NCBI GenBank assembly: GCA_003450815.1
Contig: DMES01000037.1
Coordinates: 831 to 64,830 of the forward strand
DNA: 64,000 nt
Direction: 5' to 3'
Source: Elusimicrobiota bacterium
GTDB taxonomy: Bacteria > Elusimicrobiota > Elusimicrobia > Elusimicrobiales > UBA9959
A program made the translations under genes and the position numbers. Shown here one piece after another: positions 1-64,000 of the stretch; position 1 is the first letter of the stretch, and the number at the start of each line of letters is the position of its first letter. The notes below the pieces were generated by a model, which saw only the letters and a program-made list of their open reading frames with translations, was not told where the DNA came from and made no database searches.

Positions 1-1467
1 AAGTTTTGAGACGAACCATGCGGGAGGCTCGGCCGCGGGCAATTTTACGGTTACAGTCGTTCCCTTTCCCAATTCCGAAGTAATTACCAGACCGCCGCCC
101 CAGCTTTCAGCCGTGGTTCTGGCATGAAACAGCCCCAGGCCGGAACCGCCGGCTTTGCCGTGCGTTTCGCCCCTCTGCCCAAGCTTCGCCAGTATTTCAG
201 GCGGTATGCCTTTGCCGCTGTCTTTTACTTCAATTAACACTTTACCGTCTGCTGCCGACAATAAAACCTTCACGTTTCCTTTGTGCCCCTCTGGCTTGTT
301 ACCTGTGACTTGTGTCCTGTGACTATCCAATGCTTCAACGGCATTGTTGACTAAATTGGACACCAGCCGCTTAAATTCCACCGGCTGAATTTTTGCGAAC
401 AGACCGTAGGAAGCGGCGGTTAACTCAAAATCAATATTGATTCCGGGCTTTGATTCAAATTGCAGGCGCTTTTCCGTAACAACGGGGTCAACAAGACTTG
501 AAAGCAGGCAGACTTCCAGCGACTCGGCAACGGCCGCTCCGACACCGGCGGCGTTATCCATGGCGGGAGCGGTTTTAGCCTGCTGCCTGTTTTTCTCAAG
601 CAGATTATTGGCTATATCGCGTATTCGGTTGACCGCGTGCCGCAAGATAATACGCTGTTCTTCCGGCATCTGTGCCGCATTCTTAAGCGCCGCATCCAGC
701 GCCGTCAAAGGCGACCTTATATCATGCGCCACCTGCGCCGCCAGGTTTGAAGTGGCATTTGCAACAGCCAGTTCGCTTTCAAGGTGGGAGGCGCGCTGAA
801 GCACTTCGGCCAACCGGCTTATTAATACGGCAAAAGGAGTGTTCCGCAGGCTTTGCGGCAGTGATTCTATATTGCGCTGTATAGCGTCCTGAATTTTACC
901 ATGTTCACCGGCATCCGCCAGGGCATTAGTCTCGGCCACGCAACGCTCTATACTGAAAATGGTTTTTATGGCCCCGATGTTGGACAAAAAAAGCAGGCCT
1001 AAAAAGAATATCACCACGGTTATAAACAAAATATAATTCTGCTTGAAAATAGCGTAGTTTACATCCACTAGGTCTACTACGTATTCAAGTTTTCCAATTT
1101 CTACCCCGTTAGCGATAAGTGGTATATTACGAGTTAGTTGTGCGTATGGACGATTATATAAGTTCCCCACTATCTCATTTTTAAATATCCATTTGCCACC
1201 GTTAAACTTGACTGGTTGGAAGATAATGCGTTTTATATTGTTGTTTTTGATTCGCCACATTATTTTTTGAGTTTCAAGAACATCACCGTCCAGAAAAGCC
1301 TTTTCGAAATAAGCGGCGTTCTGATGCATACTAGCCAACAGATTGTTGTTCGCCATGCATACTACGGAAACAACTGAAAAAATTTGCCAGAATGCCACAA
1401 ATATCGCCAACGCGGCGGTGTAATATGTCCAATTATAAGAAAATGCTCGTCCCAAAATTTTCACCAT
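1..1467 (-). CDS. sensor histidine kinase; the C-terminus runs off the window start
   Basis: Absent from the ORF track because there is no stop inside the window. Hand translation of the minus strand from ATG 1467-1465 gives MVKILGRAFSYNWTYY... It shows two hydrophobic segments flanking a ~140-aa sensor region, H-box AHDIRSPLTAL, N-box LVSNLVNNAVEAL, and G-boxes VKDSGKGIP and GGSGLGL. It is still open at base 1 (...PPAWFVSKL). The start overlaps the stop of the upstream gene (ATGGTGA). Confidence 0.85.
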   Translation of the reverse strand, partial: MVKILGRAFSYNWTYYTAALAIFVAFWQIFSVVSVVCMANNNLLASMHQNAAYFEKAFLDGDVLETQKIMWRIKNNNIKRIIFQPVKFNGGKWIFKNEIVGNLYNRPYAQLTRNIPLIANGVEIGKLEYVVDLVDVNYAIFKQNYILFITVVIFFLGLLFLSNIGAIKTIFSIERCVAETNALADAGEHGKIQDAIQRNIESLPQSLRNTPFAVLISRLAEVLQRASHLESELAVANATSNLAAQVAHDIRSPLTALDAALKNAAQMPEEQRIILRHAVNRIRDIANNLLEKNRQQAKTAPAMDNAAGVGAAVAESLEVCLLSSLVDPVVTEKRLQFESKPGINIDFELTAASYGLFAKIQPVEFKRLVSNLVNNAVEALDSHRTQVTGNKPEGHKGNVKVLLSAADGKVLIEVKDSGKGIPPEILAKLGQRGETHGKAGGSGLGLFHARTTAESWGGGLVITSELGKGTTVTVKLPAAEPPAWFVSKL

Positions 1468-2918
1468 CTCAAATCCCCCACATCTGGATATTCAATAAAA
1501 TTTTTCCCAACTGTTAAGTTCTTAATCTCCGTTGGATAATAAAAGCTGCGCGTCTCTTGGTAAAGCGGCAAAACTGCGGCCTCGCTAGATAATCCTTCCG
1601 CAATTTTTACTGCGATGTTAGTTTTTTCATGGTCATCTTCTTCTTTAATCATTGAATTGCGTAAAGAGTTTAAGTGGGGCAAGTCAAAATCCAAAAGCCC
1701 GTCCTTTTTTAGAAAATCTTTAAAGAAAACGTCGTACTCCGGCTGTACGAGACTGTTCCCTATCATCACAAGATTGTAGGGATGAGGTCGTTTAAATAAT
1801 GTTTTAACCAAATCGTATGCGGAGTAGTTTTTAATTTTCATGATTATGCCGGTGGTTTTGTGAAAGTCTGTGGCAAATGTCTCAAGTTGCCTCTGATTAT
1901 CACTTCTCCAATTAGCAAAAATAAGAGTAGTCCCTTCCATCTGGTGCGGCTTACTACATAATTGCATTGGCCTACCAGCTTGTCCACCAGGAACGCCAAC
2001 AGGCAAGATGGTCGCAATATCATAAAAACCTTTGGTTTTAGGAAAGAATGCCTGCCTTAGTTTTACGATATCAACACAGTTATACACAATTTTACGCAGC
2101 TTTATGTTTGGAGAATTTATTACAAGACTAACAGATTTTAGCGAAATATTCTCAAAAGATAAAAACTGTTTAGAAACATTCTCTGGTATCTCGCTCTCAG
2201 GAATCCTGTTGAAATCCTTTAGATCTATTTTTTGTGGATTCAAATCAGAAATGCCGCCATACTCATATACTGTTATTGTGTTATATCCTTTACCACAATA
2301 TTTCTTTCGTTTGAGAACAATCTTTTCTTTCGAAATGTCCGCTACATAAAAAGCTCCCAGCCCCGCTTCAATATTTCCATTTTCCCGAATAGTGGGCGCA
2401 TTAGTATATTTGGTCAAAAATTCCAGGTACCCTTTTCTGCTTTTTTTAAAATCAACAACAACGCATCCTCCGGTTTGTGACACTGCAAAATCGGGCGAAT
2501 ATCTCCGCGTAATAAAAGCGATATGGGTTTTAAGGTATTCAGTGGAAAATGCGTATTGCGTATTAAACCGCTGTGATGTATCAGGGCAAAAAGTATATAT
2601 GGATGAGTCAACACTACGCCGCCAGTTTTTGAGTATCCTAGAGGAATAGTTTTCGCCGTCATCCCGTCTCAGTATGGGTTCATGGGTCTGCTTTAGGATA
2701 TAGAAAACGGCGTCCTCTCCGGCAAGCTCGGCAAAAATTCTTTCAGGTAATCCTGAAAAATAAACTCCCCAAAAATAATCTTTCGGTTTTGAACAACCAA
2801 AAACCAAAAAAGCACATAAGACAAACATAAGCAGTGGAATAATTTTGCTACATTGGAACAGGTTGGATCGCGATTTTGTCATAACAATCATGCACACATC
2901 AAAGCAAAATTCAGGCAA
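1461..2918 (-). CDS. extracellular solute-binding lipoprotein, ABC family-5 (peptide/nickel-type)-like
   Basis: 485-aa ORF. The hydrophobic N-terminus ends in the lipobox-like LVFGCSK. Size and general pattern fit family-5 SBPs. It is translationally coupled to the downstream kinase. The true start may be an internal Met (2891 or 2882). Confidence 0.55.
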   Translation of the reverse strand: MPEFCFDVCMIVMTKSRSNLFQCSKIIPLLMFVLCAFLVFGCSKPKDYFWGVYFSGLPERIFAELAGEDAVFYILKQTHEPILRRDDGENYSSRILKNWRRSVDSSIYTFCPDTSQRFNTQYAFSTEYLKTHIAFITRRYSPDFAVSQTGGCVVVDFKKSRKGYLEFLTKYTNAPTIRENGNIEAGLGAFYVADISKEKIVLKRKKYCGKGYNTITVYEYGGISDLNPQKIDLKDFNRIPESEIPENVSKQFLSFENISLKSVSLVINSPNIKLRKIVYNCVDIVKLRQAFFPKTKGFYDIATILPVGVPGGQAGRPMQLCSKPHQMEGTTLIFANWRSDNQRQLETFATDFHKTTGIIMKIKNYSAYDLVKTLFKRPHPYNLVMIGNSLVQPEYDVFFKDFLKKDGLLDFDLPHLNSLRNSMIKEEDDHEKTNIAVKIAEGLSSEAAVLPLYQETRSFYYPTEIKNLTVGKNFIEYPDVGDLRW

Positions 2919-2993
2919 TCAATCCTTAATATTGGACTGCGCCCTTCTCCCTGAACAGTATCTCTGCAAGTTTAGGATGGCTTGACAGGTTTT

Positions 2994-3785
2994 TCATACA
3001 CCCTCAAATTGCCGCTCAAACTCATCAGGGGGCATATAGCCCAGTGATGAATGTAACCGCTTCTTGTTGTAAAGCTCTTCTATGAAGTAAGGAAGTCGGT
3101 TTAACACGTCTTCGTAAGTTTCGTAGCCTCCCAGATACACCTCCTCGTATTTCAATGTCTTCATAAAACTCTCGGCGGCGGCATTATCGTACGGGTTCCC
3201 GCTCCTGGACATGCTGGGCCGCAACTTGTTATCTTCCAGCAGCTTTACATAGTCGTCGCACGCATACTGTACGCCCCGGTCCGAATGATGAAGGCAGCCT
3301 GCCGGCGGTTTACGCTCTCTTAAAGCCTGCTGCAACGCTCCCAGCGTCAACCGGCGGTCTATCTGCCGCGATATGGACCATCCGATGACTTTGCGTGAAT
3401 ACAGATCCAGAATGGCCGCCAGGTACACAAAGCCCGTAAGGATGCGGATATACGTGATATCCGCCACCCAAACCTGGTTCGGCCCGCTGATGGCCAATAT
3501 CCCAGCCAGCAGGTTCGGATAACACCGCCAAGGATGATCCGAATCAGTGGTCCTGATAAACGCCCGCGGACGTATCGGAAAAAGACCGTAGTCTTTCATT
3601 ATCCGCCGCAGCCGCTTGGCATTTACCCGCTTGCCGCCACGCAATAACGCATTGTATATGCGCCGGTATCCGTAAGCCGGAAATTCCACGTGGATAGCGT
3701 CTATCTCACCTTTGATCTCCGTGTCGGATATCTGTCGGCTTAGGCTCGGCTTATAATAATAAGCCCCGAGCTTCAGGCCGATCAT
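2994..3785 (-). CDS. IS3-family transposase OrfB (DDE/rve integrase core)
   Basis: 263-aa ORF with rve-type motifs VWVADITYI, HHSDRGVQY and SGNPYDNAAAESF. Its frame is open upstream of the listed ATG back to the slippery site. Confidence 0.9.
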   Translation of the reverse strand: MIGLKLGAYYYKPSLSRQISDTEIKGEIDAIHVEFPAYGYRRIYNALLRGGKRVNAKRLRRIMKDYGLFPIRPRAFIRTTDSDHPWRCYPNLLAGILAISGPNQVWVADITYIRILTGFVYLAAILDLYSRKVIGWSISRQIDRRLTLGALQQALRERKPPAGCLHHSDRGVQYACDDYVKLLEDNKLRPSMSRSGNPYDNAAAESFMKTLKYEEVYLGGYETYEDVLNRLPYFIEELYNKKRLHSSLGYMPPDEFERQFEGV

Positions 3786-4132
3786 TTCGCATCCTTGCGC
3801 GATTGTTCCCAGTTTAGCCCGGTTATCACGGAGGAATTGGCGCTTCTCAGTCGTCTTGCGTAGCCCGCCGTTTTTTTTAGAACACCAACCTGCATGTACA
3901 GCTCGCCGATCTGCTCTTTAAGCGCCCGATTCTCTTTCTCAAGGGCCTTCTCTCGCGTGGAAGGCCGATCAATCAGCGCGCCGTCGCGCGCTTTGTCGCG
4001 CCAGACTTGGATCAGGCTTGGGGCCAATTCGTAGCGCCTGGCCGCCTCGGCCAAACCGCATACGCCGGTTTCCACTTCCCGGACGACCTGCTTCTTGAAT
4101 TCAACTGAAAATATCCGCTTCTTCTTTCCCAT
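3782..4132 (-). CDS. IS3-family transposase OrfA (HTH)
   Basis: 116 aa. N-terminal MGKKKRIFSVEFKKQVV.. resembles an HTH. A leucine-zipper-like EKENRALKEQIGELYMQVGVLKK lies just before the slippery A8. Confidence 0.9.
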   Translation of the reverse strand: MGKKKRIFSVEFKKQVVREVETGVCGLAEAARRYELAPSLIQVWRDKARDGALIDRPSTREKALEKENRALKEQIGELYMQVGVLKKTAGYARRLRSANSSVITGLNWEQSRKDAK

Positions 4133-4259
4133 GGCTGGTTCCTCGCTTATTTCTCATTATATCACGGCACTTTGAGAAACCAGTCAAAACCATACCTAAT
4201 CTAGCCTTGAAATCTGTTCAGTTTTAGGGGCGCACTCCATATCATACCTTCACCCCTTG

Positions 4260-5888
4260 TTAAAGACTTGGGTGAGCTGGTTTTGAGGGAGTTTTTGCAA
4301 AAAAAAGATTCTTTACGCGCCCGGCCCCGATATAAAATCCGGTATGCCTGCCAAGGCTGTCGCCTATAAACCTCAGGGTGATCCATATGCCTGTAAACAA
4401 ATCTTCGCACACAAGCCGAAGCAGTTCTTTTACATTGCCCTGCCTGATTAATTGTAGTTTTCCGTCTTCTAACGTAACTTTATACACCGTGTCCAGTTCA
4501 TCGCAATAATATTCACCAGCAAAGGCTTTTAGTTTTTCTAGATTAATCGTTACCGGATCCATTTTGTGATAAACATCAGGTCTCCCACCGTCTTTTCTTG
4601 CTACCAACTGGAAAGGTTTTTTTGGTTTGCTTCTTTCGAATTTAATATCAAAAGAGTTCGCAGTCGCTACAAAGTGATTTAAACTGACCGAGTCTAATGG
4701 GTAACATGTCCCGGAAATGCCTAAAATCATTTTTCCATCTTTGACTAAGATTTCCGCAACGCCGCCGTTTTTTGAATTAACATAAAATCCGGACTTGTTC
4801 TCCATTGCAGGTAGCGATATAAGCGTTTTTCTGGTATGTGTCGAATGAGGCTTGTTCGTTTTTTCTGCAAAATCACCAGCCAGGCAAAGGTCAACTATTT
4901 GTTTCGCAATCTGTGTCGGGTGTGTATTGCCTAAATTTGACAAACAAATAACAGAGAATTTTCTTTGAGGTAATCGAAGCATTTCTGCCCTGTATCCAGC
5001 CCAGCTTCCTCCATGGCTGATCATCTTTATGCCTCTGTAAGAGGTAACGAATAAACCGAAAGCATAATCTAACGGGGCCCCATTGTTGAGCCTTCCCGGA
5101 GTGGTAATCTCTTTAATCAAATTCTGACCACCTCCGCCGAGTTTGTTATGATAAAAATTCTGATCCCAAAGGAAAAGATCTTCTGTTGTGGTATTTACTC
5201 CGCCATCACCCACAACATCAAAAATAGACATATCAATTTTAAAACCTTGGTTTCCTGATGAATAGCCTGTGGCTTTGTTTTTTACAATCATGGAGAAGTC
5301 ATCATGGAAGTGGGTGTTTTTCATTCCAAGCGGCGAAAAGATATTCTCTTCAGCAAAATCACGTAGTGATTGTCCGGAAACCCGTTTTACGATCTCACCC
5401 AGCAAAAGGTAGCCGGAATTGCTATATAAAAATTCTTTGCCAGGTTTAAAATTAAGTGCTTTTTGTCTTGAGATAAGCCCAATTATTTCCTCATCAGGAT
5501 ATTCATTCTCAAGACGCATCCCGGTCAGTTCCATAAGTGTCAAATAATCACGGATACCGCTTATATGATGAATTAAGTGACGAATGGTGATAGTGTCTTG
5601 ATATCTTGACATTTCCGGAATATGTCTTTGAATGTCATCCTCCAAGGAGAGCTTGCCTTCACTTGCAAGAACAGCAACACAAAATGCAACAAATTGCTTG
5701 GAAGTTGACCCAATGTCAAATACGGATGTAGTTGAGATTGGGATGTTATGTTCTAAACTGGCCATGCCATACCCGCGCTTAAATATTATTTTTCCGTTCT
5801 TAACGATTGCCAAAGAAAATCCGGGAGAATCCGGTTTATTCCATTCAACGAATAGCTGGTCGATTTTATTAACGGGAATTGTTTTCAT
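4260..5888 (-). CDS. serine hydrolase, beta-lactamase/transpeptidase-like (class C / D-aminopeptidase-like family)
   Basis: 542 aa. SxxK nucleophile motif in FDIGSTSKQF, a YSNSGY (YxN) motif, an HGGS tract, and an extra ~170-aa C-terminal domain. Confidence 0.8.
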   Translation of the reverse strand: MKTIPVNKIDQLFVEWNKPDSPGFSLAIVKNGKIIFKRGYGMASLEHNIPISTTSVFDIGSTSKQFVAFCVAVLASEGKLSLEDDIQRHIPEMSRYQDTITIRHLIHHISGIRDYLTLMELTGMRLENEYPDEEIIGLISRQKALNFKPGKEFLYSNSGYLLLGEIVKRVSGQSLRDFAEENIFSPLGMKNTHFHDDFSMIVKNKATGYSSGNQGFKIDMSIFDVVGDGGVNTTTEDLFLWDQNFYHNKLGGGGQNLIKEITTPGRLNNGAPLDYAFGLFVTSYRGIKMISHGGSWAGYRAEMLRLPQRKFSVICLSNLGNTHPTQIAKQIVDLCLAGDFAEKTNKPHSTHTRKTLISLPAMENKSGFYVNSKNGGVAEILVKDGKMILGISGTCYPLDSVSLNHFVATANSFDIKFERSKPKKPFQLVARKDGGRPDVYHKMDPVTINLEKLKAFAGEYYCDELDTVYKVTLEDGKLQLIRQGNVKELLRLVCEDLFTGIWITLRFIGDSLGRHTGFYIGAGRVKNLFFAKTPSKPAHPSL

Positions 5889-5983
5889 ATAAAAATGACT
5901 CTCTCTTGCTGTTTTAAAAAATCTTAAATTGCGATATTGGTTTTAACCTTTTTAGAAGCTTCTACTTTAAAATATTGGACATC

Positions 5984-6859
5984 TTAAGTGGAATTTTCGC
6001 TTTTAAGTATCCTGGGTATAACGTGTGAACAGAGCACACATGGATCTGAGTCCGCCGGAGACAAGTTTTTTTTAGGCAAACCAGACATCTGCAGGAGTCT
6101 GCCAAATGAAAACCTAGAAATTAATTTATAAAACCGACTACGCCGATGTATTTCTACGGTGGGGTGTACATAGTTTCTATTGTCAGACGCAGAAGCAAGA
6201 AAAGCACAGCAGGTGGTAAAGCCAAAGCCGCAATTATATACAAGTTTACCGAGATTTGGGCAGGTTTTTTTAAAAACATTACCATCAACTCGTTTATACC
6301 TGTACTCTATAGCATTCTTCTTTGCATTCCCTATTGATAAGACTTTCTGAATAGTAATAGGTACTCCAGGCAATTTAATACTGTTTAAAAAAACAAGATC
6401 CAATGGGGATTCTATCGCACAAACAATACTGAAAGATAGATTTAATTTAGCGCATGCTTCAAAAAGGTTGTAAATATGCGTAACGGGGGCAAATTTCGCA
6501 TGAAATTTATCATAAGACATCTGTACACTATGTAGCACACTAAAAGACCTGAGAGTTTTTTCCGCGGAGGCGGGGCTTATGGCAAAATGACCATTGGTAA
6601 CTATACGGGTTCTTATTTTATTGGGATCATCGATTGCCGAAAGAATTTTGGTTATTTCTTTAATATACAGTGTGGGCTCACCTCCCGTGAAGATAAGGGA
6701 GCGTGGATGATACTTATTAATTGTTTCAATTTGTAGGGAAACTTCCCTACTGGAAATCTTTTTGCGTCCTAAATTTCGATCTACAATGCAATGCCGGCAC
6801 TGAAAATTACATCTAGTGCCGACAGTGATTCCAAGCTCCAAATTGCCCGCACCACTCAT
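5984..6859 (-). CDS. radical SAM protein, with Cys-rich C-terminal region
   Basis: 291 aa. CNFQCRHC (CxxxCxxC) near the N-terminus and FTGGEPTL. C-terminal cysteines occur in CPNLG..YNCGFGFTTCC and CVLC. The start overlaps the upstream small ORF (ATGA). Confidence 0.8.
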   Translation of the reverse strand: MSGAGNLELGITVGTRCNFQCRHCIVDRNLGRKKISSREVSLQIETINKYHPRSLIFTGGEPTLYIKEITKILSAIDDPNKIRTRIVTNGHFAISPASAEKTLRSFSVLHSVQMSYDKFHAKFAPVTHIYNLFEACAKLNLSFSIVCAIESPLDLVFLNSIKLPGVPITIQKVLSIGNAKKNAIEYRYKRVDGNVFKKTCPNLGKLVYNCGFGFTTCCAFLASASDNRNYVHPTVEIHRRSRFYKLISRFSFGRLLQMSGLPKKNLSPADSDPCVLCSHVIPRILKSENST

Positions 6860-7059
6860 TCCCGTTTGGTGTTTTCTGTGGGTAGGCGGGTAGATGGATC
6901 AGAGCACTGGATATTGCCATCTGAGTGATTCGCTCTCAGTATATAAAAAGCTGTTTTCTGTCCGGTAGACAGCTTTTGAACATACTGGATAGCGCTACTC
7001 ATCGGGAAAAGGCCAATCGAAACCAAAAATGCCGCTATCACCTTATCGTTAATTTTCAT
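6856..7059 (-). CDS. 67-aa hypothetical protein with one N-terminal hydrophobic helix, coupled to the radical SAM gene
   Basis: Internal ATG at 7059 is preceded by GGGGAGGATAAA (strong SD). The sequence is MKINDKVIAAFLVSIGLFPM... Its stop overlaps the rSAM start. The longer form in the ORF track has no RBS. Confidence 0.5.
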   Translation of the reverse strand: MKINDKVIAAFLVSIGLFPMSSAIQYVQKLSTGQKTAFYILRANHSDGNIQCSDPSTRLPTENTKRE

Positions 7060-7377
7060 TTTATCCTCCCCTCTAATACTTATTTTACCATTATTGCCGC
7101 CGCTGCTCAAAAAAAGGGAAAGCAAATTTATTCGCTTTCCCTGGGTGCACCGGATTATGGTCCGGTCGTGATACTCTGGCGCCAATCCGCCAAATTACAA
7201 GGATAACTGCAAGTATAGGTTAGCCGCCGGATTCTCATACTACAAGGGCCGGAAGTCCTATGTGCTTTTGGGCCCAGAAAAGCAATTCTGGGCTTTGCTT
7301 TTTACAATGTGCCCGTGGTTTATTTTTGAAGTAAGTCATATATGTGGAAGATATTCGTTGTTCCAGTAGGATAAGAG

Positions 7378-7581
7378 TTATTTGCCTTGTTTGTTTATTC
7401 TTTCCAGTATCCACACATGTGCCCGGTGGCCCAAATAGGCGCCTACGGCAAAAGTCATTGGGGGTAAGACAATCTGGAATATTTTAGGAAGGCATACATA
7501 GTTATGCGCACCTAAAATAATTGGCAGAATTATCCCAGCTAGGGCGCCGATGAAAGCGCCATGTTCATGTTTAAGTTTCAT
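7378..7581 (-). CDS. small (67-aa) two-helix membrane protein, hypothetical
   Basis: AAGGAG lies 6 nt upstream of the ATG. It has two hydrophobic segments. Confidence 0.55.
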   Translation of the reverse strand: MKLKHEHGAFIGALAGIILPIILGAHNYVCLPKIFQIVLPPMTFAVGAYLGHRAHVWILERINKQGK

Positions 7582-7634
7582 TTTACTCTCCTTAGCTTTT
7601 TTGATCCGCAGTCAAAAGTATAAATGAGGTTTAA

Positions 7635-8300
7635 TTAACCACCTATGGGTGGTTCACAATTCCAGTTAGAGCAATAACGTTCAGGAATACAAGATGGTAT
7701 AATCGTAGCTACTGCCTTGCATATCATATAGGTGGCAGTGCATTCCGGCATAGTCCAGACTCCGCCAACCCATGACCCAGCTGCGCAAAGCCCGCCCACT
7801 TGCTCGCAAACATCCTTGTATACAGTGACATCATGACATACATCACGATAACTGTATTCTGAGCATGTGCAAACTCCGGGTGATCTTGTGGGCAGCAAAC
7901 AATTTTCAGGAAGCGTATGTGTCGAACCCTTTACAGCATACACAAAATCGTATTTTTGCTCCAAAGTTCCTTGGTCACGCAGGCATTCGAATCCGTCGCG
8001 AAGCTGGGGCGCAAGATTATTCGCATTTACATAAGCCATTGCGGAGCCAATAGCCTCATCCATTGCTATTAACATGCGCGGGCTGAAAACAGGTTCCGCT
8101 TCAACTGTTAAAACCGCCGCCGGCTTCGGTTTCTCACACGCTATATTATCATTTTGGCTGGAATCAGCGGTTTTTATTGCTTCCATGAAGTTTATGCCAC
8201 CTAAAGCTTTGCCGTCAAAGTCTACTTTTATATCCTCGGCATGAACAACGCCAAGTCCCAAACCGGCCACCGCCGCAACCGCCAGTATTAGTCTTTTCAT
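7635..8300 (-). CDS. secreted cysteine-rich hypothetical protein
   Basis: 221 aa. Signal peptide MKRLILAVAAVAGLGLGVVHA. I count 13 Cys, concentrated in the C-terminal half. GGAG lies upstream of the start. Confidence 0.65.
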   Translation of the reverse strand: MKRLILAVAAVAGLGLGVVHAEDIKVDFDGKALGGINFMEAIKTADSSQNDNIACEKPKPAAVLTVEAEPVFSPRMLIAMDEAIGSAMAYVNANNLAPQLRDGFECLRDQGTLEQKYDFVYAVKGSTHTLPENCLLPTRSPGVCTCSEYSYRDVCHDVTVYKDVCEQVGGLCAAGSWVGGVWTMPECTATYMICKAVATIIPSCIPERYCSNWNCEPPIGG

Positions 8301-8478
8301 CTTTTTTCTCCGGTCTTTTTGAATTACCGGTGAAGTTTTTCTCGCCGGTTTTGCTTATGCCTCTCACGGAGCAATTTTTGTGCCAAAATCAGGCAGATAG
8401 CCTGATTTTGGGCGGTTTCATTGGGAAAATATGGAGTTGAGTATTTATCAGGAGTAAGGAAAGCGGGCAAAAACATTT

Positions 8479-8506
8479 TCATTTGAAAACATTTGTTTTC
8501 AAATGA
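8479..8506. promoter_or_regulatory. perfect 13-bp inverted repeat TCATTTGAAAACA-tt-TGTTTTCAAATGA; candidate operator
   Basis: Read directly from the sequence. It lies ~180 nt upstream of the 7635..8300 gene, in a 600-bp non-coding gap next to the ZIP metal transporter. Confidence 0.3.
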
Positions 8507-8836
8507 AATGAAAAACCGCTTTAAGCAGAAATTAAAAAAGCATGCTGGCAGCGCTATTTTCCGCCGGTCAGCTATAAACACCGACTGAAGCATCTTGCAT
8601 TTAAGCGTTTAATCAACGTCCCGCCTGCCACCACGAGAACCAATATTCGCGTATTTTGGGGCCATAAGGAATTAAATGCACCGACCCGGCTGGCCGCATC
8701 AGTTTAGGGATGGGGGACGCAGCTTTGTTTCTTGGTTATTTTGCCGTATCGCAGATTATTTCAAAGACTGACGAGAAAAATTCAAGGCACTCTGAAAAGT
8801 GCCCTGAATTTTTCCCTGGGAGTTAGACAAGGTTTT

Positions 8837-8873
8837 ATCCTGAAAAACGGCGTTGTTAGCCGTTTTTCAGGAT
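8837..8873. other. 15-bp perfect-stem hairpin (ATCCTGAAAAACGGC-gttgtta-GCCGTTTTTCAGGAT)
   Basis: Read directly. A second hairpin, ATAAGCGCGCG-ttg-CGCGCGCTTAT (8887-8911), overlaps the ZIP stop codon. There is a weak U-tract on the plus side only. Confidence 0.4.
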
Positions 8874-8906
8874 TTAGAATTTCTAATAAGCGCGCGTTGC
8901 GCGCGC

Positions 8907-9632
8907 TTATCTGCCTATCGCGGTTATAGCCATAACCGCGACATAACCTAACGCGTAAAAAGCAGGGATAAGACGGTCGTGCGTTTTATGCAGGCCCGGC
9001 AAGATGTCCGCCATGGCGATATAGAGGAAAGAGCCGCCGCTTATGCCTAGCAGAAGGGATTCGGTCCAAGGGGTTACGCTCAGGAAAAAGGGCTCCACTA
9101 TCAGCGCCCCAAGCGGCGTGGCGAGTGCCAGCAGCAGGCTTAAATACATGGCCCGTTTGACGGTGCGGCCGGAATGCAGCAGAAGCGATACCAAGGCTAT
9201 GCCGTCGGCGAGTTTGTGCAGAATAACGCCTAGCGAGATATTAAGGCCCGCGAGCGAACCCGTTTTAAAACCCACCGCGATGTTGAACCCGTCAAGCACC
9301 GAGTGCACTGTCATGGCAGCCAGCGCGAAGGCGCCAAGCGCGTGCTCATGCACTTCGCAATTTTCCATGTATTCGCCGGAGGAATTTATTACCGTGAAAT
9401 TTTCAAGCGCGAAAAGAGTGAGCAGCGCCGCCAGGCAGCCGTAGGCCGCGGCCCCGGGGTTCAGGCGCCATGCTTCGGGGAAAATGTCAAGGAAAGCCGC
9501 CGACAGCAGAACTCCCGCCGAAAAAGCCAGCGTGCGCGAAAGCAGGCGCTTGTTCACGGCGCCGAAGCGGGCGGTCAGTCCCGCTCCAAGCATTGTGAAG
9601 GCTACGGCGATAAGGCTGAAGAGATAGATCAT
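8907..9632 (-). CDS. ZIP-family divalent metal (zinc) transporter
   Basis: 241 aa, polytopic. Has a His-rich loop EVHEH and ZIP signature-like HSVLDGFNIAVGF and HKLADGIAL. Confidence 0.8.
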   Translation of the reverse strand: MIYLFSLIAVAFTMLGAGLTARFGAVNKRLLSRTLAFSAGVLLSAAFLDIFPEAWRLNPGAAAYGCLAALLTLFALENFTVINSSGEYMENCEVHEHALGAFALAAMTVHSVLDGFNIAVGFKTGSLAGLNISLGVILHKLADGIALVSLLLHSGRTVKRAMYLSLLLALATPLGALIVEPFFLSVTPWTESLLLGISGGSFLYIAMADILPGLHKTHDRLIPAFYALGYVAVMAITAIGR

Positions 9633-9703
9633 GCAAATTCCCCGGAGGGAATTTGACGCCTATACAGGTATTGAAGTATTGTTTGTCTCATCCTTACATA
9701 ACT

Positions 9704-9731
9704 TCCGAAAATTGTGGTTGCAATTTTCGGA
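9704..9731. repeat. palindromic hairpin TCCGAAAATTG-N6-CAATTTTCGGA (family P2, copy 1)
   Basis: Directly abuts the msbA stop. The same arms recur at 21998-22022. Confidence 0.8.
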
Positions 9732-11501
9732 CTAATTCTGCGCTTCGTAGAGCGCCTTGTAAACCCCGTTTTTAGCCAGCAGTTCTTCGTGATTGCCCGT
9801 TTCCGCCAGTTCACCCTGTCTTAACACGAAAATTTTATCCGCGTTCCTTACTGTGGACAAGCGGTGCGCCACCATTACCACTGTGCGGCCCTTTAAAATC
9901 CGCTCTATGGCCGCCTGCACCACCTGCTCGCTGGTTGTATCCAGGTTTGAAGTGGCCTCGTCCAAAAGCAGTATTTCCGGTTTTTTTATTATGGCTCGCG
10001 CTATGGCAAGGCGCTGGCGCTGGCCGCCTGAAAGCTTTACGCCGCGCTCGCCCAGGCGGGTGTCGTAACCCTGCGGCATGGCTTTTATGAAATTATGGAC
10101 ATCGGCCGCAGTGGCTGCCTCAATAACTTCATCCATTGTGGCGGCCGGCTTGCCTATGGTGATGTTTTTTAAAACTGTGTCGTCAAAGAGTATGGTGTCC
10201 TGCGTCACAAGGCCCATGTGGTCTTTAAGCTCTTTGGTGTCTATCTCGCGCAACTCCCGCCCGTCTATTAAAACCCGGCCTGTGACAGGGTCAAAAAACC
10301 TGAGCAGCAGGTGGATAATGGTGGTTTTTCCGGAGCCAGAAGGCCCCACAAAGGCGGCCACCTGCCCCGGCTCAATCTGGAAGCTGAGGTTTTTAAGCAC
10401 CTGTGTGTCGCGGGAGGGGTACTTGTAGCCCAGGCGGTCAAATTCTATGCGGCCCTGAACACATTCTAGCGGCTTCGGGTTGTTTACTATGGTTACTGTC
10501 GGTTTTTCTTCCAGGATCTGAAAGATGCGTTCCCAGGAAGCCAGGCCAAGCTGTAGTTTTGAGTTGAGGTTGGCTATGTTCTTAAGCGGCATGTAGGCGG
10601 TAAAGAAAGCCGCTATAAAGGAGAAGAAAGCGGCGGTAGTCATGGTGCCTTCAAAAATAGCGTGTCCCCCAAGGTAAATTACAACCATCATTATGATGCT
10701 GCCTATAAACTCCATAAGCGGGCCGGTAAGGGCGGCGGCGCGCAGGTAGCGCATGGTTTTTCCGAAGTAGTCGTCGTTTGAGCGGCGGAATTTGGCTATA
10801 GCCTCTTCTTCGTAGTTAAAGGCTTTTACCACTGTCATGCCCTGCAGGCTTTCCTGGAAGCGGTGGGAGATCTCGCCCACTATCACCTGGGATTCCATGC
10901 TGGATTTACGCATTTTTTTGCCCAGCACTTTCATCACTGTGGAGGCGACCGGTATGATTACAAGCGAGATAAGCGCGAAGCGCCAGTTTACATAGAAAAG
11001 GACGCCTATAAGCCCCATTACGGTAAGCGAGTCGCGTATGAGGTAAAGCGGCACAAACTGCACGGCGGACTGCACATTATTCAGGTCGTTTATAACCCGG
11101 CTCATCACATCGGAGGAGCGTTTGCGCCAGTAAAATTCTATGGACAGGCGGTGGATGTGGGTAAAAAGGTCGTCGCGTATCTGCTGGACCGCTTTCTGGC
11201 CTATCCAGCTCATCAGGTAGCCGTTTATGTATTCGGCCGCCATGCGCACTATGGCTAGTATGGGCAGGCCTATAAGCACCAGGCGCAGCATGTCCAGGTT
11301 CTTTTCTATGAACACGCCCTGTATTACCGGGCCCATCAGGTAAACCAGTCCGCCGCGCACGGTGGCAAGGGCTATCATGGAAAGCGCCGCGTGCGCAAAT
11401 TTTTTCTTGTAAGGTTTTATGTATTCAAAAAGAGTTCTGGTCAGATAAGAGGTCTGGTTTTTGGCGGTTTGCGCGTCAGATTTGGTTTTTGTGTCGGGCA
11501 T
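9732..11501 (-). CDS. msbA: ABC exporter, fused permease and ATPase; lipid A flippase MsbA-like
   Basis: 589 aa. Six-TM N-terminal half, Walker A GPSGSGKTT, signature LSGGQRQR, Walker B ILLLDEATS. It sits immediately downstream of lpxB. Confidence 0.7.
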   Translation of the reverse strand: MPDTKTKSDAQTAKNQTSYLTRTLFEYIKPYKKKFAHAALSMIALATVRGGLVYLMGPVIQGVFIEKNLDMLRLVLIGLPILAIVRMAAEYINGYLMSWIGQKAVQQIRDDLFTHIHRLSIEFYWRKRSSDVMSRVINDLNNVQSAVQFVPLYLIRDSLTVMGLIGVLFYVNWRFALISLVIIPVASTVMKVLGKKMRKSSMESQVIVGEISHRFQESLQGMTVVKAFNYEEEAIAKFRRSNDDYFGKTMRYLRAAALTGPLMEFIGSIIMMVVIYLGGHAIFEGTMTTAAFFSFIAAFFTAYMPLKNIANLNSKLQLGLASWERIFQILEEKPTVTIVNNPKPLECVQGRIEFDRLGYKYPSRDTQVLKNLSFQIEPGQVAAFVGPSGSGKTTIIHLLLRFFDPVTGRVLIDGRELREIDTKELKDHMGLVTQDTILFDDTVLKNITIGKPAATMDEVIEAATAADVHNFIKAMPQGYDTRLGERGVKLSGGQRQRLAIARAIIKKPEILLLDEATSNLDTTSEQVVQAAIERILKGRTVVMVAHRLSTVRNADKIFVLRQGELAETGNHEELLAKNGVYKALYEAQN

Positions 11502-11527
11502 ATCAAATATTTAAGCGTTATAACCAA

Positions 11528-11616
11528 GGTTCACGGTTTAGCGGTTCAAAGGTTGAAGGAGCATCAGGAAAAAATAACCGTGAACCCTGAACTGTGAACC
11601 CCTGAACCGTTGAACC
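11528..11616. repeat. imperfect inverted repeat built from GGTTCA / TGAACC words (family P4)
   Basis: The left arm GGTTCACGGTTTAGCGGTTCAAAGGTTGAAGG faces the right arm ACCGTGAACCCTGAACTGTGAACCCCTGAACCGTTGAACC. It fills the lpxB-msbA gap. Confidence 0.7.
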
Positions 11617-11624
11617 AGACAACC

Positions 11625-12773
11625 TTAATTCAAATATGAAAGTATTTTTTCCGCAGCGCGCGCCGCCGCTCCCGGCGAACCGAGCATTGCCCTTAAGGAG
11701 GAGAATTCCGCCCGCTGAGCCGTCATTTTAGGGGGATTGTTGAAGAGGGCGAAGGCTTCCCGGGTCAGGAATTCAACCGTGGCCTTTTCCTGGATAAGCT
11801 CTTTTACCGCCGGTTTGTTCAGCAGGATGTTTACAAGCGAGATGTACGGTATCTTTATTACCCTGCGCGCCACTTCGTATGTGAGACGGGGCACTTTGTA
11901 GGCCACCACCATAGGTATGCCCAGCAGGGCGTTTTCAAGCGTGGCCGTGCCCGAACAGGTGAAGGCGAAATCCAGTGCGGCGCGTTCTTTGTAGCCGTAT
12001 TCGCGCACTATCTCAATATCCTTCGACCAGTATTTTTCCGCCCGTTCAAGGAACGGCACCAGTTTTTCGTCCGGGAATTCCGGCACGGCAAACACTTTCG
12101 CTTTGGCGTTCGGGCAGCTTGCCTTTATTTTGTAGAATGCGTTCAGGAAAATGGGCAGATGCCGTGAAATTTCGGTCTTTCGTGAGCCGGGCAGTATGCC
12201 GATCTGCCAGGAATTATCCGCAGGCGGGAAAGTCTTTTCCACCGGCGGGGGCAACAGGTCTAAAAGCGGATGCCCCACGAAAGTGACATTGGCCCCGGCT
12301 TTTTTGTAGATGGTTTCTTCAAAAGGAAAGATGACAAAAAGCTCTTTTGTGAGCTTGGCAAGTTTGGCCGCCCTGCCCAGGCGGGAGGCCCACACCTGCG
12401 GGCTGATATAATAAAACGCGGGAATGTGCCGGTGGGCCGCAAGCCCCAGCATCTGGTGGTTGAAGCCGTAAAAATCGACGGCTATAACGCAGGCCGGGCG
12501 TTTTTCCTCAAGGTAGCGGCGCACCAGCTTCAGCAGTTTCAGCCAGAGGAAAAAATTCTTGAAGGGTTCGGAAAATCCCACGGCTCCCACCGAAACAAGG
12601 TTGTAAATAAAATGCGAGGACACCTCCTGCATGCGCATTCCGCCTATAGAGGTTATAGAAAGGTCGGGGTCTTTCTCTTTCAGCGCCCTTATCAGGTTCG
12701 CGGCGTGCAAATCTCCCGACGGGTCGCCGGCGACTATAAGAATATTTTTTGTTGTAGGAGCGATTTTAGACAT
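11625..12773 (-). CDS. lpxB: lipid-A-disaccharide synthase
   Basis: 382 aa. Has VAGDPSGDLHAANLIRALK, YYISPQVWASR, LPGSRKTEI and TCSGTATLE.. PMVVAYK, collinear with E. coli LpxB. Confidence 0.9.
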   Translation of the reverse strand: MSKIAPTTKNILIVAGDPSGDLHAANLIRALKEKDPDLSITSIGGMRMQEVSSHFIYNLVSVGAVGFSEPFKNFFLWLKLLKLVRRYLEEKRPACVIAVDFYGFNHQMLGLAAHRHIPAFYYISPQVWASRLGRAAKLAKLTKELFVIFPFEETIYKKAGANVTFVGHPLLDLLPPPVEKTFPPADNSWQIGILPGSRKTEISRHLPIFLNAFYKIKASCPNAKAKVFAVPEFPDEKLVPFLERAEKYWSKDIEIVREYGYKERAALDFAFTCSGTATLENALLGIPMVVAYKVPRLTYEVARRVIKIPYISLVNILLNKPAVKELIQEKATVEFLTREAFALFNNPPKMTAQRAEFSSLRAMLGSPGAAARAAEKILSYLN

Positions 12774-12786
12774 AATTACCGGGGAA

Positions 12787-12960
12787 GATTACACAGATTA
12801 GGCTACGATTACACAGATTGCAATGAAAACCGCTTAATTTGATAATGTGTATCTCCAAAAGTCAACAAACAAACCCATCTTTAGATTATCAGCTTGAGAT
12901 ATCAGGTTGTTGCTTCAAGTCATATAATCTGTGTAATCGTCGTACTAAATCTGTGTAATC
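12787..12960. repeat. GATTACA hairpin element, copy A, with decayed GxxExxY remnant inside
   Basis: GATTACACAGATT at 12787-12799 and 12807-12819. The inverse AATCTGTGTAATC at 12926-12938 and 12948-12960. The interior keeps a recognisable 3' end of the GxxExxY ORF (AATGAAAACCGCTTAATTTGA..) and a short inverted piece of its 5' end (AGGTTGTTGCTTCAAG). Confidence 0.85.
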
Positions 12961-12963
12961 ATA

Positions 12964-14034
12964 TTACGACTTATCTATCCCCGCGTTTTTCAGGCCTTCT
13001 TCAACCACCACGCCTGCGGCATGGCCGATATCGGAAATGGAGCGGGCCAGCGACTGGCCGGGCTCATCCGTTTGTAAGCCGGAAACTTCAAAGCGCCGCA
13101 TAACCTCGGTTATGCTAAGCGCCAGGCGCATGGCTTTAAGACCTTTTTCGCCGCTTGGCGCCGGGGTTTTAGAGGTCTTAATGCAGTCAATAAAGTGATA
13201 AAGCTCTTCTTTTATGGGCTCTTTTTTCTCTAGTTTCGGGAACAGTATCTCTATGTCCTTCATGGATTTTACCGCCGGGGTTTTCTTGTGATAAATTTTA
13301 AGGCGGGCGCTCACATAATCCACCGATAGATAGGCGTCCTGCTGGTAAATGCGCATGCGGCGGGAATTCTCCATGCTGACGCGGCTGGCGGTGATATCGG
13401 CCACGCAGCCGTTTTTGAATTTAATGCGCACATTTGAGATGTCTTCGTGATTGGATAGTATGCTCGCGCCGATAGCCTCAAAAGTCGCCACTTCGGAATC
13501 TATCATAGTAAGGATGATGTCCAGGTCATGTATCATCAGGTCCAGCGTTACGCCGGTGGCCGCCACGCGCGGGTCGTATGGTCCAAGGCGCTCTATGGTG
13601 ACATAGCGCGGGTTTTTTACATGCTTAAGCGTTTCAACCACGGCTGGATTAAAGCGCTCGGAATGTCCCACCTGGAGCACCACATTGTTTTTTTCTGAGA
13701 GGGCCAGCAGGTTGCGAGCGCCTTCTTCCGAGTTGGCCAGCGGCTTTTCAATCAGCACATGCAGGCCGGCTTCCAAAGCTTTTATGCCTATTTCAGCATG
13801 GAATTCAGTGGGGGCGGCCAAAACCAGTGCGTCCACCTGGCCGAACATGTCAAGATAATCCTTATAGGCCACGCAGTTGTAGCGCCATGCCAGTGTCTGC
13901 GCACGCATGAGGTTGGGGTCGGAAACCCCTATCAGCTCAACTTCCGGCATTTTGGAGAGGGTGCGAGTATGGAAGCCGCCGAGTTTGCCGGCGCCGATCA
14001 CGCCGAAACGCATTTTCTTTTCTTTTTCAGCCAT
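12964..14034 (-). CDS. Gfo/Idh/MocA-family NAD(P)-dependent oxidoreductase
   Basis: 356 aa. N-terminal Rossmann motif MRFGVIGAGKLGG and an EKPLA motif. It sits inside the lipid A gene block. Confidence 0.8.
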   Translation of the reverse strand: MAEKEKKMRFGVIGAGKLGGFHTRTLSKMPEVELIGVSDPNLMRAQTLAWRYNCVAYKDYLDMFGQVDALVLAAPTEFHAEIGIKALEAGLHVLIEKPLANSEEGARNLLALSEKNNVVLQVGHSERFNPAVVETLKHVKNPRYVTIERLGPYDPRVAATGVTLDLMIHDLDIILTMIDSEVATFEAIGASILSNHEDISNVRIKFKNGCVADITASRVSMENSRRMRIYQQDAYLSVDYVSARLKIYHKKTPAVKSMKDIEILFPKLEKKEPIKEELYHFIDCIKTSKTPAPSGEKGLKAMRLALSITEVMRRFEVSGLQTDEPGQSLARSISDIGHAAGVVVEEGLKNAGIDKS

Positions 14035-14271
14035 ATAGTGTCCTCTAAATCAGATAATAAACCACTGCCGGCCCGAGGCCGGTCTTGTATTATCATTCTA
14101 CTAAATGTGCGGGCGATATGTGAGGGGGGAGCTGTGTAAAGCGGCACGATAGCTTAGAGCCCAATGGTGTCAGGCTTTTTGTCTCCAAAAGATACCATGA
14201 CACCAGGTCCTACGCTTTAATTATGTAAAATACCAATATGCCGCGCAATCTGTACTTTTGCAAGAGGATAT

Positions 14272-15483
14272 ATGAATAACAATAACCTGCCGGATGGAAT
14301 GGAAAAAGAAGAAAATTTTGCCGAGATGTTTGAGAATAACTCTATGGAAACGGACCGGTTGGAGCCGGGACAGAAGATCGAGGCCCCTATAGTAAAAATA
14401 ACCGCCGAATGGGCGCTCCTTCAGGTGGGGGGCAAGGGCGAGGGTTACCTGGACAGGAAAGAATTGCAGGATGAAAACGGCAGCCTGACCGTAAAAGAGG
14501 GCGACAAAATCCGCGCTTACTTCATGTTTTCAGAGGACGGCGAAATGCGCTTCACCACAAAAATAGGGTCGGGTCCGGCTGCCTATGTGCAGCTTGAAGA
14601 CGCCTGGAAGAACGGCATTCCCGTGGAAGGAACGGTATCAAAAGAAATGAAAGGCGGCTTTGAAATTACCATCAGCGGCGGAGCGCGCGCTTTCTGCCCC
14701 TTCTCGCAGATGGGCCTGCGGCGTGAGGAGAACAAGGAAAGTTACCTGAGCAGGGTTATGATATTTGAGATCATAGAGTGCGGCGAGCGCAACATTGTGC
14801 TTTCCCGCAAAGGCATACTGGGGCGTGAGAGACAGGCAAAAACGGCGGTTCTTAAAGAAACCCTGAAAGAGGGTGTTAGAATAAAAGGCATTGTGACTTC
14901 CATACAAAAATTCGGCGCTTTTATTGATATAGGCGGCGTGGAAGGCCTGCTGCCGGTTTCAGAGATAGCTTGGAACCGGACGGAAAACGTGAGCGACATC
15001 CTTTCAGTCGGCCAGAAGGTGGAAGTTATAATTAAAAGCCTGGACTGGGCGAATGAGAAAATGTCCTTCAGTCTCAAAGACACACTGCCCGACCCCTGGG
15101 ATCTGGCTGTGCAGAACTGGCCACCGGGTTCATATCACACGGGCACCGTTTCACGGCTTGCCCCTTTCGGCGCTTTTGTCACCCTGGGGGAAGGCGTGGA
15201 CGGACTTATACATATCTCCCGCCTGGGCGGAGAGCGGCGGATACAGCACCCGGATGAAGTATTGAAGGCGGGGGAGTCCATTGAGGTGTGCGTGGAATCG
15301 GTGGACAGGGAAAACAAGAAAATTTCGCTGGTTCCCGCCGATGTCCGCCGCGAAGAGGCGGAAACAGCGGCCACTTTGAAACAATATCAGCAACAGGATC
15401 TCTCGGAGCAGCCGATAATGAGTTCTTTCGGGGATTTGATTGAGCAGCAGTTGCAAAAAAAAGCGAAGACGCCAAGGCAGTAA
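14272..15483 (+). CDS. S1 RNA-binding domain protein (four S1 repeats; ribosomal protein S1-like)
   Basis: 403 aa. Has repeated G.V..(I/V)..FGAF(V/I) S1 signatures. AGAGGA is upstream of the ATG. Confidence 0.75.
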   Translation: MNNNNLPDGMEKEENFAEMFENNSMETDRLEPGQKIEAPIVKITAEWALLQVGGKGEGYLDRKELQDENGSLTVKEGDKIRAYFMFSEDGEMRFTTKIGSGPAAYVQLEDAWKNGIPVEGTVSKEMKGGFEITISGGARAFCPFSQMGLRREENKESYLSRVMIFEIIECGERNIVLSRKGILGRERQAKTAVLKETLKEGVRIKGIVTSIQKFGAFIDIGGVEGLLPVSEIAWNRTENVSDILSVGQKVEVIIKSLDWANEKMSFSLKDTLPDPWDLAVQNWPPGSYHTGTVSRLAPFGAFVTLGEGVDGLIHISRLGGERRIQHPDEVLKAGESIEVCVESVDRENKKISLVPADVRREEAETAATLKQYQQQDLSEQPIMSSFGDLIEQQLQKKAKTPRQ

Positions 15484-15529
15484 AAAAGCTAGAGTTGTAA
15501 AGGAACTCCTTAATACTATCCCCTCTACC

Positions 15530-16180
15530 CTATCCCCTAACCCCTGCACTTAATAGTTCTTCGGCTTCGGCGGTCAGCGCGTTCAGGATATTTTCAAGCT
15601 CAACAGCTTTGGCCGCCACGTCGTCGGTTTCCGTTATGATAAACGGAGCGCCGTAAACAGCCTGGATGCGGCCGAAGGGGAGAGGGAACTGATAGCGGTC
15701 CCAGCTGGGCAGGATCTTTTTTCTTGAAAGGGCGCACGCGGCCGGTATTATAGGCACTCCGGCTTTCCGGGCCAGGTATACCGCGCCTGGCTGCACCTTA
15801 AAAACGGGCCCGCGCGGGCCGTCGGGCGTGATGGCTATTGAGCTGCCGCCGCGCGCGGCTTTTATCAGGCCGCGCAGCGAAATGAAGCCGCCCGAAGTGG
15901 TGGAGCCGCGCACAAAAGTAAATCCAAAGAGCTTTAATATGCGGGCCATATATTCGCCGTCTTTGCTCTTGCTGATCAGGCCGCAGGTGCCGCGGTTCCT
16001 GTGCAGATAGATCATCAATACTTCCTGGCGGTGCCAGAGGGCGTAAATTACCGCGCCGGGATGGTCTTTTACGCCTTTAATTGAAATTTTAGAGGTAAGG
16101 GCTGTCAGTTGTATGTAAAACCAGGCAAGCCATGAAAGCAGGGTGTGGGCGGGGGAGTGTTTGTAAAAAAGTTCGTTCAT
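15530..16180 (-). CDS. DUF374 / lysophospholipid acyltransferase-like protein
   Basis: 216 aa. ALWHRQ.., ITPDGPRGP and GAVYLARKAGVPIIP are typical of the DUF374 family often linked to LPS core genes. Confidence 0.7.
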   Translation of the reverse strand: MNELFYKHSPAHTLLSWLAWFYIQLTALTSKISIKGVKDHPGAVIYALWHRQEVLMIYLHRNRGTCGLISKSKDGEYMARILKLFGFTFVRGSTTSGGFISLRGLIKAARGGSSIAITPDGPRGPVFKVQPGAVYLARKAGVPIIPAACALSRKKILPSWDRYQFPLPFGRIQAVYGAPFIITETDDVAAKAVELENILNALTAEAEELLSAGVRG

Positions 16181-16190
16181 TATTGAAGAA

Positions 16191-16681
16191 GATTACACAG
16201 ATTACTGAAGAAGATTACACGGATTAAACTACGATTAAACAGATTTCGAAAAGTTCCTGTGATAGCAGGAACGGATTATAATGAAAACCGTTTAATTTGA
16301 CAGCTTTTGTTCCCGAAATTAACAAGCAACCCTATCTTTAAATCAGCGGCTTTAAGATACGAAATAATTTGGTGTTTAAAAACCTCTGGGATAAACCCCG
16401 TAACAGCCTTAAGTTCAACAATAATCTCCCCTTCAACTACAAGGTCCAATAAAAAATTCCCCGCTTTTTGACCGCCAAAATTCACGCTAAAACTTTTTTC
16501 ATTCTGATATTTGAGCCCATTATCTTCAAGCGCAATCTGAAGAGCTTTATGATATATCTTTTCGGTAAAACCGGGTCCGAGCGCCGCATGAACCTTGAAG
16601 CAACAACCTATAATCCTACCTGTCAGATCATTGTTAGGAGCCATACAATCTGTGTAATCGTCGTGCTAAATCTGTGTAATC
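16191..16681. mobile_element. GATTACA hairpin element, copy B, carrying an intact GxxExxY gene
   Basis: GATTACACAGATT at 16191-16203, GATTACACGGATT at 16213-16225, and a degenerate GATTAAACAGATT at 16233-16245. The inverse AATCTGTGTAATC at 16647-16659 and 16669-16681. A 7-bp hairpin GTTCCTG-tgatag-CAGGAAC (16253-16272) follows the ORF stop. Confidence 0.7.
16276..16644 (-). CDS. GxxExxY protein (PD-(D/E)XK nuclease-fold family)
   Basis: 122 aa. Has GPGFTEKIYHKAL, LDLVVEGEIIVELKA and the family pattern throughout. Its length is typical. Confidence 0.85.
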   Translation of the reverse strand: MAPNNDLTGRIIGCCFKVHAALGPGFTEKIYHKALQIALEDNGLKYQNEKSFSVNFGGQKAGNFLLDLVVEGEIIVELKAVTGFIPEVFKHQIISYLKAADLKIGLLVNFGNKSCQIKRFSL

Positions 16682-17540
16682 AATCTGCCTCAAAAGACTG
16701 TTCGCTTGCGGCGCCGAAAACGGTTATACCTGTCTCTTTGGCGGCGGCCAGAAAGTCTTCCATGCCGAGTATCAGTGTTTTTCCGGCTTCAAGCACCAGA
16801 GTGTCCGCGCCGGCGGCTTTCATGTTATGCAGCGTGGGCGCGCCGGCAACCGGCAGGTCGAAGCGCATATCCTGGTCCGGGCGGGCCACTTTCACCACCA
16901 TCATGGCCTGGCCTTTGTGCCCCTGATTACGCAGACGGAGAAGAATTTCCCCCGCCCGTTTTATGCAGGCGTCCGTGCCTTCCTGGGCTTCTGCCGCCAC
17001 CACAATGTGGTCGCGCAGAACCACGGTGAGGCCTATATCCAGGGCGGCAAGGGTCTTTGCGGCTTTCCAGCCGAACGCGGCGCATTTAAGGCTGTCTGCG
17101 GAAAGTTTTTTGCCGGCCAGCAGGCCAGGTTTCATAAGCAGGTGTTCGAGCATTGTGGCGGAGTTTACAAGCTGTATGCCGTCGGAGGCCAGCTCTTCCG
17201 CTATTGCGCCAAGGATGGCGTTGGCTTTCTTATCTTTGAGTTTGAAAAGCAGCTTGGCGGCGCGCACATCGGGCAGGAGGCCTCCGAAAATAGACAGATG
17301 CGGGACCGAGCCCGCCATAAGAATTTTTTTTACGCCGTGGTTTTTCAGGAATTCAATGGGTCCGCTTACCTGGCCCAGCCGGAAATAGGCGGTTTCCTCA
17401 GCATAATTTTCTATCTCTTTCGGTGTAATGCCCTTAAGGCCGATGACAAATAACTTGCGCCCGGCTTTTTTAGCCTCGGCAGCGAACAGCAGGGGAAAAG
17501 AGCCTCCGCCGGATATCAGTCCTATTTTGTCGTCAGTCAT
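16680..17540 (-). CDS. lpxI: UDP-2,3-diacylglucosamine diphosphatase LpxI (DUF1009)
   Basis: 286 aa. Has IGLISGGGSFP.. and ..EAQEGTDACIKRAG. It lies between lpxA and lpxB as in LpxI-type clusters. No LpxH is present in the window. Confidence 0.8.
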   Translation of the reverse strand: MTDDKIGLISGGGSFPLLFAAEAKKAGRKLFVIGLKGITPKEIENYAEETAYFRLGQVSGPIEFLKNHGVKKILMAGSVPHLSIFGGLLPDVRAAKLLFKLKDKKANAILGAIAEELASDGIQLVNSATMLEHLLMKPGLLAGKKLSADSLKCAAFGWKAAKTLAALDIGLTVVLRDHIVVAAEAQEGTDACIKRAGEILLRLRNQGHKGQAMMVVKVARPDQDMRFDLPVAGAPTLHNMKAAGADTLVLEAGKTLILGMEDFLAAAKETGITVFGAASEQSFEAD

Positions 17541-18360
17541 TTGAGGTTTCGGTCAGTTCTTTTAAATTCCGGCGCGGCCGCGCTATGCCGCGTTTCGAAC
17601 CTTCGCAGAAATCAAGTATAAGCGCGGCTTCAGGCGGAAGTTTTTCTCCGCGCAGCCGGGCTAAGGCGTCTTTGAGCGGCAGGCCTTCAAAAAACAGCGT
17701 TTTAAAAACATGCTTTATAATTTTTATGTTTTCGCGGGAGATGCCGTTGCGCCTCATTCCGACAAGATTCAAGCCCACGGGTTTGGCCCGGTCGCCCTGG
17801 GCGATAACGTAGGGGATTATGTCCTGGTTGGCCATGGCTCCGCCGGAGAGCATGGCGAAATTGCCTATGCGGGTGAACTGATGTATGCCTACAAGTCCCG
17901 AGAGCAGGGCGCGGTCGCCTATATGCACATGCCCGGCGGCTGCGGCGGAATTCACCATTATTATGTTGTTTCCCAGTCGGCAGTCGTGGCCTATGTGGGA
18001 ATTTGCCATTAGCATGCAGCCCGATCCCATAGAGGTGAGATTTGTGGCATGCGAGCCGCGGTGCAGTGAAACACCCTCACGGATTATATTTGAGTCGCCC
18101 ATGGTGAAGCGGGTGTGCTCGCCGTGGTAAGAGTAGTCCTGAGGGGGCATTCCTATGTAGGCCGCGCCGGTAAACTGGTTGTTTTTGCCGATGGTGGAAA
18201 ATTCTATTATGCAGTGCGGGCCCACATAGGTGCCGGAGCCTATCTGGGTGTCTTCGCCAATTACGGTAAAGGGCCCTATTTCCACATTGTTGTCTATCAG
18301 AGCTTTGGGGTGTATAACCGCTGTGGTGTGTATTTTGGTAGCCATGCCATCCTCATTCAA
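17533..18360 (-). CDS. lpxA: acyl-ACP--UDP-N-acetylglucosamine O-acyltransferase
   Basis: 275 aa. Has left-handed beta-helix hexapeptide repeats and a C-terminal helical domain (..GLNLVGMRRNG..). The start may be the Met at 18345. Confidence 0.9.
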   Translation of the reverse strand: MNEDGMATKIHTTAVIHPKALIDNNVEIGPFTVIGEDTQIGSGTYVGPHCIIEFSTIGKNNQFTGAAYIGMPPQDYSYHGEHTRFTMGDSNIIREGVSLHRGSHATNLTSMGSGCMLMANSHIGHDCRLGNNIIMVNSAAAAGHVHIGDRALLSGLVGIHQFTRIGNFAMLSGGAMANQDIIPYVIAQGDRAKPVGLNLVGMRRNGISRENIKIIKHVFKTLFFEGLPLKDALARLRGEKLPPEAALILDFCEGSKRGIARPRRNLKELTETSND

Positions 18361-18387
18361 AATTCAAGATTTCGGATTCAAGATTCT

Positions 18388-18849
18388 CTAAGCCAGCGCG
18401 AAGGTCAGATCCGCCTCGGCCGCGAGTTCGTTTTCAACAAAGGCCCGGCCTCGCGCCTTGCCGACCTTTCCTTTTAACCGCAGTATTTCCACATAAAATT
18501 TAAGCACTTCCCCCGGTATCACCTGCCTGCGGAATTTGGCCGATCTTATGCCCGCAAGGTATGCAAAACGGTTCTTTGTTTCCGGCAGGTGCATCATCAT
18601 GGCGGCTCCGGTCTGGGCTATGCCCTCAATAATCAATACTCCCGGCATTATGGGTTTTTGCGGGAAATGGCCATGGAAATAAAGTTCGTTGGCGGTAACG
18701 CATTTTATGCCCACGCAGCTTTTGTTTTCTTCTATAATTTCCACCCTGTCCACCAGCAGAAAGGGATAGCGGTGCGGTATTATTTTTAAAATTTCCTCGC
18801 AGAGAATAATTCTGACTGGTTTGTGTACCGGCGGCTTGGTTTCGTTCAT
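18388..18849 (-). CDS. fabZ: 3-hydroxyacyl-ACP dehydratase FabZ
   Basis: 153 aa. Has HRYPFLLVD and FHGHFPQKPIMPGVLIIEGIAQ. Confidence 0.95.
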   Translation of the reverse strand: MNETKPPVHKPVRIILCEEILKIIPHRYPFLLVDRVEIIEENKSCVGIKCVTANELYFHGHFPQKPIMPGVLIIEGIAQTGAAMMMHLPETKNRFAYLAGIRSAKFRRQVIPGEVLKFYVEILRLKGKVGKARGRAFVENELAAEADLTFALA

Positions 18850-18878
18850 AGTCGGATTCCTGATCCCAGATTCAATAT

Positions 18879-19730
18879 TTAAGATTTAGAATAATTTTCA
18901 ATCGTTTCTCCTGATAATAGTTTAGCAAAATTAATATTACCCGCGTGTCCTGGGCGTTCGGCTTCAATGATAAGGTCTTCGAAAAACAGGCCTGTCAGCG
19001 CCAAATCTCCGATAAGGTCCAGCAGTTTGTGCCGGGCGAATTCGTCGGCGAAGCGCAGACCGTTCTTTGCCAGGATCTCTGTTTCGTCTATTAATACGGC
19101 ATTTTCAAGCGAACCGCCTTTTGCGAGTCCCGCCGCTTTCAGGGCTTTTAGTTCATGGCTGAAGGCAAAGGTTCGCGCCGGTGCTATTTCCCTGAGGTAT
19201 GCTTCTGGTGAAAGGCTAAACTCCACCGCCTGCCTGCCCACCAGCGGGTGCGGGTAGTCATAAACCAGCCTGAAGACCGCTTCGGAAGCTGCGGGCGCCG
19301 CGCGGTACCTGGTTTCGCCTTTTGAAAATTCCACCGGTTTGGTAAGGCGCCCGGCAGAGCGCTCAGAGCCGGGTTTTTCCGTGAGGCCGGCTTCCAGCAG
19401 GGCTTCGGCGAACGGCAGGGCCGAGCCGTCCATAGCCGGCGGCTCCTCTCCCGAGATCTCAATATCCAGATCATCCACGCCAAGCCCGGCGGCCGCCGAA
19501 AGCAAATGCTCAATGGTGTAGAGAGTGTTTTTACCGTCGCCTATATTGGTGCCGCGCGCTGTGCCGCATACATTTTCAGTCAGAGCCGGCATGGGGCCGT
19601 GGAAAAGGGGACTTATAAAGCGTATGCCTGATGAGCCGGGGGCGGGCAGAAAGGTGACCCGTGAAGGAGTTCCCCTGTGCAGGCCTATCCCTTCAAGAGC
19701 TATCGATTTTTTTATTGTTTTCCGGAACAT
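18879..19730 (-). CDS. lpxC: UDP-3-O-acyl-N-acetylglucosamine deacetylase
   Basis: MFRKTIKKSIALEGIGLHRG.. is a typical LpxC N-terminus. The track's GTG start at 19748 lies inside the GATTACA repeat, so ATG 19730 is preferred. Confidence 0.9.
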   Translation of the reverse strand: MFRKTIKKSIALEGIGLHRGTPSRVTFLPAPGSSGIRFISPLFHGPMPALTENVCGTARGTNIGDGKNTLYTIEHLLSAAAGLGVDDLDIEISGEEPPAMDGSALPFAEALLEAGLTEKPGSERSAGRLTKPVEFSKGETRYRAAPAASEAVFRLVYDYPHPLVGRQAVEFSLSPEAYLREIAPARTFAFSHELKALKAAGLAKGGSLENAVLIDETEILAKNGLRFADEFARHKLLDLIGDLALTGLFFEDLIIEAERPGHAGNINFAKLLSGETIENYSKS

Positions 19731-19740
19731 ATTTGAAGAA

Positions 19741-19899
19741 GATTGCACAGATTAAACCAGGATTACACGGATTTTTGTAGTCGCAAAGCTTGCTTTGCCT
19801 CTTCGGCGGTGACGGGCAGTGTCGTCGGCCTGTTCCGCCTATGTTTCTGTCCGTGAGTGATCTGTTAATCTGTGTAATCGCGGTCTAATCTGTGTAATC
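19741..19899. repeat. GATTACA hairpin element, copy C (non-coding insert)
   Basis: GATTGCACAGATT at 19741-19753 and GATTACACGGATT at 19761-19773. The inverse AATCTGTGTAATC at 19867-19879 and 19887-19899. The interior contains a P3 word, GTAGTCGCAAAGCTTGCTTTGCC (19777-19799). Confidence 0.85.
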
Positions 19900-19908
19900 A
19901 CTCAATCA

Positions 19909-20940
19909 CTAAATTCCCAGATGCTTTTTTATTTTGCGGATGGTGGTGTGCATTTCCGGAAGTTTTGAAAGCAGGACCTCTATTCTCATAGCCTGTATGC
20001 GGGGTCTTGCCATATGCCCAAAAACTATCTGGTTTGGGCCTAAATCCGAGATAACGCCCGTTTTGCCCATTACCACCGTATTGTCGCCTATAGTTATGTG
20101 GTCTGAGATCGCTACCTGACCGGCGAGAATAACGCTGTTGCCGATTACGGCTGAGCCGGCTATGCCGACCTGCCCCATAATAAGACAGTTTTTGCCCATG
20201 CGCACATTGTGCGCGATGTGCACGAGGTTGTCTATTTTGGTCCCGTCTCCTATGACGGTGGCTTCAAGTGCCGCCCGGTCTATGGCGGTGTTGGCGCCTA
20301 TTTCCACATCCGAACCTATAATTACCCTGCCTATCTGGGGGATTTTTTTATGAAGCCCTCCGTCGGGTGTGTAGCCGTATCCGTCTGAGCCCGCCACGGC
20401 GCCGGCGTGCAATATTGAGCGCTCGCCTACTTCGCAGTTGTCAAGCACTTTTACGCCGGGGTAAAGACGGGCGTTGGAGCCTATTTTGGCCCCGGCGCCC
20501 ACAAAGCATTGTGCGTCAACATAAGCTCCGTCGCCTATAACGGCGCTGTCTTCGATAATGGATAAGGGGCCTATATAAACGTCTTTTCCAAGCCGCGCTG
20601 TTATGGAGATAACAGCGGAAGGGTGGCAAACACGCGCTTTAAGCGGACGCAGTTCCTTCTCGAGAGCCGCAAGCGCGAGGCTGAAAGCCAGCCTGGGATT
20701 TTTAACCAGCACCAGCGTTCCCTTGAAATCCTTGAGCGCTTCCGCCGCCATTGGGCTTGCCAGCAGGCAGCCTGAGTTTGAGCGTCCGGCTGCCCCGGCA
20801 TATTTGGCGTCCGCCAGGAAACTGAGGTCTTTCGGCCCGGCTTTTTCAAGCGGTGCGGCGCCCGTTATTTCTACATTTTTGCCGGCGCCGCGCAGCTCAC
20901 CGCCGGTCAGTTTCGCCACGGCTTCGGACGTCAGCTTCAT
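19909..20940 (-). CDS. lpxD: UDP-3-O-acylglucosamine N-acyltransferase
   Basis: 343 aa. Has an N-terminal LpxD domain (..LSFLADAKY..) followed by hexapeptide repeats. Confidence 0.9.
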   Translation of the reverse strand: MKLTSEAVAKLTGGELRGAGKNVEITGAAPLEKAGPKDLSFLADAKYAGAAGRSNSGCLLASPMAAEALKDFKGTLVLVKNPRLAFSLALAALEKELRPLKARVCHPSAVISITARLGKDVYIGPLSIIEDSAVIGDGAYVDAQCFVGAGAKIGSNARLYPGVKVLDNCEVGERSILHAGAVAGSDGYGYTPDGGLHKKIPQIGRVIIGSDVEIGANTAIDRAALEATVIGDGTKIDNLVHIAHNVRMGKNCLIMGQVGIAGSAVIGNSVILAGQVAISDHITIGDNTVVMGKTGVISDLGPNQIVFGHMARPRIQAMRIEVLLSKLPEMHTTIRKIKKHLGI

Positions 20941-21986
20941 ATCGGGCTTTCCTCAAGTTTTTTAACAAGTTTGTCCGTAAGGTCAACTGCGGAATGACCG
21001 AAAAGGATGGTGCGCTTGTCCACTACCACGCTCACTCCCTCTTTCACGGCAAGTTCTTTAAGGACCAGGTAGATCCGGCCGAGTATTATTTCGCTTTTAT
21101 TGTTTTCAAATTCCAGGAGTTCCCGCTCGGTCTGGTGCTGGGACAGGCGCAGTCCTTCTTCTTTCTTTGCGAGTTCCGTTTCTTTGAGCACTATCGCGGA
21201 ATCAATTTCCGCGGCTGAGGTTGAAATGGAAAATTTGAAGTAATCCATCGGCACACGGCTTATGCCGGGCATATCTATGCCGGTCATTCCCGGCAGGCCT
21301 GGCGGAGGGACCACCAAAGCAGGCAGAGGTGAAGGGGGGGGAGAGGTTAAGGTGGAGGAAGAGGCTGCGGCTGCTTTACCTATACCTGCTGTTTCCCCGG
21401 CGGTGTTCGTGACTACGGCCGGAATTGTTTGGGTTGAAAGTTGTACCGCGGCGGTAGACATTGAGACTCCGCTGTTCGCCGGCCCGGTTTTGCCGGGCGC
21501 TTCAGGTCCCGAAGCCGGCGGCAGGGGGACTACGGCCGGTTGCGGACCATTTGGGGTGTCAGTGGTTGGAAAATTTGACTGCGCTTCCCCGGGTGAAAGC
21601 TGTACCGGGACGATTTGGGTGGAAATTTGCGGGATTGGAATCTCGGCGGCTTTAGCCGCGGCGGCTGATATCTCTTCAGCCTGGCGCATGAGGCCGGGCA
21701 AAGTAAGGGCGAATTCACGCTCCTGTTTTAGTTTCGCTATATCGGCTTTCAGAGAAAAAATGGCCTGTTTTTTAATGTTCAGGGCGTCTTCTTTCTTTTT
21801 TATTCTGTCTAAAAACTCCTCCCTGGCGTTGGAAGTGCCGGAAAAATTCTTGAAAACACGGTCTATGTCCACATAGCCTATGGTGCCGGACTCGCCCTTG
21901 TTTTCTTCAAGTGAAAGTTCAAGCGCCAAAGCGCGTGATGCCGTAAAAAAAGCTAAAGCGGATAAAAAAAGCGTCAGTTTTTTCAT
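20937..21986 (-). CDS. skp: OmpH/Skp-family periplasmic chaperone with a long Pro/Ala/Thr-rich insertion
   Basis: Signal peptide MKKLTLFLSALAFFTASRALA. OmpH-like coiled segments lie at both ends (IGYVDIDRVF.., ..VVVDKRTILFG). About 150 aa of low complexity lies between them. GAGGG is upstream of ATG 21986. Confidence 0.7.
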   Translation of the reverse strand: MKKLTLFLSALAFFTASRALALELSLEENKGESGTIGYVDIDRVFKNFSGTSNAREEFLDRIKKKEDALNIKKQAIFSLKADIAKLKQEREFALTLPGLMRQAEEISAAAAKAAEIPIPQISTQIVPVQLSPGEAQSNFPTTDTPNGPQPAVVPLPPASGPEAPGKTGPANSGVSMSTAAVQLSTQTIPAVVTNTAGETAGIGKAAAASSSTLTSPPPSPLPALVVPPPGLPGMTGIDMPGISRVPMDYFKFSISTSAAEIDSAIVLKETELAKKEEGLRLSQHQTERELLEFENNKSEIILGRIYLVLKELAVKEGVSVVVDKRTILFGHSAVDLTDKLVKKLEESPI

Positions 21987-21997
21987 GTCAACCCTCA

Positions 21998-22022
21998 TCC
22001 GAAAATTGCTGCAATTTTCGGA
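21998..22022. repeat. palindromic hairpin TCCGAAAATTGC-t-GCAATTTTCGGA (family P2, copy 2)
   Basis: Sits between the bamA stop and the skp start. Its arms are identical to those of the copy at 9704-9731. Confidence 0.8.
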
Positions 22023-24512
22023 TTAGAACAAATTCCCGAGCGTGAAATAAATATCCGAACGCTGCTCTCCGGGCTTATGGTTGAAGCCGTAACCCCAGTC
22101 AAGCCGTATTGGGAAGGCAGGCGTGGTGAAACGGATGCCGAAACCCGCTCCGGCTTTCAGGTTGTTCTGGCTTGTGCCGCTGCGCAGGTTTATGTTGTTG
22201 AAGTGGTCCCAGGAATTGCCCAGATCAAAGAAGAAGGCCCATTGTACTATGGTGCGCTTGCGTTCCCTGGCTATCGGGATCTTGAGCTCTATGTTCAGTA
22301 TGTCGTAAACCTTGCCGCCGTTTTGAGGCCCGATCTGGCCGTTATTGGCGTATCCCCTGATGGTGTCGGCGCCGCCGATGAAATAACGCTCATAAACAGG
22401 CACGCTTTTGGTGGAGCCGAAACGCGCCGCGTAACCCAGACGGTTTGAGATTGCCAGCACAAATGGATAATCTTCTATGGAGAAAAGCTTGAGATTATAA
22501 CTGGCGGTAAGGCTCGGTTTATAATAATCCGCATCCCCCATAAGAGGTCCGCCGGTAAAATCAAGTCCCAGCGCTATGCGCGAACCGCGGGTGGGATCCC
22601 ACACGCTATCCCTGGTATCGCGCGCGAATTCCAGGTAAATGGAGGAAGTGACGCTGGTGCCCTCCAGCAGTTCGCCGGTATAGAGCGGATCTACCGCCGA
22701 AATCCTTACTTTTTCATAGGTATAGGAGGTGGTAAGGGTATATTTGTCGTTCTGAAATCTGGGGGCGAGCGTTACCTTGCCTCCGGCGCGCTGCTCGGTA
22801 TAGGCGGAAAGAGAGGTTTTGTAAGGTTTATAGCGGCGGGTGTTGTAAACATCCACACCAAGGGTAGTGGGATGTGTTCCCATCCAGGGGGTGGACCAGC
22901 TTAGGGTATAATCGTTCACCTTTTTACCGAAGTTCCACGACAGGGAGGTTTTGTAGGCCCGTCCGAAAAGGTTCAGGTGCGACAGCGCGACCGTTCCCAC
23001 CAGCCCGTCCACGGAGGAGATTCCCATGCCGGCGGTAAGCATGCCGGGTTTGCCCTCGGCAACATCAAAAACCAGGTCCACTTTATCCGGGTCGGAGGTG
23101 GGGTTTATTACGGGGCTCACATCGTCTATGAAACCCAGGTTGAAGATCCTTTCCTGGCTGCGCCGTATTTTTGTGGAACTGAAAACTTCGCCCTCTTTTT
23201 GCGTTATTTCGCGCCGTAGCACATAGGTTTTGGTGGCCTTGTTGCCCTCAACGTCTATGTGGTCCACATAGATCGGTTTGTTTTCGGTAATGACAAATTC
23301 AATGTCCAGCGCGCCTGTTTTTTCATTGGGCACTTTCACGGGCTTTATCTGGGCCTTCAGGTAGCCTTTGTCGGCATATTTGTCCTGGATTCCGCGCAGG
23401 GTGTCGTCGAAGCGTTCCTGGTTGAAAAGCTTGCCTTCGCGATATTCCACGGCCGTGGAGAGGTCTTTTGAAAGATAAACGGTGTTGCCAGAAAAATAGG
23501 TGCGGCCGAAGCTTTGCAGCAGGCCCTCGGCAATGTCTATGTGTATAAAAACCCGGCTCCGGTCCTCGTTGAATGAAACTGAAGACGAAGTTATGCTGAA
23601 GTTGCTGTAGCCGTTGTTTTTGTAGAAGGTCTCCAGAACTTTCAGATCGGCGTCAATATCCTGCGGGGAGTAGATCTTTTTAGGGCGGTTTTTCAGTTTC
23701 TTCAGCAGTTTGTTGGTTTTAAATGCTTTGGCTCCTTCAAGCTTCACCTCGGCTACCCTGGCCTTTTTACCCTCGGCTACCGACACCGTAAGGAAGCAGA
23801 GGCGAGCGGCCGTGTCATAGCGGATTTCGTAATCGGTTGTGGCGTCTATGAAGCCTTTTTCATGGTATTTATCGGTTATTTTTATGAGGTCTTCCCTGAT
23901 TTTTAGTTCGTCAAAAAAATCCTTTTCTTTCAGGGACATCTCGTCTTTAACGGAGGTTTTTGAAAGTTCTTTATTGCCTTTCAGCGCTATTTCCTTTATC
24001 ATCGGTTTTTCCGAAACAATATAAGTGATGCGCGCGGTAATGCTTGACGCCGACAGGGCGCTGAACTTGGCCGCCGAGGGCTTGTCGGGAAGTTCCGCGA
24101 TATCCACTGAAACGGTATCCATGCTGCCAAGGCCTAAAATCGCCTCTATGTCCAGGTTGACATAGTCCGGGTAGTAAAGCGCGCCTTTTTTAGCCTTGCC
24201 GGTTTTAAGCACGACTTTTGGTTTCACATTAACCGTGCCTTTCACGGCGGTTTCATACACTTCCCAGGGGCCCCTGGCCTTTTCAAGCGCCGGCTCCGAC
24301 ATGCCCGGCAGGGCGGAGGGGGCAACCGCGGTAACTGTGGATATTTCAGCAGGCGCCGGGGAGGAGGGCGTGGGAGCCGGCTGGGTGGCGGAAGAGGGGG
24401 ATTCTGCGGTGTCGGTGGAAACCGCGCTTGCGGCCGGAACCGGCGCGCCCTGGGCCGCTGAGAAGGAAGCGGAAGCGAAAGGTAAAAGAAGGAGCAGTAA
24501 ATATTTTTTCAT
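22023..24512 (-). CDS. bamA: outer membrane protein assembly factor BamA
   Basis: 829 aa. Signal peptide, POTRA-like repeats, and a C-terminal Omp85 barrel ending ..IYFTLGNLF. It is followed by skp-lpxD in the canonical order. Confidence 0.9.
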   Translation of the reverse strand: MKKYLLLLLLPFASASFSAAQGAPVPAASAVSTDTAESPSSATQPAPTPSSPAPAEISTVTAVAPSALPGMSEPALEKARGPWEVYETAVKGTVNVKPKVVLKTGKAKKGALYYPDYVNLDIEAILGLGSMDTVSVDIAELPDKPSAAKFSALSASSITARITYIVSEKPMIKEIALKGNKELSKTSVKDEMSLKEKDFFDELKIREDLIKITDKYHEKGFIDATTDYEIRYDTAARLCFLTVSVAEGKKARVAEVKLEGAKAFKTNKLLKKLKNRPKKIYSPQDIDADLKVLETFYKNNGYSNFSITSSSVSFNEDRSRVFIHIDIAEGLLQSFGRTYFSGNTVYLSKDLSTAVEYREGKLFNQERFDDTLRGIQDKYADKGYLKAQIKPVKVPNEKTGALDIEFVITENKPIYVDHIDVEGNKATKTYVLRREITQKEGEVFSSTKIRRSQERIFNLGFIDDVSPVINPTSDPDKVDLVFDVAEGKPGMLTAGMGISSVDGLVGTVALSHLNLFGRAYKTSLSWNFGKKVNDYTLSWSTPWMGTHPTTLGVDVYNTRRYKPYKTSLSAYTEQRAGGKVTLAPRFQNDKYTLTTSYTYEKVRISAVDPLYTGELLEGTSVTSSIYLEFARDTRDSVWDPTRGSRIALGLDFTGGPLMGDADYYKPSLTASYNLKLFSIEDYPFVLAISNRLGYAARFGSTKSVPVYERYFIGGADTIRGYANNGQIGPQNGGKVYDILNIELKIPIARERKRTIVQWAFFFDLGNSWDHFNNINLRSGTSQNNLKAGAGFGIRFTTPAFPIRLDWGYGFNHKPGEQRSDIYFTLGNLF

Positions 24513-24651
24513 TTTAATCGGACCGCACGAAAACTTCAGACTTATCCTTTGGGCCGCATTTCATCTAAACACGCGGTCTCAAATTCCTGACTATAACAGC
24601 ACATATAATACAAATTTTGGTCGCAGTTTTGGAAAACCGCTTTCTAACACT

Positions 24652-24680
24652 TTGCGAGCGAACGACAAATAGACTATAAT
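24652..24680 (+). promoter_or_regulatory. sigma70-type promoter candidate for the PIN-PhoH gene
   Basis: TTGCGA (24652-24657), a 17-nt spacer, then a perfect TATAAT (24675-24680), ~45 nt upstream of ATG 24725. Confidence 0.5.
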
Positions 24681-24724
24681 CTCATTGTTCAATGCAAAGG
24701 CCGGTGGAAAATGGAAGGTTCACA

Positions 24725-26026
24725 ATGAAAAAGATCTATATTCTGGACACAAACGTGCTCATTCACGATCCGCTTTCTTTTACCAAATTCGACGACAACA
24801 CCGTTGTAATACCTATTTCTGTTCTGCAGGAGCTGGATACTTTCAAAACCGCCGGCGACGAGCGCGGAAAGAGCGCCCGCGTGATCTCGCGCCGCCTTGA
24901 TGAGTACCGGGTTAAGGGCAAGCTTAATGTCGGAGTTAAACTTGAAAACGGCGGAACGCTGAAAATTGAGCTTGATCATCAGCAGGTGCTGCCGCCGGAG
25001 TTTAGGCTAACGGAGATGGATGACCGCATTCTTAACAGCGCTTTCTGGCTGGCCAAAGAAAAAAATAATGTGGTGCTGGTCACCAAAGATATTAATCTGC
25101 GCCTGAAATCAGATGCCGTGGGCATTAAGGCTGAGGATTACAAGGCGGGCAAGGTAAAGGTGGACGAGTTGTACCCGGGGTTGGAGTTCAGGGATGTTGG
25201 TTCCGCCGTCATAGATAAATTTTATAAAGACAAATCCGTAAAAAACGAAGCGGCGGACCTGGTGCCTAATGAATTCGTCATTTTCAGGGCCAAGGAAGAC
25301 CCGAAAAAAACGGCCATAGGCCGCTGCGACCCCGCGGACGCCTCGGTAATAAGGGCGCTTAGCCCGGAACCGTCACCCTGGGGTATCAGGCCCCTGAACA
25401 AAGAACAGCGCTGCGCCATGGAACTTTTGCTCGACGATAATGTAAAGCTGGTAACCCTTATCGGCACGGCGGGCACGGGTAAAACGCTTATATCGCTGGC
25501 CTGCGGTCTGCAGAAAGCCGTTGACGACAATATTTACAAGCGGCTGATCATATGCCGTTCAGTGGTGCCCGTGGGACGCGACATCGGTTTCCTGCCCGGC
25601 ACCAAGGAAGAGAAACTTTCCACCTGGATGGGCGCCATTTACGATAACCTTGAGATAATAATGGACAAGCGCCACCAGGAGGACTCCCTGCAGAAGTTCG
25701 AATACCTCCTGCAGAACGAGAAGATCGAAATAGCTTCCGTCAGCCATATCCGCGGCCGTTCGCTGCCAAAACAATATATGCTGGTGGACGACGCGCAGAA
25801 CCTGAGCCCGCACGAAATTAAAACCATACTGAGCCGCGCGGGCGAGGGCACCAAGGTGGTGGTGACAGGCGATCCCTATCAGATCGACAACCCCTACCTG
25901 GATATCGCCTCTAACGGACTTACCTATATAGTGGACCGCATGAAAGGCCAGAAGCTTTACGGCCATCTGACCTTCACCAAAACCGAGCGCAGCCAGCTGG
26001 CGTCACTGGTGGCGGAGCTGTTGTAA
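24725..26026 (+). CDS. PhoH-family ATPase with N-terminal PIN domain (YlaK-like)
   Basis: MKKIYILDTNVLIHDP (PIN), Walker A GTAGTGKT, and DDAQN / TGDPYQID. GGAAGG is upstream of ATG 24725. The track's 24692 start has no RBS. Confidence 0.85.
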   Translation: MKKIYILDTNVLIHDPLSFTKFDDNTVVIPISVLQELDTFKTAGDERGKSARVISRRLDEYRVKGKLNVGVKLENGGTLKIELDHQQVLPPEFRLTEMDDRILNSAFWLAKEKNNVVLVTKDINLRLKSDAVGIKAEDYKAGKVKVDELYPGLEFRDVGSAVIDKFYKDKSVKNEAADLVPNEFVIFRAKEDPKKTAIGRCDPADASVIRALSPEPSPWGIRPLNKEQRCAMELLLDDNVKLVTLIGTAGTGKTLISLACGLQKAVDDNIYKRLIICRSVVPVGRDIGFLPGTKEEKLSTWMGAIYDNLEIIMDKRHQEDSLQKFEYLLQNEKIEIASVSHIRGRSLPKQYMLVDDAQNLSPHEIKTILSRAGEGTKVVVTGDPYQIDNPYLDIASNGLTYIVDRMKGQKLYGHLTFTKTERSQLASLVAELL

Positions 26027-26031
26027 ACATG

Positions 26032-26056
26032 GGCTGCTGAAAAAAATCAGCAGCCT
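26032..26056 (+). terminator. hairpin GGCTGCTGA-a7-TCAGCAGCC after the phoH-like gene
   Basis: 9-bp perfect stem 6 nt after the stop. The U-tract is weak (TTGTG). Confidence 0.45.
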
Positions 26057-26059
26057 TGT

Positions 26060-26142
26060 GATTACACGGATTAGCAACAGCGATTACACAGATTATTTTG
26101 TATGAGAAAATCAGTGTAATCTTTTCAGGAATCTGTGTAATC
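26060..26142. repeat. GATTACA hairpin element, copy D (minimal, empty form)
   Basis: GATTACACGGATT at 26060-26072 and GATTACACAGATT at 26082-26094. A 14-nt loop follows, then AATCAGTGTAATC at 26109-26121 and AATCTGTGTAATC at 26130-26142. Confidence 0.85.
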
Positions 26143-26149
26143 CATTTTC

Positions 26150-26971
26150 TTATGGGAACGGGCAATATACCAGGCGGTCAACGCGCAGCTTCTTAAGTTC
26201 TTTTTCCGAAGAATAAAACTTATCGGGAAATTCAATAAACATTGTGTTCCCCCGTATCAGCAGTTTTTCCTTTATCCAGGGGTGGGTTACTTCGAACGCG
26301 CAGGCGCGGCATTCGCGGTCGCAGTCTATGCTGCGCACGGAATTGTCGGGCGCTATGTAGGGCATTCCAACCATGCATGTGCGGGTGGTGGTCAGGTTCA
26401 GGTAGGGATAGTAAAGCGTAAGGCTGAATTTTTTCGGGTTAAACCCATAGGCTCTGTCTCTGAAGTTGGTGCGGGGTCTGATGCCTATGGTTGAAAGTTC
26501 ATAGCGGTTTATACCGATTTTTGTGAAAAAGTCCAGCGCCAGCCGGTTGAGGACTCTGAGCTGGGTCCTTTTCAGCACGAAAATATTGTCGTAAAGCTGC
26601 CGCCCGATGTTTATCTTAAACGGCAGGTTTTCCCTCTCGGCCAGTTCAAGCGCGCCGAAGTCGTTGACGGTGATTTCAAGGTTGTTAATATCCAGTCGCC
26701 CCGCGCTGCGCAGTTTAATAAGTTTTTTGAAGACGGCGGTCAGACGCTTCAGTCCCTTTTCGCTTAAAAGCGGTGTTAGAAGGCAGACTTTTTTGCCTTT
26801 TTCCTGAAAGCGGACGATTTCCGAAACTACCGCGTTTTCCAGCAGATTTTCGCAAAATTCAGGCCCCAGATAAACCCAGTCAAAACGCTCCAGCAGATCT
26901 TTAAGCCTGCCGGAATTCTCCAGCTTGGAAAAGGAGAGGCTGCCCAGCCTTATGCCGTGTTCAATGCTCAT
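26150..26971 (-). CDS. U32-like partner protein (UbiV-like position), Cys cluster
   Basis: About 273 aa from ATG 26971. YLGPEFCENLL, ITVNDFGALELA and the Cys cluster TRTCMVG..CDRECRAC are paralogous to 41583..42278. It starts 2 nt after the upstream U32 stop. Confidence 0.6.
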   Translation of the reverse strand: MSIEHGIRLGSLSFSKLENSGRLKDLLERFDWVYLGPEFCENLLENAVVSEIVRFQEKGKKVCLLTPLLSEKGLKRLTAVFKKLIKLRSAGRLDINNLEITVNDFGALELAERENLPFKINIGRQLYDNIFVLKRTQLRVLNRLALDFFTKIGINRYELSTIGIRPRTNFRDRAYGFNPKKFSLTLYYPYLNLTTTRTCMVGMPYIAPDNSVRSIDCDRECRACAFEVTHPWIKEKLLIRGNTMFIEFPDKFYSSEKELKKLRVDRLVYCPFP

Positions 26972-26973
26972 AA

Positions 26974-27930
26974 TCAAAATTTGTTTCCGTCCCAGCCTGT
27001 CATTTTTTCAATAAAACAGGCCCGGGCGTCTTTGTGCGGAAGTGTTGTGGAAAACTTTTCCACCAGGTCAAGCATTGCGCGCAATTCCCGCACCTTTTTT
27101 ATTTTTATTTCACTCGCGTCCTGGCGGGTGCCGTATTTAAGGTAATTAACTCCCGCCGAAAAAAAATCAAAAAAAGAGGCGGCATTGGCCATTCTGGGCG
27201 CTCCGCCGCAGCCGAGCCTGACCGAGAGGCGTTTCATTACAGGGCCAAGACGCGGTTTCCAAGCCGGGTCCGTTTCAATACAACTGAGCGCCGGCAGTTT
27301 TTCAGCTTTGACATTCAGGCGGCACATGGAGCCGTCACGGATGGCGATATTTGGGGTGTAATGATCGGGGAAGTGCAGGTGGCAGCGGCCGTTCAGGTAA
27401 GCGCAGCCGAAAAAGCGGTAATCAAAAATTTCCGTTTCAACTTTGCGCGCGCGGCAAAGCTTTATGATTTCACGCGCTTCAAAAGGGGCCAGTTGATTCG
27501 GGAGTATCAGCCTTGAAACGCCCAGTTTTATAAAAAAACCGGCTGTCAGGCTGTTGAAACACGGTTGCACCGAACTAAGGTGCAGTTTAGCGCGCAACTG
27601 CGGCTTAAGTTTTGACAACAGGCTGAACATGGAGGGGCTTGCGGTTATAAACGCGTCCACGCCGGACGCGTCCGCCGCGGCCAGGCGTTTCAGCAGACCG
27701 GCTTCCTGTTTAAGTGTAAATTCGGGCGCTATGCCGTTAACCGCAAGTGAAAGTTTCATGCCCAGGCCATGTGCCGCGCGGACGGCGGTTTTAAGCGGAC
27801 CGATGCCAGTGAGAGCGGCGGGTTTACCGAAGTGAGGCAGAGTGGCGACGGCACAGTAAAGCTCGTCCGCCCCGGCTTGGGCCAAAGGCTTGATTTCTTC
27901 CAGATATGAAAAGCAGGAGACTATTTTCAT
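26974..27930 (-). CDS. peptidase-U32-family protein (RlhA/TrhP/UbiU-type fold)
   Basis: 318 aa. Has AGADELYC.., ..GVDAFITASP, ..RLILPNQLAPFEAREI, and the Cys cluster FFGCAYLNGRCH..MCRL. Confidence 0.7.
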   Translation of the reverse strand: MKIVSCFSYLEEIKPLAQAGADELYCAVATLPHFGKPAALTGIGPLKTAVRAAHGLGMKLSLAVNGIAPEFTLKQEAGLLKRLAAADASGVDAFITASPSMFSLLSKLKPQLRAKLHLSSVQPCFNSLTAGFFIKLGVSRLILPNQLAPFEAREIIKLCRARKVETEIFDYRFFGCAYLNGRCHLHFPDHYTPNIAIRDGSMCRLNVKAEKLPALSCIETDPAWKPRLGPVMKRLSVRLGCGGAPRMANAASFFDFFSAGVNYLKYGTRQDASEIKIKKVRELRAMLDLVEKFSTTLPHKDARACFIEKMTGWDGNKF

Positions 27931-28033
27931 ATGGAGAGATTGCAGTGATAAAACAACGATTGCGGTGATATGGCGGAGATCATAGTAATTTCTTAATCGC
28001 TGTCATCGCTTCCCCTATCACCGTAAGCTCCTC

Positions 28034-28954
28034 TTAAAATCTTTCGGGAGTTATGGAGAAAAGGTCTTTTTGTGAGGCCTTGAGTTCTCCGCCGCCGTGA
28101 ACTTTCAGGTAATCAGGCCTGGCCCCGCAGCACGCGGGCTTAAGGCTGCAGCGCGAACAGGCGGGCCGGCGCGCCTTTGGGGCTATGCCGTCTTCAAGCA
28201 CCCTGTCGCCGCGGCGCCAGCGCTGGAATTCAAAGGAAAACCCCTCAAATTTTTCCAGCGCGCAAAGCGGCATATTCTGCACCACCGCCTTGCGGCCTTT
28301 GAGCTTGAGGTTTGCGAGTGCCAGTTTGATAAACGGTGAAACCTGCGTATAGCGCGGCACTATTCCAGGGGCTTTGAGGGCTCTGCCTTTATTGCGCACA
28401 AAAGTAAAATTTACAAATGCGGCGCGCGGAAAATTTGCCGCCGTCCAGAGCGCGAACTCGGGCAGCTGGCGATAGTTTTCGCTTGAGATGATGTGGAAAA
28501 ACCGCAGCTTTTCCTCGGCGCCGGCGGCTTTAATGTTAGCAAGGCCTTTAAGGGCCATCTGGAATTTTATGCTGCGCGTTACTTTTGCGTAAATTTCAGC
28601 GCGGTGGGAGGGGAAGTTTACGGTAAAAAAATCGATATCAGCGGCCGCTTTCCGGCAAAAAGCGCGATCTGAGAGCGCCACGGCGTTTGTGGAAAGCATG
28701 AAATTTTTTACCCCCGCGGCTTTAAGCGCCTTTATCCAGTTAAAAAAATCCGTGCCGGCGGTGGGTTCGCCTCCGCCTTCAAGGCTTACGGCTTTCACCC
28801 CCGCGGTTTTTATCAGGGCGGCTGTTTTCAGGGGATCTTGTCTCTTTCCATCCGGAGGATTATGGCAGTAAAGGCAGTAGAGGTTGCAAGTGTGGGCCAT
28901 GCTGACACAGGCCTGTTCGCTTATCCATTTATTTTTTTGTCCACAGTTCGCCAT
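28034..28954 (-). CDS. radical SAM protein, compact family with C-terminal CX2CX5C
   Basis: 306 aa. Has CNLYCLYC, EGGGEPT, MPLCALEKFEGF, and the C-terminal CSRCSLKPACCGARPDYLKVHGGGEL. It is paralogous to seven genes in the 39.6-52 kb operon. Confidence 0.8.
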   Translation of the reverse strand: MANCGQKNKWISEQACVSMAHTCNLYCLYCHNPPDGKRQDPLKTAALIKTAGVKAVSLEGGGEPTAGTDFFNWIKALKAAGVKNFMLSTNAVALSDRAFCRKAAADIDFFTVNFPSHRAEIYAKVTRSIKFQMALKGLANIKAAGAEEKLRFFHIISSENYRQLPEFALWTAANFPRAAFVNFTFVRNKGRALKAPGIVPRYTQVSPFIKLALANLKLKGRKAVVQNMPLCALEKFEGFSFEFQRWRRGDRVLEDGIAPKARRPACSRCSLKPACCGARPDYLKVHGGGELKASQKDLFSITPERF

Positions 28955-29237
28955 ATTGCCGGGTTCATTATACCATTAAGAATTACCGTTGCGAATTGAA
29001 TAAGTGAACAGGACGAATATGATGATTCGCAGGTTCAATTCGTGATGTCCATTGTCATTCGCTTTGAGTATTGTTTCATTCAGCGGCCCCGGTGACAAGA
29101 CGCTGCTTGCCCCAGACACACCCGGAAAAATAGGTGGGACTTTAGACCCATAATATTATGGGTCTTTTGGCACTTACTTCCCCCAACTCCGCACATTATC
29201 ATATTATGGTGCACAAGCAGTCATAAAGGATAAAACA

Positions 29238-29804
29238 ATGAAAAAAACGAAAGCTGCGCTGCTCTCCCTGTCGGTCGTCTTGTTCTCGTCGGTGTTTTCT
29301 TTTTCCCAGCAGGTAAATGAAATCTCATCTCCTTCTCTGGACAATATCGCGTCCGAGGCGGCCTCCGCTTTCAGTCTGAGCGCAGAGCTCAATGTCCGGG
29401 AAAAACTTTCCGCCGGGCTCCCTCTGCCGCTGCCGGAAAACTCAGACAGGGCCCAGCAGTCGATCACTCCACTCATTGAGGACCCTCTGCGCGTCAAGTG
29501 TATCCTGAAACTCATAAATGATATTTATGCCGGCGTGCACCTGCCGTTCAAAGAGGACGGGCAGATATTTTCGAATAAGGAAAAAATCCTGCCGCCCCAG
29601 GCCGCCGGCTATTATCGTGAATATACGCTTATAGTGCCCACTCAGTATCCCGGCACTGTCGTGGTGGGCGGCGTTACCTACCAGGTCCCTCCGTCTCTGT
29701 CAAAGCGCGGCCCTGAGCGGATGGTTATAGGCGGAGGAAAGACGATTTATTACAGCCCGGACCACTACAAGAGTTTTATAGAAATACAGGTGGTGAATAG
29801 TTGA
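29238..29804 (+). CDS. secreted guanyl-specific ribonuclease (barnase / RNase Sa family)
   Basis: 188 aa. Signal peptide MKKTKAALLSLSVVLFSSVFSFS. The C-terminal domain carries YYREYTL, KRGPERMV and YYSPDHYKSF (catalytic Glu/Arg/His contexts). Confidence 0.8.
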   Translation: MKKTKAALLSLSVVLFSSVFSFSQQVNEISSPSLDNIASEAASAFSLSAELNVREKLSAGLPLPLPENSDRAQQSITPLIEDPLRVKCILKLINDIYAGVHLPFKEDGQIFSNKEKILPPQAAGYYREYTLIVPTQYPGTVVVGGVTYQVPPSLSKRGPERMVIGGGKTIYYSPDHYKSFIEIQVVNS

Positions 29805-30220
29805 TGGAGCCGCCGGCCTTCGCATTAACACAGGAGGCTGTTGTAAAACTTGACGGTCCGGTTGCAAAAGCCGGGGAGGTGGAAAAAATTTTCACCGACC
29901 TCGGCTTTTTCTTTTGCCGGGTTGATTGCGCGGGCCTGGGCGGCAAAGGGGAGTTTATAACGGCCGTGGGAACGGGTTTCGGTTTTAGCGGCGTGGACGC
30001 GCACAATTGGGATTCGCTTGAGGATTCTCTGGGCTCGCTGCCATGTTTCAGAAAAGCCGCCGGTTACGCCGCGGTTCTTTCAAATTTTTCAGGTCTGCCG
30101 CCTGGGGAGCTGGCGCTTTTTGAAGAAGTGGTCCGCGATGCGGCGGCCGCGCTTTGGAGAAATTACTCCCTTCGGCTGAAAGTCGTTTTACTGAAACCCG
30201 AAAAATCCAGCCGGAAATAA
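29804..30220 (+). CDS. barstar-family ribonuclease inhibitor
   Basis: Its ATG overlaps the RNase stop (TGATG). HNWDSLEDSLGSL matches the barstar NxDALWDxL core. Its position is that of an immunity gene. Confidence 0.7.
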   Translation: MEPPAFALTQEAVVKLDGPVAKAGEVEKIFTDLGFFFCRVDCAGLGGKGEFITAVGTGFGFSGVDAHNWDSLEDSLGSLPCFRKAAGYAAVLSNFSGLPPGELALFEEVVRDAAAALWRNYSLRLKVVLLKPEKSSRK

Positions 30221-30261
30221 ATTTCCCGGGCTGGGCTTGATGATTTACCGGATTGTTGTGG

Positions 30262-30397
30262 GTAAATATTCGGTGACCTTGTGTATCTTACACTGACCCT
30301 TGTTCGGTGTGTAGTGGCAGAGCTTGCTCTGCCAGCGGAAGAGGCAAAGCAAGCTTTGCCACTACAAGGGCAAATGACGGGTTCACCGAATATTTAC
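30262..30397. repeat. nested long palindrome (family P3)
   Basis: Outer arms are GTAAATATTCGGTGACC and GGGTTCACCGAATATTTAC. Inner arms are GTAGTGGCAGAGCTTGCTCTGCC (30311-30333) and GGCAAAGCAAGCTTTGCCACTAC (30343-30365). Each inner arm is itself a hairpin. Confidence 0.8.
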
Positions 30398-30464
30398 TGT
30401 TGTGGTGTGGGGCACAATTCAATAAACAAGTGTGAATTTTTCTATAGGCGGACAAGGAAATACC

Positions 30465-31274
30465 ATGGTTGCTGAACTTAAACACAGGCAGTTATTGAGA
30501 AAAATTTTTTTCGCCGCTTTGCTGATCACCGCGACCGGTTCATTGAAAGCTGTTGAAAGTGTGCGCTTTAAAACAGCCGATGACTGCCTTGTTGCCGCCT
30601 CTTACCAGGCGCCGGCCAGGGGCGGGATGGTTTTTGTCAATGTGCACGGCCTTGGGTCTAATAAAGGCGAATGGGCCCCATTTGAAAAAGTCCTTAAAGC
30701 GCGGGGGGTGGGCTGGCTGACGCTTGATCTGAGGGGGCATGGGCAAAGTGTTGAGTGTGCGGGTAAGAAAGCTGACTACCGGTTTTTTAGCGCTGAAGCC
30801 TGGAACTCGGCTGCCAAAGACATTGTTGCCGCGTCCGGGTATCTGAAAAAAAGGAAGATTCCCGCTTCAAGAACGGCGCTTTGCGGCGCGAGCGTAGGGG
30901 CGAATCTGGTTTTGAAAGCGGCGGTTGATCACTCACTTAAACCTGCCGCTGTAATAATGCTTTCCCCGGGTCTTATTTACGCAGGTGTCGGTATTGAGGA
31001 GTATTTCACGCGGCCGGGGCCTTTCCCCTTGTTGTTGGTGGCATCACCTGACGATTCTTATGCCTGGCAAAGCTCCAAGCGTCTTTTTGAAGCGGCAAAC
31101 TCCCAAAAGCTCTCCGCCAAACAAGCCAGTGTCACTGGCGGAGAAGTCATTTTCAGGCAAGGTGTTTCAGGTCACGGAGTCAATATGTTTTCAGGCTCCG
31201 GAAAGCACTTAATGGAAGAAATTGCTGTTTGGGCCGCGGGCAATCAAGCTGTGGCGGCGGGAAGACAGAACTGA
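30465..31274 (+). CDS. alpha/beta-fold hydrolase with signal/anchor sequence
   Basis: AAGGA is upstream of ATG 30465. Has VNVHGLGSNKGEW, nucleophile elbow GASVGA, and a late His (VSGHGV). Confidence 0.7.
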   Translation: MVAELKHRQLLRKIFFAALLITATGSLKAVESVRFKTADDCLVAASYQAPARGGMVFVNVHGLGSNKGEWAPFEKVLKARGVGWLTLDLRGHGQSVECAGKKADYRFFSAEAWNSAAKDIVAASGYLKKRKIPASRTALCGASVGANLVLKAAVDHSLKPAAVIMLSPGLIYAGVGIEEYFTRPGPFPLLLVASPDDSYAWQSSKRLFEAANSQKLSAKQASVTGGEVIFRQGVSGHGVNMFSGSGKHLMEEIAVWAAGNQAVAAGRQN

Positions 31275-31481
31275 AGCGCTGAAGGCTGTGGTTACCGGAT
31301 TTTAGTACCATCCGACACCCCAGTTCTGACCTTGGTTTCCTTTTGATTTCCCCTGCTAACTTCCCCTTGTAAAATACGCCTTTATATATTAGACTATTAA
31401 AGCGCGCTGTGACCCGCATGGAAAAATCTGTACGGGTGGTTTTTTTGTTGAACTTTCCCCTGATAACAACAGGGGGACTTT

Positions 31482-32252
31482 ATGGCAAATAGAAAATTTG
31501 TGATTTTAAGACTTAAACTAACCAGAAAGAGCTGTCTTTTCGCCCTGACGCTCGCTTTCCTGTGTTTTCATCCGCGGCCACTTGGGTCGGAAACATTGAC
31601 GCTTACCACTTACTATCCGGCCCCTTATGGCGCCTATATCAGCCTGCTTACCACCCAGCAGACCCTGCTTGCCCGCGACGGCAGCAGCGTGGGTATAGGG
31701 ACATCGGGGCCTGTTCCCGCTAATATAAAGCTTTCGGTCCATTCCGGAACTACCCAAGGGAATATCTCAATCAGCGGCGTATCAGACAACGGCGCCACTT
31801 ATTCAAGTTTAACTCTAAATGACAATAATTTGGACAACAGGATAAATGCATGGGGGCTTGCCCATAAAAGGGCTCTTGGAACTGTGGAGGATAATGACTT
31901 CCAGATAGTGAGATGTAGAGGGGCTTGTGCGACACGTATGGATTTAGCTATTGACAATACCACCGGCAACGTCGGAATACAAACAAACAATCCAGCGTAT
32001 AAGTTCGATGTGTCAGGCGATGCCAGGGTGACTGGCGCCCTCAGAAGTCAGTGCACTGTCGTATGGTACTCCGGCACGACGTACTGCCCCGCCACCTATT
32101 CTTTTATGAGCAATTTGGGCGGTGGAGCCAGTTGCATTTCCGGTGGGCAATTGTTCCTTGGCGGAAATGTTAATACCCCGACTAGCTGGGTGCCGCATAG
32201 AGAAGAGAATTGTACCGGCAATATGCTTTGCTGCAGAGTACAAACAAACTAA
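31482..32252 (+). CDS. secreted/anchored protein with tail-fibre-like GNVGIxTNNP motif and Cys-rich C-terminus (paralogue 1)
   Basis: 256 aa. Has a hydrophobic N-terminus, TLTTYYPAPYGAY, IDNTTGNVGIQTNNPAYKFDVSGDARVTG, and 6 Cys in the last ~70 aa. Confidence 0.7.
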   Translation: MANRKFVILRLKLTRKSCLFALTLAFLCFHPRPLGSETLTLTTYYPAPYGAYISLLTTQQTLLARDGSSVGIGTSGPVPANIKLSVHSGTTQGNISISGVSDNGATYSSLTLNDNNLDNRINAWGLAHKRALGTVEDNDFQIVRCRGACATRMDLAIDNTTGNVGIQTNNPAYKFDVSGDARVTGALRSQCTVVWYSGTTYCPATYSFMSNLGGGASCISGGQLFLGGNVNTPTSWVPHREENCTGNMLCCRVQTN

Positions 32253-32312
32253 ACTGGCTTAAATGTAGGGGGGTTGTTATTGAGCTTTTCCCCGGCAATG
32301 ATAGGGGGCTTT

Positions 32313-33080
32313 ATGGAAAATGAACCATTTATAGTTTTAGAACTTGAATTGACCAGAAAGCGCTGCCTTTTCGCCCTGACGCTCGCTTTTCTGTGTTTCC
32401 ACCCGCGTCCGCTTGGGTCGGAAACACTGACGCTTACCACTTACTATCCGGCCCCTTACGGCGCCTATGTAAGCCTGCTTACCACCCAGCAGACCCTGCT
32501 GGCCCGCGACGGCGGCAGTGTGGGCATCGGGACATCGGGGCCTCTACCAGCGAATGTAAAGCTTTCGGTCCATTCCGGAACTACCCAAGGGAATATCTCT
32601 ATCAGCGGCGTATCAGATAGCGGCGCCACTTATTCAAGTTTGCAGTTGAATGACAATAATCTGGCAAGCACAAATGCCTGGGGAATTGCACATAAAAAGG
32701 CCCTTGGCACTGTGGAGGATAATGATTTTCAGATAGTAAAAGTTAATAATGGTGTCGCAACAGCTGCCAGACTTGCCATTGATAATACCACCGGCAATGT
32801 CGGTATAGGTACAAACAATCCATTGTATAGGTTCGATGTGTCAGGCGATGCCAGGGTGACTGGCGCCCTCAGAAGTCACTGCACTGTCGTATGGTACTCC
32901 GGCACGGCGTACTGCCCCGCCACCTACTCTTTTATGGGCAACCTGGGCGGCGGAGCCAGTTGTATTTCTGGCGGGCAATTGTTCCTTGGAGGAAATATTA
33001 ATTCCCCGACCAGATGGGTGCCGCATAGAGAAGAGAATTGTACCGGCAATATGCTTTGCTGCAGGATGCAAATAAATTGA
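32313..33080 (+). CDS. paralogue 2 of the tail-fibre-motif protein
   Basis: The start at ATG 32313 (MENEPF..) is placed by alignment with paralogue 1 and the AGGGGG SD. The N- and C-terminal thirds are near-identical to 31482..32252, while the middle diverges. Confidence 0.7.
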   Translation: MENEPFIVLELELTRKRCLFALTLAFLCFHPRPLGSETLTLTTYYPAPYGAYVSLLTTQQTLLARDGGSVGIGTSGPLPANVKLSVHSGTTQGNISISGVSDSGATYSSLQLNDNNLASTNAWGIAHKKALGTVEDNDFQIVKVNNGVATAARLAIDNTTGNVGIGTNNPLYRFDVSGDARVTGALRSHCTVVWYSGTAYCPATYSFMGNLGGGASCISGGQLFLGGNINSPTRWVPHREENCTGNMLCCRMQIN

Positions 33081-33296
33081 AAGCGTGCCAATGAAGAAAG
33101 ATGTATAAACTTGTTACTGCCAATAAAACAGAATATCGAAAACACCAGGTGTGGCGCCGCCGTGATTTGCCCTTGGTTGCCCTGGCAACTCCTGCCGCTT
33201 TGTGTTTTGAGTCGGGTTGCAAGGAAATATCCTCTGCGAGAAAGCATACAAGGTAACAGGAGCGCTCATAAGATTTAGTAGAGGAGGAACGCGACA

Positions 33297-33785
33297 TTGA
33301 AAGAAAAAATATCAGTCAGCGTAAGTTTAAAAAGCTATAAGGCCGATACTATCCGCTACGCGGCTTATGCGGTGAGCGGGGGGGCCTATGTTTTGCTCGG
33401 GCCGGGAAAAAAAGGGGAAGTGGAGGCGGCTTTTGAACCCAAGCCGAATGCGTCCGCAAAATATCGCGCCGGCCTTCAGAAGCTTTTTGAGTCGGAGTTG
33501 AGGGACGAAAAAATGCGTTCTGAAATAGCTGATGCCAACAGGGAACTAAGGGAATTTATGGTTCTTAAAGCTCTTTCTGCCGCCGACGACGCGGGAACTC
33601 AGGCAGGCGATTATGCCGGGCTTACCCCCGCCCAGGAAAAGGAATTGGACGCGCTTATTGCCGAGGTTGAGCGCGAAATAAAAACCGAAACCGCCGGCAA
33701 AGAGCGTAAAGATCCGCTTGGCATAACCAAAACATGGGAAGAAAAACATGGCTCAGAACCTTTTAAAAATAAAAACAAAAAATAG
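33297..33785 (+). CDS. HxsD-like small protein with charged C-terminal extension
   Basis: TTG start with GAGGAGGA 9 nt upstream. The N-terminus ISVSVSLKSYKADTIRYAAYAVSGGAYVLL parallels 35196..35516. It overlaps the following HxsB-like gene by 38 nt. Confidence 0.55.
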   Translation: MKEKISVSVSLKSYKADTIRYAAYAVSGGAYVLLGPGKKGEVEAAFEPKPNASAKYRAGLQKLFESELRDEKMRSEIADANRELREFMVLKALSAADDAGTQAGDYAGLTPAQEKELDALIAEVEREIKTETAGKERKDPLGITKTWEEKHGSEPFKNKNKK

Positions 33786-35211
33786 TGTCGCGCAAACCAA
33801 TCCGCCGCATTTTTATTGGCGGGAAGTAGACGGGGCTTACCTCATAAGCAATGATTCCGGCTGCCATGCGTGGCTGGACGCGGCGGCTTTTAAGCGCTTT
33901 TCCGCCGGCACGCTCAGGGAAAAAGACAAAGCCTTTGAGGAGCTTTCTTCAAAAGGTTTTATCAGAGACAGGCTGGATTTCGCGGATTTGGCCGCAAAAT
34001 GGAAGAGCAAAAATTCCCACCTGTCCTGCGGGCCGGGGCTGCATATTTTTGTAATGACGCTGCGGTGTGACCATAAGTGCCTTTATTGCCAGTCAGGGGC
34101 CATAAGCCTGAGCGCCAAAGGCGCGGATATGAAATGGCCCGCGGCCAAAAAAAGCGTGGATTTCGCATTTCAGACCACCGCTCCCGGCCTGACTATTGAG
34201 TTTCAGGGCGGCGAGCCGCTGCTTAACTGGGCGGTCCTTAAAAAAACCGTTTCCTACGCCAGGAAAAAAGAAAAGCTTTCGGGTAAACGCCTTAATCTTG
34301 GCCTTGTTTCAAATTTCAGCCGGATGACCGAAGGGTATGCCCGGTTTCTGCTTGAAAACGAGGTTTCCCTCTGCACCTCGCTTGACGGCCCGGCTGACCT
34401 GCACAACAGAAACAGAATTTGCTCCGGCGGCAATGCCCACGTGTCGGTACGCAAATGGCTAAGGTATTTCACGCGCAGGAACACCGGGCAGGGAGCCGGG
34501 TACAGGATTTTCAAGCCCAGCGCTCTGCTTACGGTCACCAAGTTTTCGCTGGGCCGTGCGCCCGAGATAATTGATGAATATGCCGGGCTTGGGCTTGAGG
34601 ATGTCTTTATACGGCCGCTTTCGCCAATCGGTTACGCTAAAAACAGCTGGAGCGCCATAGGCTATACGGCCGCGGATTTTGTGGCTTTCTACAAAGAAAG
34701 TCTTGGATATATACTGAAACTGAACCGTAAGGGCGCCGTTATAAGGGAAAAAATGGCCGCCATGCTCCTTGAAAAGATAATCGGTTTCAGTGACCCCGGG
34801 TATCTGGACATGCGGTGTCCCTGCGGCGCCGCGGTGGGGCAGATAGCTTACAACTACAACGGAGATCTTTACACCTGCGATGAGGGCCGCATGGCGGCCT
34901 GGGAGGGGGACGATCTTTTTAAAATAGGCAATGTGTTCAGGGACAGTTATAAAAAAGCCGTTTCCTGCTCCACCGCCAGGTCATGCGTGGCCGCTTCCGA
35001 GCTGCATTTACAGCCGGCGTGCTCAAGGTGCGCTTACAGCCCTTATTGCGGTGTTTGCCCCGTGTATAACTACGAAGCGCAGGGCTCGTTGTGGGGCAAT
35101 ATGCCCGCAAACGAGAGATGCGCTTTCATGAAAGGCATATTCGGTATTCTGTTTTCCAAACTAAAAAATTCCAAAGACAGGGAGATACTGCAAAAATGGG
35201 TGAAAAAGTGA
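33748..35211 (+). CDS. radical SAM/SPASM peptide maturase, HxsB-like (copy 1)
   Basis: 487 aa. It has an ~100-aa N-terminal extension (..YLISNDSGCHAWLDAAAFKRF..), CDHKCLYC, EFQGGEPLLN, and a SPASM-type C-terminus CPCGAA..YNYNGDLYTCDEG..ACSRCAYSPYCGVCPVYN. Confidence 0.7.
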   Translation: MAQNLLKIKTKNSVAQTNPPHFYWREVDGAYLISNDSGCHAWLDAAAFKRFSAGTLREKDKAFEELSSKGFIRDRLDFADLAAKWKSKNSHLSCGPGLHIFVMTLRCDHKCLYCQSGAISLSAKGADMKWPAAKKSVDFAFQTTAPGLTIEFQGGEPLLNWAVLKKTVSYARKKEKLSGKRLNLGLVSNFSRMTEGYARFLLENEVSLCTSLDGPADLHNRNRICSGGNAHVSVRKWLRYFTRRNTGQGAGYRIFKPSALLTVTKFSLGRAPEIIDEYAGLGLEDVFIRPLSPIGYAKNSWSAIGYTAADFVAFYKESLGYILKLNRKGAVIREKMAAMLLEKIIGFSDPGYLDMRCPCGAAVGQIAYNYNGDLYTCDEGRMAAWEGDDLFKIGNVFRDSYKKAVSCSTARSCVAASELHLQPACSRCAYSPYCGVCPVYNYEAQGSLWGNMPANERCAFMKGIFGILFSKLKNSKDREILQKWVKK

Positions 35212-35516
35212 AAAGTCATTCGCGTAGAATTATGTTCTCTAAACAAATATACGCGGCCGAAGCGGTTAAACTTGCGGCTTATGTTTTTTCAGACAAAGCC
35301 GATATAAAATTAGCATCCTCCGCCGGCGGCGTCGAGGCTGAAGTGTCCTGGGAAGGGAAGGATTGCGCGGTCGCCGGAGAATTTGCGAACGAGGTTCTTA
35401 ACCAGCAATGCCGGCTTGATCTGGCCGTGAAAAATGGAAAGGTCGCAAACATGATAGTTACCAAGGCCTTGCTTTCCGCTTCCGGTGAAACAGTGAAAAA
35501 GAGGGGGAAACAGTGA
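35196..35516 (+). CDS. HxsD-like small protein (copy 2)
   Basis: About 106 aa. ..FSKQIYAAEAVKLAAYVFSDKADIKL.. resembles 33297..33785. It overlaps the upstream stop. The start is uncertain (35196, 35208 or 35232). Confidence 0.5.
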   Translation: MGEKVKSHSRRIMFSKQIYAAEAVKLAAYVFSDKADIKLASSAGGVEAEVSWEGKDCAVAGEFANEVLNQQCRLDLAVKNGKVANMIVTKALLSASGETVKKRGKQ

Positions 35517-36529
35517 AAAAGTGGACTGTTCTTGTTTTTATAGCGCTTTTGGGGCTTATACTTGGCCTGCGTTATCTGAGTAAAAAGAATGAGGCAAAAG
35601 TGGAACAGAACGCAGGCATGCAGCTGTCCGAACCGGTGGGGGTTGCTCTGCCGCAGGGGGTGAATACCTACTCTCCATCAGGCTCTGTGGCGTCTTCTCC
35701 CGCAGACTCTTCCGCCCTGGATGCGGCCGCTTCCAAAGGGGCTTGTGAGGGCGGCGCTCTTAACGACATACTGTCTTCGCACGGAGTGTCATGGGGTTAT
35801 TCTACAAAAGGCGTTGTTTTTGAACCGTCTGAAACTGAAAAGATCTATGAGGCTTTGGAAAATTATTTTTCCTGCGAGGCTGTCGCCATGGACGATATGG
35901 CTGCATGTGGGCCCTTAACGACCGATTCGGGTGATAAAGGCGATGTGCGTTTCAGTAATCCAAGATATAAATGTTCCGATAGCGCGAACAGGGTGCTGTT
36001 CAAGGCCTATATGGCGGGGATGCACGGCAATGCTTCGGCTTGTGCGTCATTTCTTGCAGGCGATAGTGTCAAGGACATCAAGTTGGATACTGTTGAGTTT
36101 TGCAATATAGCCGCAAAGGGGATGGAGAATATCTGTGTCGGCCTTGCTCCCTTTCTTCCGGCCTCAAAAAAAGCGGAATGCCTGACGGTTTTTCCAGCTA
36201 AAAAAACCGACTGTAGCGGCAAAGAATTCTGTCTGGATAATTACAAAATATATTCCGCCATCAAGGCCAGAAATCCGGGCCAGTGCCCTGAGAAGTACCG
36301 GCCCGCTTGTGAAGCTTTCTTCTCTAAGCGTCAGGCTTCCTGTTCAAATCTCATCACGAAGGCCAGTAAACTGTATTGCTCATCCCTTGCCGTGTTAAAA
36401 AAGAAACAAGCCAGCGGCATGTTTTTGTCTGAGCAAGAAAAGAAAGATGCCGAAATACGGAAAAAGGAAGAGGAAAGAATAATGCAGGAAGTAAATAAAA
36501 ATGCGAGGAAAATGCTGGGTAAGGAGTGA
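35513..36529 (+). CDS. membrane-anchored cysteine-rich protein, hypothetical
   Basis: GTG start overlaps the previous stop (GTGA) and has GAGGGGG upstream. It has one N-terminal TM helix. I count 14 Cys. The tail is Lys/Glu-rich. Confidence 0.65.
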   Translation: MKKWTVLVFIALLGLILGLRYLSKKNEAKVEQNAGMQLSEPVGVALPQGVNTYSPSGSVASSPADSSALDAAASKGACEGGALNDILSSHGVSWGYSTKGVVFEPSETEKIYEALENYFSCEAVAMDDMAACGPLTTDSGDKGDVRFSNPRYKCSDSANRVLFKAYMAGMHGNASACASFLAGDSVKDIKLDTVEFCNIAAKGMENICVGLAPFLPASKKAECLTVFPAKKTDCSGKEFCLDNYKIYSAIKARNPGQCPEKYRPACEAFFSKRQASCSNLITKASKLYCSSLAVLKKKQASGMFLSEQEKKDAEIRKKEEERIMQEVNKNARKMLGKE

Positions 36530-36536
36530 AAATTTT

Positions 36537-36869
36537 ATGGCTCAAAAAAAATCCAAGCTTAAAAAAAATATAAAAATGTTCCTTAACAGCGAAGAAGGTA
36601 AAATGCTGGATGCCGATATTGTTAAAACCGGCATCGCCTTGGGTATTATGGGCGCGGTCATGGCGGATCAGGCTGCGGCTCAGGCCGTTGTACATTCAAA
36701 CTATTTTTTTAATTCAGGCCCAGGCAGTGGTTCAGGCCATGCCAGCCACCAGAGCCACGGTTCGCACGGTTCGCACGGTTCGCACGGCTCACACGCCTCG
36801 CACGGTTCGCACGGTTCGCACGGTTCGCACGGTTCGCATGGCTCGCACTCGCGCGGCGGCTGGTGCTGA
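36537..36869 (+). CDS. His-Xaa-Ser repeat peptide (HxsA-like candidate precursor)
   Basis: AAGGAG is 9 nt upstream of ATG 36537. It is 110 aa: [21 protein letters not shown] / [29 protein letters not shown] / ..GPGSGSG / HAS HQS (HGS)4 HAS (HGS)5 HSR / GGWC. Confidence 0.8.
36738..36854 (+). repeat. 9-bp tandem repeat (CACGGTTCG and variants) encoding the His-Xaa-Ser triplets
   Basis: Read directly. There are 12 full 9-nt units plus a terminal CAC TCG CGC. Most units are identical at the nucleotide level. Confidence 0.95.
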
Positions 36870-36927
36870 TGCTTTTTTCCGGCGCTTTGCTCTTGTTTGA
36901 ATAGCTGATGGATGTTTAAAAAATCCG

Positions 36928-37056
36928 ATGGCGCAGACGTATGTGTGGCGCCATAACGAGTGGAAAGGCGGTCGTCTGGCGGCTCAGTACGCTGTCAAAA
37001 ACGGCTTTAAATTGGAAAGCCTTATATCTTACAATTATCCCCCCCGCATCTTTTGA
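36928..37056 (+). CDS. candidate 42-aa small ORF coupled to the following radical SAM gene
   Basis: Below the track's size cutoff. [42 protein letters not shown]. Its TGA abuts ATG 37057 (TGAATG), and 37057 has no SD of its own. The sORF has no SD either. Confidence 0.3.
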
Positions 37057-38157
37057 ATGAAAGTTCCAAAAGAAATACAGAAACTGAAAATAGCGCTCAC
37101 AACGGATTGCGTTCTTGCCTGCCGGCACTGTCGGGTGGACAAAAAGGCCGGACTCACTATAAGTTTAGACGACGCTGCCCGTGGAGTGGATATGCTGATT
37201 TCCTCTCCCGGGAAATTGAAACGTCTTGAACTTTATGGAGGTGAGCCGTTTCTTAAATTCCGGCTGTTTAAGGATATCGTGCAATACGCCGTAAGGCTTT
37301 CGGCGCGGTCCTGCAAAAAACTTTCAATTTCAGCGGCCTCAAACGGGCTTGTGCTGAATGAAGACCACCTGAAGTTTATCAGGGAAAACCGTGTTAATCT
37401 CTCCATAAGCATTTCCGGCTCGGAGAAGGCTCATGACCTGACACGCGTTTATCCCGGAGGCGGTGGAAGCTACGCCGACCTCAAAAAAAAGCTGGCGCTT
37501 ATCTTCTCCCGGCTTGAGGCTGAAAATATTGTGGCGCTTGAATGCGTACATCCGGCCTGTGCCGCGTCGCTTGGACCCGATTTGCGCCGCTTGGCCGACT
37601 TTGGTTTTAAAGTGATAAATATAGAATGTGTGCACGGGCCTGATTGGGGGCAAAGCTCTCTTAAGGCATTTGAAAGTGCCCTCCTTTCTTTCTCGGGCCG
37701 GCTTTTTACGGCAGTTAAAAAAGGCGTTTACATAGCGCCGGAGCCGTTTCTGGAATTTTTTCGGGTAAAAGGCGCGGCTGCCAGTCTTCAATGTCCTCTT
37801 TACAGAGATCTTGAGCTTTATCCCGACGGTGTTTTTTCTTTTTATCCGTTTGCCTTTATGGATTATTCTAAATGGCGAAAAGCGGTTAAACTAGGAACCT
37901 CCATTTCCGGACTTTGCAGGAGGTATTCGGCCTGTATACCTGGTGGAAAATTGTGCGCCGGCTGCGTCAGTAAATATTATGTGATCGGAGGACTTGCCGG
38001 CGGAGCGCGTGCCTATACCCTTAGAACGGCGGTGCTTAAAAAAGTGCTTCTGGATATAATGCGGCGTGCCCGCACAGAAAAGGCCTTTAACGGGTATGTG
38101 CGCTGGCTTGCAGGCATTGAGCAAAGAACCTATGTCGATTACCGTGGAATGAAGTGA
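37057..38157 (+). CDS. radical SAM protein with auxiliary-cluster (SPASM/twitch-like) C-terminus
   Basis: 366 aa. Has CVLACRHC, LYGGEPFL, and later Cys motifs CPLY..PDGVFSFYP and CRRYSACIPGGKLCAGC. Confidence 0.75.
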   Translation: MKVPKEIQKLKIALTTDCVLACRHCRVDKKAGLTISLDDAARGVDMLISSPGKLKRLELYGGEPFLKFRLFKDIVQYAVRLSARSCKKLSISAASNGLVLNEDHLKFIRENRVNLSISISGSEKAHDLTRVYPGGGGSYADLKKKLALIFSRLEAENIVALECVHPACAASLGPDLRRLADFGFKVINIECVHGPDWGQSSLKAFESALLSFSGRLFTAVKKGVYIAPEPFLEFFRVKGAAASLQCPLYRDLELYPDGVFSFYPFAFMDYSKWRKAVKLGTSISGLCRRYSACIPGGKLCAGCVSKYYVIGGLAGGARAYTLRTAVLKKVLLDIMRRARTEKAFNGYVRWLAGIEQRTYVDYRGMK

Positions 38158-38220
38158 ATGCCGCAAACGGCGGGTTGCAGGATGTCTCAAAAATAAAAAA
38201 AATCTTTTCCATTGAAATAT

Positions 38221-39624
38221 ATGAAAAAACCATTCATAGCATCGTACAATTTCAATTTTGTAAAAAAAGGCCGAAATATTTTAATTTCAAACGAGTTCGG
38301 CGGCTGGAGTCTTATAGGTGAGGCTGATTTTAAAAAATTGGCCGCCGGAAGGCTTTTACACGGCAGTTTAGCGCGTGAGCTTTCCGAAAAGGGGTTTGCG
38401 GCCAACCGCATGGATATGAAAGGCATGGCATTAGGGCTCTCCAAAACGCTGTTTGGTGGTTGGAAAGGGCCGCACGTACATATAATTTCGCTCACACAGC
38501 GTTGCAACCAAGCCTGCGCGTATTGCTGCGCCTCAGCGGGTCACGGCGGCGGCGGCATGAGCCGTAAGACCGCGGCCAAAACCCTTGATTTTATTTTTTC
38601 CATCCCCTGCGGGGACCTGGTTATGGAATTTCAGGGTGGAGAGCCGCTGCTTAATTTCAGCGTTCTGCGGTTCATGGTGAACTCGGCGCGGCGCCGCGCC
38701 GTTGCGCAAGGCCGAAGGGTTCATTTCTCAGTGGTCACAAACCTTACCGCCATGACCGCGGCAAAGCTGGAATTTTTGGTTTTAAACGGTGTTACAATCT
38801 GCACCTCCCTTGACGGGCCCGCTTCCCTGCACGACGCGAACCGCAGATTGGCCGGGCGCGGGACACACGCGCTGGTAACCGCCTGGCTTAAAAAAACAAG
38901 AGTTGCGGCAAAGAAATACCCAGGGTTTGAGCCGCCGAACGCAATCAGCACTATAACGCGCGCTTCGCTGGCGCAGCCCGAGCGTATAGTGGACGAGTTT
39001 ATCAGGCAGGGCATACGCCGCGTGCAACTTGGGCCGCTGGATCCGTTGGGACGCGCCGCCGGCGGCTGGGGCGCGCTGGGTTTTTCCGCCGCGGAATTTC
39101 TGGCTTTTTATTCACGGGCGCTGGATTACATGCTGGCGCTTAACCGCCGCGGTAATCCGGTTTATGAGAAAGGCGCGGTTATGTTCTTAAAGGAAATATT
39201 CGGATTCGGGCGGCCGCGCTACCAGAACCTGGATATTTTTTACCGTCTCGCTTACAATATAGACGGCGGAGTTTACGGGTCGGACGAGGCCCGGATGCTG
39301 GCCAACTCCGGAGACGACTCCTTCCGCCTTGGCAGTGTGCAGCGGGATAGTTTTAAGAGGCTTATAAAAAAACCGACTACCAGGCTGCTGCTGCTTTCGG
39401 CCTTTCCGCAGCTTACCCAGAGCGCCTGCGCCCGCTGTCCATATTCGGTCTGGTGTCGTGTAAGCCCTGCTCATAACTGGGCCGCGCAGGGTTCCTTCTG
39501 GGGAGATATGATGACCAGCCAGCGCTGTGCGATTTTTAAAGGGGTGTTTGACCTGCTTTTATCCAGGCTGAGTGATCGCGCCGCCGGGCCTGTCCTGCGG
39601 CATTGGTCGGAGTTTGAGCCTTAA
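38221..39624 (+). CDS. radical SAM/SPASM peptide maturase, HxsB-like (copy 2)
   Basis: MKKPFIASYNFNFVKKGRNILISNEFGGWSLIGEADFKKL.., CNQACAYC, EFQGGEPLLN, ..ACARCPYSVWC. The track's start at 38212 is TTG, so ATG 38221 is preferred. Confidence 0.7.
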   Translation: MKKPFIASYNFNFVKKGRNILISNEFGGWSLIGEADFKKLAAGRLLHGSLARELSEKGFAANRMDMKGMALGLSKTLFGGWKGPHVHIISLTQRCNQACAYCCASAGHGGGGMSRKTAAKTLDFIFSIPCGDLVMEFQGGEPLLNFSVLRFMVNSARRRAVAQGRRVHFSVVTNLTAMTAAKLEFLVLNGVTICTSLDGPASLHDANRRLAGRGTHALVTAWLKKTRVAAKKYPGFEPPNAISTITRASLAQPERIVDEFIRQGIRRVQLGPLDPLGRAAGGWGALGFSAAEFLAFYSRALDYMLALNRRGNPVYEKGAVMFLKEIFGFGRPRYQNLDIFYRLAYNIDGGVYGSDEARMLANSGDDSFRLGSVQRDSFKRLIKKPTTRLLLLSAFPQLTQSACARCPYSVWCRVSPAHNWAAQGSFWGDMMTSQRCAIFKGVFDLLLSRLSDRAAGPVLRHWSEFEP

Positions 39625-39636
39625 ATTCCCGTCACT

Positions 39637-40680
39637 ATGATAAAATCTAGGTATATGAAGGCAAAAGCTCTTTCCTACAGGCAGGCTGCGGCGCGTTTCG
39701 GCTGGCCGGCAGGGCGGATGAAAATTTGCGAACTAACGCTCGGCTACTCCTGTAACGCCCGCTGCGTGTTCTGCTACAGTTCGCCGGAGCTTGAAAACTG
39801 GAAAGAGCGTCCGTCCATGGATTTAAGGCGGGCGGGGGAGCATTTGCTGGCTTCCTATAAAAATGGCGCCCGCATGCTACAGATTATAGGCGGCGAGCCC
39901 ACCATAAACGAAGACCTTCCCCGCGTAATAAGTCTGGCCAAACGCACAGGTTACCTGGCGGTGCAGATAGTGTCAAATGGCCTTAAGCTTGCGGACGAGG
40001 ATTTTGTTAAAACGCTTGTAAAATCAGGCTTGAATACCGCCAATCTTTCTATCCACGGCCCTGACCGCGTCACCCACGACGCGGTAGTGGGGGTTGAGGG
40101 GGCTTTTGAAAGCACTCTTAAAGCGGCGCGCAATTTAATAGATGCCGGGGTTTACATCAACACCGGCACAGCCGTCACAGGCATTAATTACCGTAAAATT
40201 CCGGCCCTGGCCGCTTTTGTTCTGCGTGAGCTGGGAGTGGATTCCTGCCACATTATAGCCGCGCATTACCTTGGAGCGGCCTTCAAAAGGCGCAGGGCCC
40301 TGCGTGTTACTTACACTGAACAGATGCCGTATATTAAGAAGGCTGTGGCGGCCTTCCGCTTGGCGTATGTGAGGCCGGCTTTCGCTTTCCTAAGCAATTA
40401 TCTGCCCTGTGTGCTGCCCGGCTACGAGGCCCTGATGGGCGACTGGAAGTATCCTGAGGCTGACGACGACCTGTATCTGCCGGAAGCCAGTCACGAAGGA
40501 CGGATGTACACGATGATAACCGAAACTCTGCGCATGAAGTCTCCTTACTGCAAGCGGTGTGTTTATTGTGGCGTCTGCGCCGGTTTTGAAAAAACATATT
40601 TTGAAATGTTTGGCGGCGGGGAATTTGTTCCGCTTCTTGAGAAACCGGATGTTTACCCACTGAAGCCGGTGTGCGTATGA
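39637..40680 (+). CDS. radical SAM protein, compact CX2CX5C family
   Basis: 347 aa. Has CNARCVFC, IIGGEPT, LPCVLPGYEALM, and the C-terminal CKRCVYCGVCAGFEKTYFEMFGGGEFVP. Confidence 0.8.
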   Translation: MIKSRYMKAKALSYRQAAARFGWPAGRMKICELTLGYSCNARCVFCYSSPELENWKERPSMDLRRAGEHLLASYKNGARMLQIIGGEPTINEDLPRVISLAKRTGYLAVQIVSNGLKLADEDFVKTLVKSGLNTANLSIHGPDRVTHDAVVGVEGAFESTLKAARNLIDAGVYINTGTAVTGINYRKIPALAAFVLRELGVDSCHIIAAHYLGAAFKRRRALRVTYTEQMPYIKKAVAAFRLAYVRPAFAFLSNYLPCVLPGYEALMGDWKYPEADDDLYLPEASHEGRMYTMITETLRMKSPYCKRCVYCGVCAGFEKTYFEMFGGGEFVPLLEKPDVYPLKPVCV

Positions 40681-40736
40681 GTTGTACTAGGGTGAAATTT
40701 CTTCTTAATTTTTACCGGTCAGGCGTGATCTGAAGT

Positions 40737-41582
40737 ATGAAAATGCAGGTGGGGATAGGCTCTTTCAGGGAATTGGATTACTTTCTGGCCGCGGGCGCCG
40801 GGGAGTTCTACTGCGGCCTTGATAAAATACCAAGCCATGTTGAGGGCGCGTGTAATTTCGGGAGTTTGGACGATATCCTGACGGCCGCAAGGCTGGTCCA
40901 TGCCGCAGGCGGAAAAATGTTTTTTGCCGCCAACGAGGTTCATGCTTCTCTGCTGGAAGAGACCGGGTGCGTTATAAGAGAACTGGCGAACGGCGGCATA
41001 GACGGCGTGATAATAAAAGATCTAGCCCTGCTGGACCTGCTTAAGCGCCGCGGCATTAAGACCGCTTATATTCTCAGCACTCTTTCATGCTGCATGAACG
41101 CCGCCACGCTGGCCGTTTACCGCGGATACGGGGTTAAGCGGCTCGCTCTGCCCGAGCAGCTTAACCCGGCCGAAACCCGCGAACTGGTGTGTAATTCCTG
41201 GGGTATAGTCTCCGAGGTCTTTCTGAAAGCTCGGGAATGCTGCAGGAATTTCAACGGCCTCTGTTTCCTGGACTGCCACGGAAAACAATCCAACACCTGC
41301 GGGAAGAGCTTCCGCCGTGAAGGCGGCGGTGTTTTTCGGATGCCGGGCTTTTCCCCGGAGGAACATATGGCCCAGCTGCATGACTATTACCATATGGGCG
41401 TGGGAGTGCTGAAAGTGGGGCGCTCTCCCAGACCCGAAACCTCGCGGCTGGTTTTTAAGGAGGCGCTGCTGCTTCTGGATCTATTGAAATCAGGTTTGGG
41501 CCGTAAAGCCTTTACAGGTGAAGCCTTGCGCGTACATACTGTCTTTGACAAGGCTTATCGTCACCTTATAGAGAGAGTCTGA
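40737..41582 (+). CDS. peptidase-U32-family protein
   Basis: 281 aa. Has AGAGEFYCG, GIDGVIIKDLALL, RLALPEQLNPAETREL, and the Cys cluster ECCRNFNGLCFLDCHG..TCG. It is paralogous to 26974..27930. Confidence 0.7.
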   Translation: MKMQVGIGSFRELDYFLAAGAGEFYCGLDKIPSHVEGACNFGSLDDILTAARLVHAAGGKMFFAANEVHASLLEETGCVIRELANGGIDGVIIKDLALLDLLKRRGIKTAYILSTLSCCMNAATLAVYRGYGVKRLALPEQLNPAETRELVCNSWGIVSEVFLKARECCRNFNGLCFLDCHGKQSNTCGKSFRREGGGVFRMPGFSPEEHMAQLHDYYHMGVGVLKVGRSPRPETSRLVFKEALLLLDLLKSGLGRKAFTGEALRVHTVFDKAYRHLIERV

Positions 41583-42278
41583 ATGGAATTAGCCGTGCTG
41601 CTTACTCCCGAAGAGGCCCGCGCCGCGGGCCCCGGCTTGTTTAAAAGGTATTCCAGGGCTTATGTCGGAAGCGGGTTCTGCCAGAACCTCCTGCCGGAAG
41701 CGCGGGATATAGGCATGCTTCATTCAAAAGGCGCTAAAACCATTACACTGGCAACTCCGCTGTTTACCGGCGCCGGCCTGAAAAAATTCGAAAAAATCCT
41801 GAAAGCGGTGCTGGAAACGGAAAAAAGGATTGAGGTTTCGGTAAATGATTTGGGTTTGCTGGCCTTGCTGCGACGGCGCTACCGCGCGCGGGTGACGCCG
41901 CTGCTCGGCAGGCCGGTCTCGCATGATTATCTCCGCATGGAGCCGTCTTTTTTGAAACGGTTTTTGCGGTATTACGGCGTGAAATACCTTGAAAGCGACG
42001 AAAATTCCATGGTGCGCAATCTTCCGGCTTCGTCAAAACTGGCAGTGTCTTTTCATTACCCGCTTGCCTGCCTAGCCATGAGCCGTTTTTGCCCGCACGA
42101 GGGCCGTATGGACGACAGTTGCGCTCGGTCCTGCGCGGTAGGCCCTGTAAAACTGGAAGACGCCTGCGGAGAACAGCTGATTTTAAAGAACGGCGCGTAT
42201 TTTGCAGGGAATACGCCCTGCCGTCACAAGGCTGTAAAGCGTCTGGTTTACGCTCCGGGCGGTTCACTTAAGCTTTAG
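41583..42278 (+). CDS. U32-like partner protein
   Basis: 231 aa. Its ATG directly abuts the upstream stop. YVGSGFCQNLLPE, VSVNDLGLLALL and the Cys cluster SRFCPHEG..DSCARSC are paralogous to 26150..26971. Confidence 0.6.
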   Translation: MELAVLLTPEEARAAGPGLFKRYSRAYVGSGFCQNLLPEARDIGMLHSKGAKTITLATPLFTGAGLKKFEKILKAVLETEKRIEVSVNDLGLLALLRRRYRARVTPLLGRPVSHDYLRMEPSFLKRFLRYYGVKYLESDENSMVRNLPASSKLAVSFHYPLACLAMSRFCPHEGRMDDSCARSCAVGPVKLEDACGEQLILKNGAYFAGNTPCRHKAVKRLVYAPGGSLKL

Positions 42279-42314
42279 AAGCCTGTCCGGCATAAAGAAA
42301 AGAATTATTAAAAA

Positions 42315-43220
42315 ATGAAAAGAGTTGATATAAAAATAGGCTTCAACTGCAATAACCGCTGCGATTTCTGCGCGCAGGGGGACAAGCGTTACAAGAGCAA
42401 ACAAAAATCCCTGACAGAAATAAAACAAATTCTTCGGACCGCCCGCGCCTCCGGAGTGAGCGGGGTGGTTTTTACCGGCGGCGAACCCACGCTGCACCCC
42501 GGCCTTATAGATGCCGTAAAGGCCGCCCGCGCCATGGGGTATGTCAGCGTGCAGGTGCAGACCAACGGGCGGCATTTTGCCTATTACGATTACTGCGCGG
42601 GGCTTAAATCCGCCGGGGTCACTGAAATGGGGCCCTCGCTTCACGGCTCCAGCCCTGAAATTCATGAGGGCCTGACCAACGCCCCGGGAAGTTTTAGCGA
42701 GGTGGTTAAAGGCATACTCAATTGCAAGCGACTCGGGATGTATGTGTTGACCAATTCCGTGATTACAAAAAAAAATTACAAAGATTTGCCCGCGCTTGCT
42801 AAATTGCTCTTATATCTTAAGGTCGATCAGTATCAGCTGGCTTTTATTCATATAATAGGCACGGCTCTTGAAAACCGTGCCGGGATAGTGCCCCTAAAAA
42901 GCGACGCTATGCCGTTTATCCGCCGCGCCCTTGACGCTGGTATAAAAAAAGGCGTGCCCTGCTACACCGAAGCCATACCCTTTTGCCTGATGAAAGGGTA
43001 TGAGCGGTGCGTGGCCGAACGGATAATTCCTGAAGGGCCTGTAGCCGATGCCGGCATTTACGTTAAAAGTTACGGCGATTGGCGCCGCAACCAGGGCAAG
43101 CTCAAGCGAAAAGAGTGCCGGAGCTGCCGCTGGTTTGCGATCTGCGAGGGGCCCTGGCGGGAATATCCTGGGTTATACGGCTGGGATGAATTTGTGCCGG
43201 TCAAGAATAAAGCCGGTTAA
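42315..43220 (+). CDS. radical SAM protein, compact CX2CX5C family
   Basis: 301 aa. Has CNNRCDFC, FTGGEPTL, IPFCLMKGYERC, and CRSCRWFAICEGPWREYPGLYGWDEFVP. Confidence 0.8.
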   Translation: MKRVDIKIGFNCNNRCDFCAQGDKRYKSKQKSLTEIKQILRTARASGVSGVVFTGGEPTLHPGLIDAVKAARAMGYVSVQVQTNGRHFAYYDYCAGLKSAGVTEMGPSLHGSSPEIHEGLTNAPGSFSEVVKGILNCKRLGMYVLTNSVITKKNYKDLPALAKLLLYLKVDQYQLAFIHIIGTALENRAGIVPLKSDAMPFIRRALDAGIKKGVPCYTEAIPFCLMKGYERCVAERIIPEGPVADAGIYVKSYGDWRRNQGKLKRKECRSCRWFAICEGPWREYPGLYGWDEFVPVKNKAG

Positions 43221-43314
43221 AGCGATCCCGTTTAGCTGGATATTGAAAATGAATATAATGAACTATACCGGACTTATACCGAAGGCGGCTTGGCACGGGT
43301 TTTCTGCATAATCA

Positions 43315-44250
43315 ATGTCTGAAACCGGAATTTACGAATGTTATCTTACATACAGGTGCAATCAGCGCTGCACATTTTGCTTTGTGTCGGAGGCGGAGCG
43401 CGCGGTCGGAGCGCCAATCGGTTTCAAAAGCATAATAGGCAAAATTTACAAAATGAGAAAGGCCGGCTGCGATGACCTGCGGCTACTGGGGGGGGAACCG
43501 GCCATGTATCCGGATATAACCGGAGTATGCGCGGCTGCCTCAAAGATCGGTTATAAGAGCATAACTATTTTCACCAATGGAACCTGTTTTGCCGGCAATG
43601 AGCTCGCCAGTCAACTGAAGAAATACGGGCTTGACAGGGCGAATGTAAGTATTCATTCGCACAAGCCGGAAGTCCACGACAAGATAACCGGGGTGAAGGG
43701 TTCTTTTTACAGGATGCTTTCCGGTCTGGACAGCCTCCGACGCGCCGGAGTGAGGATTAGCTTTATCTGTGTGGTGAATTTCCTCAATGCCACAGAACTC
43801 AACAGGACGACGGCTTTTTTTCTGAACAAGGGCATTTCCGGATTCACTTTCTTTTTCACAAAATATCAGGGACGGATGGTTGAAGAGCCTACCAGGTCTG
43901 ATAAACTTTCCATCAGCATGTCCGAAGCGGCGGCCGTGGTGAAAAAAGCTCTCGGAGTATTCAGGCGCCATAAAATGCCATTGCCCGGGCTGGAACATTT
44001 TCTTCCGTGCGTTCTTCCAGGCTATGTACGGCTGATGACCGATTATTTTCCGGCAGAGGCTGGAAAACCGGACACTGGCTATCTGGTGCATCCGGATGGT
44101 ATTACGGCCCGAGTGTATGCCACAGCATATAAAGGCCGCAGATGGCTTGAAACCTGTTCCCGCTGCAGATTTCGGCGGGGCTGCTGCGGGATAGATCCCG
44201 GATATCTGGCTAAATTCGGTTCGCGGGAGTTTAAGCCGGTAAAAAAATGA
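43315..44250 (+). CDS. radical SAM protein, compact CX2CX5C family
   Basis: 311 aa. Has CNQRCTFC, LLGGEPAM, LPCVLPGYVRLM, and CSRCRFRRGCCGIDPGYLAKFGSREFKP. Confidence 0.8.
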   Translation: MSETGIYECYLTYRCNQRCTFCFVSEAERAVGAPIGFKSIIGKIYKMRKAGCDDLRLLGGEPAMYPDITGVCAAASKIGYKSITIFTNGTCFAGNELASQLKKYGLDRANVSIHSHKPEVHDKITGVKGSFYRMLSGLDSLRRAGVRISFICVVNFLNATELNRTTAFFLNKGISGFTFFFTKYQGRMVEEPTRSDKLSISMSEAAAVVKKALGVFRRHKMPLPGLEHFLPCVLPGYVRLMTDYFPAEAGKPDTGYLVHPDGITARVYATAYKGRRWLETCSRCRFRRGCCGIDPGYLAKFGSREFKPVKK

Positions 44251-45671
44251 AAAAAACCATGTCGCTTATGCCTTTTGGTTTTGCGCCGGTTACCGGAGGG
44301 GTGTTGGTTTCCAACGACTTCGGCGGCTGGCTGGTTCTGGACGGAAGGGAGTTCAGGAGCCTGAAAGACGGAAGCTTTGCGCGCAAGAAAGGGCTTTGCG
44401 CCAAACTTGCACGGCGCGGTTTTATAAAAGAGCGGCTTGATTTTGAAAGCCTCGGGCAGGATATGGGCGGACTTCACAGGCACAGTTTCGGCGGCCCGAG
44501 CCTGCACATACTTGTGGTAACGCTGAAGTGCAACCACGCCTGCGTTTATTGCAGGGCGGTAAAAGCCGGCGGGTTTGAAAAAGCCGTGATGAGTCTTGAG
44601 ACCGCCAAAAAAAGCATAGACATGGCCTTTTCCTCACCGAATAAAAATATCGTTATTGAGTTCCAGGGCGGCGAGGCGCTCATAAACTGGCCGGTAGTCA
44701 GGAACGCCATTCTTTACGCCCGGAAGAAAAACACGGCATACGACAAAAACCTTGAAATTTCGGTTGTAACGAATCTTAGCCTGATGGACGAGGAAAAATT
44801 TTCTTTCCTTACCGGTCACGGCGCCGGGGTATGCGCCTCTCTTGACGGCCCCGCTTTTTTGCACGACGCCAACCGGCGCTACGCTGGAGGCTCTTCGCAT
44901 GAAAAGACCTTGTATTGGCTGAAAAAAGCGCTTTCCTTGAAACATGGCGGGGAAAAAGACTCGCTCCCTTCGGCTCTAATGACGGCCACAAAGCTTTCAC
45001 TGAAGTATCCGGAAGAAATTGTTGAAACTTACCGCAAGATCGGGCTGGGCGGTATATTTCTGCGTCCGCTATCGCCGATAGGCTTCGCGCGGTCTGTTTG
45101 GGGCGATATCGGCTATAAGTCTGAGGAATTCGGTTCTTTTTACCGTTCGGCGCTTGAACATATTCTCAGGCTGAACCGGCGCGGCGAGCGTTTTGTGGAG
45201 CGCAATGCCGCCATAGTGGCCCGGAAAGCGCTTAAAAAAGAAGACCCCAACTTTCTGGATCTGCGTTCTCCGTGCGGAGGAGCCATTGGACAGCTAGCCT
45301 ATAACTGGGATGGCGGGGTTTACACCTGCGACGAAGGCAGGATGGCAGGTTTCGGCCGGGACGATTTTTTCAGGCTCGGCAGCGTTTACAAAAACTCTTA
45401 TCAGGAAATAATCAGCGCTCCCGCGGCCAGAGTTTGCGCTTTGGCTTCCTGTCTAGAAAACCAGAGCGCCTGCTCGCGCTGCGCGTGGAAGCCTTTTTGC
45501 GGAGTTTGTCCCGTGTATAATTATGAAACCCAGGGGTCTCCGTGGGGAGATATAGTCACCGGGGACTGGTGTAAAATACAAAAAGGCATTTTCTCGGCGG
45601 TTTTTGACGCCTTGTCAAAACCCTCCAGCCGTAAGATTATAGAGGGCTGGCTGGACACAACGGATAGGTAG
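44247..45671 (+). CDS. radical SAM/SPASM peptide maturase, HxsB-like (copy 3)
   Basis: 474 aa. ATGA overlap with the upstream gene. Has ..VLVSNDFGGWLVLDGREFRSL.., CNHACVYC, EFQGGEALIN, and CGGAIGQLAYNWDGGVYTCDEG..ACSRCAWKPFCGVCPVYN. Confidence 0.7.
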   Translation: MKKTMSLMPFGFAPVTGGVLVSNDFGGWLVLDGREFRSLKDGSFARKKGLCAKLARRGFIKERLDFESLGQDMGGLHRHSFGGPSLHILVVTLKCNHACVYCRAVKAGGFEKAVMSLETAKKSIDMAFSSPNKNIVIEFQGGEALINWPVVRNAILYARKKNTAYDKNLEISVVTNLSLMDEEKFSFLTGHGAGVCASLDGPAFLHDANRRYAGGSSHEKTLYWLKKALSLKHGGEKDSLPSALMTATKLSLKYPEEIVETYRKIGLGGIFLRPLSPIGFARSVWGDIGYKSEEFGSFYRSALEHILRLNRRGERFVERNAAIVARKALKKEDPNFLDLRSPCGGAIGQLAYNWDGGVYTCDEGRMAGFGRDDFFRLGSVYKNSYQEIISAPAARVCALASCLENQSACSRCAWKPFCGVCPVYNYETQGSPWGDIVTGDWCKIQKGIFSAVFDALSKPSSRKIIEGWLDTTDR

Positions 45672-45803
45672 ATAGGCTGTAGGCAGTTAGCCTGTGGGAG
45701 GAAATTTTTCGCGGTCATGCGAAGTGTAGAGCGTTCTGGGCGCCTTGGTCGGTTAATGCGTAACGACTAACAGCCTTCAGTCTATAGCGTAAACAACCTA
45801 TTT

Positions 45804-46691
45804 ATGCCTGATATATCTTTTTGGAACAAATGCAACAGCAAGTGCGTGATGTGTACAAACATGGCTTCTTTTTCCTCGCAGGACAGCTCGCAGTACGGCT
45901 TGAAGAGGCAGATACGGAAAATGGAAAGCTATCTGAAGGGGGAGAGCGTATATTTCAAGAACGCAGACAAATCCGATTTTTTAAGCCTTACCGGCGGCGA
46001 GCCCACCTTACACCCCGATTTTTTCCAGCTGCTCGCCTATTTCAGGCGGAGGCTTGCCGGGACGCCCATCAGGCTTCTGACAAACGGAAGGACGCTTGCT
46101 GATACCGGGTTTACCGCTAAATTGCTGAAAACAGCCGGTCCTCCTTTCTGTTTTATAATTCCTCTGCATGGCTCCGGCCCCTCTCTGCACGATAAGGTCG
46201 CCGGAGTGAAAGGCTGTTTTATGCAGACCATGAAAGGGCTGGAGAACCTGTTTTCCATGGCCGGCGGCAGGGATATAGAAATACGCGTTGTTCTTCATAA
46301 GTTGAACGCCGTGGCTTTGCCTGACATCCTGAAACTTCTGCTTAAAAAATTCCCCCGCACTTCCCGCTACCGCGTGGTAGTTATACACTATGAGATAGAG
46401 GGGGAGTCGGAAAGAAACCACCCCCTGCTGGCGTTACGGTTTAAAAATTCTGTCCGGGCCGTGCGCGCCTGCGTGCGCCTTCTGCCAAAATTCGCGCATC
46501 TTGAGCTTTATCATTTTCCACTTTGTGTTCTTCCGCCGTCTTTGCGTGCCCTGGCCCGCGTCACCCTGCCCCGCGCGGACAGAATATATCCGCCCTCAAA
46601 ATGCGGCCGCTGCGCGCTCAAAGCAAAATGCCTGGGGCTTATGCGTGCATACCACAAAAAATTCGGGGCCTCGGAGCTGAAAACTATATGA
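45804..46691 (+). CDS. radical SAM protein, compact CX2CX5C family
   Basis: 295 aa. Has CNSKCVMC, LTGGEPTL, FPLCVLPPSL, and CGRCALKAKCLGLMRAYHKKFGASEL. Confidence 0.8.
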   Translation: MPDISFWNKCNSKCVMCTNMASFSSQDSSQYGLKRQIRKMESYLKGESVYFKNADKSDFLSLTGGEPTLHPDFFQLLAYFRRRLAGTPIRLLTNGRTLADTGFTAKLLKTAGPPFCFIIPLHGSGPSLHDKVAGVKGCFMQTMKGLENLFSMAGGRDIEIRVVLHKLNAVALPDILKLLLKKFPRTSRYRVVVIHYEIEGESERNHPLLALRFKNSVRAVRACVRLLPKFAHLELYHFPLCVLPPSLRALARVTLPRADRIYPPSKCGRCALKAKCLGLMRAYHKKFGASELKTI

Positions 46692-47839
46692 AACCGGTCT
46701 CTCTTTCCTTTCTTGCGGTTTTGGTTCTTTGGGCGGTTTCCGTGGTAAGCGCCGATATCGCCACTAATAAAATAACCAACCGGAAAATTATTCTGGGCGC
46801 GAAAATACTTTTGGGGGCGTGCATTGCCCAGGCTTTCGTTACGTATCTCGGTTACAAAGGGGATACCCCCGTCTTTTTGCTGTGGGAGTTTTATCCAATG
46901 CTGGCGCGTCACGCGCTGTGGTCGGCGCTGGCCGGCATTATCTTGTGGTACGCTGAAATATGGCCTGCAGGAGACGCCAAATTTTTTATTCTTGTTTCGG
47001 CTTCATTGCCTGTTGTTAATTCGCAGATCCGGAATTTTCCGAATTATCTTTTTCTCTCCCTGCTTGTGAATATTTTCGTTCTCGCCTCCATTTTCGCGGT
47101 GTGCGGGTTTATTTCTTCAGGTATGCGCTCCGCTTCGCCCGGGGATTTTTTAAGCGGACTTTGGACGGATATGCGAAAAAGGTTGTCATCTCTCGGATCT
47201 GGAAAAAGCCGTCTGACAGCCCTGGCATACCTGTTTAATATGATTTTTGTCTTTCTCATGCAGCAGATATTCGCGTTTGAGGCCGCCGGGGCGTTAGGCA
47301 GGCTGTTTTCACGCGTGGAAGTCCTTTATTTCTTTATTTTTATACTTTGGGGTAAGATAGGCGGAGTTTTCAAAGGCCGGCGCCTGTTTTACCTTACAAC
47401 CTGCTGTTACCTTGTGTATTTTTTTGCCGGTTATTTCTTTTTCTATGACCGCCTGGCGCTCATGATAATCACGGCCATAGTCAATGTGCTTAAATTCAGC
47501 CTGCTTTTGTTTTTCGGGCGTTTCATGCTTGAATTCCTGATGGAAAAAAAGGATCTGATCTATGTGGGCGCTGAGGAGCTCTCGCCGGGCATGGTGCTTT
47601 CTTCAAAAGAGAGCGCAAGGCTTAAGGCGAACCCCGTTTTTGAGGGCGCCTTTGATGATTCTTTCAGAGACGGGCTTGTGGCGGAACAGGTGGAACTCCT
47701 GAGAAGCTGGCTTAAAAAGCTGCCGCTTGAGAATGCCAAAATGGAAATGGTCAAAGGCCGGCCTTTCGCTCTTTGGATATCCGCGGGCGCCGCCATTTCG
47801 CTGCTGTTTGACAGAAATCTGGTGCATCTTCTGAAATGA
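46688..47839 (+). CDS. polytopic membrane protein with A24 (prepilin/TadV-type) aspartyl peptidase motifs
   Basis: ATGA overlap at 46688; the track's upstream extension runs inside the previous gene. SADIATNKITN matches D-x5-IPN, WPAGDAKFF matches GGGDAKL, and KGRPFALWISAGAAISL matches the PFGP-type motif. Extra helices and a ~90-aa soluble insert are present. Confidence 0.55.
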   Translation: MKPVSLSFLAVLVLWAVSVVSADIATNKITNRKIILGAKILLGACIAQAFVTYLGYKGDTPVFLLWEFYPMLARHALWSALAGIILWYAEIWPAGDAKFFILVSASLPVVNSQIRNFPNYLFLSLLVNIFVLASIFAVCGFISSGMRSASPGDFLSGLWTDMRKRLSSLGSGKSRLTALAYLFNMIFVFLMQQIFAFEAAGALGRLFSRVEVLYFFIFILWGKIGGVFKGRRLFYLTTCCYLVYFFAGYFFFYDRLALMIITAIVNVLKFSLLLFFGRFMLEFLMEKKDLIYVGAEELSPGMVLSSKESARLKANPVFEGAFDDSFRDGLVAEQVELLRSWLKKLPLENAKMEMVKGRPFALWISAGAAISLLFDRNLVHLLK

Positions 47840-48765
47840 AAAAGAAAATAGCGAAGAAGCTCAAAATTGTGGTTTTTACCGGCTACGCCTGCAATAATAA
47901 CTGCCGGTTCTGCATTGCCGCCGATAAGCGTCTGCTGCCCCAGAAAACCACGGCGGAGCTTTCGCGTGAAATTTATCAGGCGCGCAATAAGGGCGCGCAA
48001 ATACTTGAAATCATAGGCGGCGAGGCCACGATAAGAAAAGACTTCTCTCACATGGTTTCTCTCGCCAAAAAGATAGGCATTCCTGAGGTTATATGCGCCA
48101 CCAACGGCCGTGTGTTCTCGGATTTAAGCCGCGCGCGCGAAATAGTGGAGGCGGGAATGGATACCCTTGTTTTTTCCGTGCACGGCGCCAAAGCGGCCGT
48201 GCATGACGCTTTGACCCGAAGCCCCGGCAGTTTCAGCGAGTTGTGCCGCGGCCTGGAAAACTTAAAAAAAATCGGGTTCTCGAACATAAATGGCAATACG
48301 GCCGTTGTAAAAACCAATATGCGCGGGCTGCCGGAGATAGCAGGGTTTTACGCGGAACATAAAGTGCGCAATGTAGAATACATTTTCGTCGATTCAAATT
48401 CCGGCGGTGCCAATAATAATTTTTTTGAGCTTGTTCCCCATATTTCAAAAGCCGCGCCTTTCATGAGGCGGGCTCTGGAGATAGGGCTTAAGGCCGGTTT
48501 TGGACAGTGGAAAGTGCGTTATGTGCCCCTTTGCCATTTTACCGGCTATGAGGCTCAGATAAGCGAAATCAACGAGAAGGCTCTTTTTCTTACCGAGCAT
48601 TGGGCGCCCGATTTTAAAAACCTCGATGTGGTAAAATCCAGAGCCGCTGTCGGCCGGAGAAAAACTGAAAAGTGCCTTGGCTGCCGGCTTTACGGAACTT
48701 GCGAAGGTATTTGGGTGGAATATCTTAAAAACTACGGAGACGAAGAGCTGCATCCGGTACAATAA
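47836..48765 (+). CDS. radical SAM protein, compact CX2CX5C family
   Basis: 309 aa. ATGA overlap. Has CNNNCRFC, IIGGEATI, VPLCHFTGYEAQI, and CLGCRLYGTCEGIWVEYLKNYGDEELHP. Confidence 0.8.
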   Translation: MKKKIAKKLKIVVFTGYACNNNCRFCIAADKRLLPQKTTAELSREIYQARNKGAQILEIIGGEATIRKDFSHMVSLAKKIGIPEVICATNGRVFSDLSRAREIVEAGMDTLVFSVHGAKAAVHDALTRSPGSFSELCRGLENLKKIGFSNINGNTAVVKTNMRGLPEIAGFYAEHKVRNVEYIFVDSNSGGANNNFFELVPHISKAAPFMRRALEIGLKAGFGQWKVRYVPLCHFTGYEAQISEINEKALFLTEHWAPDFKNLDVVKSRAAVGRRKTEKCLGCRLYGTCEGIWVEYLKNYGDEELHPVQ

Positions 48766-49839
48766 ATGCGCGCGCCAAACCATCTTGTGATATACCTGAG
48801 CGGCAGATGCAATCTTGCCTGCGTTTACTGCTATGCCAGGTTTAAAGGCGCGCCCATAAGCCGTAAACGCCTTCTGGCCGCTTTGGACATTTTTTTTAAA
48901 AACGGCATTACAGGAAAAAAAATTACTTTTTTAGGCGGAGAGCCCGCGCTGCATCCCGCCCTGCTGAAGGCGGCGGTTTTAAGAGCGCGCCTGAAGGCCG
49001 GACGGGATTTGCCGATACAGGTTTTCACCAACGGCACCATGCTCACCCGGTCTCTTTTAAACTTTTTGTCCGGCCGGGGGGTGAAGATTGTTCTCAGCCT
49101 TGACGGGCCCGCGTCCGAAACCGACCTTAACAGGCGCTTCAAGGCCGGCGGCGGCTCGGTTTTTTCCTCGGCGGTCAAAAATGCGGGGAACAGGGAAAAT
49201 ATTGTCGTGAGCATGGTTGTTACTCCGCAAAGCGCCTTAAGGCTGGCGGAAAACATTGAGAGCCTGCTGGCCCTTGGGTTTAAAAGGCTTGCCTGGGCGC
49301 CTGACATCTCCACCCTTTGGAATCAGCGCTCGCTGGCGGAGCTGAAAAAATCGGCGCTGAAAGCTAAGGCCGGCTACTTCAAGGCTTTAAGAAGCGGCGG
49401 CCGGATTTACGAGATAGCCAATATATATGAAATACTTAAGCTTGCGCGCGGCGGCGGCAAGCTGCCCGGCTGCATGAATATAACGCTTGGCCCGGATGGA
49501 TTCTTTTATCCTTGCGATAAAATTTTTGCCGGAGGGCTTGACCGCATAAAGCGTTTCAGGGTTGGGGCCGATGGAACCGGGAGAGAAAAATTTTTTCGCT
49601 TCGCCTCCGCCCTCGGGGCCGGCTCAAAGCAGGTACTGTGCGCTGTGGCGCCCTGGGCGCTGCGCCATTTCTCTCCGGGAGGCCCTGGGCCTCAGGACGC
49701 GGCGGCGCTTAAGCGGCAATACCAGGCGCGCAAGACGGTTCTGGCCTGGCTTGAAGGGATGGCCGTAGAAGGTTGTAAATATCCGGCTTTCCGTTCGGTG
49801 CATGGTTTAAAAAGCTGTAGTCGCCAAAAAATCAGATAA
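48766..49839 (+). CDS. radical SAM protein with partial SPASM/twitch region
   Basis: 357 aa. Its start abuts the previous TAA. Has CNLACVYC, FLGGEPAL, and GCMNITLGPDGFFYPCD. Confidence 0.75.
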   Translation: MRAPNHLVIYLSGRCNLACVYCYARFKGAPISRKRLLAALDIFFKNGITGKKITFLGGEPALHPALLKAAVLRARLKAGRDLPIQVFTNGTMLTRSLLNFLSGRGVKIVLSLDGPASETDLNRRFKAGGGSVFSSAVKNAGNRENIVVSMVVTPQSALRLAENIESLLALGFKRLAWAPDISTLWNQRSLAELKKSALKAKAGYFKALRSGGRIYEIANIYEILKLARGGGKLPGCMNITLGPDGFFYPCDKIFAGGLDRIKRFRVGADGTGREKFFRFASALGAGSKQVLCAVAPWALRHFSPGGPGPQDAAALKRQYQARKTVLAWLEGMAVEGCKYPAFRSVHGLKSCSRQKIR

Positions 49840-49877
49840 AGCTGATTTTTTGGGACTTTTTAAGTTAAAATCAAAAT

Positions 49878-51140
49878 ATGGAGCCGAAAAATAATAATAA
49901 GTGTTACGAACTTATACTGAATTATAACTGTAACGCGCGTTGTCTGTTTTGCTCGCAGGGCTCCTTTGATAAGTCTCTTAACGCCGATTTTAAGCTGACG
50001 GCTGAAAACATCTACGGGGCGTATAAAAGCGGATACAGGCGCCTGGGGCTTACCGGCGGAGAGCCGCTTATCCGGACTGACATCCTGAAAGTTATCTCGC
50101 TCGCCAGGTCTGTCGGATTTAATTTTATCAGGGTTCAGACCAACGGTATAAAACTCTCCGACCCGGCTTTCTGCCGTCGCCTGGCGGGCGCCGGGCTTAC
50201 TTTCTGCAAATTATCGCTGACCTCTGACAGGCCGGCCGAACATGACCGCCTGCTGGGGGTAAGCGGCGCCTGGGAATCCGCCGTTCGGGGCGCCAAAACC
50301 CTGCGCAAACTAAAAATACGCCTTGGCAATAATATTCTGATAAATGCCCTGAATTATAAGCGGCTGCCGGAAATAATCCGGTCATTTCTGGAATTGGGAA
50401 TAACAAACTTTGTGGTTATTTACCCGGTTTATATCGGCAGCATGGCTTCGCATTCGGCCGAGCTGGGTGTGAGCCTGGGAGAATGCGAAAAATATTTTGC
50501 CGAAGCCGCCGACCTTATGGACAAATCCGGGCTGGCGGGCGAAATTCTTTTTTTGAATGTGCCGCCCTGCTTTTTGAAAGGCCGCGAGTCTTTAGCCATA
50601 GGGCTGGATCTTTTTAATACGGTGGTTACAGACCCGGCGGGAGGAAAAAACGATCTGGATGTCACCGCCAACCGGGCCAAGGTGCGCGCTCCCGCCTGCC
50701 GGTATTGTTCTCTCAGGCGTCGCTGCGCGGGGGTGGACGCCCATTATGCGGAGATATTGGGCTTTGACGGTTTTAAGCCGGTCCTTAAACCCCGCCTCGC
50801 GCAAGGCGCCGTTCGCGAAACACCGCGCGTATTCTTTTCCGATAACGAACTTTGCCTTATTGAAATACTTAAAAAAGAAAATCCTTCCTCCACCGCGAGG
50901 GTTTTAAAACTGGCAAAAAACATCGTCCTTTGCCGGGACTGCTCCGACGGCAACTCTGTGCTGAACGCCGCGCAAAGCCTTGTAAAAAAAGGCCTTGTTG
51001 AAAGCGTCTTTGAGCGCGGGCATTATTACTGGAGGCTCATCAAGAGCACAGGAGAGCGGGTCACAGGTCACAAGTCACAAGTCACAAGTTACAAGAGCAT
51101 AAGAGTACAGAAAAATAATGTCGCGGGAGAAGAAGACTGA
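49878..51140 (+). CDS. radical SAM protein (compact CX2CX5C family) fused to a C-terminal winged-helix-like domain
   Basis: 420 aa. Has CNARCLFC, LTGGEPLI, PPCFLKGRESL, and CRYCSLRRRCAGVDAHYAEILGFDGFKP. A ~90-aa domain follows (..NELCLIEILKKENPSSTARVLKLA..AAQSLVKKGLVESVFERGHYYWRL), then a tail encoded by GTCACAAG word repeats. Confidence 0.75.
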   Translation: MEPKNNNKCYELILNYNCNARCLFCSQGSFDKSLNADFKLTAENIYGAYKSGYRRLGLTGGEPLIRTDILKVISLARSVGFNFIRVQTNGIKLSDPAFCRRLAGAGLTFCKLSLTSDRPAEHDRLLGVSGAWESAVRGAKTLRKLKIRLGNNILINALNYKRLPEIIRSFLELGITNFVVIYPVYIGSMASHSAELGVSLGECEKYFAEAADLMDKSGLAGEILFLNVPPCFLKGRESLAIGLDLFNTVVTDPAGGKNDLDVTANRAKVRAPACRYCSLRRRCAGVDAHYAEILGFDGFKPVLKPRLAQGAVRETPRVFFSDNELCLIEILKKENPSSTARVLKLAKNIVLCRDCSDGNSVLNAAQSLVKKGLVESVFERGHYYWRLIKSTGERVTGHKSQVTSYKSIRVQKNNVAGEED

Positions 51141-52033
51141 TGGCTCTCTTGCGTCTGTTTGCCAAGTGCTGCCAGAAATGCGTTTTCTGCTCATATCCCC
51201 GGGAAAAGGAAAGCGGCCGCGCGGCTGAGGAAAAACTTTCGTATTGGCTTAAGTCCGCCGCCGCCGTGAAAGCCCCGCTTATACAGATTTCAGGCGGGGA
51301 GCCGTTGCTGGCCGAGCCTTACGATCTGCTCAAGCTTGCGGCCTTCTGCGCGCGGTTGGGCCGCCGGGTGGAGATCCAGACCAACGCTTCCGGCATTTCG
51401 GGCAGGTTTTCCGAGACGGAACTACAAAAACTGATTAAAATAATTTCCGGGAGCGGCGGCTACTTTAATATTAATTTTTCCGCCGATACTCCCGGGAGCG
51501 ACCTTAAAATTACCCGGACACGCGGCGCTTTTGCCCGGCGCCTTGAAACGGTTAAAAAAATGCTTTCACAGGGCGCGAGCGTGCGTCTGACTTTTGTGAT
51601 CACTAAGCTCAATTACCGGCGCCTTGAAAAATTCGGTTTTTTTGTCGTAAAAGAGTTGAAAGGGGTGTCCTGGGTCCAATTCAGTTTTGTAAAGGGGAGC
51701 GGCCGTGCGGCTTTTGCGAAGAAAATAGTCCCGCGATACGCTATGGCCGCTCCGTATCTGCGCCGTGCGCTTGCGGTTTGCGGGGCCGCCGGTCTTAAGT
51801 GCGAGGTGGATCATATCCCGCCATGTTTTCTCGGTGAGTATTACCGCTGCCATGTGGATATCGGGAAAATGAAGCTTGGTTCGCCAGGGCCTCATTTGGC
51901 CGAGAAAGAGAAACTGACAGAGTGCCTCGGCTGCGGGCTTTACAGTGGTTGTTCAGGCCCCAGGAAAGATTATATAGCCATTTACCCCGGTGCCGGCCTT
52001 ACTGGCGCCGGGATTTACGGCGGATTAAAATGA
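51140..52033 (+). CDS. radical SAM protein, compact family (divergent)
   Basis: 297 aa. TGATG overlap. Has CCQKCVFC, ISGGEPLL, IPPCFLGEYYRC, and CLGCGLYSGCSGPRKDY. Confidence 0.7.
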   Translation: MALLRLFAKCCQKCVFCSYPREKESGRAAEEKLSYWLKSAAAVKAPLIQISGGEPLLAEPYDLLKLAAFCARLGRRVEIQTNASGISGRFSETELQKLIKIISGSGGYFNINFSADTPGSDLKITRTRGAFARRLETVKKMLSQGASVRLTFVITKLNYRRLEKFGFFVVKELKGVSWVQFSFVKGSGRAAFAKKIVPRYAMAAPYLRRALAVCGAAGLKCEVDHIPPCFLGEYYRCHVDIGKMKLGSPGPHLAEKEKLTECLGCGLYSGCSGPRKDYIAIYPGAGLTGAGIYGGLK

Positions 52034-53280
52034 AAAAAATGAATACTGCGTTTGAAAAAGAATTCCCCGCGCTTGGGAGTAACTTCGGCGGCAAAAAGCT
52101 GGTTTACCTTGACAGCGCCTGTACCGCGCTTAAGATGCGGACGGCCGCCGCCGCCCATTCGGAGTTCTTGCTTGAAAGCGGTTTTTGCGGCGGCAGGCGT
52201 TCAGCCCATCTGCCGGCGGTGGCGGTGGAAGAGGCGTTCTTTGAAGCCAGGAGGACAGTGGCGGGTTTTATAGGCGCGGCCCGGGCGGAGGAGATAATCT
52301 TCACGGCTGGGACCACGGACGCGTTTAATTTGTTCCTGTCTTCGTTCCCATTTGAGGGGTCCAGAAAGGAAGTGATTGTTTCTCCGCTTGAGCATAATGC
52401 TGTTTTTCTGCCGCTTTTAAATATGTCAAAGCGCGGCGGGATCCGGCTCAGGGTTATCCCGCTCAGGAACTGGGCGCCTGATCTTTCCGCGTACCGGAAA
52501 CTTTTATCCGCGAAGACGGCTTTGGTATGCCTCAACCGCGCCTCTAATATTTTTGGCGGCGTCACTGACACCGCCCCGTTCGCGCGGCTGGCCAGGGAGG
52601 CGGGGGCTAAAGTGTTTTTGGATGAAGCGCAATATCTGCCCACGCACGCGGAAAATGTCCGCTCCGCCGGGGCCGACGCCTGCGCTTTTTCCGGTCATAA
52701 ACTGGGCGCGCCTTTCGGCACAGGCGCTCTTTATGTCGAACGCTCGCTGATGGAACGACTTGTGCACGGCAAAGTGGGCGGGGGCACTGTGCGTGAAGTT
52801 TCAAGAACGCCCGGCGGCTTTTGCGCGGAGTATTTGAGCGGCTACCAGGGTTTTGAGCCGGGGGTGCAGAATTACGCCGGCGCAGTGGCGCTGGCCGCGG
52901 CAATTAACGCCCTCTCAAAAACTGGAATGCCCGCTATACGGACCCGCGTGGAAGAACTTGTTTCCTATGGTCTTAAAAAGTTTTCGCGGGCGAAGGCCGT
53001 GCGCGTAGTCGGCGACCGGACCCGGCTGAAACTCGGATCTATAATCCCGCTGGTTCCAGCGGCCCCCGGGTTTTCCACGGTTGATTTTAACCTTTACCTG
53101 AACCACGGGGTGAGGGGCAGGGTTATCGCTTTGCGCACGGGCCGGCATTGCGCGGATCTGGCCGCTTTAACATCAGGTACGGACGATATCATCCGCTTGT
53201 CTTTTTTTGTCTATAACAGCAGGGCTGACATAGACGCTTTTGCCGAAGCCCTTGAGGAATACGCGTCCTGCCTCGGCTGA
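52030..53280 (+). CDS. class-V aminotransferase / cysteine desulfurase (SufS/CsdA-like)
   Basis: ATGA overlap with the last rSAM gene. Has YLDSACTAL, the PLP-lysine context FSGHKLGAPFGTGALYV, and the active-site Cys context RTGRHCADL. Confidence 0.75.
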   Translation: MKKMNTAFEKEFPALGSNFGGKKLVYLDSACTALKMRTAAAAHSEFLLESGFCGGRRSAHLPAVAVEEAFFEARRTVAGFIGAARAEEIIFTAGTTDAFNLFLSSFPFEGSRKEVIVSPLEHNAVFLPLLNMSKRGGIRLRVIPLRNWAPDLSAYRKLLSAKTALVCLNRASNIFGGVTDTAPFARLAREAGAKVFLDEAQYLPTHAENVRSAGADACAFSGHKLGAPFGTGALYVERSLMERLVHGKVGGGTVREVSRTPGGFCAEYLSGYQGFEPGVQNYAGAVALAAAINALSKTGMPAIRTRVEELVSYGLKKFSRAKAVRVVGDRTRLKLGSIIPLVPAAPGFSTVDFNLYLNHGVRGRVIALRTGRHCADLAALTSGTDDIIRLSFFVYNSRADIDAFAEALEEYASCLG

Positions 53281-53327
53281 ATAAAATATAATAATATTGT
53301 GCGGTAAATCTGTTTGAAGGAGGCGAA

Positions 53328-54518
53328 ATGAAAGACCTGAACGCCATAAACGAAAAAATCTTAAGCTATAAAAAAGATATGACCGCTTTTGCCAGGGATA
53401 TGATCCGGATTCCCAGCTTTTCCACTAAAGAAGGCAAATTGGTGGCTAGGATAAAAAAAGAGATGTTGAGGGTAGGTTTTGACAGGGTTAAGGTGGACGG
53501 GGTGGGCAATATCATCGGTTTCATAGGCGGCGGAAAAAAGAAAATAATGATAGATGCTCATATAGATACCGTAGGCGTTGGCGACCGGTCCGCCTGGAAA
53601 ATAGACCCGTTTGCCGGCGTGATTAAGAATGATGTCATCTACGGCAGGGGCGCTACCGACCAGAAACTTTCAATGGTTTCAATGGTGTATGCCGGCAAGG
53701 CCATAAAAGAGCTGGGACTTGAGGGCGGGTATACTTTTATGGCTGTGGGTTCAGTTATGGAGGAAGACTGCGACGGGTTGCCGCTTCTGCACCTTATAAA
53801 CAAGGAAAAAATAAGGCCGGACTTTGTGGTGCTGACCGAACCCACGAACCTGGCCGTTTACCGCGGGCACAGGGGCCGTATGGAAATTAAAGTGGTAACC
53901 AAGGGCCGCTCCTGCCACGCCTCGGCGCCGGAGCGAGGCGATAACGCCGTGGTCAAAATGTCCGAAATAGTAAAAGAGATAACCGCCCTTAACCCGAAGC
54001 TTAAAAAAGACAGATTTCTGGGCAAAGGCACCGTTGCAGTCACCTGCATAGAATGCAAGACGCCGTCTTTGAACGCCGTGCCGGACGAATGCACTATTTA
54101 TCTGGACCGCCGCCTTACTGTGGGGGAAACTTTAAAATCTTCCGTGGCCGAGATAAAACGCCTTGGAACGGTTAAAAAATACGGAGCCGAAGTGGAAGTG
54201 CTTTATTACAACGCCGTCGCCTGGACAGGCCTTAAAGTGGGGCAGGAAAAATATTTTCCCACCTGGGTTTTGCCGGAAGCTCATCAACTGGTGCAGGCGG
54301 GAGTAAAGGCCGGTATAACGGCGCTTGGCAAAAAGCCTGTGGTGGATAAATGGGTATTTTCCACCAATGGCGTGGCCACGGCCGGCCGCCTTGGCATTCC
54401 TACTATAGGGTTCGGCCCTTCAAACGAGATATATGCCCACACCGTCAACGAGAACATGCCGGTGGGGGATTTGCTGAAAGCCGCTGTGTTCTACGCGGCA
54501 ATACCGCAGTATCTTTAA
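53328..54518 (+). CDS. ygeY: YgeY-family M20 metallohydrolase
   Basis: 396 aa. Has FARDMIRIPSFSTKEG, DAHIDTVGVGDRSAWKIDPF, and GRGATDQK. It lies directly upstream of ygeW. Confidence 0.8.
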   Translation: MKDLNAINEKILSYKKDMTAFARDMIRIPSFSTKEGKLVARIKKEMLRVGFDRVKVDGVGNIIGFIGGGKKKIMIDAHIDTVGVGDRSAWKIDPFAGVIKNDVIYGRGATDQKLSMVSMVYAGKAIKELGLEGGYTFMAVGSVMEEDCDGLPLLHLINKEKIRPDFVVLTEPTNLAVYRGHRGRMEIKVVTKGRSCHASAPERGDNAVVKMSEIVKEITALNPKLKKDRFLGKGTVAVTCIECKTPSLNAVPDECTIYLDRRLTVGETLKSSVAEIKRLGTVKKYGAEVEVLYYNAVAWTGLKVGQEKYFPTWVLPEAHQLVQAGVKAGITALGKKPVVDKWVFSTNGVATAGRLGIPTIGFGPSNEIYAHTVNENMPVGDLLKAAVFYAAIPQYL

Positions 54519-54586
54519 TCAATAAGGGGCGGAAAAGTAAAACAACAACGGTCCCGCTCATTATTGTAAACGCCTGGAGGTAAAAA

Positions 54587-55777
54587 ATGTCTATTGATAT
54601 CGCTAAGTCTTTAACCGAACTGGATGGCCTTGGCTCCAGCCTGTACGGCAAGGATTTCCTGTTGACCTGGGAAAAATCCGATGCGGAACTCAAATCTGTG
54701 TTCATCATAGCCGAGCTGCTGAAGGAGCTGCATGCGAAGAACATTTCGCTTGATATGTTCCGGACGGGGCTTGCCGTTTCTAACTTTCGGGACAATTCCA
54801 CCAGGACCAGGTTCTCCTTTGCCTCCGCCTGCAACCTGCTCGGGCTCGCCGTGCAGGACCTCGACGAGGGCAAATCGCAGATAGCCCATGGCGAGACCGT
54901 GCGGGAAACGGCCAACATGATCTCCTTTCTGACCGAAGTGGTCGGCATAAGGGACGATATGTTCATAGGCAAAGGCCACCCCTATATGAAGGAAGTGGCC
55001 GAAGCCCTTGATGACGGTTTCAAGAACGGGGTGCTGAACCAGCGCCCAGCCGTGGTGAACCTGCAGTGCGACCTGGACCATCCCACCCAGACGATGGCCG
55101 ACATGCTTTTCATAAAGAACCATTTTGGCGGGTTCGACAAGCTGAAGGGTAAGAAGATAGCTATGACCTGGGCTTATTCGCCGAGCTACGGCAAACCACT
55201 TTCCGTTCCCCAGGGCGTCATAGCCCTCATGACCAGGTACGGGATGAATGTTGATCTCGCCTACCCCGAAGGCTACGACCTGATGCCGGAGACTATAAAG
55301 GCGGCCGGAGACAACGCGAAGAGATCCGGCGGATCTTTCAAGGTTTCCAACAGCATGGAGAGCGCCTTCAAAGACGCCGATATTGTTTATCCTAAAAGCT
55401 GGGCACCCTACAAGGTGATGGAGCGCCGCACCCAGTTGCTTGAGAAGTCCGACACGGTGGGCCTGAAGGAGCTAGAGAAAGAATGCCTCGCGCAGAACGC
55501 GCAGCATATGGACTGGATCTGCGACGAGAAGAAGATGACGCTCACAAACAAAGGCGGGGGCCTTTACCTGCACTGTCTCCCCGCGGACATCAAGGACGTT
55601 TCCTGCGAAAACGGCGAAGTCACCGCAGGAGTATTCGAGAAATACAGGATAGGGACCTACAAAGAAGCCGGGTACAAGCCCTTCGTCATCGCGGCCATGA
55701 TAGCGGCTTGCACTAAAAAGAATCCCGCGAAAGTGATTGGGGAGCTGTATAAGTCCGGGCAGAAACGGGTTCTGTAG
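54587..55777 (+). CDS. ygeW: knotted carbamoyltransferase YgeW
   Basis: 396 aa, collinear with E. coli YgeW as I recall it. Has KDFLLTWEKS, FRDNSTRTRFSFASACNLLGLAVQDLDEGKSQIAHGETVRETANMISF, and MTWAYSPSYGKPLSVPQG. Confidence 0.9.
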   Translation: MSIDIAKSLTELDGLGSSLYGKDFLLTWEKSDAELKSVFIIAELLKELHAKNISLDMFRTGLAVSNFRDNSTRTRFSFASACNLLGLAVQDLDEGKSQIAHGETVRETANMISFLTEVVGIRDDMFIGKGHPYMKEVAEALDDGFKNGVLNQRPAVVNLQCDLDHPTQTMADMLFIKNHFGGFDKLKGKKIAMTWAYSPSYGKPLSVPQGVIALMTRYGMNVDLAYPEGYDLMPETIKAAGDNAKRSGGSFKVSNSMESAFKDADIVYPKSWAPYKVMERRTQLLEKSDTVGLKELEKECLAQNAQHMDWICDEKKMTLTNKGGGLYLHCLPADIKDVSCENGEVTAGVFEKYRIGTYKEAGYKPFVIAAMIAACTKKNPAKVIGELYKSGQKRVL

Positions 55778-55824
55778 GTTTGGTAAACGGACAGGCTCCT
55801 AAAGGCATCCGCCCCCGATTCTTT

Positions 55825-56556
55825 ATGAAAAAAACGCTGGCATTTTTGTTGAAAAGTCAGCTTGTTCAGTGTTTTTTCCGAAAGGACAGAAGTGCGTGGT
55901 TTATAGCGCTCGCGGTTGTTGCCTGTGCCTGCGCCTCCGCGCCTCTCAGGTACGGCGGCGCGGATAGCTATAAAAACTTTGCCGAACTTAGCGCGGCAAA
56001 TACAGAAGGGCGCGATTATTCCTGTGAGGTCTACGATCGCGGTTCTAAAATAACGGTTTTTGCCGTACACGGCGGAGACATTGAACTTACCACGTCGCGT
56101 GTGGCCAGAAAACTCGCCGGCGCTGAGTTTAACCTTTATATCTTCAATGGCTGGCTGCAAAAAGAAAGCCGCAAACTGCATATGACCTCCACGCATTTTG
56201 ATGATCCCCGGGCCATAGGACTTTCCACCGGCGCGGTTCTTGGAGTGTCGGTTCATGCTCAGTTGGAACCAGGACGCTGGGTTTGCGTGGGAGGCTTGAA
56301 TAAGGCAGCGGCTGAAATGACCGCGTCAGGGCTTCGCGCGGCCGGTTTTTCAGCCGAAACGCCCTGCGCGCTAAACCCCGGAGTTTCGCCGCAAAATATA
56401 TCGAACCGCGCTTCCGCGGGGGGGGTGCAGCTTGAAATAAGCCTGCAGCTCCTGAAAGGACTTGAAAGCTCGCCTCCTGATTTAACAAAATTTACGGAAG
56501 CTGTAAGAAACTCGGTTTTGGACTATTTAAACACTATGCAAGGAGAAAAGAAATGA
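55825..56556 (+). CDS. poly-gamma-glutamate hydrolase-like (DUF867/PghP family) protein, probable lipoprotein
   Basis: MKKTLAFLL..VVACACAS. Has VFAVHGGDIELTTSRVA, LHMTSTHFDDP, VSVHA, and GGVQLEIS. The track's earlier start lacks support. Confidence 0.65.
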   Translation: MKKTLAFLLKSQLVQCFFRKDRSAWFIALAVVACACASAPLRYGGADSYKNFAELSAANTEGRDYSCEVYDRGSKITVFAVHGGDIELTTSRVARKLAGAEFNLYIFNGWLQKESRKLHMTSTHFDDPRAIGLSTGAVLGVSVHAQLEPGRWVCVGGLNKAAAEMTASGLRAAGFSAETPCALNPGVSPQNISNRASAGGVQLEISLQLLKGLESSPPDLTKFTEAVRNSVLDYLNTMQGEKK

Positions 56557-57656
56557 AAAGAATAAGAATTTTCGCTTTTGGTGGCAATGAGGTATCCCCT
56601 GTTGGCCTGAAAGATAAAAGCGGCAAGGCCATAAATCCGGATATCGCGATGCAGTGGCAGCGCACGGCCGATACCTGCAAACTTGTGGCCGATATCTTCC
56701 AGCAGCATCCGGAAGACCTTTACGTGATGACGCACGGCAATGGCCCTCAGGTGGGCAATGTGCTGATGCGCGCTGAACTTTGCCGCGACACCCTGCCGCC
56801 GCTGCCGCTGGATGTCTGCGTGGCCGACACCCAGGGCGCTATGGCCTATATGCTGGGCCAGCTAAACAATGAACTGAACATACGCGGCATAGACAATATT
56901 CTCTCCGGTATTGTGACCCAGGTGGTGGTGGATAAGGACGACCCCGACTTCAAGAACCCCTCCAAGTATATTGGTCCCTCCTATTCCCGCGAAGAGGCTG
57001 ACCGGCGCGTAAAAGAAAACGGCTGGGTCATGAAGCTTTATAAGAAAGACGACAAGGGCGCGGAAATATGGCGGCGCGTTGTGCCCTCTCCGGTGCCAAC
57101 GGATATAGTTGAAATAGACGCCATAGAGGCAATGCTCGCAAAAGGCATAGTTCCCGTCACAGTGGGGGGCGGCGGCATCCCAGTGCGCGAAGTCAGGCCG
57201 GAAATTGAAGGCGGGAAGGAAACTTATACCTGTAATTACGGCGTTAAATTCTCCAGGAAAGCCAAGGCGGCCCAGAAACCGCTTAAAATGTACACCGGCG
57301 TGGAAGCCGTGATAGACAAGGACCTAGCTTCCGCGCTTTTAGGCGTGATGCTGATGAAACGCGCAAGGGCCCGCAGCGAGGAGGTGGAAGTAAGCCTTAC
57401 TATTTTTACGGGTGAGGACGGCGCGAAGCTCAATTACCAGAAGTCTGACCAGCGGGACCTGCGCGTGATAAAGGTATCGGAACTGGAAGACATTTATAAC
57501 CAGACTCCGCCCCCGTTCCCCGCCGGTTCCATGGGACCGAAAATAAAAGCCGCCATAGAGTTTGTCAAACACGGCGGAAGTGTGGCGTATATCTCAAAGA
57601 CCGACCTCTTTGAGGAAACGCTTAAGGGTAAGGCCGGCACTACGGTGATACCTTAA
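56553..57656 (+). CDS. carbamate kinase-family protein (YqeA-like, long form)
   Basis: 367 aa. Has IFAFGGNEV, MTHGNGPQVGN, and the GGGGIPV motif. ATGA overlap with the upstream gene. Confidence 0.8.
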   Translation: MKRIRIFAFGGNEVSPVGLKDKSGKAINPDIAMQWQRTADTCKLVADIFQQHPEDLYVMTHGNGPQVGNVLMRAELCRDTLPPLPLDVCVADTQGAMAYMLGQLNNELNIRGIDNILSGIVTQVVVDKDDPDFKNPSKYIGPSYSREEADRRVKENGWVMKLYKKDDKGAEIWRRVVPSPVPTDIVEIDAIEAMLAKGIVPVTVGGGGIPVREVRPEIEGGKETYTCNYGVKFSRKAKAAQKPLKMYTGVEAVIDKDLASALLGVMLMKRARARSEEVEVSLTIFTGEDGAKLNYQKSDQRDLRVIKVSELEDIYNQTPPPFPAGSMGPKIKAAIEFVKHGGSVAYISKTDLFEETLKGKAGTTVIP

Positions 57657-57785
57657 TCATAGCGTAAACGCTATGATTGCTATAGGCCATCTGCCGGAGG
57701 CCATAAACCAGAAGGAAACTCCTAAAAAAGCATATGGCGTACGGCTTAGGGCTTATGGCATATATTGTAATATAACAAGGACGTT

Positions 57786-59024
57786 ATGAAGAAAATCAAG
57801 ACTTTACAGTGCATTAACTGCGGAAAGGACCATGCGCAGGACGATGTGAAGTACACCTGTTCGTCATGCGGCGGGAACCTGCAGGTGCTTTATGACTACA
57901 ATCTGATAAAGAAGCGGCTTAATTATGAGGTGCTTAAGAACAACCATGACCTGAGCATCTGGCGCTATATGGAAATACTGCCGCTGGCCGGGTTTAAAAA
58001 TATTCCGCCCGTGCAGGTGGGCTGGACGCCGCTCTATAAAGCCGAGCGGCTGGGCGCCGAGGCCGGAGTGCCGAATCTTTACATCAAGGACGATGGCCGT
58101 AACCCAAGCGCCTCTTTCAAGGACCGGGCCAGCGCCGTGGTGGTGGCAAAGGCGCGCGAGCTGAAAGAAAAAATTATAACCACGGCCTCCACCGGCAATG
58201 CGGCTTCTTCCCTTGCCTGCCTGACCGGCAGTCTGGATTTGAAAACAATTATCTTTGTGCCGGAAACCGCCCCGACGGCTAAAGTGGCGCAGCTCCTTGT
58301 GTTCGGCGCGGTCGTCATTATGGTGAAAGGCACCTATGACGACGCTTTTGAGCTGTGCCTCAAGGCCTCGCAGGAATACGGCTGGTATAACCGCAGCACC
58401 GGCATAAACCCGTTCACCCGGGAGGGGAAAAAGACCTGCGCTTTTGAAATTTGCGAACAGCTTAAATGGGAAACTCCCGATAAGGTTTTTGTTTCGGTGG
58501 GCGACGGCAATATCATAAGCGGCATGTGGAAAGGGTTTGTTGAGTTTCATCGGCTGGGTATAATCGACAGGCTGCCGCAGCTGATAGCCGTGCAGGCGGA
58601 GAAATCCGACGCCGTGAAGCGCGCTTTTGAGGCGGGAGGGGAAATCCAGCCCGTGTCCGGCGCCACCATAGCCGACAGCATTTCGGTAAGTGTGCCGCGC
58701 GACGGGCTGGCCGCCGTTATGGCTATAAGGGACTCGGGAGGATTTGCCGTTTCCGTTACCGACGCGGAAATACTGGAAGCAATCCCGCAGATCGCCAGGG
58801 GCTCAAATGTGTTCGCGGAACCGGCCGCCGCGGCGGCGTACGCCGGCCTTAAAAAAACAGCCGCCGCCGGAAAAATAAAAGACAGCGAATCCGCGGTTGT
58901 CCTGATAAGCGGCAACGGCCTCAAAGATATACAGAGCGCCATGAAATCAGTGGGCAAGCCCTTTGTGATCAGGCCGGATATAGGCGAACTTAAAAAACTT
59001 GTGGCGGAAAATAAAATAGGATAG
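57786..59024 (+). CDS. threonine-synthase-family PLP enzyme with N-terminal Zn-ribbon
   Basis: 412 aa. Has CINCGK..CSSCGG, the PLP-lysine motif NPSASFKDRA, and TASTGNAASSLA. Confidence 0.75.
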   Translation: MKKIKTLQCINCGKDHAQDDVKYTCSSCGGNLQVLYDYNLIKKRLNYEVLKNNHDLSIWRYMEILPLAGFKNIPPVQVGWTPLYKAERLGAEAGVPNLYIKDDGRNPSASFKDRASAVVVAKARELKEKIITTASTGNAASSLACLTGSLDLKTIIFVPETAPTAKVAQLLVFGAVVIMVKGTYDDAFELCLKASQEYGWYNRSTGINPFTREGKKTCAFEICEQLKWETPDKVFVSVGDGNIISGMWKGFVEFHRLGIIDRLPQLIAVQAEKSDAVKRAFEAGGEIQPVSGATIADSISVSVPRDGLAAVMAIRDSGGFAVSVTDAEILEAIPQIARGSNVFAEPAAAAAYAGLKKTAAAGKIKDSESAVVLISGNGLKDIQSAMKSVGKPFVIRPDIGELKKLVAENKIG

Positions 59025-59060
59025 AAGGTTGAGGGCAAGAATAGCCGGACTTAAATAAAA

Positions 59061-59088
59061 ATGTCCCGACGTTTTTACGTCGGGACAT
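59061..59088. terminator. bidirectional rho-independent terminator
   Basis: ATGTCCCGACG-ttttta-CGTCGGGACAT is flanked by an A-run (5') and a T-run (3'). It lies between the convergent thrC-like (+) and histidine kinase (-) genes. Confidence 0.8.
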
Positions 59089-59121
59089 TTTTATTCCTAT
59101 GGCTTCCGGCTTATGGCGGTA

Positions 59122-60684
59122 TTACAGCGGAAGCAGCAGGGTAAAAGCGGAACCCCTCTGCAGCTGCGATTTCGCAAAAATGCGGCCATGATGTATGTCC
59201 GCGGTTTTTTTAACAAGAGAAAGTCCGATTCCCCAGCCTTCCACCTGGCCGGTGAAGGAGGCTTCCACCTGGTAGAATTTATTGAAAATATTTTCCAGTT
59301 CTTCTCCGGGGATGCCCGGGCCGTTGTCGCCGACCGATAACAGGGTGTGTCCGTCCCTGTTCTGGGCGGAGAGGATAACCAGCTTTTCCGGGGCTGGGTT
59401 GAATTTAATGGCGTTTTCAATAAGACATTTAAGAGCGTTTTTTATCAGGTTCCTGTCGGCGTTCAGCGTCACGGTTTCCGTAACCGCCGTTTTAAAGGTA
59501 AGGTTCGCTACATCCCTGAAGCGGATTTTCATCATGTCCACCGTTTCATTTATCAGCTCAAGGGCGTCAAAACTTATTTTATTGAGGGCTGTTTCATCCA
59601 GATTCTCTATCGTCACAAAATCAAGCAGGCTTTCCACAAGGGTGTTAAGTTTCAGGCCCTGTGCAAGGATTGTGCCGGAAGATTTTTTTACCATCTCGGG
59701 CAGGCCCTTGGACTGCGCTTCTTCGTTGAGTATGTGCGCGTATCCGTTAATTGAGGCCAGTGGCGTTTTAAATTTATGCGAGATAAGCGACAGGAAATTC
59801 CTCGCCATGTGCTCTTCCAGGCGCTGGGCGGTTATATCAGAGAGTATCCAAAGCCAGCCTTCGTGAATGGAAACCCCGTCCTTATCTTCTTTGAAAAGTT
59901 TTATGGCCGCGCCTTCCAGATAGAACTTTTTTGGTTTTTCCCTGCAGACCTCAAAAAGCGATACCGTCTGCGCGCAGCCCAGAATGGTTTCAGGCGCGGG
60001 CTTTATGGAAAAACCCTGAAAGGCGGCTGTTACATTGCTGAATTTGTATTTGTCGTGTTCAAGATACAGATCTGCGGCGCTATTGAGTATCAATATCTCT
60101 CCGGCGGTATCGGTCAGTATGGCGCCTTCTTTTATCTTTTTAAAGACAATTTCCATCTTGCGTTTTTCCTCTTTCACCGAGGAAAAAAGCCGCGAATTTT
60201 CTATGGCGATGGCGGCCTGCGAAGCGAAGGCCTCAAAATTATTCTTATCGGTTTCCGAAAAATCCCCGTCTGTCTTGTTTATGGCCTGCACAACCCCTAT
60301 AACCTTGCCCTTGATGATCATGGGGCAGGTTAAAAGCGACCGGGTGGTATATCCGCTTTTGGCGTCCGCTTTTTTTGAATGCCGCGGGTCGCTGGCCGCG
60401 TCGTTAATTATTATGGAGCGAGCCTCTTTGGCGCAGGAGCCGGCCATCCCTTCTCCGAGCTGGAAACGCATTTTCTGCACATCTTCCGGCAGGCCGAGCG
60501 CCACGTCAAAATAAAGTTCTTTGGTTTTTTCATCCAGCAGGTAAAGCGAGGCGCGCTCCGCCCCCACCACCCGCGAGGCCAGGCGCATTATGGTGGTCAG
60601 TAGTTCCGAGATTTCCAGTTTTGAGGACAGCAGCCGTGAAACCATCACAAGCATTTCAAGGCTTTCCTGCGATTGCAGTATCAT
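59122..60684 (-). CDS. GAF-domain sensor histidine kinase
   Basis: 520 aa. Has an N-terminal GAF domain (..ASLYLLDEKTKELYF..), H-box SLISHKFKTPL, N-box IENAIKFN, and G-boxes GDNGPGIP and GWGIGLS. Confidence 0.85.
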   Translation of the reverse strand: MILQSQESLEMLVMVSRLLSSKLEISELLTTIMRLASRVVGAERASLYLLDEKTKELYFDVALGLPEDVQKMRFQLGEGMAGSCAKEARSIIINDAASDPRHSKKADAKSGYTTRSLLTCPMIIKGKVIGVVQAINKTDGDFSETDKNNFEAFASQAAIAIENSRLFSSVKEEKRKMEIVFKKIKEGAILTDTAGEILILNSAADLYLEHDKYKFSNVTAAFQGFSIKPAPETILGCAQTVSLFEVCREKPKKFYLEGAAIKLFKEDKDGVSIHEGWLWILSDITAQRLEEHMARNFLSLISHKFKTPLASINGYAHILNEEAQSKGLPEMVKKSSGTILAQGLKLNTLVESLLDFVTIENLDETALNKISFDALELINETVDMMKIRFRDVANLTFKTAVTETVTLNADRNLIKNALKCLIENAIKFNPAPEKLVILSAQNRDGHTLLSVGDNGPGIPGEELENIFNKFYQVEASFTGQVEGWGIGLSLVKKTADIHHGRIFAKSQLQRGSAFTLLLPL

Positions 60685-60687
60685 ATA

Positions 60688-61557
60688 TTAGAAAAACGCC
60701 TGAACAAATATCTTATAGTAGCTCTTGCAGGGCCCGGTACTTTGCTTATACAAATTATAAGCAAAGTCGAACGAGGATGTTTCATTCAGGCGCAATTTGA
60801 GCCCGAAAACAGCCGAATCAGCCGGGGCCTCCTGCCTGAAAGATATTCTACTAAATCCCGCGTAAAAATAACTATCAAAATCAGGCGCCATGTTGCGAGC
60901 GAATTGCAGAACCAAAGCCAGCTCGGGAAGGGCGGTGACCGTTTTGAAGGTTCCCAGGTCGGCCAATTCCGACTGGTCAAGAACCGGGTTTATTAAATCC
61001 CGGCTTTTAACCCCGGCGGGTTTGGTGAAGCCGGAGGCTGAGAGCGAAAAGAAGAACTGGTCATCCATGGCCTTTTCCAATTGCGCGCCAAAGGCGCTCT
61101 GGCTGAATGTTTTATCTATTCTTGTGCCGCCAATGTTTTGGCCGGTCTTTTGTTCGGCTATCGCTCCTGAAATAGTGAGGTGCAGATAGTTCGGATTTAA
61201 GTTGCCGTTCAAAGAGGTCAGGGCGGAAAACCGGGCCCCGTGTGCGCTTGATTTTATCAGACCGGCGGGATAAAGAAAGGGCCTGAAAGACAGGAAATAA
61301 TTTTTGCCTGAATATAAGACAGGCAGGCGCAGAGAATACACTTTGTCCCGGTATATCCCTCCATCCTTATAGAATGCGACGCCCAGCGCCATCACGGTTC
61401 TGGTGGAGATTTTGGAAAAAAAAGAGAAAGAGTCTTTGGCAAAATTGTTAGAGCCAAAGGAGTAATCATTTTCCGCCCATGTGGCTCCGCGAAGCGGAGC
61501 GTGCGCAAACAACAAAAAGACCATCAACGCCAGAGATGTCTTTAGAGGCTCTTTCAT
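60688..61557 (-). CDS. predicted outer-membrane beta-barrel protein, hypothetical
   Basis: 289 aa. It has a signal peptide, an alternating amphipathic pattern, and a C-terminal ..IFVQAFF aromatic terminus. Its stop lies 3 nt from the downstream kinase start. Confidence 0.55.
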   Translation of the reverse strand: MKEPLKTSLALMVFLLFAHAPLRGATWAENDYSFGSNNFAKDSFSFFSKISTRTVMALGVAFYKDGGIYRDKVYSLRLPVLYSGKNYFLSFRPFLYPAGLIKSSAHGARFSALTSLNGNLNPNYLHLTISGAIAEQKTGQNIGGTRIDKTFSQSAFGAQLEKAMDDQFFFSLSASGFTKPAGVKSRDLINPVLDQSELADLGTFKTVTALPELALVLQFARNMAPDFDSYFYAGFSRISFRQEAPADSAVFGLKLRLNETSSFDFAYNLYKQSTGPCKSYYKIFVQAFF

Positions 61558-61840
61558 GTATTTACATTATATATTATTGAACCCTGCTGTCTATTTTTTT
61601 TTAGCATGCGCGTTTTCATGCCGTTCTGGATAACGGCTTTGGAGGCCGCAAGTTTCGGAAGGCGCAAGACTGAGGGCTGAAGTTGTCCGTCTGGAGGCCT
61701 TCAGCCTTATCTTACTTTACGGATAGGAAGAGATACTGCGGAAAATCGTAAAGGTCGCAGTTGGTAAGCGTTATGTCCACCGGCGAATTACTCATGCCGC
61801 CCTTCAGTGTCCCTGTTTTTACGGCGAAAGTGGACTTTGA

Positions 61841-62302
61841 TCAAACTCTGAATAGAACGTCAAACAGTGAGTCGTACACTTTCTGTCCCACCTGTACCTC
61901 GGTCACATAGTAGTATTTGGCAAGACCGATGGCCGCATCGCCCGCGTCCCTGCCTGAAACGTCAACCATAATAAAATAGTAGTTGCCTCCATCTGTGTAG
62001 GCCCCGGCTTTGAACCCCGCTGCATTCAGTTCTTTGAGTACCGCGTCAATATCCAGGCCTTTCTTCAGTTTTGCCACCAAAGTGTCATTCATGTCCGACT
62101 GCGCCTCGTTGACCTTTATTTTGGCGAGAGCTATGTTCTGCTGGTTGTATTTTACATCCGGCATAGGCGCGGCGGGCATGGGTATTTCTGTTTTAAGGAG
62201 TTGTTTGTTTATGTCTTTGAGAGTTATGGGCGAAAGTTCCCCGGCGAATACCGTGCCGGCCGCCAGTAAAAAGATGCCGATAAAATAAGCGTTGGTTTTC
62301 AT
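61841..62302 (-). CDS. secreted hypothetical protein
   Basis: 153 aa. AGGAGG is upstream. Signal peptide MKTNAYFIGIFLLAAGTVFA. Confidence 0.6.
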   Translation of the reverse strand: MKTNAYFIGIFLLAAGTVFAGELSPITLKDINKQLLKTEIPMPAAPMPDVKYNQQNIALAKIKVNEAQSDMNDTLVAKLKKGLDIDAVLKELNAAGFKAGAYTDGGNYYFIMVDVSGRDAGDAAIGLAKYYYVTEVQVGQKVYDSLFDVLFRV

Positions 62303-62480
62303 GTGTAGCCTCCTATGATTCTTACTTTCGTATATTATGCACTAAAGCGTAGTTTTTGACAAAGGTCCTAAGTCCCGGCGCGCTTGGGCCTTTTGGTCCA
62401 GCCGTTCCCGGGACTTTGGAGGCTTGACATGTAAAGGGCATCTGCTATACTATAAGCGTCCGGGTTTCCAAGGAGGATTT

Positions 62481-63971
62481 ATGACGCGGAAAATAATGGC
62501 GATGGCGGCTCTTTTAAGTTTCTGTCTGTCCGATATTTCGTATGCTGTCAGCCTTAATTTCAGCGGCTCAGCTTACAGTCTGGATAATTCCAATGTTCCC
62601 CTGCCCGATGTGGCAAAAGCGGCACGAATAACCCCGCCCGCTTCCAGGACGGAAAAAAAATGGACCGTTATGGTTTTTCTGAACGGAAAGAACAACCTTG
62701 AACCAGCCGGGCTTTATAATGTAAACCAGATGGAAAAAGTGGGTTCCACAAAGGATGTTAACATTGTGGTGGAGCTTGGGCGGCTGAACGGAGGAGGCGC
62801 GGCCGGCACGGCTGAAAACTGGACCGGCGCAAGGCGGCTGTTTATAAAGAAAGATAACGACCCGAATAAGATAACCTCTCCCGGAATAGAGGGCGGCGGT
62901 AATGCCGATATGGGCGATTACAAGCGGGTGGTAGATTTTATCAACTGGGCCAGGAAATATTACCCCGCGCGGAAGTACATGCTTATCCTCTGGGACCACG
63001 GCACAGGCTGGATGGACCCCCAGCAGACTACGAACCCCGACAACAAGGGCATCTCTTTTGACGATGAAACCAATAACTACATAAGGACCAGGCAGATAGG
63101 CCAGATACTGAAAGACGCGGGAAAGGTGAATGTGCTGGCTTTTGACGCCTGCCTGATGCAGATGGGTGAAGTGGCTTTTGAGGTTAAAGATAAAACCGAT
63201 GTTGTTGTGGGTTCGGAAGAGGTCGTTCCCGGGCTTGGTTTCCCTTACAGTCTGTTTCTCGGCGCTTTGGCAGGCAATCCTGACATGAGCGCGGAAACTC
63301 TGGGAGCCGCCACGGTTGAGTCCTTCAAAATGTTTTATGATGCGTTAAATACGAACGCTGCCGCGGCCGGCAAACCTGTATCCGGCGTGCAACTCTCCGC
63401 CATCCGCTCCGCCAAACTTGGCGATTTTGGGACCATGGTTTCCGCGTTTGCGGCCCTGGCCAAAGAAGTCAATGACACAGACGCGCTTCAGGCTGCCAGA
63501 GCCGGAGTCATGCGCTACGATATAATCGGTAAGAATTCCGATCTGCAAAAAACCATCAGCTTCTACGGCGATTTGCATAATTATGCCGGGCTGCTGGCCG
63601 CAGCCCTTAAGGGTACTGAGGGGCCTACAAAAGCCGCCACCCTGAAGCGCTATGCCGCCGACCTGCAGAACTTTATTGACAAGGAACTGGTCATTGATAA
63701 CAAAGCGTCAGGGAAAGACCGCCTGGGCCGCGATATGGCCGACAGCCACGGCATTTCCATCTATCTGCCTCCCGCAGAGGCCAGGGTGCCGCAGGAGAAG
63801 CTTGAGGGAATATTTGAGGGCAAGTATACCGACTTTGAATTTGATAAGGCGACCAGGTGGCATGACTTCATAAACTATCTGTATGGATTGAAGGACATTA
63901 CGGCTAAGGGAGAGACGCAGCGCGGAGGAGTTCCAGCAATGGATATTCCGGTCATAAACTTAGCGCGCTGA
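62481..63971 (+). CDS. clostripain-family (C11) cysteine peptidase, secreted
   Basis: AAGGAGG is upstream of ATG 62481. It has a signal peptide, WTVMVFLNGKNNLE, ILWDHGTGW (His) and LAFDACLM (Cys). Confidence 0.8.
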   Translation: MTRKIMAMAALLSFCLSDISYAVSLNFSGSAYSLDNSNVPLPDVAKAARITPPASRTEKKWTVMVFLNGKNNLEPAGLYNVNQMEKVGSTKDVNIVVELGRLNGGGAAGTAENWTGARRLFIKKDNDPNKITSPGIEGGGNADMGDYKRVVDFINWARKYYPARKYMLILWDHGTGWMDPQQTTNPDNKGISFDDETNNYIRTRQIGQILKDAGKVNVLAFDACLMQMGEVAFEVKDKTDVVVGSEEVVPGLGFPYSLFLGALAGNPDMSAETLGAATVESFKMFYDALNTNAAAAGKPVSGVQLSAIRSAKLGDFGTMVSAFAALAKEVNDTDALQAARAGVMRYDIIGKNSDLQKTISFYGDLHNYAGLLAAALKGTEGPTKAATLKRYAADLQNFIDKELVIDNKASGKDRLGRDMADSHGISIYLPPAEARVPQEKLEGIFEGKYTDFEFDKATRWHDFINYLYGLKDITAKGETQRGGVPAMDIPVINLAR

Positions 63972-64000
63972 TAACTTCCGGATTTTCCGCTGAATACTGT

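Follow-up and report, generated by a model that had tools for sequence, protein, structure and literature searches.

The locus raises a plain question: what is a membrane protein with the marks of a prepilin peptidase doing among radical-SAM genes, and what would it cut there? The window (the whole stretch of DNA that was analysed, 64 kb) carries, at 46688-47839 on the + strand, an open reading frame that runs from ATG at 46688 to a TGA ending at 47839 and encodes a 383-aa polytopic membrane protein, here called A24L, whose start Met is the same Met in all homologues. On the strength of the ORF, the homologues, the PF01478 matches of relatives and an AlphaFold model, it is described here as an extended TadV-like (A24-family) membrane peptidase. 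The initial annotation had the gene overlapping both of its radical-SAM neighbours by ATGA, and this is borne out at 46688-46691, shared with an upstream HxsC-like gene (45804-46691, +; TIGR03977 154 bits, cut-off 267.9), and at 47836-47839, shared with a downstream HxsC4-like gene (47836-48765, +; NF038332 141 bits, cut-off 500). These are the usual neighbours of A24L, the former lying upstream in 61 and the latter downstream in 66 of the 92 loci that offer at least 2.5 kb of flank on each side.

The case for an A24 peptidase begins with the motifs. All three that had been proposed were found: SADIATNKITN (residues 21-31, with Asp23), WPAGDAKFF (residues 92-100, with Asp96) and KGRPFALWISAGAAISL (residues 356-372). 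For the first, the Asp23 context stands, but the P of the expected IPN is replaced by T in the window copy; the family consensus is D-x-A-T-x-K-I-P-N. Among 29 close homologues (set A1, 35-65% identity), D23, W92-F99, G357, F360, W363 and G367 are invariant, and among 47 distant representatives taken from an unbiased HMM scan (set A2, 20-42% identity), D23, W92, A94, D96, K98 and F360 are. Both aspartates are conserved in orthologues, D23 and A-G-D96-A-K being invariant in both alignments, down to 20% identity, and D23 is kept in 155 of 155 locus copies. Since this invariance holds across close and distant homologues, the three motifs are not chance; moreover, the strict invariance of both Asp residues, AGDAK and P-F-A over such wide divergence argues for retained catalysis.

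The profile evidence comes from the relatives. In a Pfam search the window protein has no PF01478 (Peptidase_A24) match even at E<=10; against NCBIfam it gives two chance matches, neither significant; and a sequence search of the PDB returns nothing for the single sequence or for the profile, with no FlaK match detectable. The PF01478 match that the initial annotation looked to is thus missing from the window protein, but it is present in 29 of the 76 family members scanned, as the sole recurrent Pfam family: 12 of 29 close members (E<=1, best E 4.4e-6) and 17 of 47 distant ones (E<=0.01, best E 1.6e-6). These matches lie at residues ~11-135, span positions 2-100 of the 104 in the model and, in one relative (P0108), reach 27.5 bits, above the gathering score of 26.5. 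Together with the invariant Asp pair, they override the missing match in the window protein. When the core profile was searched against 16,688 background sequences, the best matches outside the family were two Flp-adjacent TadV peptidases, from Burkholderia (18.7 bits, E 0.0013) and Ralstonia (14.9 bits, E 0.02); the next-ranked sequence scored 7.3 bits and the best PilD/GspO-type protein 4.6 bits. In the HMM alignments the first-Asp and second-Asp motifs both align to the Ralstonia TadV, and the Burkholderia TadV is aligned at the first-Asp motif. Only eight closely related Burkholderia/Paraburkholderia matches came out of the plasmid collection used for the TadV comparison set, so that no deep TadV profile could be built.

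A PilD-like identity was considered and rejected. With hhalign, the A24L family matched neither a 21-sequence PilD/GspO-type alignment (not significant, only the first-Asp motif aligned) nor E. coli GspO alone (again only that motif, at negligible probability), and the reverse HMM search between the family and the PilD/GspO type gave no match. The core profile likewise recovered none of 120 relatives of E. coli GspO. No family member scanned matches PF06750, the N-terminal methyltransferase (DiS-P-DiS) domain, and A24L begins straight with TM1; it is a short form without that domain, as is TadV (PMC10191384). Ordinary TadV proteins are about 140-185 aa long with flp/tad/cpa genes alongside, and A24L fits on neither count; its size and the absence of pilus genes mark a protein that is probably TadV-like in its working, yet not an ordinary TadV member. 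The earlier assignment to A24 of the TadV/CpaA type thus survives in the form of a divergent A24 peptidase, TadV/CpaA-like rather than PilD-like.

A24L is a TadV-like core to which four extra helices and a ~70-aa cytoplasmic domain have been added, inserted before the last helix. The catalytic core (residues 1-149, 46688-47134, +), delimited by PF01478 in relatives, HMM alignment and the model, has five transmembrane helices, with the Asp23 codon (46754-46756) at the end of TM1 and the Asp96 codon (46973-46975, within WPAGDAKF) at the start of TM4. The AlphaFold helices and the positive-inside rule predict that both Asp residues sit at cytoplasmic helix ends, D23 where TM1 finishes and D96 where TM4 begins, as the initial annotation had expected. 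There follows a family-specific insertion (residues 150-288, 47135-47551, +; AlphaFold, hydropathy) made of an amphipathic helix with R-K-R and four transmembrane helices, conserved in the family and missing from TadV proteins of 179-183 aa. Next comes a soluble domain (residues 289-356, 47552-47755, +), which the model and the positive-inside rule put in the cytoplasm; it is modelled as beta strands and short helices, carries a conserved F-D-D-x-F-K/R-D-G-L-x-x-E-Q motif with F322, D324, D328, G329 and W341 invariant, and has no Pfam or PDB match. The last transmembrane helix, followed by the stop codon (47756-47839, +), contains G-R-P-F-A-L-W-I-x-x-G, with G357, F360, W363, I364 and G367 invariant in the 29 homologues; judged by its invariant residues and by TadV C-termini (G-I-P-Y-A-A-Y-M-A-I-G and L-P-Y-G-V-A-I-A-A-G), this corresponds to the P-F/Y-G/A motif found in A24 peptidases. 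Residues 150-356 are thus a 207-residue addition, over half of the protein, with invariant residues of its own. That the protein is about twice the size of TadV and has extra helices agrees with these figures (383 aa against 179 and 183 aa, and four helices); the soluble insert, first put at ~90 aa, shrinks to about 68-73 aa in the AlphaFold model (residues 289-356). Mean confidence is pLDDT 82.4 for the full-length model and 93.2 for the core (residues 1-149). The best PDB TM-score of the core is to FlaK (3s0x; 0.52 over 145 columns), a match of TM-score alone, given a Foldseek E-value of 3.5; FlaK was recovered by the truncated core only, the full-length model finding unrelated helical proteins. 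Over 46-48 kb the AT skew falls to -0.17, as expected for a gene with many hydrophobic codons.

The setting of the gene is conserved too. In about 150 loci, mostly from Elusimicrobia, A24L lies among the radical-SAM genes of an HxsA4 supercluster; in the 92 loci counted, radical-SAM genes are both immediate neighbours in 70 and at least one of the two in 84, with a median of 7 radical-SAM-like ORFs in every 20 kb. The linkage spans two phyla and survives changes of gene order: A24L comes after the HxsA4 sub-cluster in five loci (L053, L056, L058, L061 and L062), adjoins HxsD-HxsB-HxsA4 in L163, and in L170 lies at a distance of 5.5 kb from HxsA4 and is transcribed divergently from it. In the window the HxsA4 precursor gene is 10.15 kb away from A24L, and HxsA4 was found within 10 kb in only 25 of the 159 peptidase-centred sequences searched. 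Three precursor-centred loci, two of Omnitrophota type (L159, L162) and one from Elusimicrobia (L169), have no A24L-type peptidase within 10 kb; a 335-aa unannotated Omnitrophota protein in L159, tried as a homologue, proved to be soluble and unrelated. As had been observed, tad, pil and secretin genes are absent from the whole 64-kb window, as are tad, cpa, rcp and flp genes from the window and the related loci.

What the window does hold is an Hxs system, with an HxsA-type precursor, HxsB and HxsD all present. The precursor-proximal module (33297-36529, +) consists of HxsD (33297-33785, +; PF27806, precomputed annotation), HxsB (33748-35211, +; TIGR03978 468 bits, cut-off 370), another small gene resembling HxsD (~35232-35516, +) and one for an exported protein rich in Cys (35513-36529, +); HxsA4 is flanked by this module in L159, L162, L163, L169 and L170 as well. 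The rest of the supercluster around A24L (37057-53280, +), defined by profile scores and synteny across loci, comprises eleven further radical-SAM genes, two of them HxsB paralogues, together with a U32 peptidase-like pair and a SufS-like cysteine desulfurase. By TIGR03978 one of the other HxsB copies reaches 445 bits, above the cut-off of 370, and the third copy 354 bits. No HxsC in the window attains the curated cut-off of TIGR03977 (best 154 against 267.9) and no HxsC4 that of NF038332 (best 152 against 500); by these sequence profiles, many of the radical-SAM paralogues are HxsC-like only. PADLOC defence models detected generic radical-SAM similarity to viperins and nothing specific. A radical-SAM cluster adjoining nitrogenase paralogues has been described in groundwater Elusimicrobia (bioRxiv 10.1101/765248), and identity with it is ruled out, there being no nif-like genes here. 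We lean towards the view that A24L is a dedicated component of an Elusimicrobia-type HxsA4 radical-SAM maturation system, and not a pilus gene.

The proposed substrate is the HxsA4 precursor itself, a 110-aa protein encoded at 36537-36869 (+) and recognized by NF038313 (57.3 bits, cut-off 55). It starts with a basic 21-aa leader ending in F-L-N-S-E-E-G (Gly21 codon 36597-36599), continues with a six-residue polar spacer and a ~21-residue hydrophobic helix, and ends with 12 HxS repeats and a C-terminal GGWC. Across the family, L16 and G21 are invariant, the leader ends in an invariant F-L-x-x-E-E-G, and the layout of leader, spacer and hydrophobic segment is constant. Aligned by hhalign to eight real Flp pilins (E 2e-4, probability 46%), HxsA4 has its Gly21 opposite the Gly at which Flp is cleaved, and from that Gly to the helix end the two are equally long; its Flp-HMM scores lie above shuffled controls, and Pfam Flp_Fap (PF04964) gives no match. 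The resemblance to Flp is, at the level of sequence, a weak one, the A-T-A-I-E-Y of Flp giving way to a polar K-x-x-x-x-D/N spacer in HxsA4. Within the cluster, HxsA4 alone combines a basic leader with a Gly and a hydrophobic N-terminus (the Cys-rich exported protein has an ordinary signal anchor). The initial annotation took the peptide at 36537 for a local, Flp-like substrate: the conserved linkage and the placement of Gly21 on the Flp Gly speak for this, and the three loci with no peptidase nearby speak against it.

Given the pilin-like leader on HxsA4, A24L probably removes that leader. Our main reading, to which we give a probability of roughly 55%, is that A24L acts as a leader peptidase dedicated to HxsA4, which it cuts after Gly21, substrate and cut site being ones that we infer. 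A24L would be an aspartyl membrane peptidase of A24 with a working catalytic site, most like the short, Flp-maturing TadV/CpaA type. The putative pathway, each step of it conjectural, would start with HxsA4 made with a class-III-like (Flp-like) signal, its basic leader remaining in the cytoplasm and the ~21-residue helix entering the membrane; cytoplasmic HxsB- and HxsC-like enzymes would modify the His-Xaa-Ser repeats; and Asp23 and Asp96, positioned where the membrane meets the cytoplasm, would cut after Gly21 and so remove the leader, which the acidic cytoplasmic domain of A24L may dock. The product would then stay anchored in the membrane or be released later at the signal-peptidase-I-like A-x-A site that follows the hydrophobic segment, a site that makes release by another enzyme possible. 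This scheme leaves unexplained how modification by radical-SAM enzymes in the cytoplasm would be ordered relative to the cutting of a substrate inserted in the membrane. More broadly, a Flp-prepilin/TadV pair may have been captured by a peptide-modification pathway, the class III signal becoming a radical-SAM leader and A24L its dedicated peptidase, possibly also a membrane gate; we offer this tentatively, at slightly less than even odds.

How much of this reading could be replaced by something else? Were A24L no A24 peptidase at all, the motifs being chance resemblances in an unrelated polytopic membrane protein, the silence of Pfam, NCBIfam and PDB sequence searches on the window protein, the insignificant Foldseek E-values and the failed hhalign against the PilD type would all be accounted for. 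The 29 relatives that match PF01478 over the full model length, with no other family recurring, would not be, nor would the rank of real TadVs as top non-family matches clear of the background, the alignment of both Asp motifs in the Ralstonia protein, or the best TM-score being to FlaK; we give this explanation hardly any credence. Only marginally more credible is a housekeeping prepilin peptidase, serving type IV pilins or pseudopilins encoded elsewhere and caught in the cluster by accident. Elusimicrobia do carry type IV pilus genes, and NCBI labels two family members 'prepilin peptidase', but an accident is hard to square with a position inside radical-SAM clusters in nearly all of ~150 loci, despite rearrangements and in a second phylum, or with the overlaps with both neighbour genes, and A24L is unrelated in sequence to the PilD/GspO type and has no pilus genes nearby. 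It is improbable, if less so, that A24L mainly serves the modified peptide or the radical-SAM enzymes as a scaffold in the membrane or as an exporter, its proteolysis being secondary or lost. The four extra helices and the cytoplasmic domain would then be a docking or translocation module, which suits the family-specific character of residues 150-356 and the absence of any ABC or other exporter gene from the cluster; the added part resembles no known transporter, however, and the catalytic motifs have stayed strictly invariant.

The remaining alternative leaves A24L active in the Hxs system but moves the cut, either to another place in HxsA4 or to another protein of the cluster, and makes FLxxEEG a docking element for HxsB/HxsD. 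The motif could equally be such a maturase recognition element, and HxsD and HxsB do flank HxsA4 in every locus, even where no peptidase is nearby. Moreover, in archaeal class III signals the cut falls immediately ahead of the hydrophobic stretch, whereas in HxsA4 six polar residues lie between Gly21 and the hydrophobic core; a small residue (G, A, C or S) does stand before the hydrophobic segment of HxsA4, and the cut may, for example, fall at K-T-G|I-A-L, where that segment begins. What makes this unlikely, in our judgement, is that the second small-residue position is variable (G, A, C, S or T), against an invariant Gly21 that the Flp alignment sets on the Flp cleavage Gly at the same distance from the helix end, and that HxsA4 has no rival in the cluster with a comparable N-terminus. 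Cleavage after Gly21 stays our preferred reading.

Set beside known systems, the proposed pair has partial counterparts in several. The TadV/CpaA peptidases (MEROPS A24B, Flp/Tad prepilin peptidases) share with A24L the absence of an N-terminal methyltransferase domain, a first Asp in D-I-x-x-R/K-R/K-I/V-P-N at the end of TM1, a second in A-G-D-A/V-K-F/L and P-F/Y-A/G in the last helix, and their Flp prepilin substrates have, like HxsA4, a leader ending in F-L-x-x-E-x-G. In contrast, A24L is twice as large through its added helices and cytoplasmic domain and lies among radical-SAM genes with no flp, tad, rcp or cpa nearby, and HxsA4 replaces A-T-A-I-E-Y by a polar spacer and the pilin body by His-Xaa-Ser repeats. 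Of FlaK and PibD, the archaeal GxGD preflagellin/prepilin peptidases (PDB 3S0X), FlaK may resemble A24L in the fold of the five-helix core (TM-score 0.52), and FlaK too has a soluble domain; A24L, unlike them, is bacterial, with a different insertion architecture and no detectable sequence match. Prepilin peptidases are maturases of pilins, pseudopilins, archaellins and some archaeal binding proteins. For PibD, processing of non-pilin substrates, namely sugar-binding proteins, is on record (Szabo et al. 2007, as cited in PMC10191384).

Among peptide-modification systems the closest is canonical HxsABCD (HXS) of Proteobacteria, shown in 2026 to be an antiphage system (PMC13128918). It too has a His-Xaa-Ser repeat protein, HxsB and HxsD, with maturation by HxsB/HxsC together with HxsD. 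Its HxsA undergoes N-terminal processing and export, by a protease and a route that have yet to be identified; the four genes include no dedicated protease, and cleavage depends on HxsB, HxsC and HxsD (PMC13128918). The Elusimicrobia cluster differs in having three HxsB paralogues and ten further radical-SAM genes, mostly HxsC-like, a short precursor of the HxsA4 type that lacks a peptidoglycan-binding domain, and an embedded A24-type peptidase. It thereby points to one protease as a candidate and to one exact position as the putative cut site, opening the processing question to direct test; if the reading is right, it also offers a concrete model of how HxsA-type effectors are processed at the N-terminus and exported. 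Membrane-embedded leader proteases have been described: EpeP (M50) of a radical-SAM epipeptide, and MroQ (M79) and AgrB of AIP (PMC10885120). Like the proposed A24L they are cluster-encoded integral membrane proteases that remove a leader, possibly coupled to export, but they are metallo- or cysteine proteases, not aspartyl ones. A 2023 review of leader proteases of the RiPP type covers serine, cysteine and metalloproteases, with no aspartyl, A24 or prepilin-type enzyme among them (PMC10885120), and the earlier statement that an A24 leader protease of a radical-SAM peptide is undescribed is consistent with the searchable literature. If true, A24L would be the first protease of the aspartyl/prepilin type to take part in maturing a ribosomally made modified peptide, a new protease class for that field, and a pilin-type signal would have been reused outside filament assembly.

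The family is large, with 941 representatives at 50% clustering. Most of the members in the homologue listing have no precomputed Pfam domain and are entered as 'hypothetical protein' or left unnamed; the A24L family is an annotation gap.

The 383-codon reading frame at 46688-47839 (+), on a contig from a groundwater Elusimicrobia metagenome, is present as the initial annotation had it, and its product is identical to P0001, a family member recorded as "MAG TPA hypothetical protein DCL44_04925". At each end an ATGA overlap joins the frame to a radical-SAM gene, its ATG sharing bases with the upstream stop and its TGA with the downstream ATG. All three motifs originally quoted for an A24 peptidase can be read in the protein: S-A-D23-I-A-T-N-K-I-T-N (with Thr in place of the family Pro), W-P-A-G-D96-A-K-F-F, and K-G-R-P-F-A-L-W-I-S-A-G. 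AT skew is -0.17 in the 46-48 kb bin and about 0 elsewhere in the window, which fits a gene with many hydrophobic codons.

Taken by itself, the protein could be read as having no A24 relationship: PF01478, the profile named at the outset as the test, did not match it even at E 10, an NCBIfam scan gave no significant match, and PDB sequence searches gave none. Its relatives argue otherwise. A word-indexed search yielded 133, nearly all of about 383-392 aa and from Elusimicrobia, two of which carry the NCBI name "prepilin peptidase". In member-by-member scans of the relatives, PF01478 was the only recurrent Pfam family, matching 12 of 29 close members (best E 4.4e-6) and 17 of 47 distant ones (best E 1.6e-6) over model positions 2-100 of 104 and protein residues ~11-135; one family member exceeded the gathering score. 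A family HMM run exhaustively against 1.84 billion representatives found 941 proteins at E<=1e-3, of which 414 reach E<=1e-10, and since almost every full-length protein in the top 150 matches aligns along the entire profile, the long architecture is common to the family. The two aspartates singled out at the start are kept: D23 and D96, with W92, A94, K98, N128, G329 and F360, are invariant in 47 distant members at 20-42% identity. Among the locus copies, conservation of D96 is circular, because related loci were collected by the pattern WPAGDAK; outside that pattern, D23 is found in 155/155 copies and N31 in 153/155. We have little doubt that the window protein is an A24 homologue.

The type of A24 enzyme was addressed with annotated comparators, namely E. 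coli GspO with 120 proteins collected as relatives of it (PilD/GspO type) and two peptidases adjoining Flp pilin genes, from Ralstonia and Burkholderia (TadV). Neither profile-profile alignment nor HMM search matched the PilD/GspO type to the family. The family profile aligned the Ralstonia TadV at positions 6-107, setting D23 onto the Asp of S-D-I-R-S-R-R-V-P-N and D96 onto that of G-A-G-D-V-K-F-F, and the Burkholderia TadV at positions 13-70, which cover the first-Asp motif only. When a core-only profile was run against 16,688 background sequences, the two TadV proteins ranked first and second among non-family matches (18.7 and 14.9 bits; E 0.0013 and 0.02); the next background match scored 7.3 bits and the best PilD/GspO-type protein 4.6 bits. 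The TadV C-termini G-I-P-Y-A-A-Y-M-A-I-G and L-P-Y-G-V-A-I-A-A-G correspond to G-R-P-F-A-L-W-I-S-A-G of the peptidase. Since the TadV comparisons align and the PilD/GspO ones fail, the initial "TadV/CpaA-type" assignment was right, and the peptidase is a conserved A24-family homologue of the TadV type.

In the full-length AlphaFold model (pLDDT 82.4, pTM 0.76), helices 1-5 (residues 2-149) are followed by an amphipathic helix, four further membrane helices (173-288), a small alpha/beta domain (289-356) and a last helix (361-382); the soluble insert is about 70 residues in this model, not the ~90 first estimated. The added 207 residues lie at the site of the last cytoplasmic loop of TadV. Foldseek found nothing with the whole model. 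For residues 1-150, modelled at pLDDT 93.2, by far the highest TM-score was to the GxGD protease FlaK (3s0x; 0.52 over 145 columns), at a nonsignificant E-value of 3.5. By hydropathy and the positive-inside rule, both aspartates are predicted to lie at the cytoplasmic side, the topology that was to be confirmed, with D23 at the end of TM1 and D96 at the start of TM4; the same prediction puts the 289-356 domain in the cytoplasm, together with the R-K-R helix and the K-G-R-R loop.

The placement among radical-SAM genes is confirmed, the peptidase lying inside a supercluster of about 33.3 to 53.3 kb. This begins with HxsD, HxsB (468 bits), a second small HxsD-like gene, a Cys-rich exported protein and the HxsA4 precursor (36537-36869, +; NF038313 57.3 bits against a cut-off of 55). 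After HxsA4 there are twelve more radical-SAM genes, including two more HxsB paralogues and many HxsC-/HxsC4-like genes, all of the latter below their cut-offs, together with a U32 peptidase-like pair and a SufS-like desulfurase. Related loci came from species-level genomes (70 loci: 1 from Omnitrophota and 69 from Elusimicrobia, a few of the latter being MAGs with no label beyond "bacterium") and from metagenomes (80 additional loci). Where at least 2.5 kb was available on each side (92 loci), radical-SAM genes are both immediate neighbours in 70 and at least one neighbour in 84, with a median of seven radical-SAM-like ORFs per locus. Most often the peptidase stands between an HxsC-like and an HxsC4-like gene, in that order. 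In one clade (L053, L056, L058, L061, L062) the peptidase has shifted to just behind the HxsA4 sub-cluster, in locus L163 it lies immediately upstream of HxsD-HxsB-HxsA4, and in L170 it is 5.5 kb from HxsA4 and divergently transcribed. Linkage that outlasts such extensive rearrangement speaks for a common function. The gene is thus tied genetically to the HxsA4 radical-SAM system, and we put the probability that the peptidase is dedicated to the radical-SAM/Hxs system at roughly 0.85.

The candidate substrate is HxsA4. Across 23 diverse HxsA4-type precursors, a net-basic leader of 15-30 residues ends in F-L-x-x-E-E-G (L16 and G21 invariant; F15, E19 and E20 nearly so), and is followed by a polar spacer, K-x-x-x-x-D/N, usually of six residues (range 5-11). 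A hydrophobic stretch of about 15 residues, rich in G-x-x-x-G, comes next, then a short linker that contains A-x-A-like sites, H-x-N, the His-Xaa-Ser repeats, and G-G-W-C or G-Q-W at the C-terminus. In five plasmids, Flp prepilins have the sequence R-F-L-K/R-D-E-x-G followed by A-T-A-I-E-Y-G-L-I-A-A-L-I-A, and their cleavage after Gly is established (Tomich et al. 2006, as cited in PMC10191384). The Flp-like leader initially proposed for HxsA4 holds up in part. Hhalign (E 2e-4, probability 46%) sets K-K-x-I-K-x-F-L-x-s-E-E-G on the Flp leader with the two Gly residues aligned, and since the HMM alignments stay collinear across the hydrophobic segment, Gly and helix end are equally far apart in both. 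Scores with the Flp HMM also exceed those of composition-preserving shuffles, 17/23 precursors lying above the shuffled 95th percentile, although the maxima are close (7.6 bits real, 6.6 shuffled). The Pfam Flp model did not match HxsA4. We take the resemblance as real but weak.

The peptidase would cut the basic leader from HxsA4 after Gly21 at the cytoplasmic membrane face, with the Lys-rich leader perhaps binding to its acidic cytoplasmic domain (F-D-D-x-F-K-D-G-L-x-x-E-Q); what is left of the peptide might be held by its hydrophobic helix or freed at an A-x-A-like site. How cytoplasmic radical-SAM modification would be ordered relative to membrane insertion is a puzzle shared with canonical HxsA, whose N-terminal processing needs HxsB, HxsC and HxsD and whose protease has not been identified (PMC13128918). 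The enlarged membrane region would also suit a scaffold or exporter, but the predicted catalytic residues are intact and conserved family-wide. A housekeeping pilin peptidase is a less likely rival; against it, no pilus, Tad or secretin gene was found anywhere in the 64-kb window, as was noticed at the outset. Action at another cut site or on another substrate is the more serious rival. Only 25 of the 159 sequences searched (158 loci and the window) have HxsA4 no more than 10 kb from the peptidase. In the window the distance is 10.15 kb, and in at least one case (P0126, whose contig has the same length, 67,140 bases, as that of L044) HxsA4 is on the peptidase's contig but further off. The precursor-centred loci L159, L162 and L169 showed no peptidase within 10 kb, and their clusters extend past the fetched stretch. 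With the Flp-like alignment on the other side, we lean towards HxsA4 as the substrate, and regard cleavage after Gly21 as a tentative assignment.

Neither the protease family nor the Hxs system is new in itself. What may be new is the enlarged TadV-like subfamily and its candidate pairing with the Flp-like leader of a radical-SAM substrate. The searchable literature has no link between a prepilin/A24 peptidase and a radical-SAM peptide system, in line with the initial impression, and no mention of HxsA4 or HxsC4; a 2023 review of leader proteases includes no aspartyl or prepilin-type enzyme (PMC10885120).

Several further features of these loci were observed. The HxsA4-type precursors (window, L005, L028, L035 and others) have a conserved end, R-G-G-W-C in Elusimicrobia and G-Q-W in Omnitrophota and others; H-x-N-Y/F is conserved before the repeats, whose number varies between genomes from ~7 to 22. 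The window has 13 radical-SAM genes in one co-directional cluster (33748-52033, +), a great expansion over the single HxsB and single HxsC of the canonical HXS system, with three HxsB paralogues (468, 354 and 445 bits to TIGR03978); many of the other ten are HxsC-/HxsC4-like, all under curated cut-offs. Directly upstream of HxsA4, the 338-aa Cys-rich protein (35513-36529, +) begins with a signal anchor and matches no Pfam family. Cys-rich proteins of ~250-340 aa with the same kind of N-terminus fill this slot in distant loci (L159 9231-9971; L162 9213-9998; L163 10374-11174), and it has the look of a conserved partner in HxsA4 systems that has gone unrecognised. An unannotated 69-76-aa ORF between HxsD and HxsB (L159 7565-7774 and L162 7534-7743, both Omnitrophota-type loci; L163 8293-8523) might be another conserved component.

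A U32 peptidase-like (UbiU-like) gene and, behind it, an unannotated partner of ~230-275 aa occur twice, within the supercluster (40737-42278, +) and in a separate radical-SAM/U32/partner triplet on the opposite strand (26150-28954, -); such pairs recur in related loci at variable positions. The SufS-like cysteine desulfurase (52027-53280, +), which may supply sulfur for iron-sulfur clusters or a modification, follows the last radical-SAM gene here and in most related loci (the rS297-SufS pair). Downstream, at 53328-59024 (+), are genes for YgeY (a selenium-metabolism-linked M20 hydrolase), YgeW (a knotted carbamoyltransferase), and poly-gamma-glutamate-hydrolase-like, amino-acid-kinase-like and PALP enzymes; many related loci, the distant L001, L021 and L049 among them, likewise have YgeY, often with YgeW, downstream of the radical-SAM cluster. 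The sole other endopeptidase-type protease seen in the window (YgeY being an M20-family hydrolase) is a 515-aa clostripain-family (C11) cysteine peptidase at 62424-63971 (+), ~15 kb from the peptidase and not seen in related loci. A barnase-like ribonuclease gene and a barstar gene (29238-30220, +) lie just upstream of the Hxs cluster, as such a pair lies upstream of HxsD in L169, and an insertion-sequence transposase pair (HTH_Tnp_1 and rve integrase; 2994-4132, -) is near the window start.
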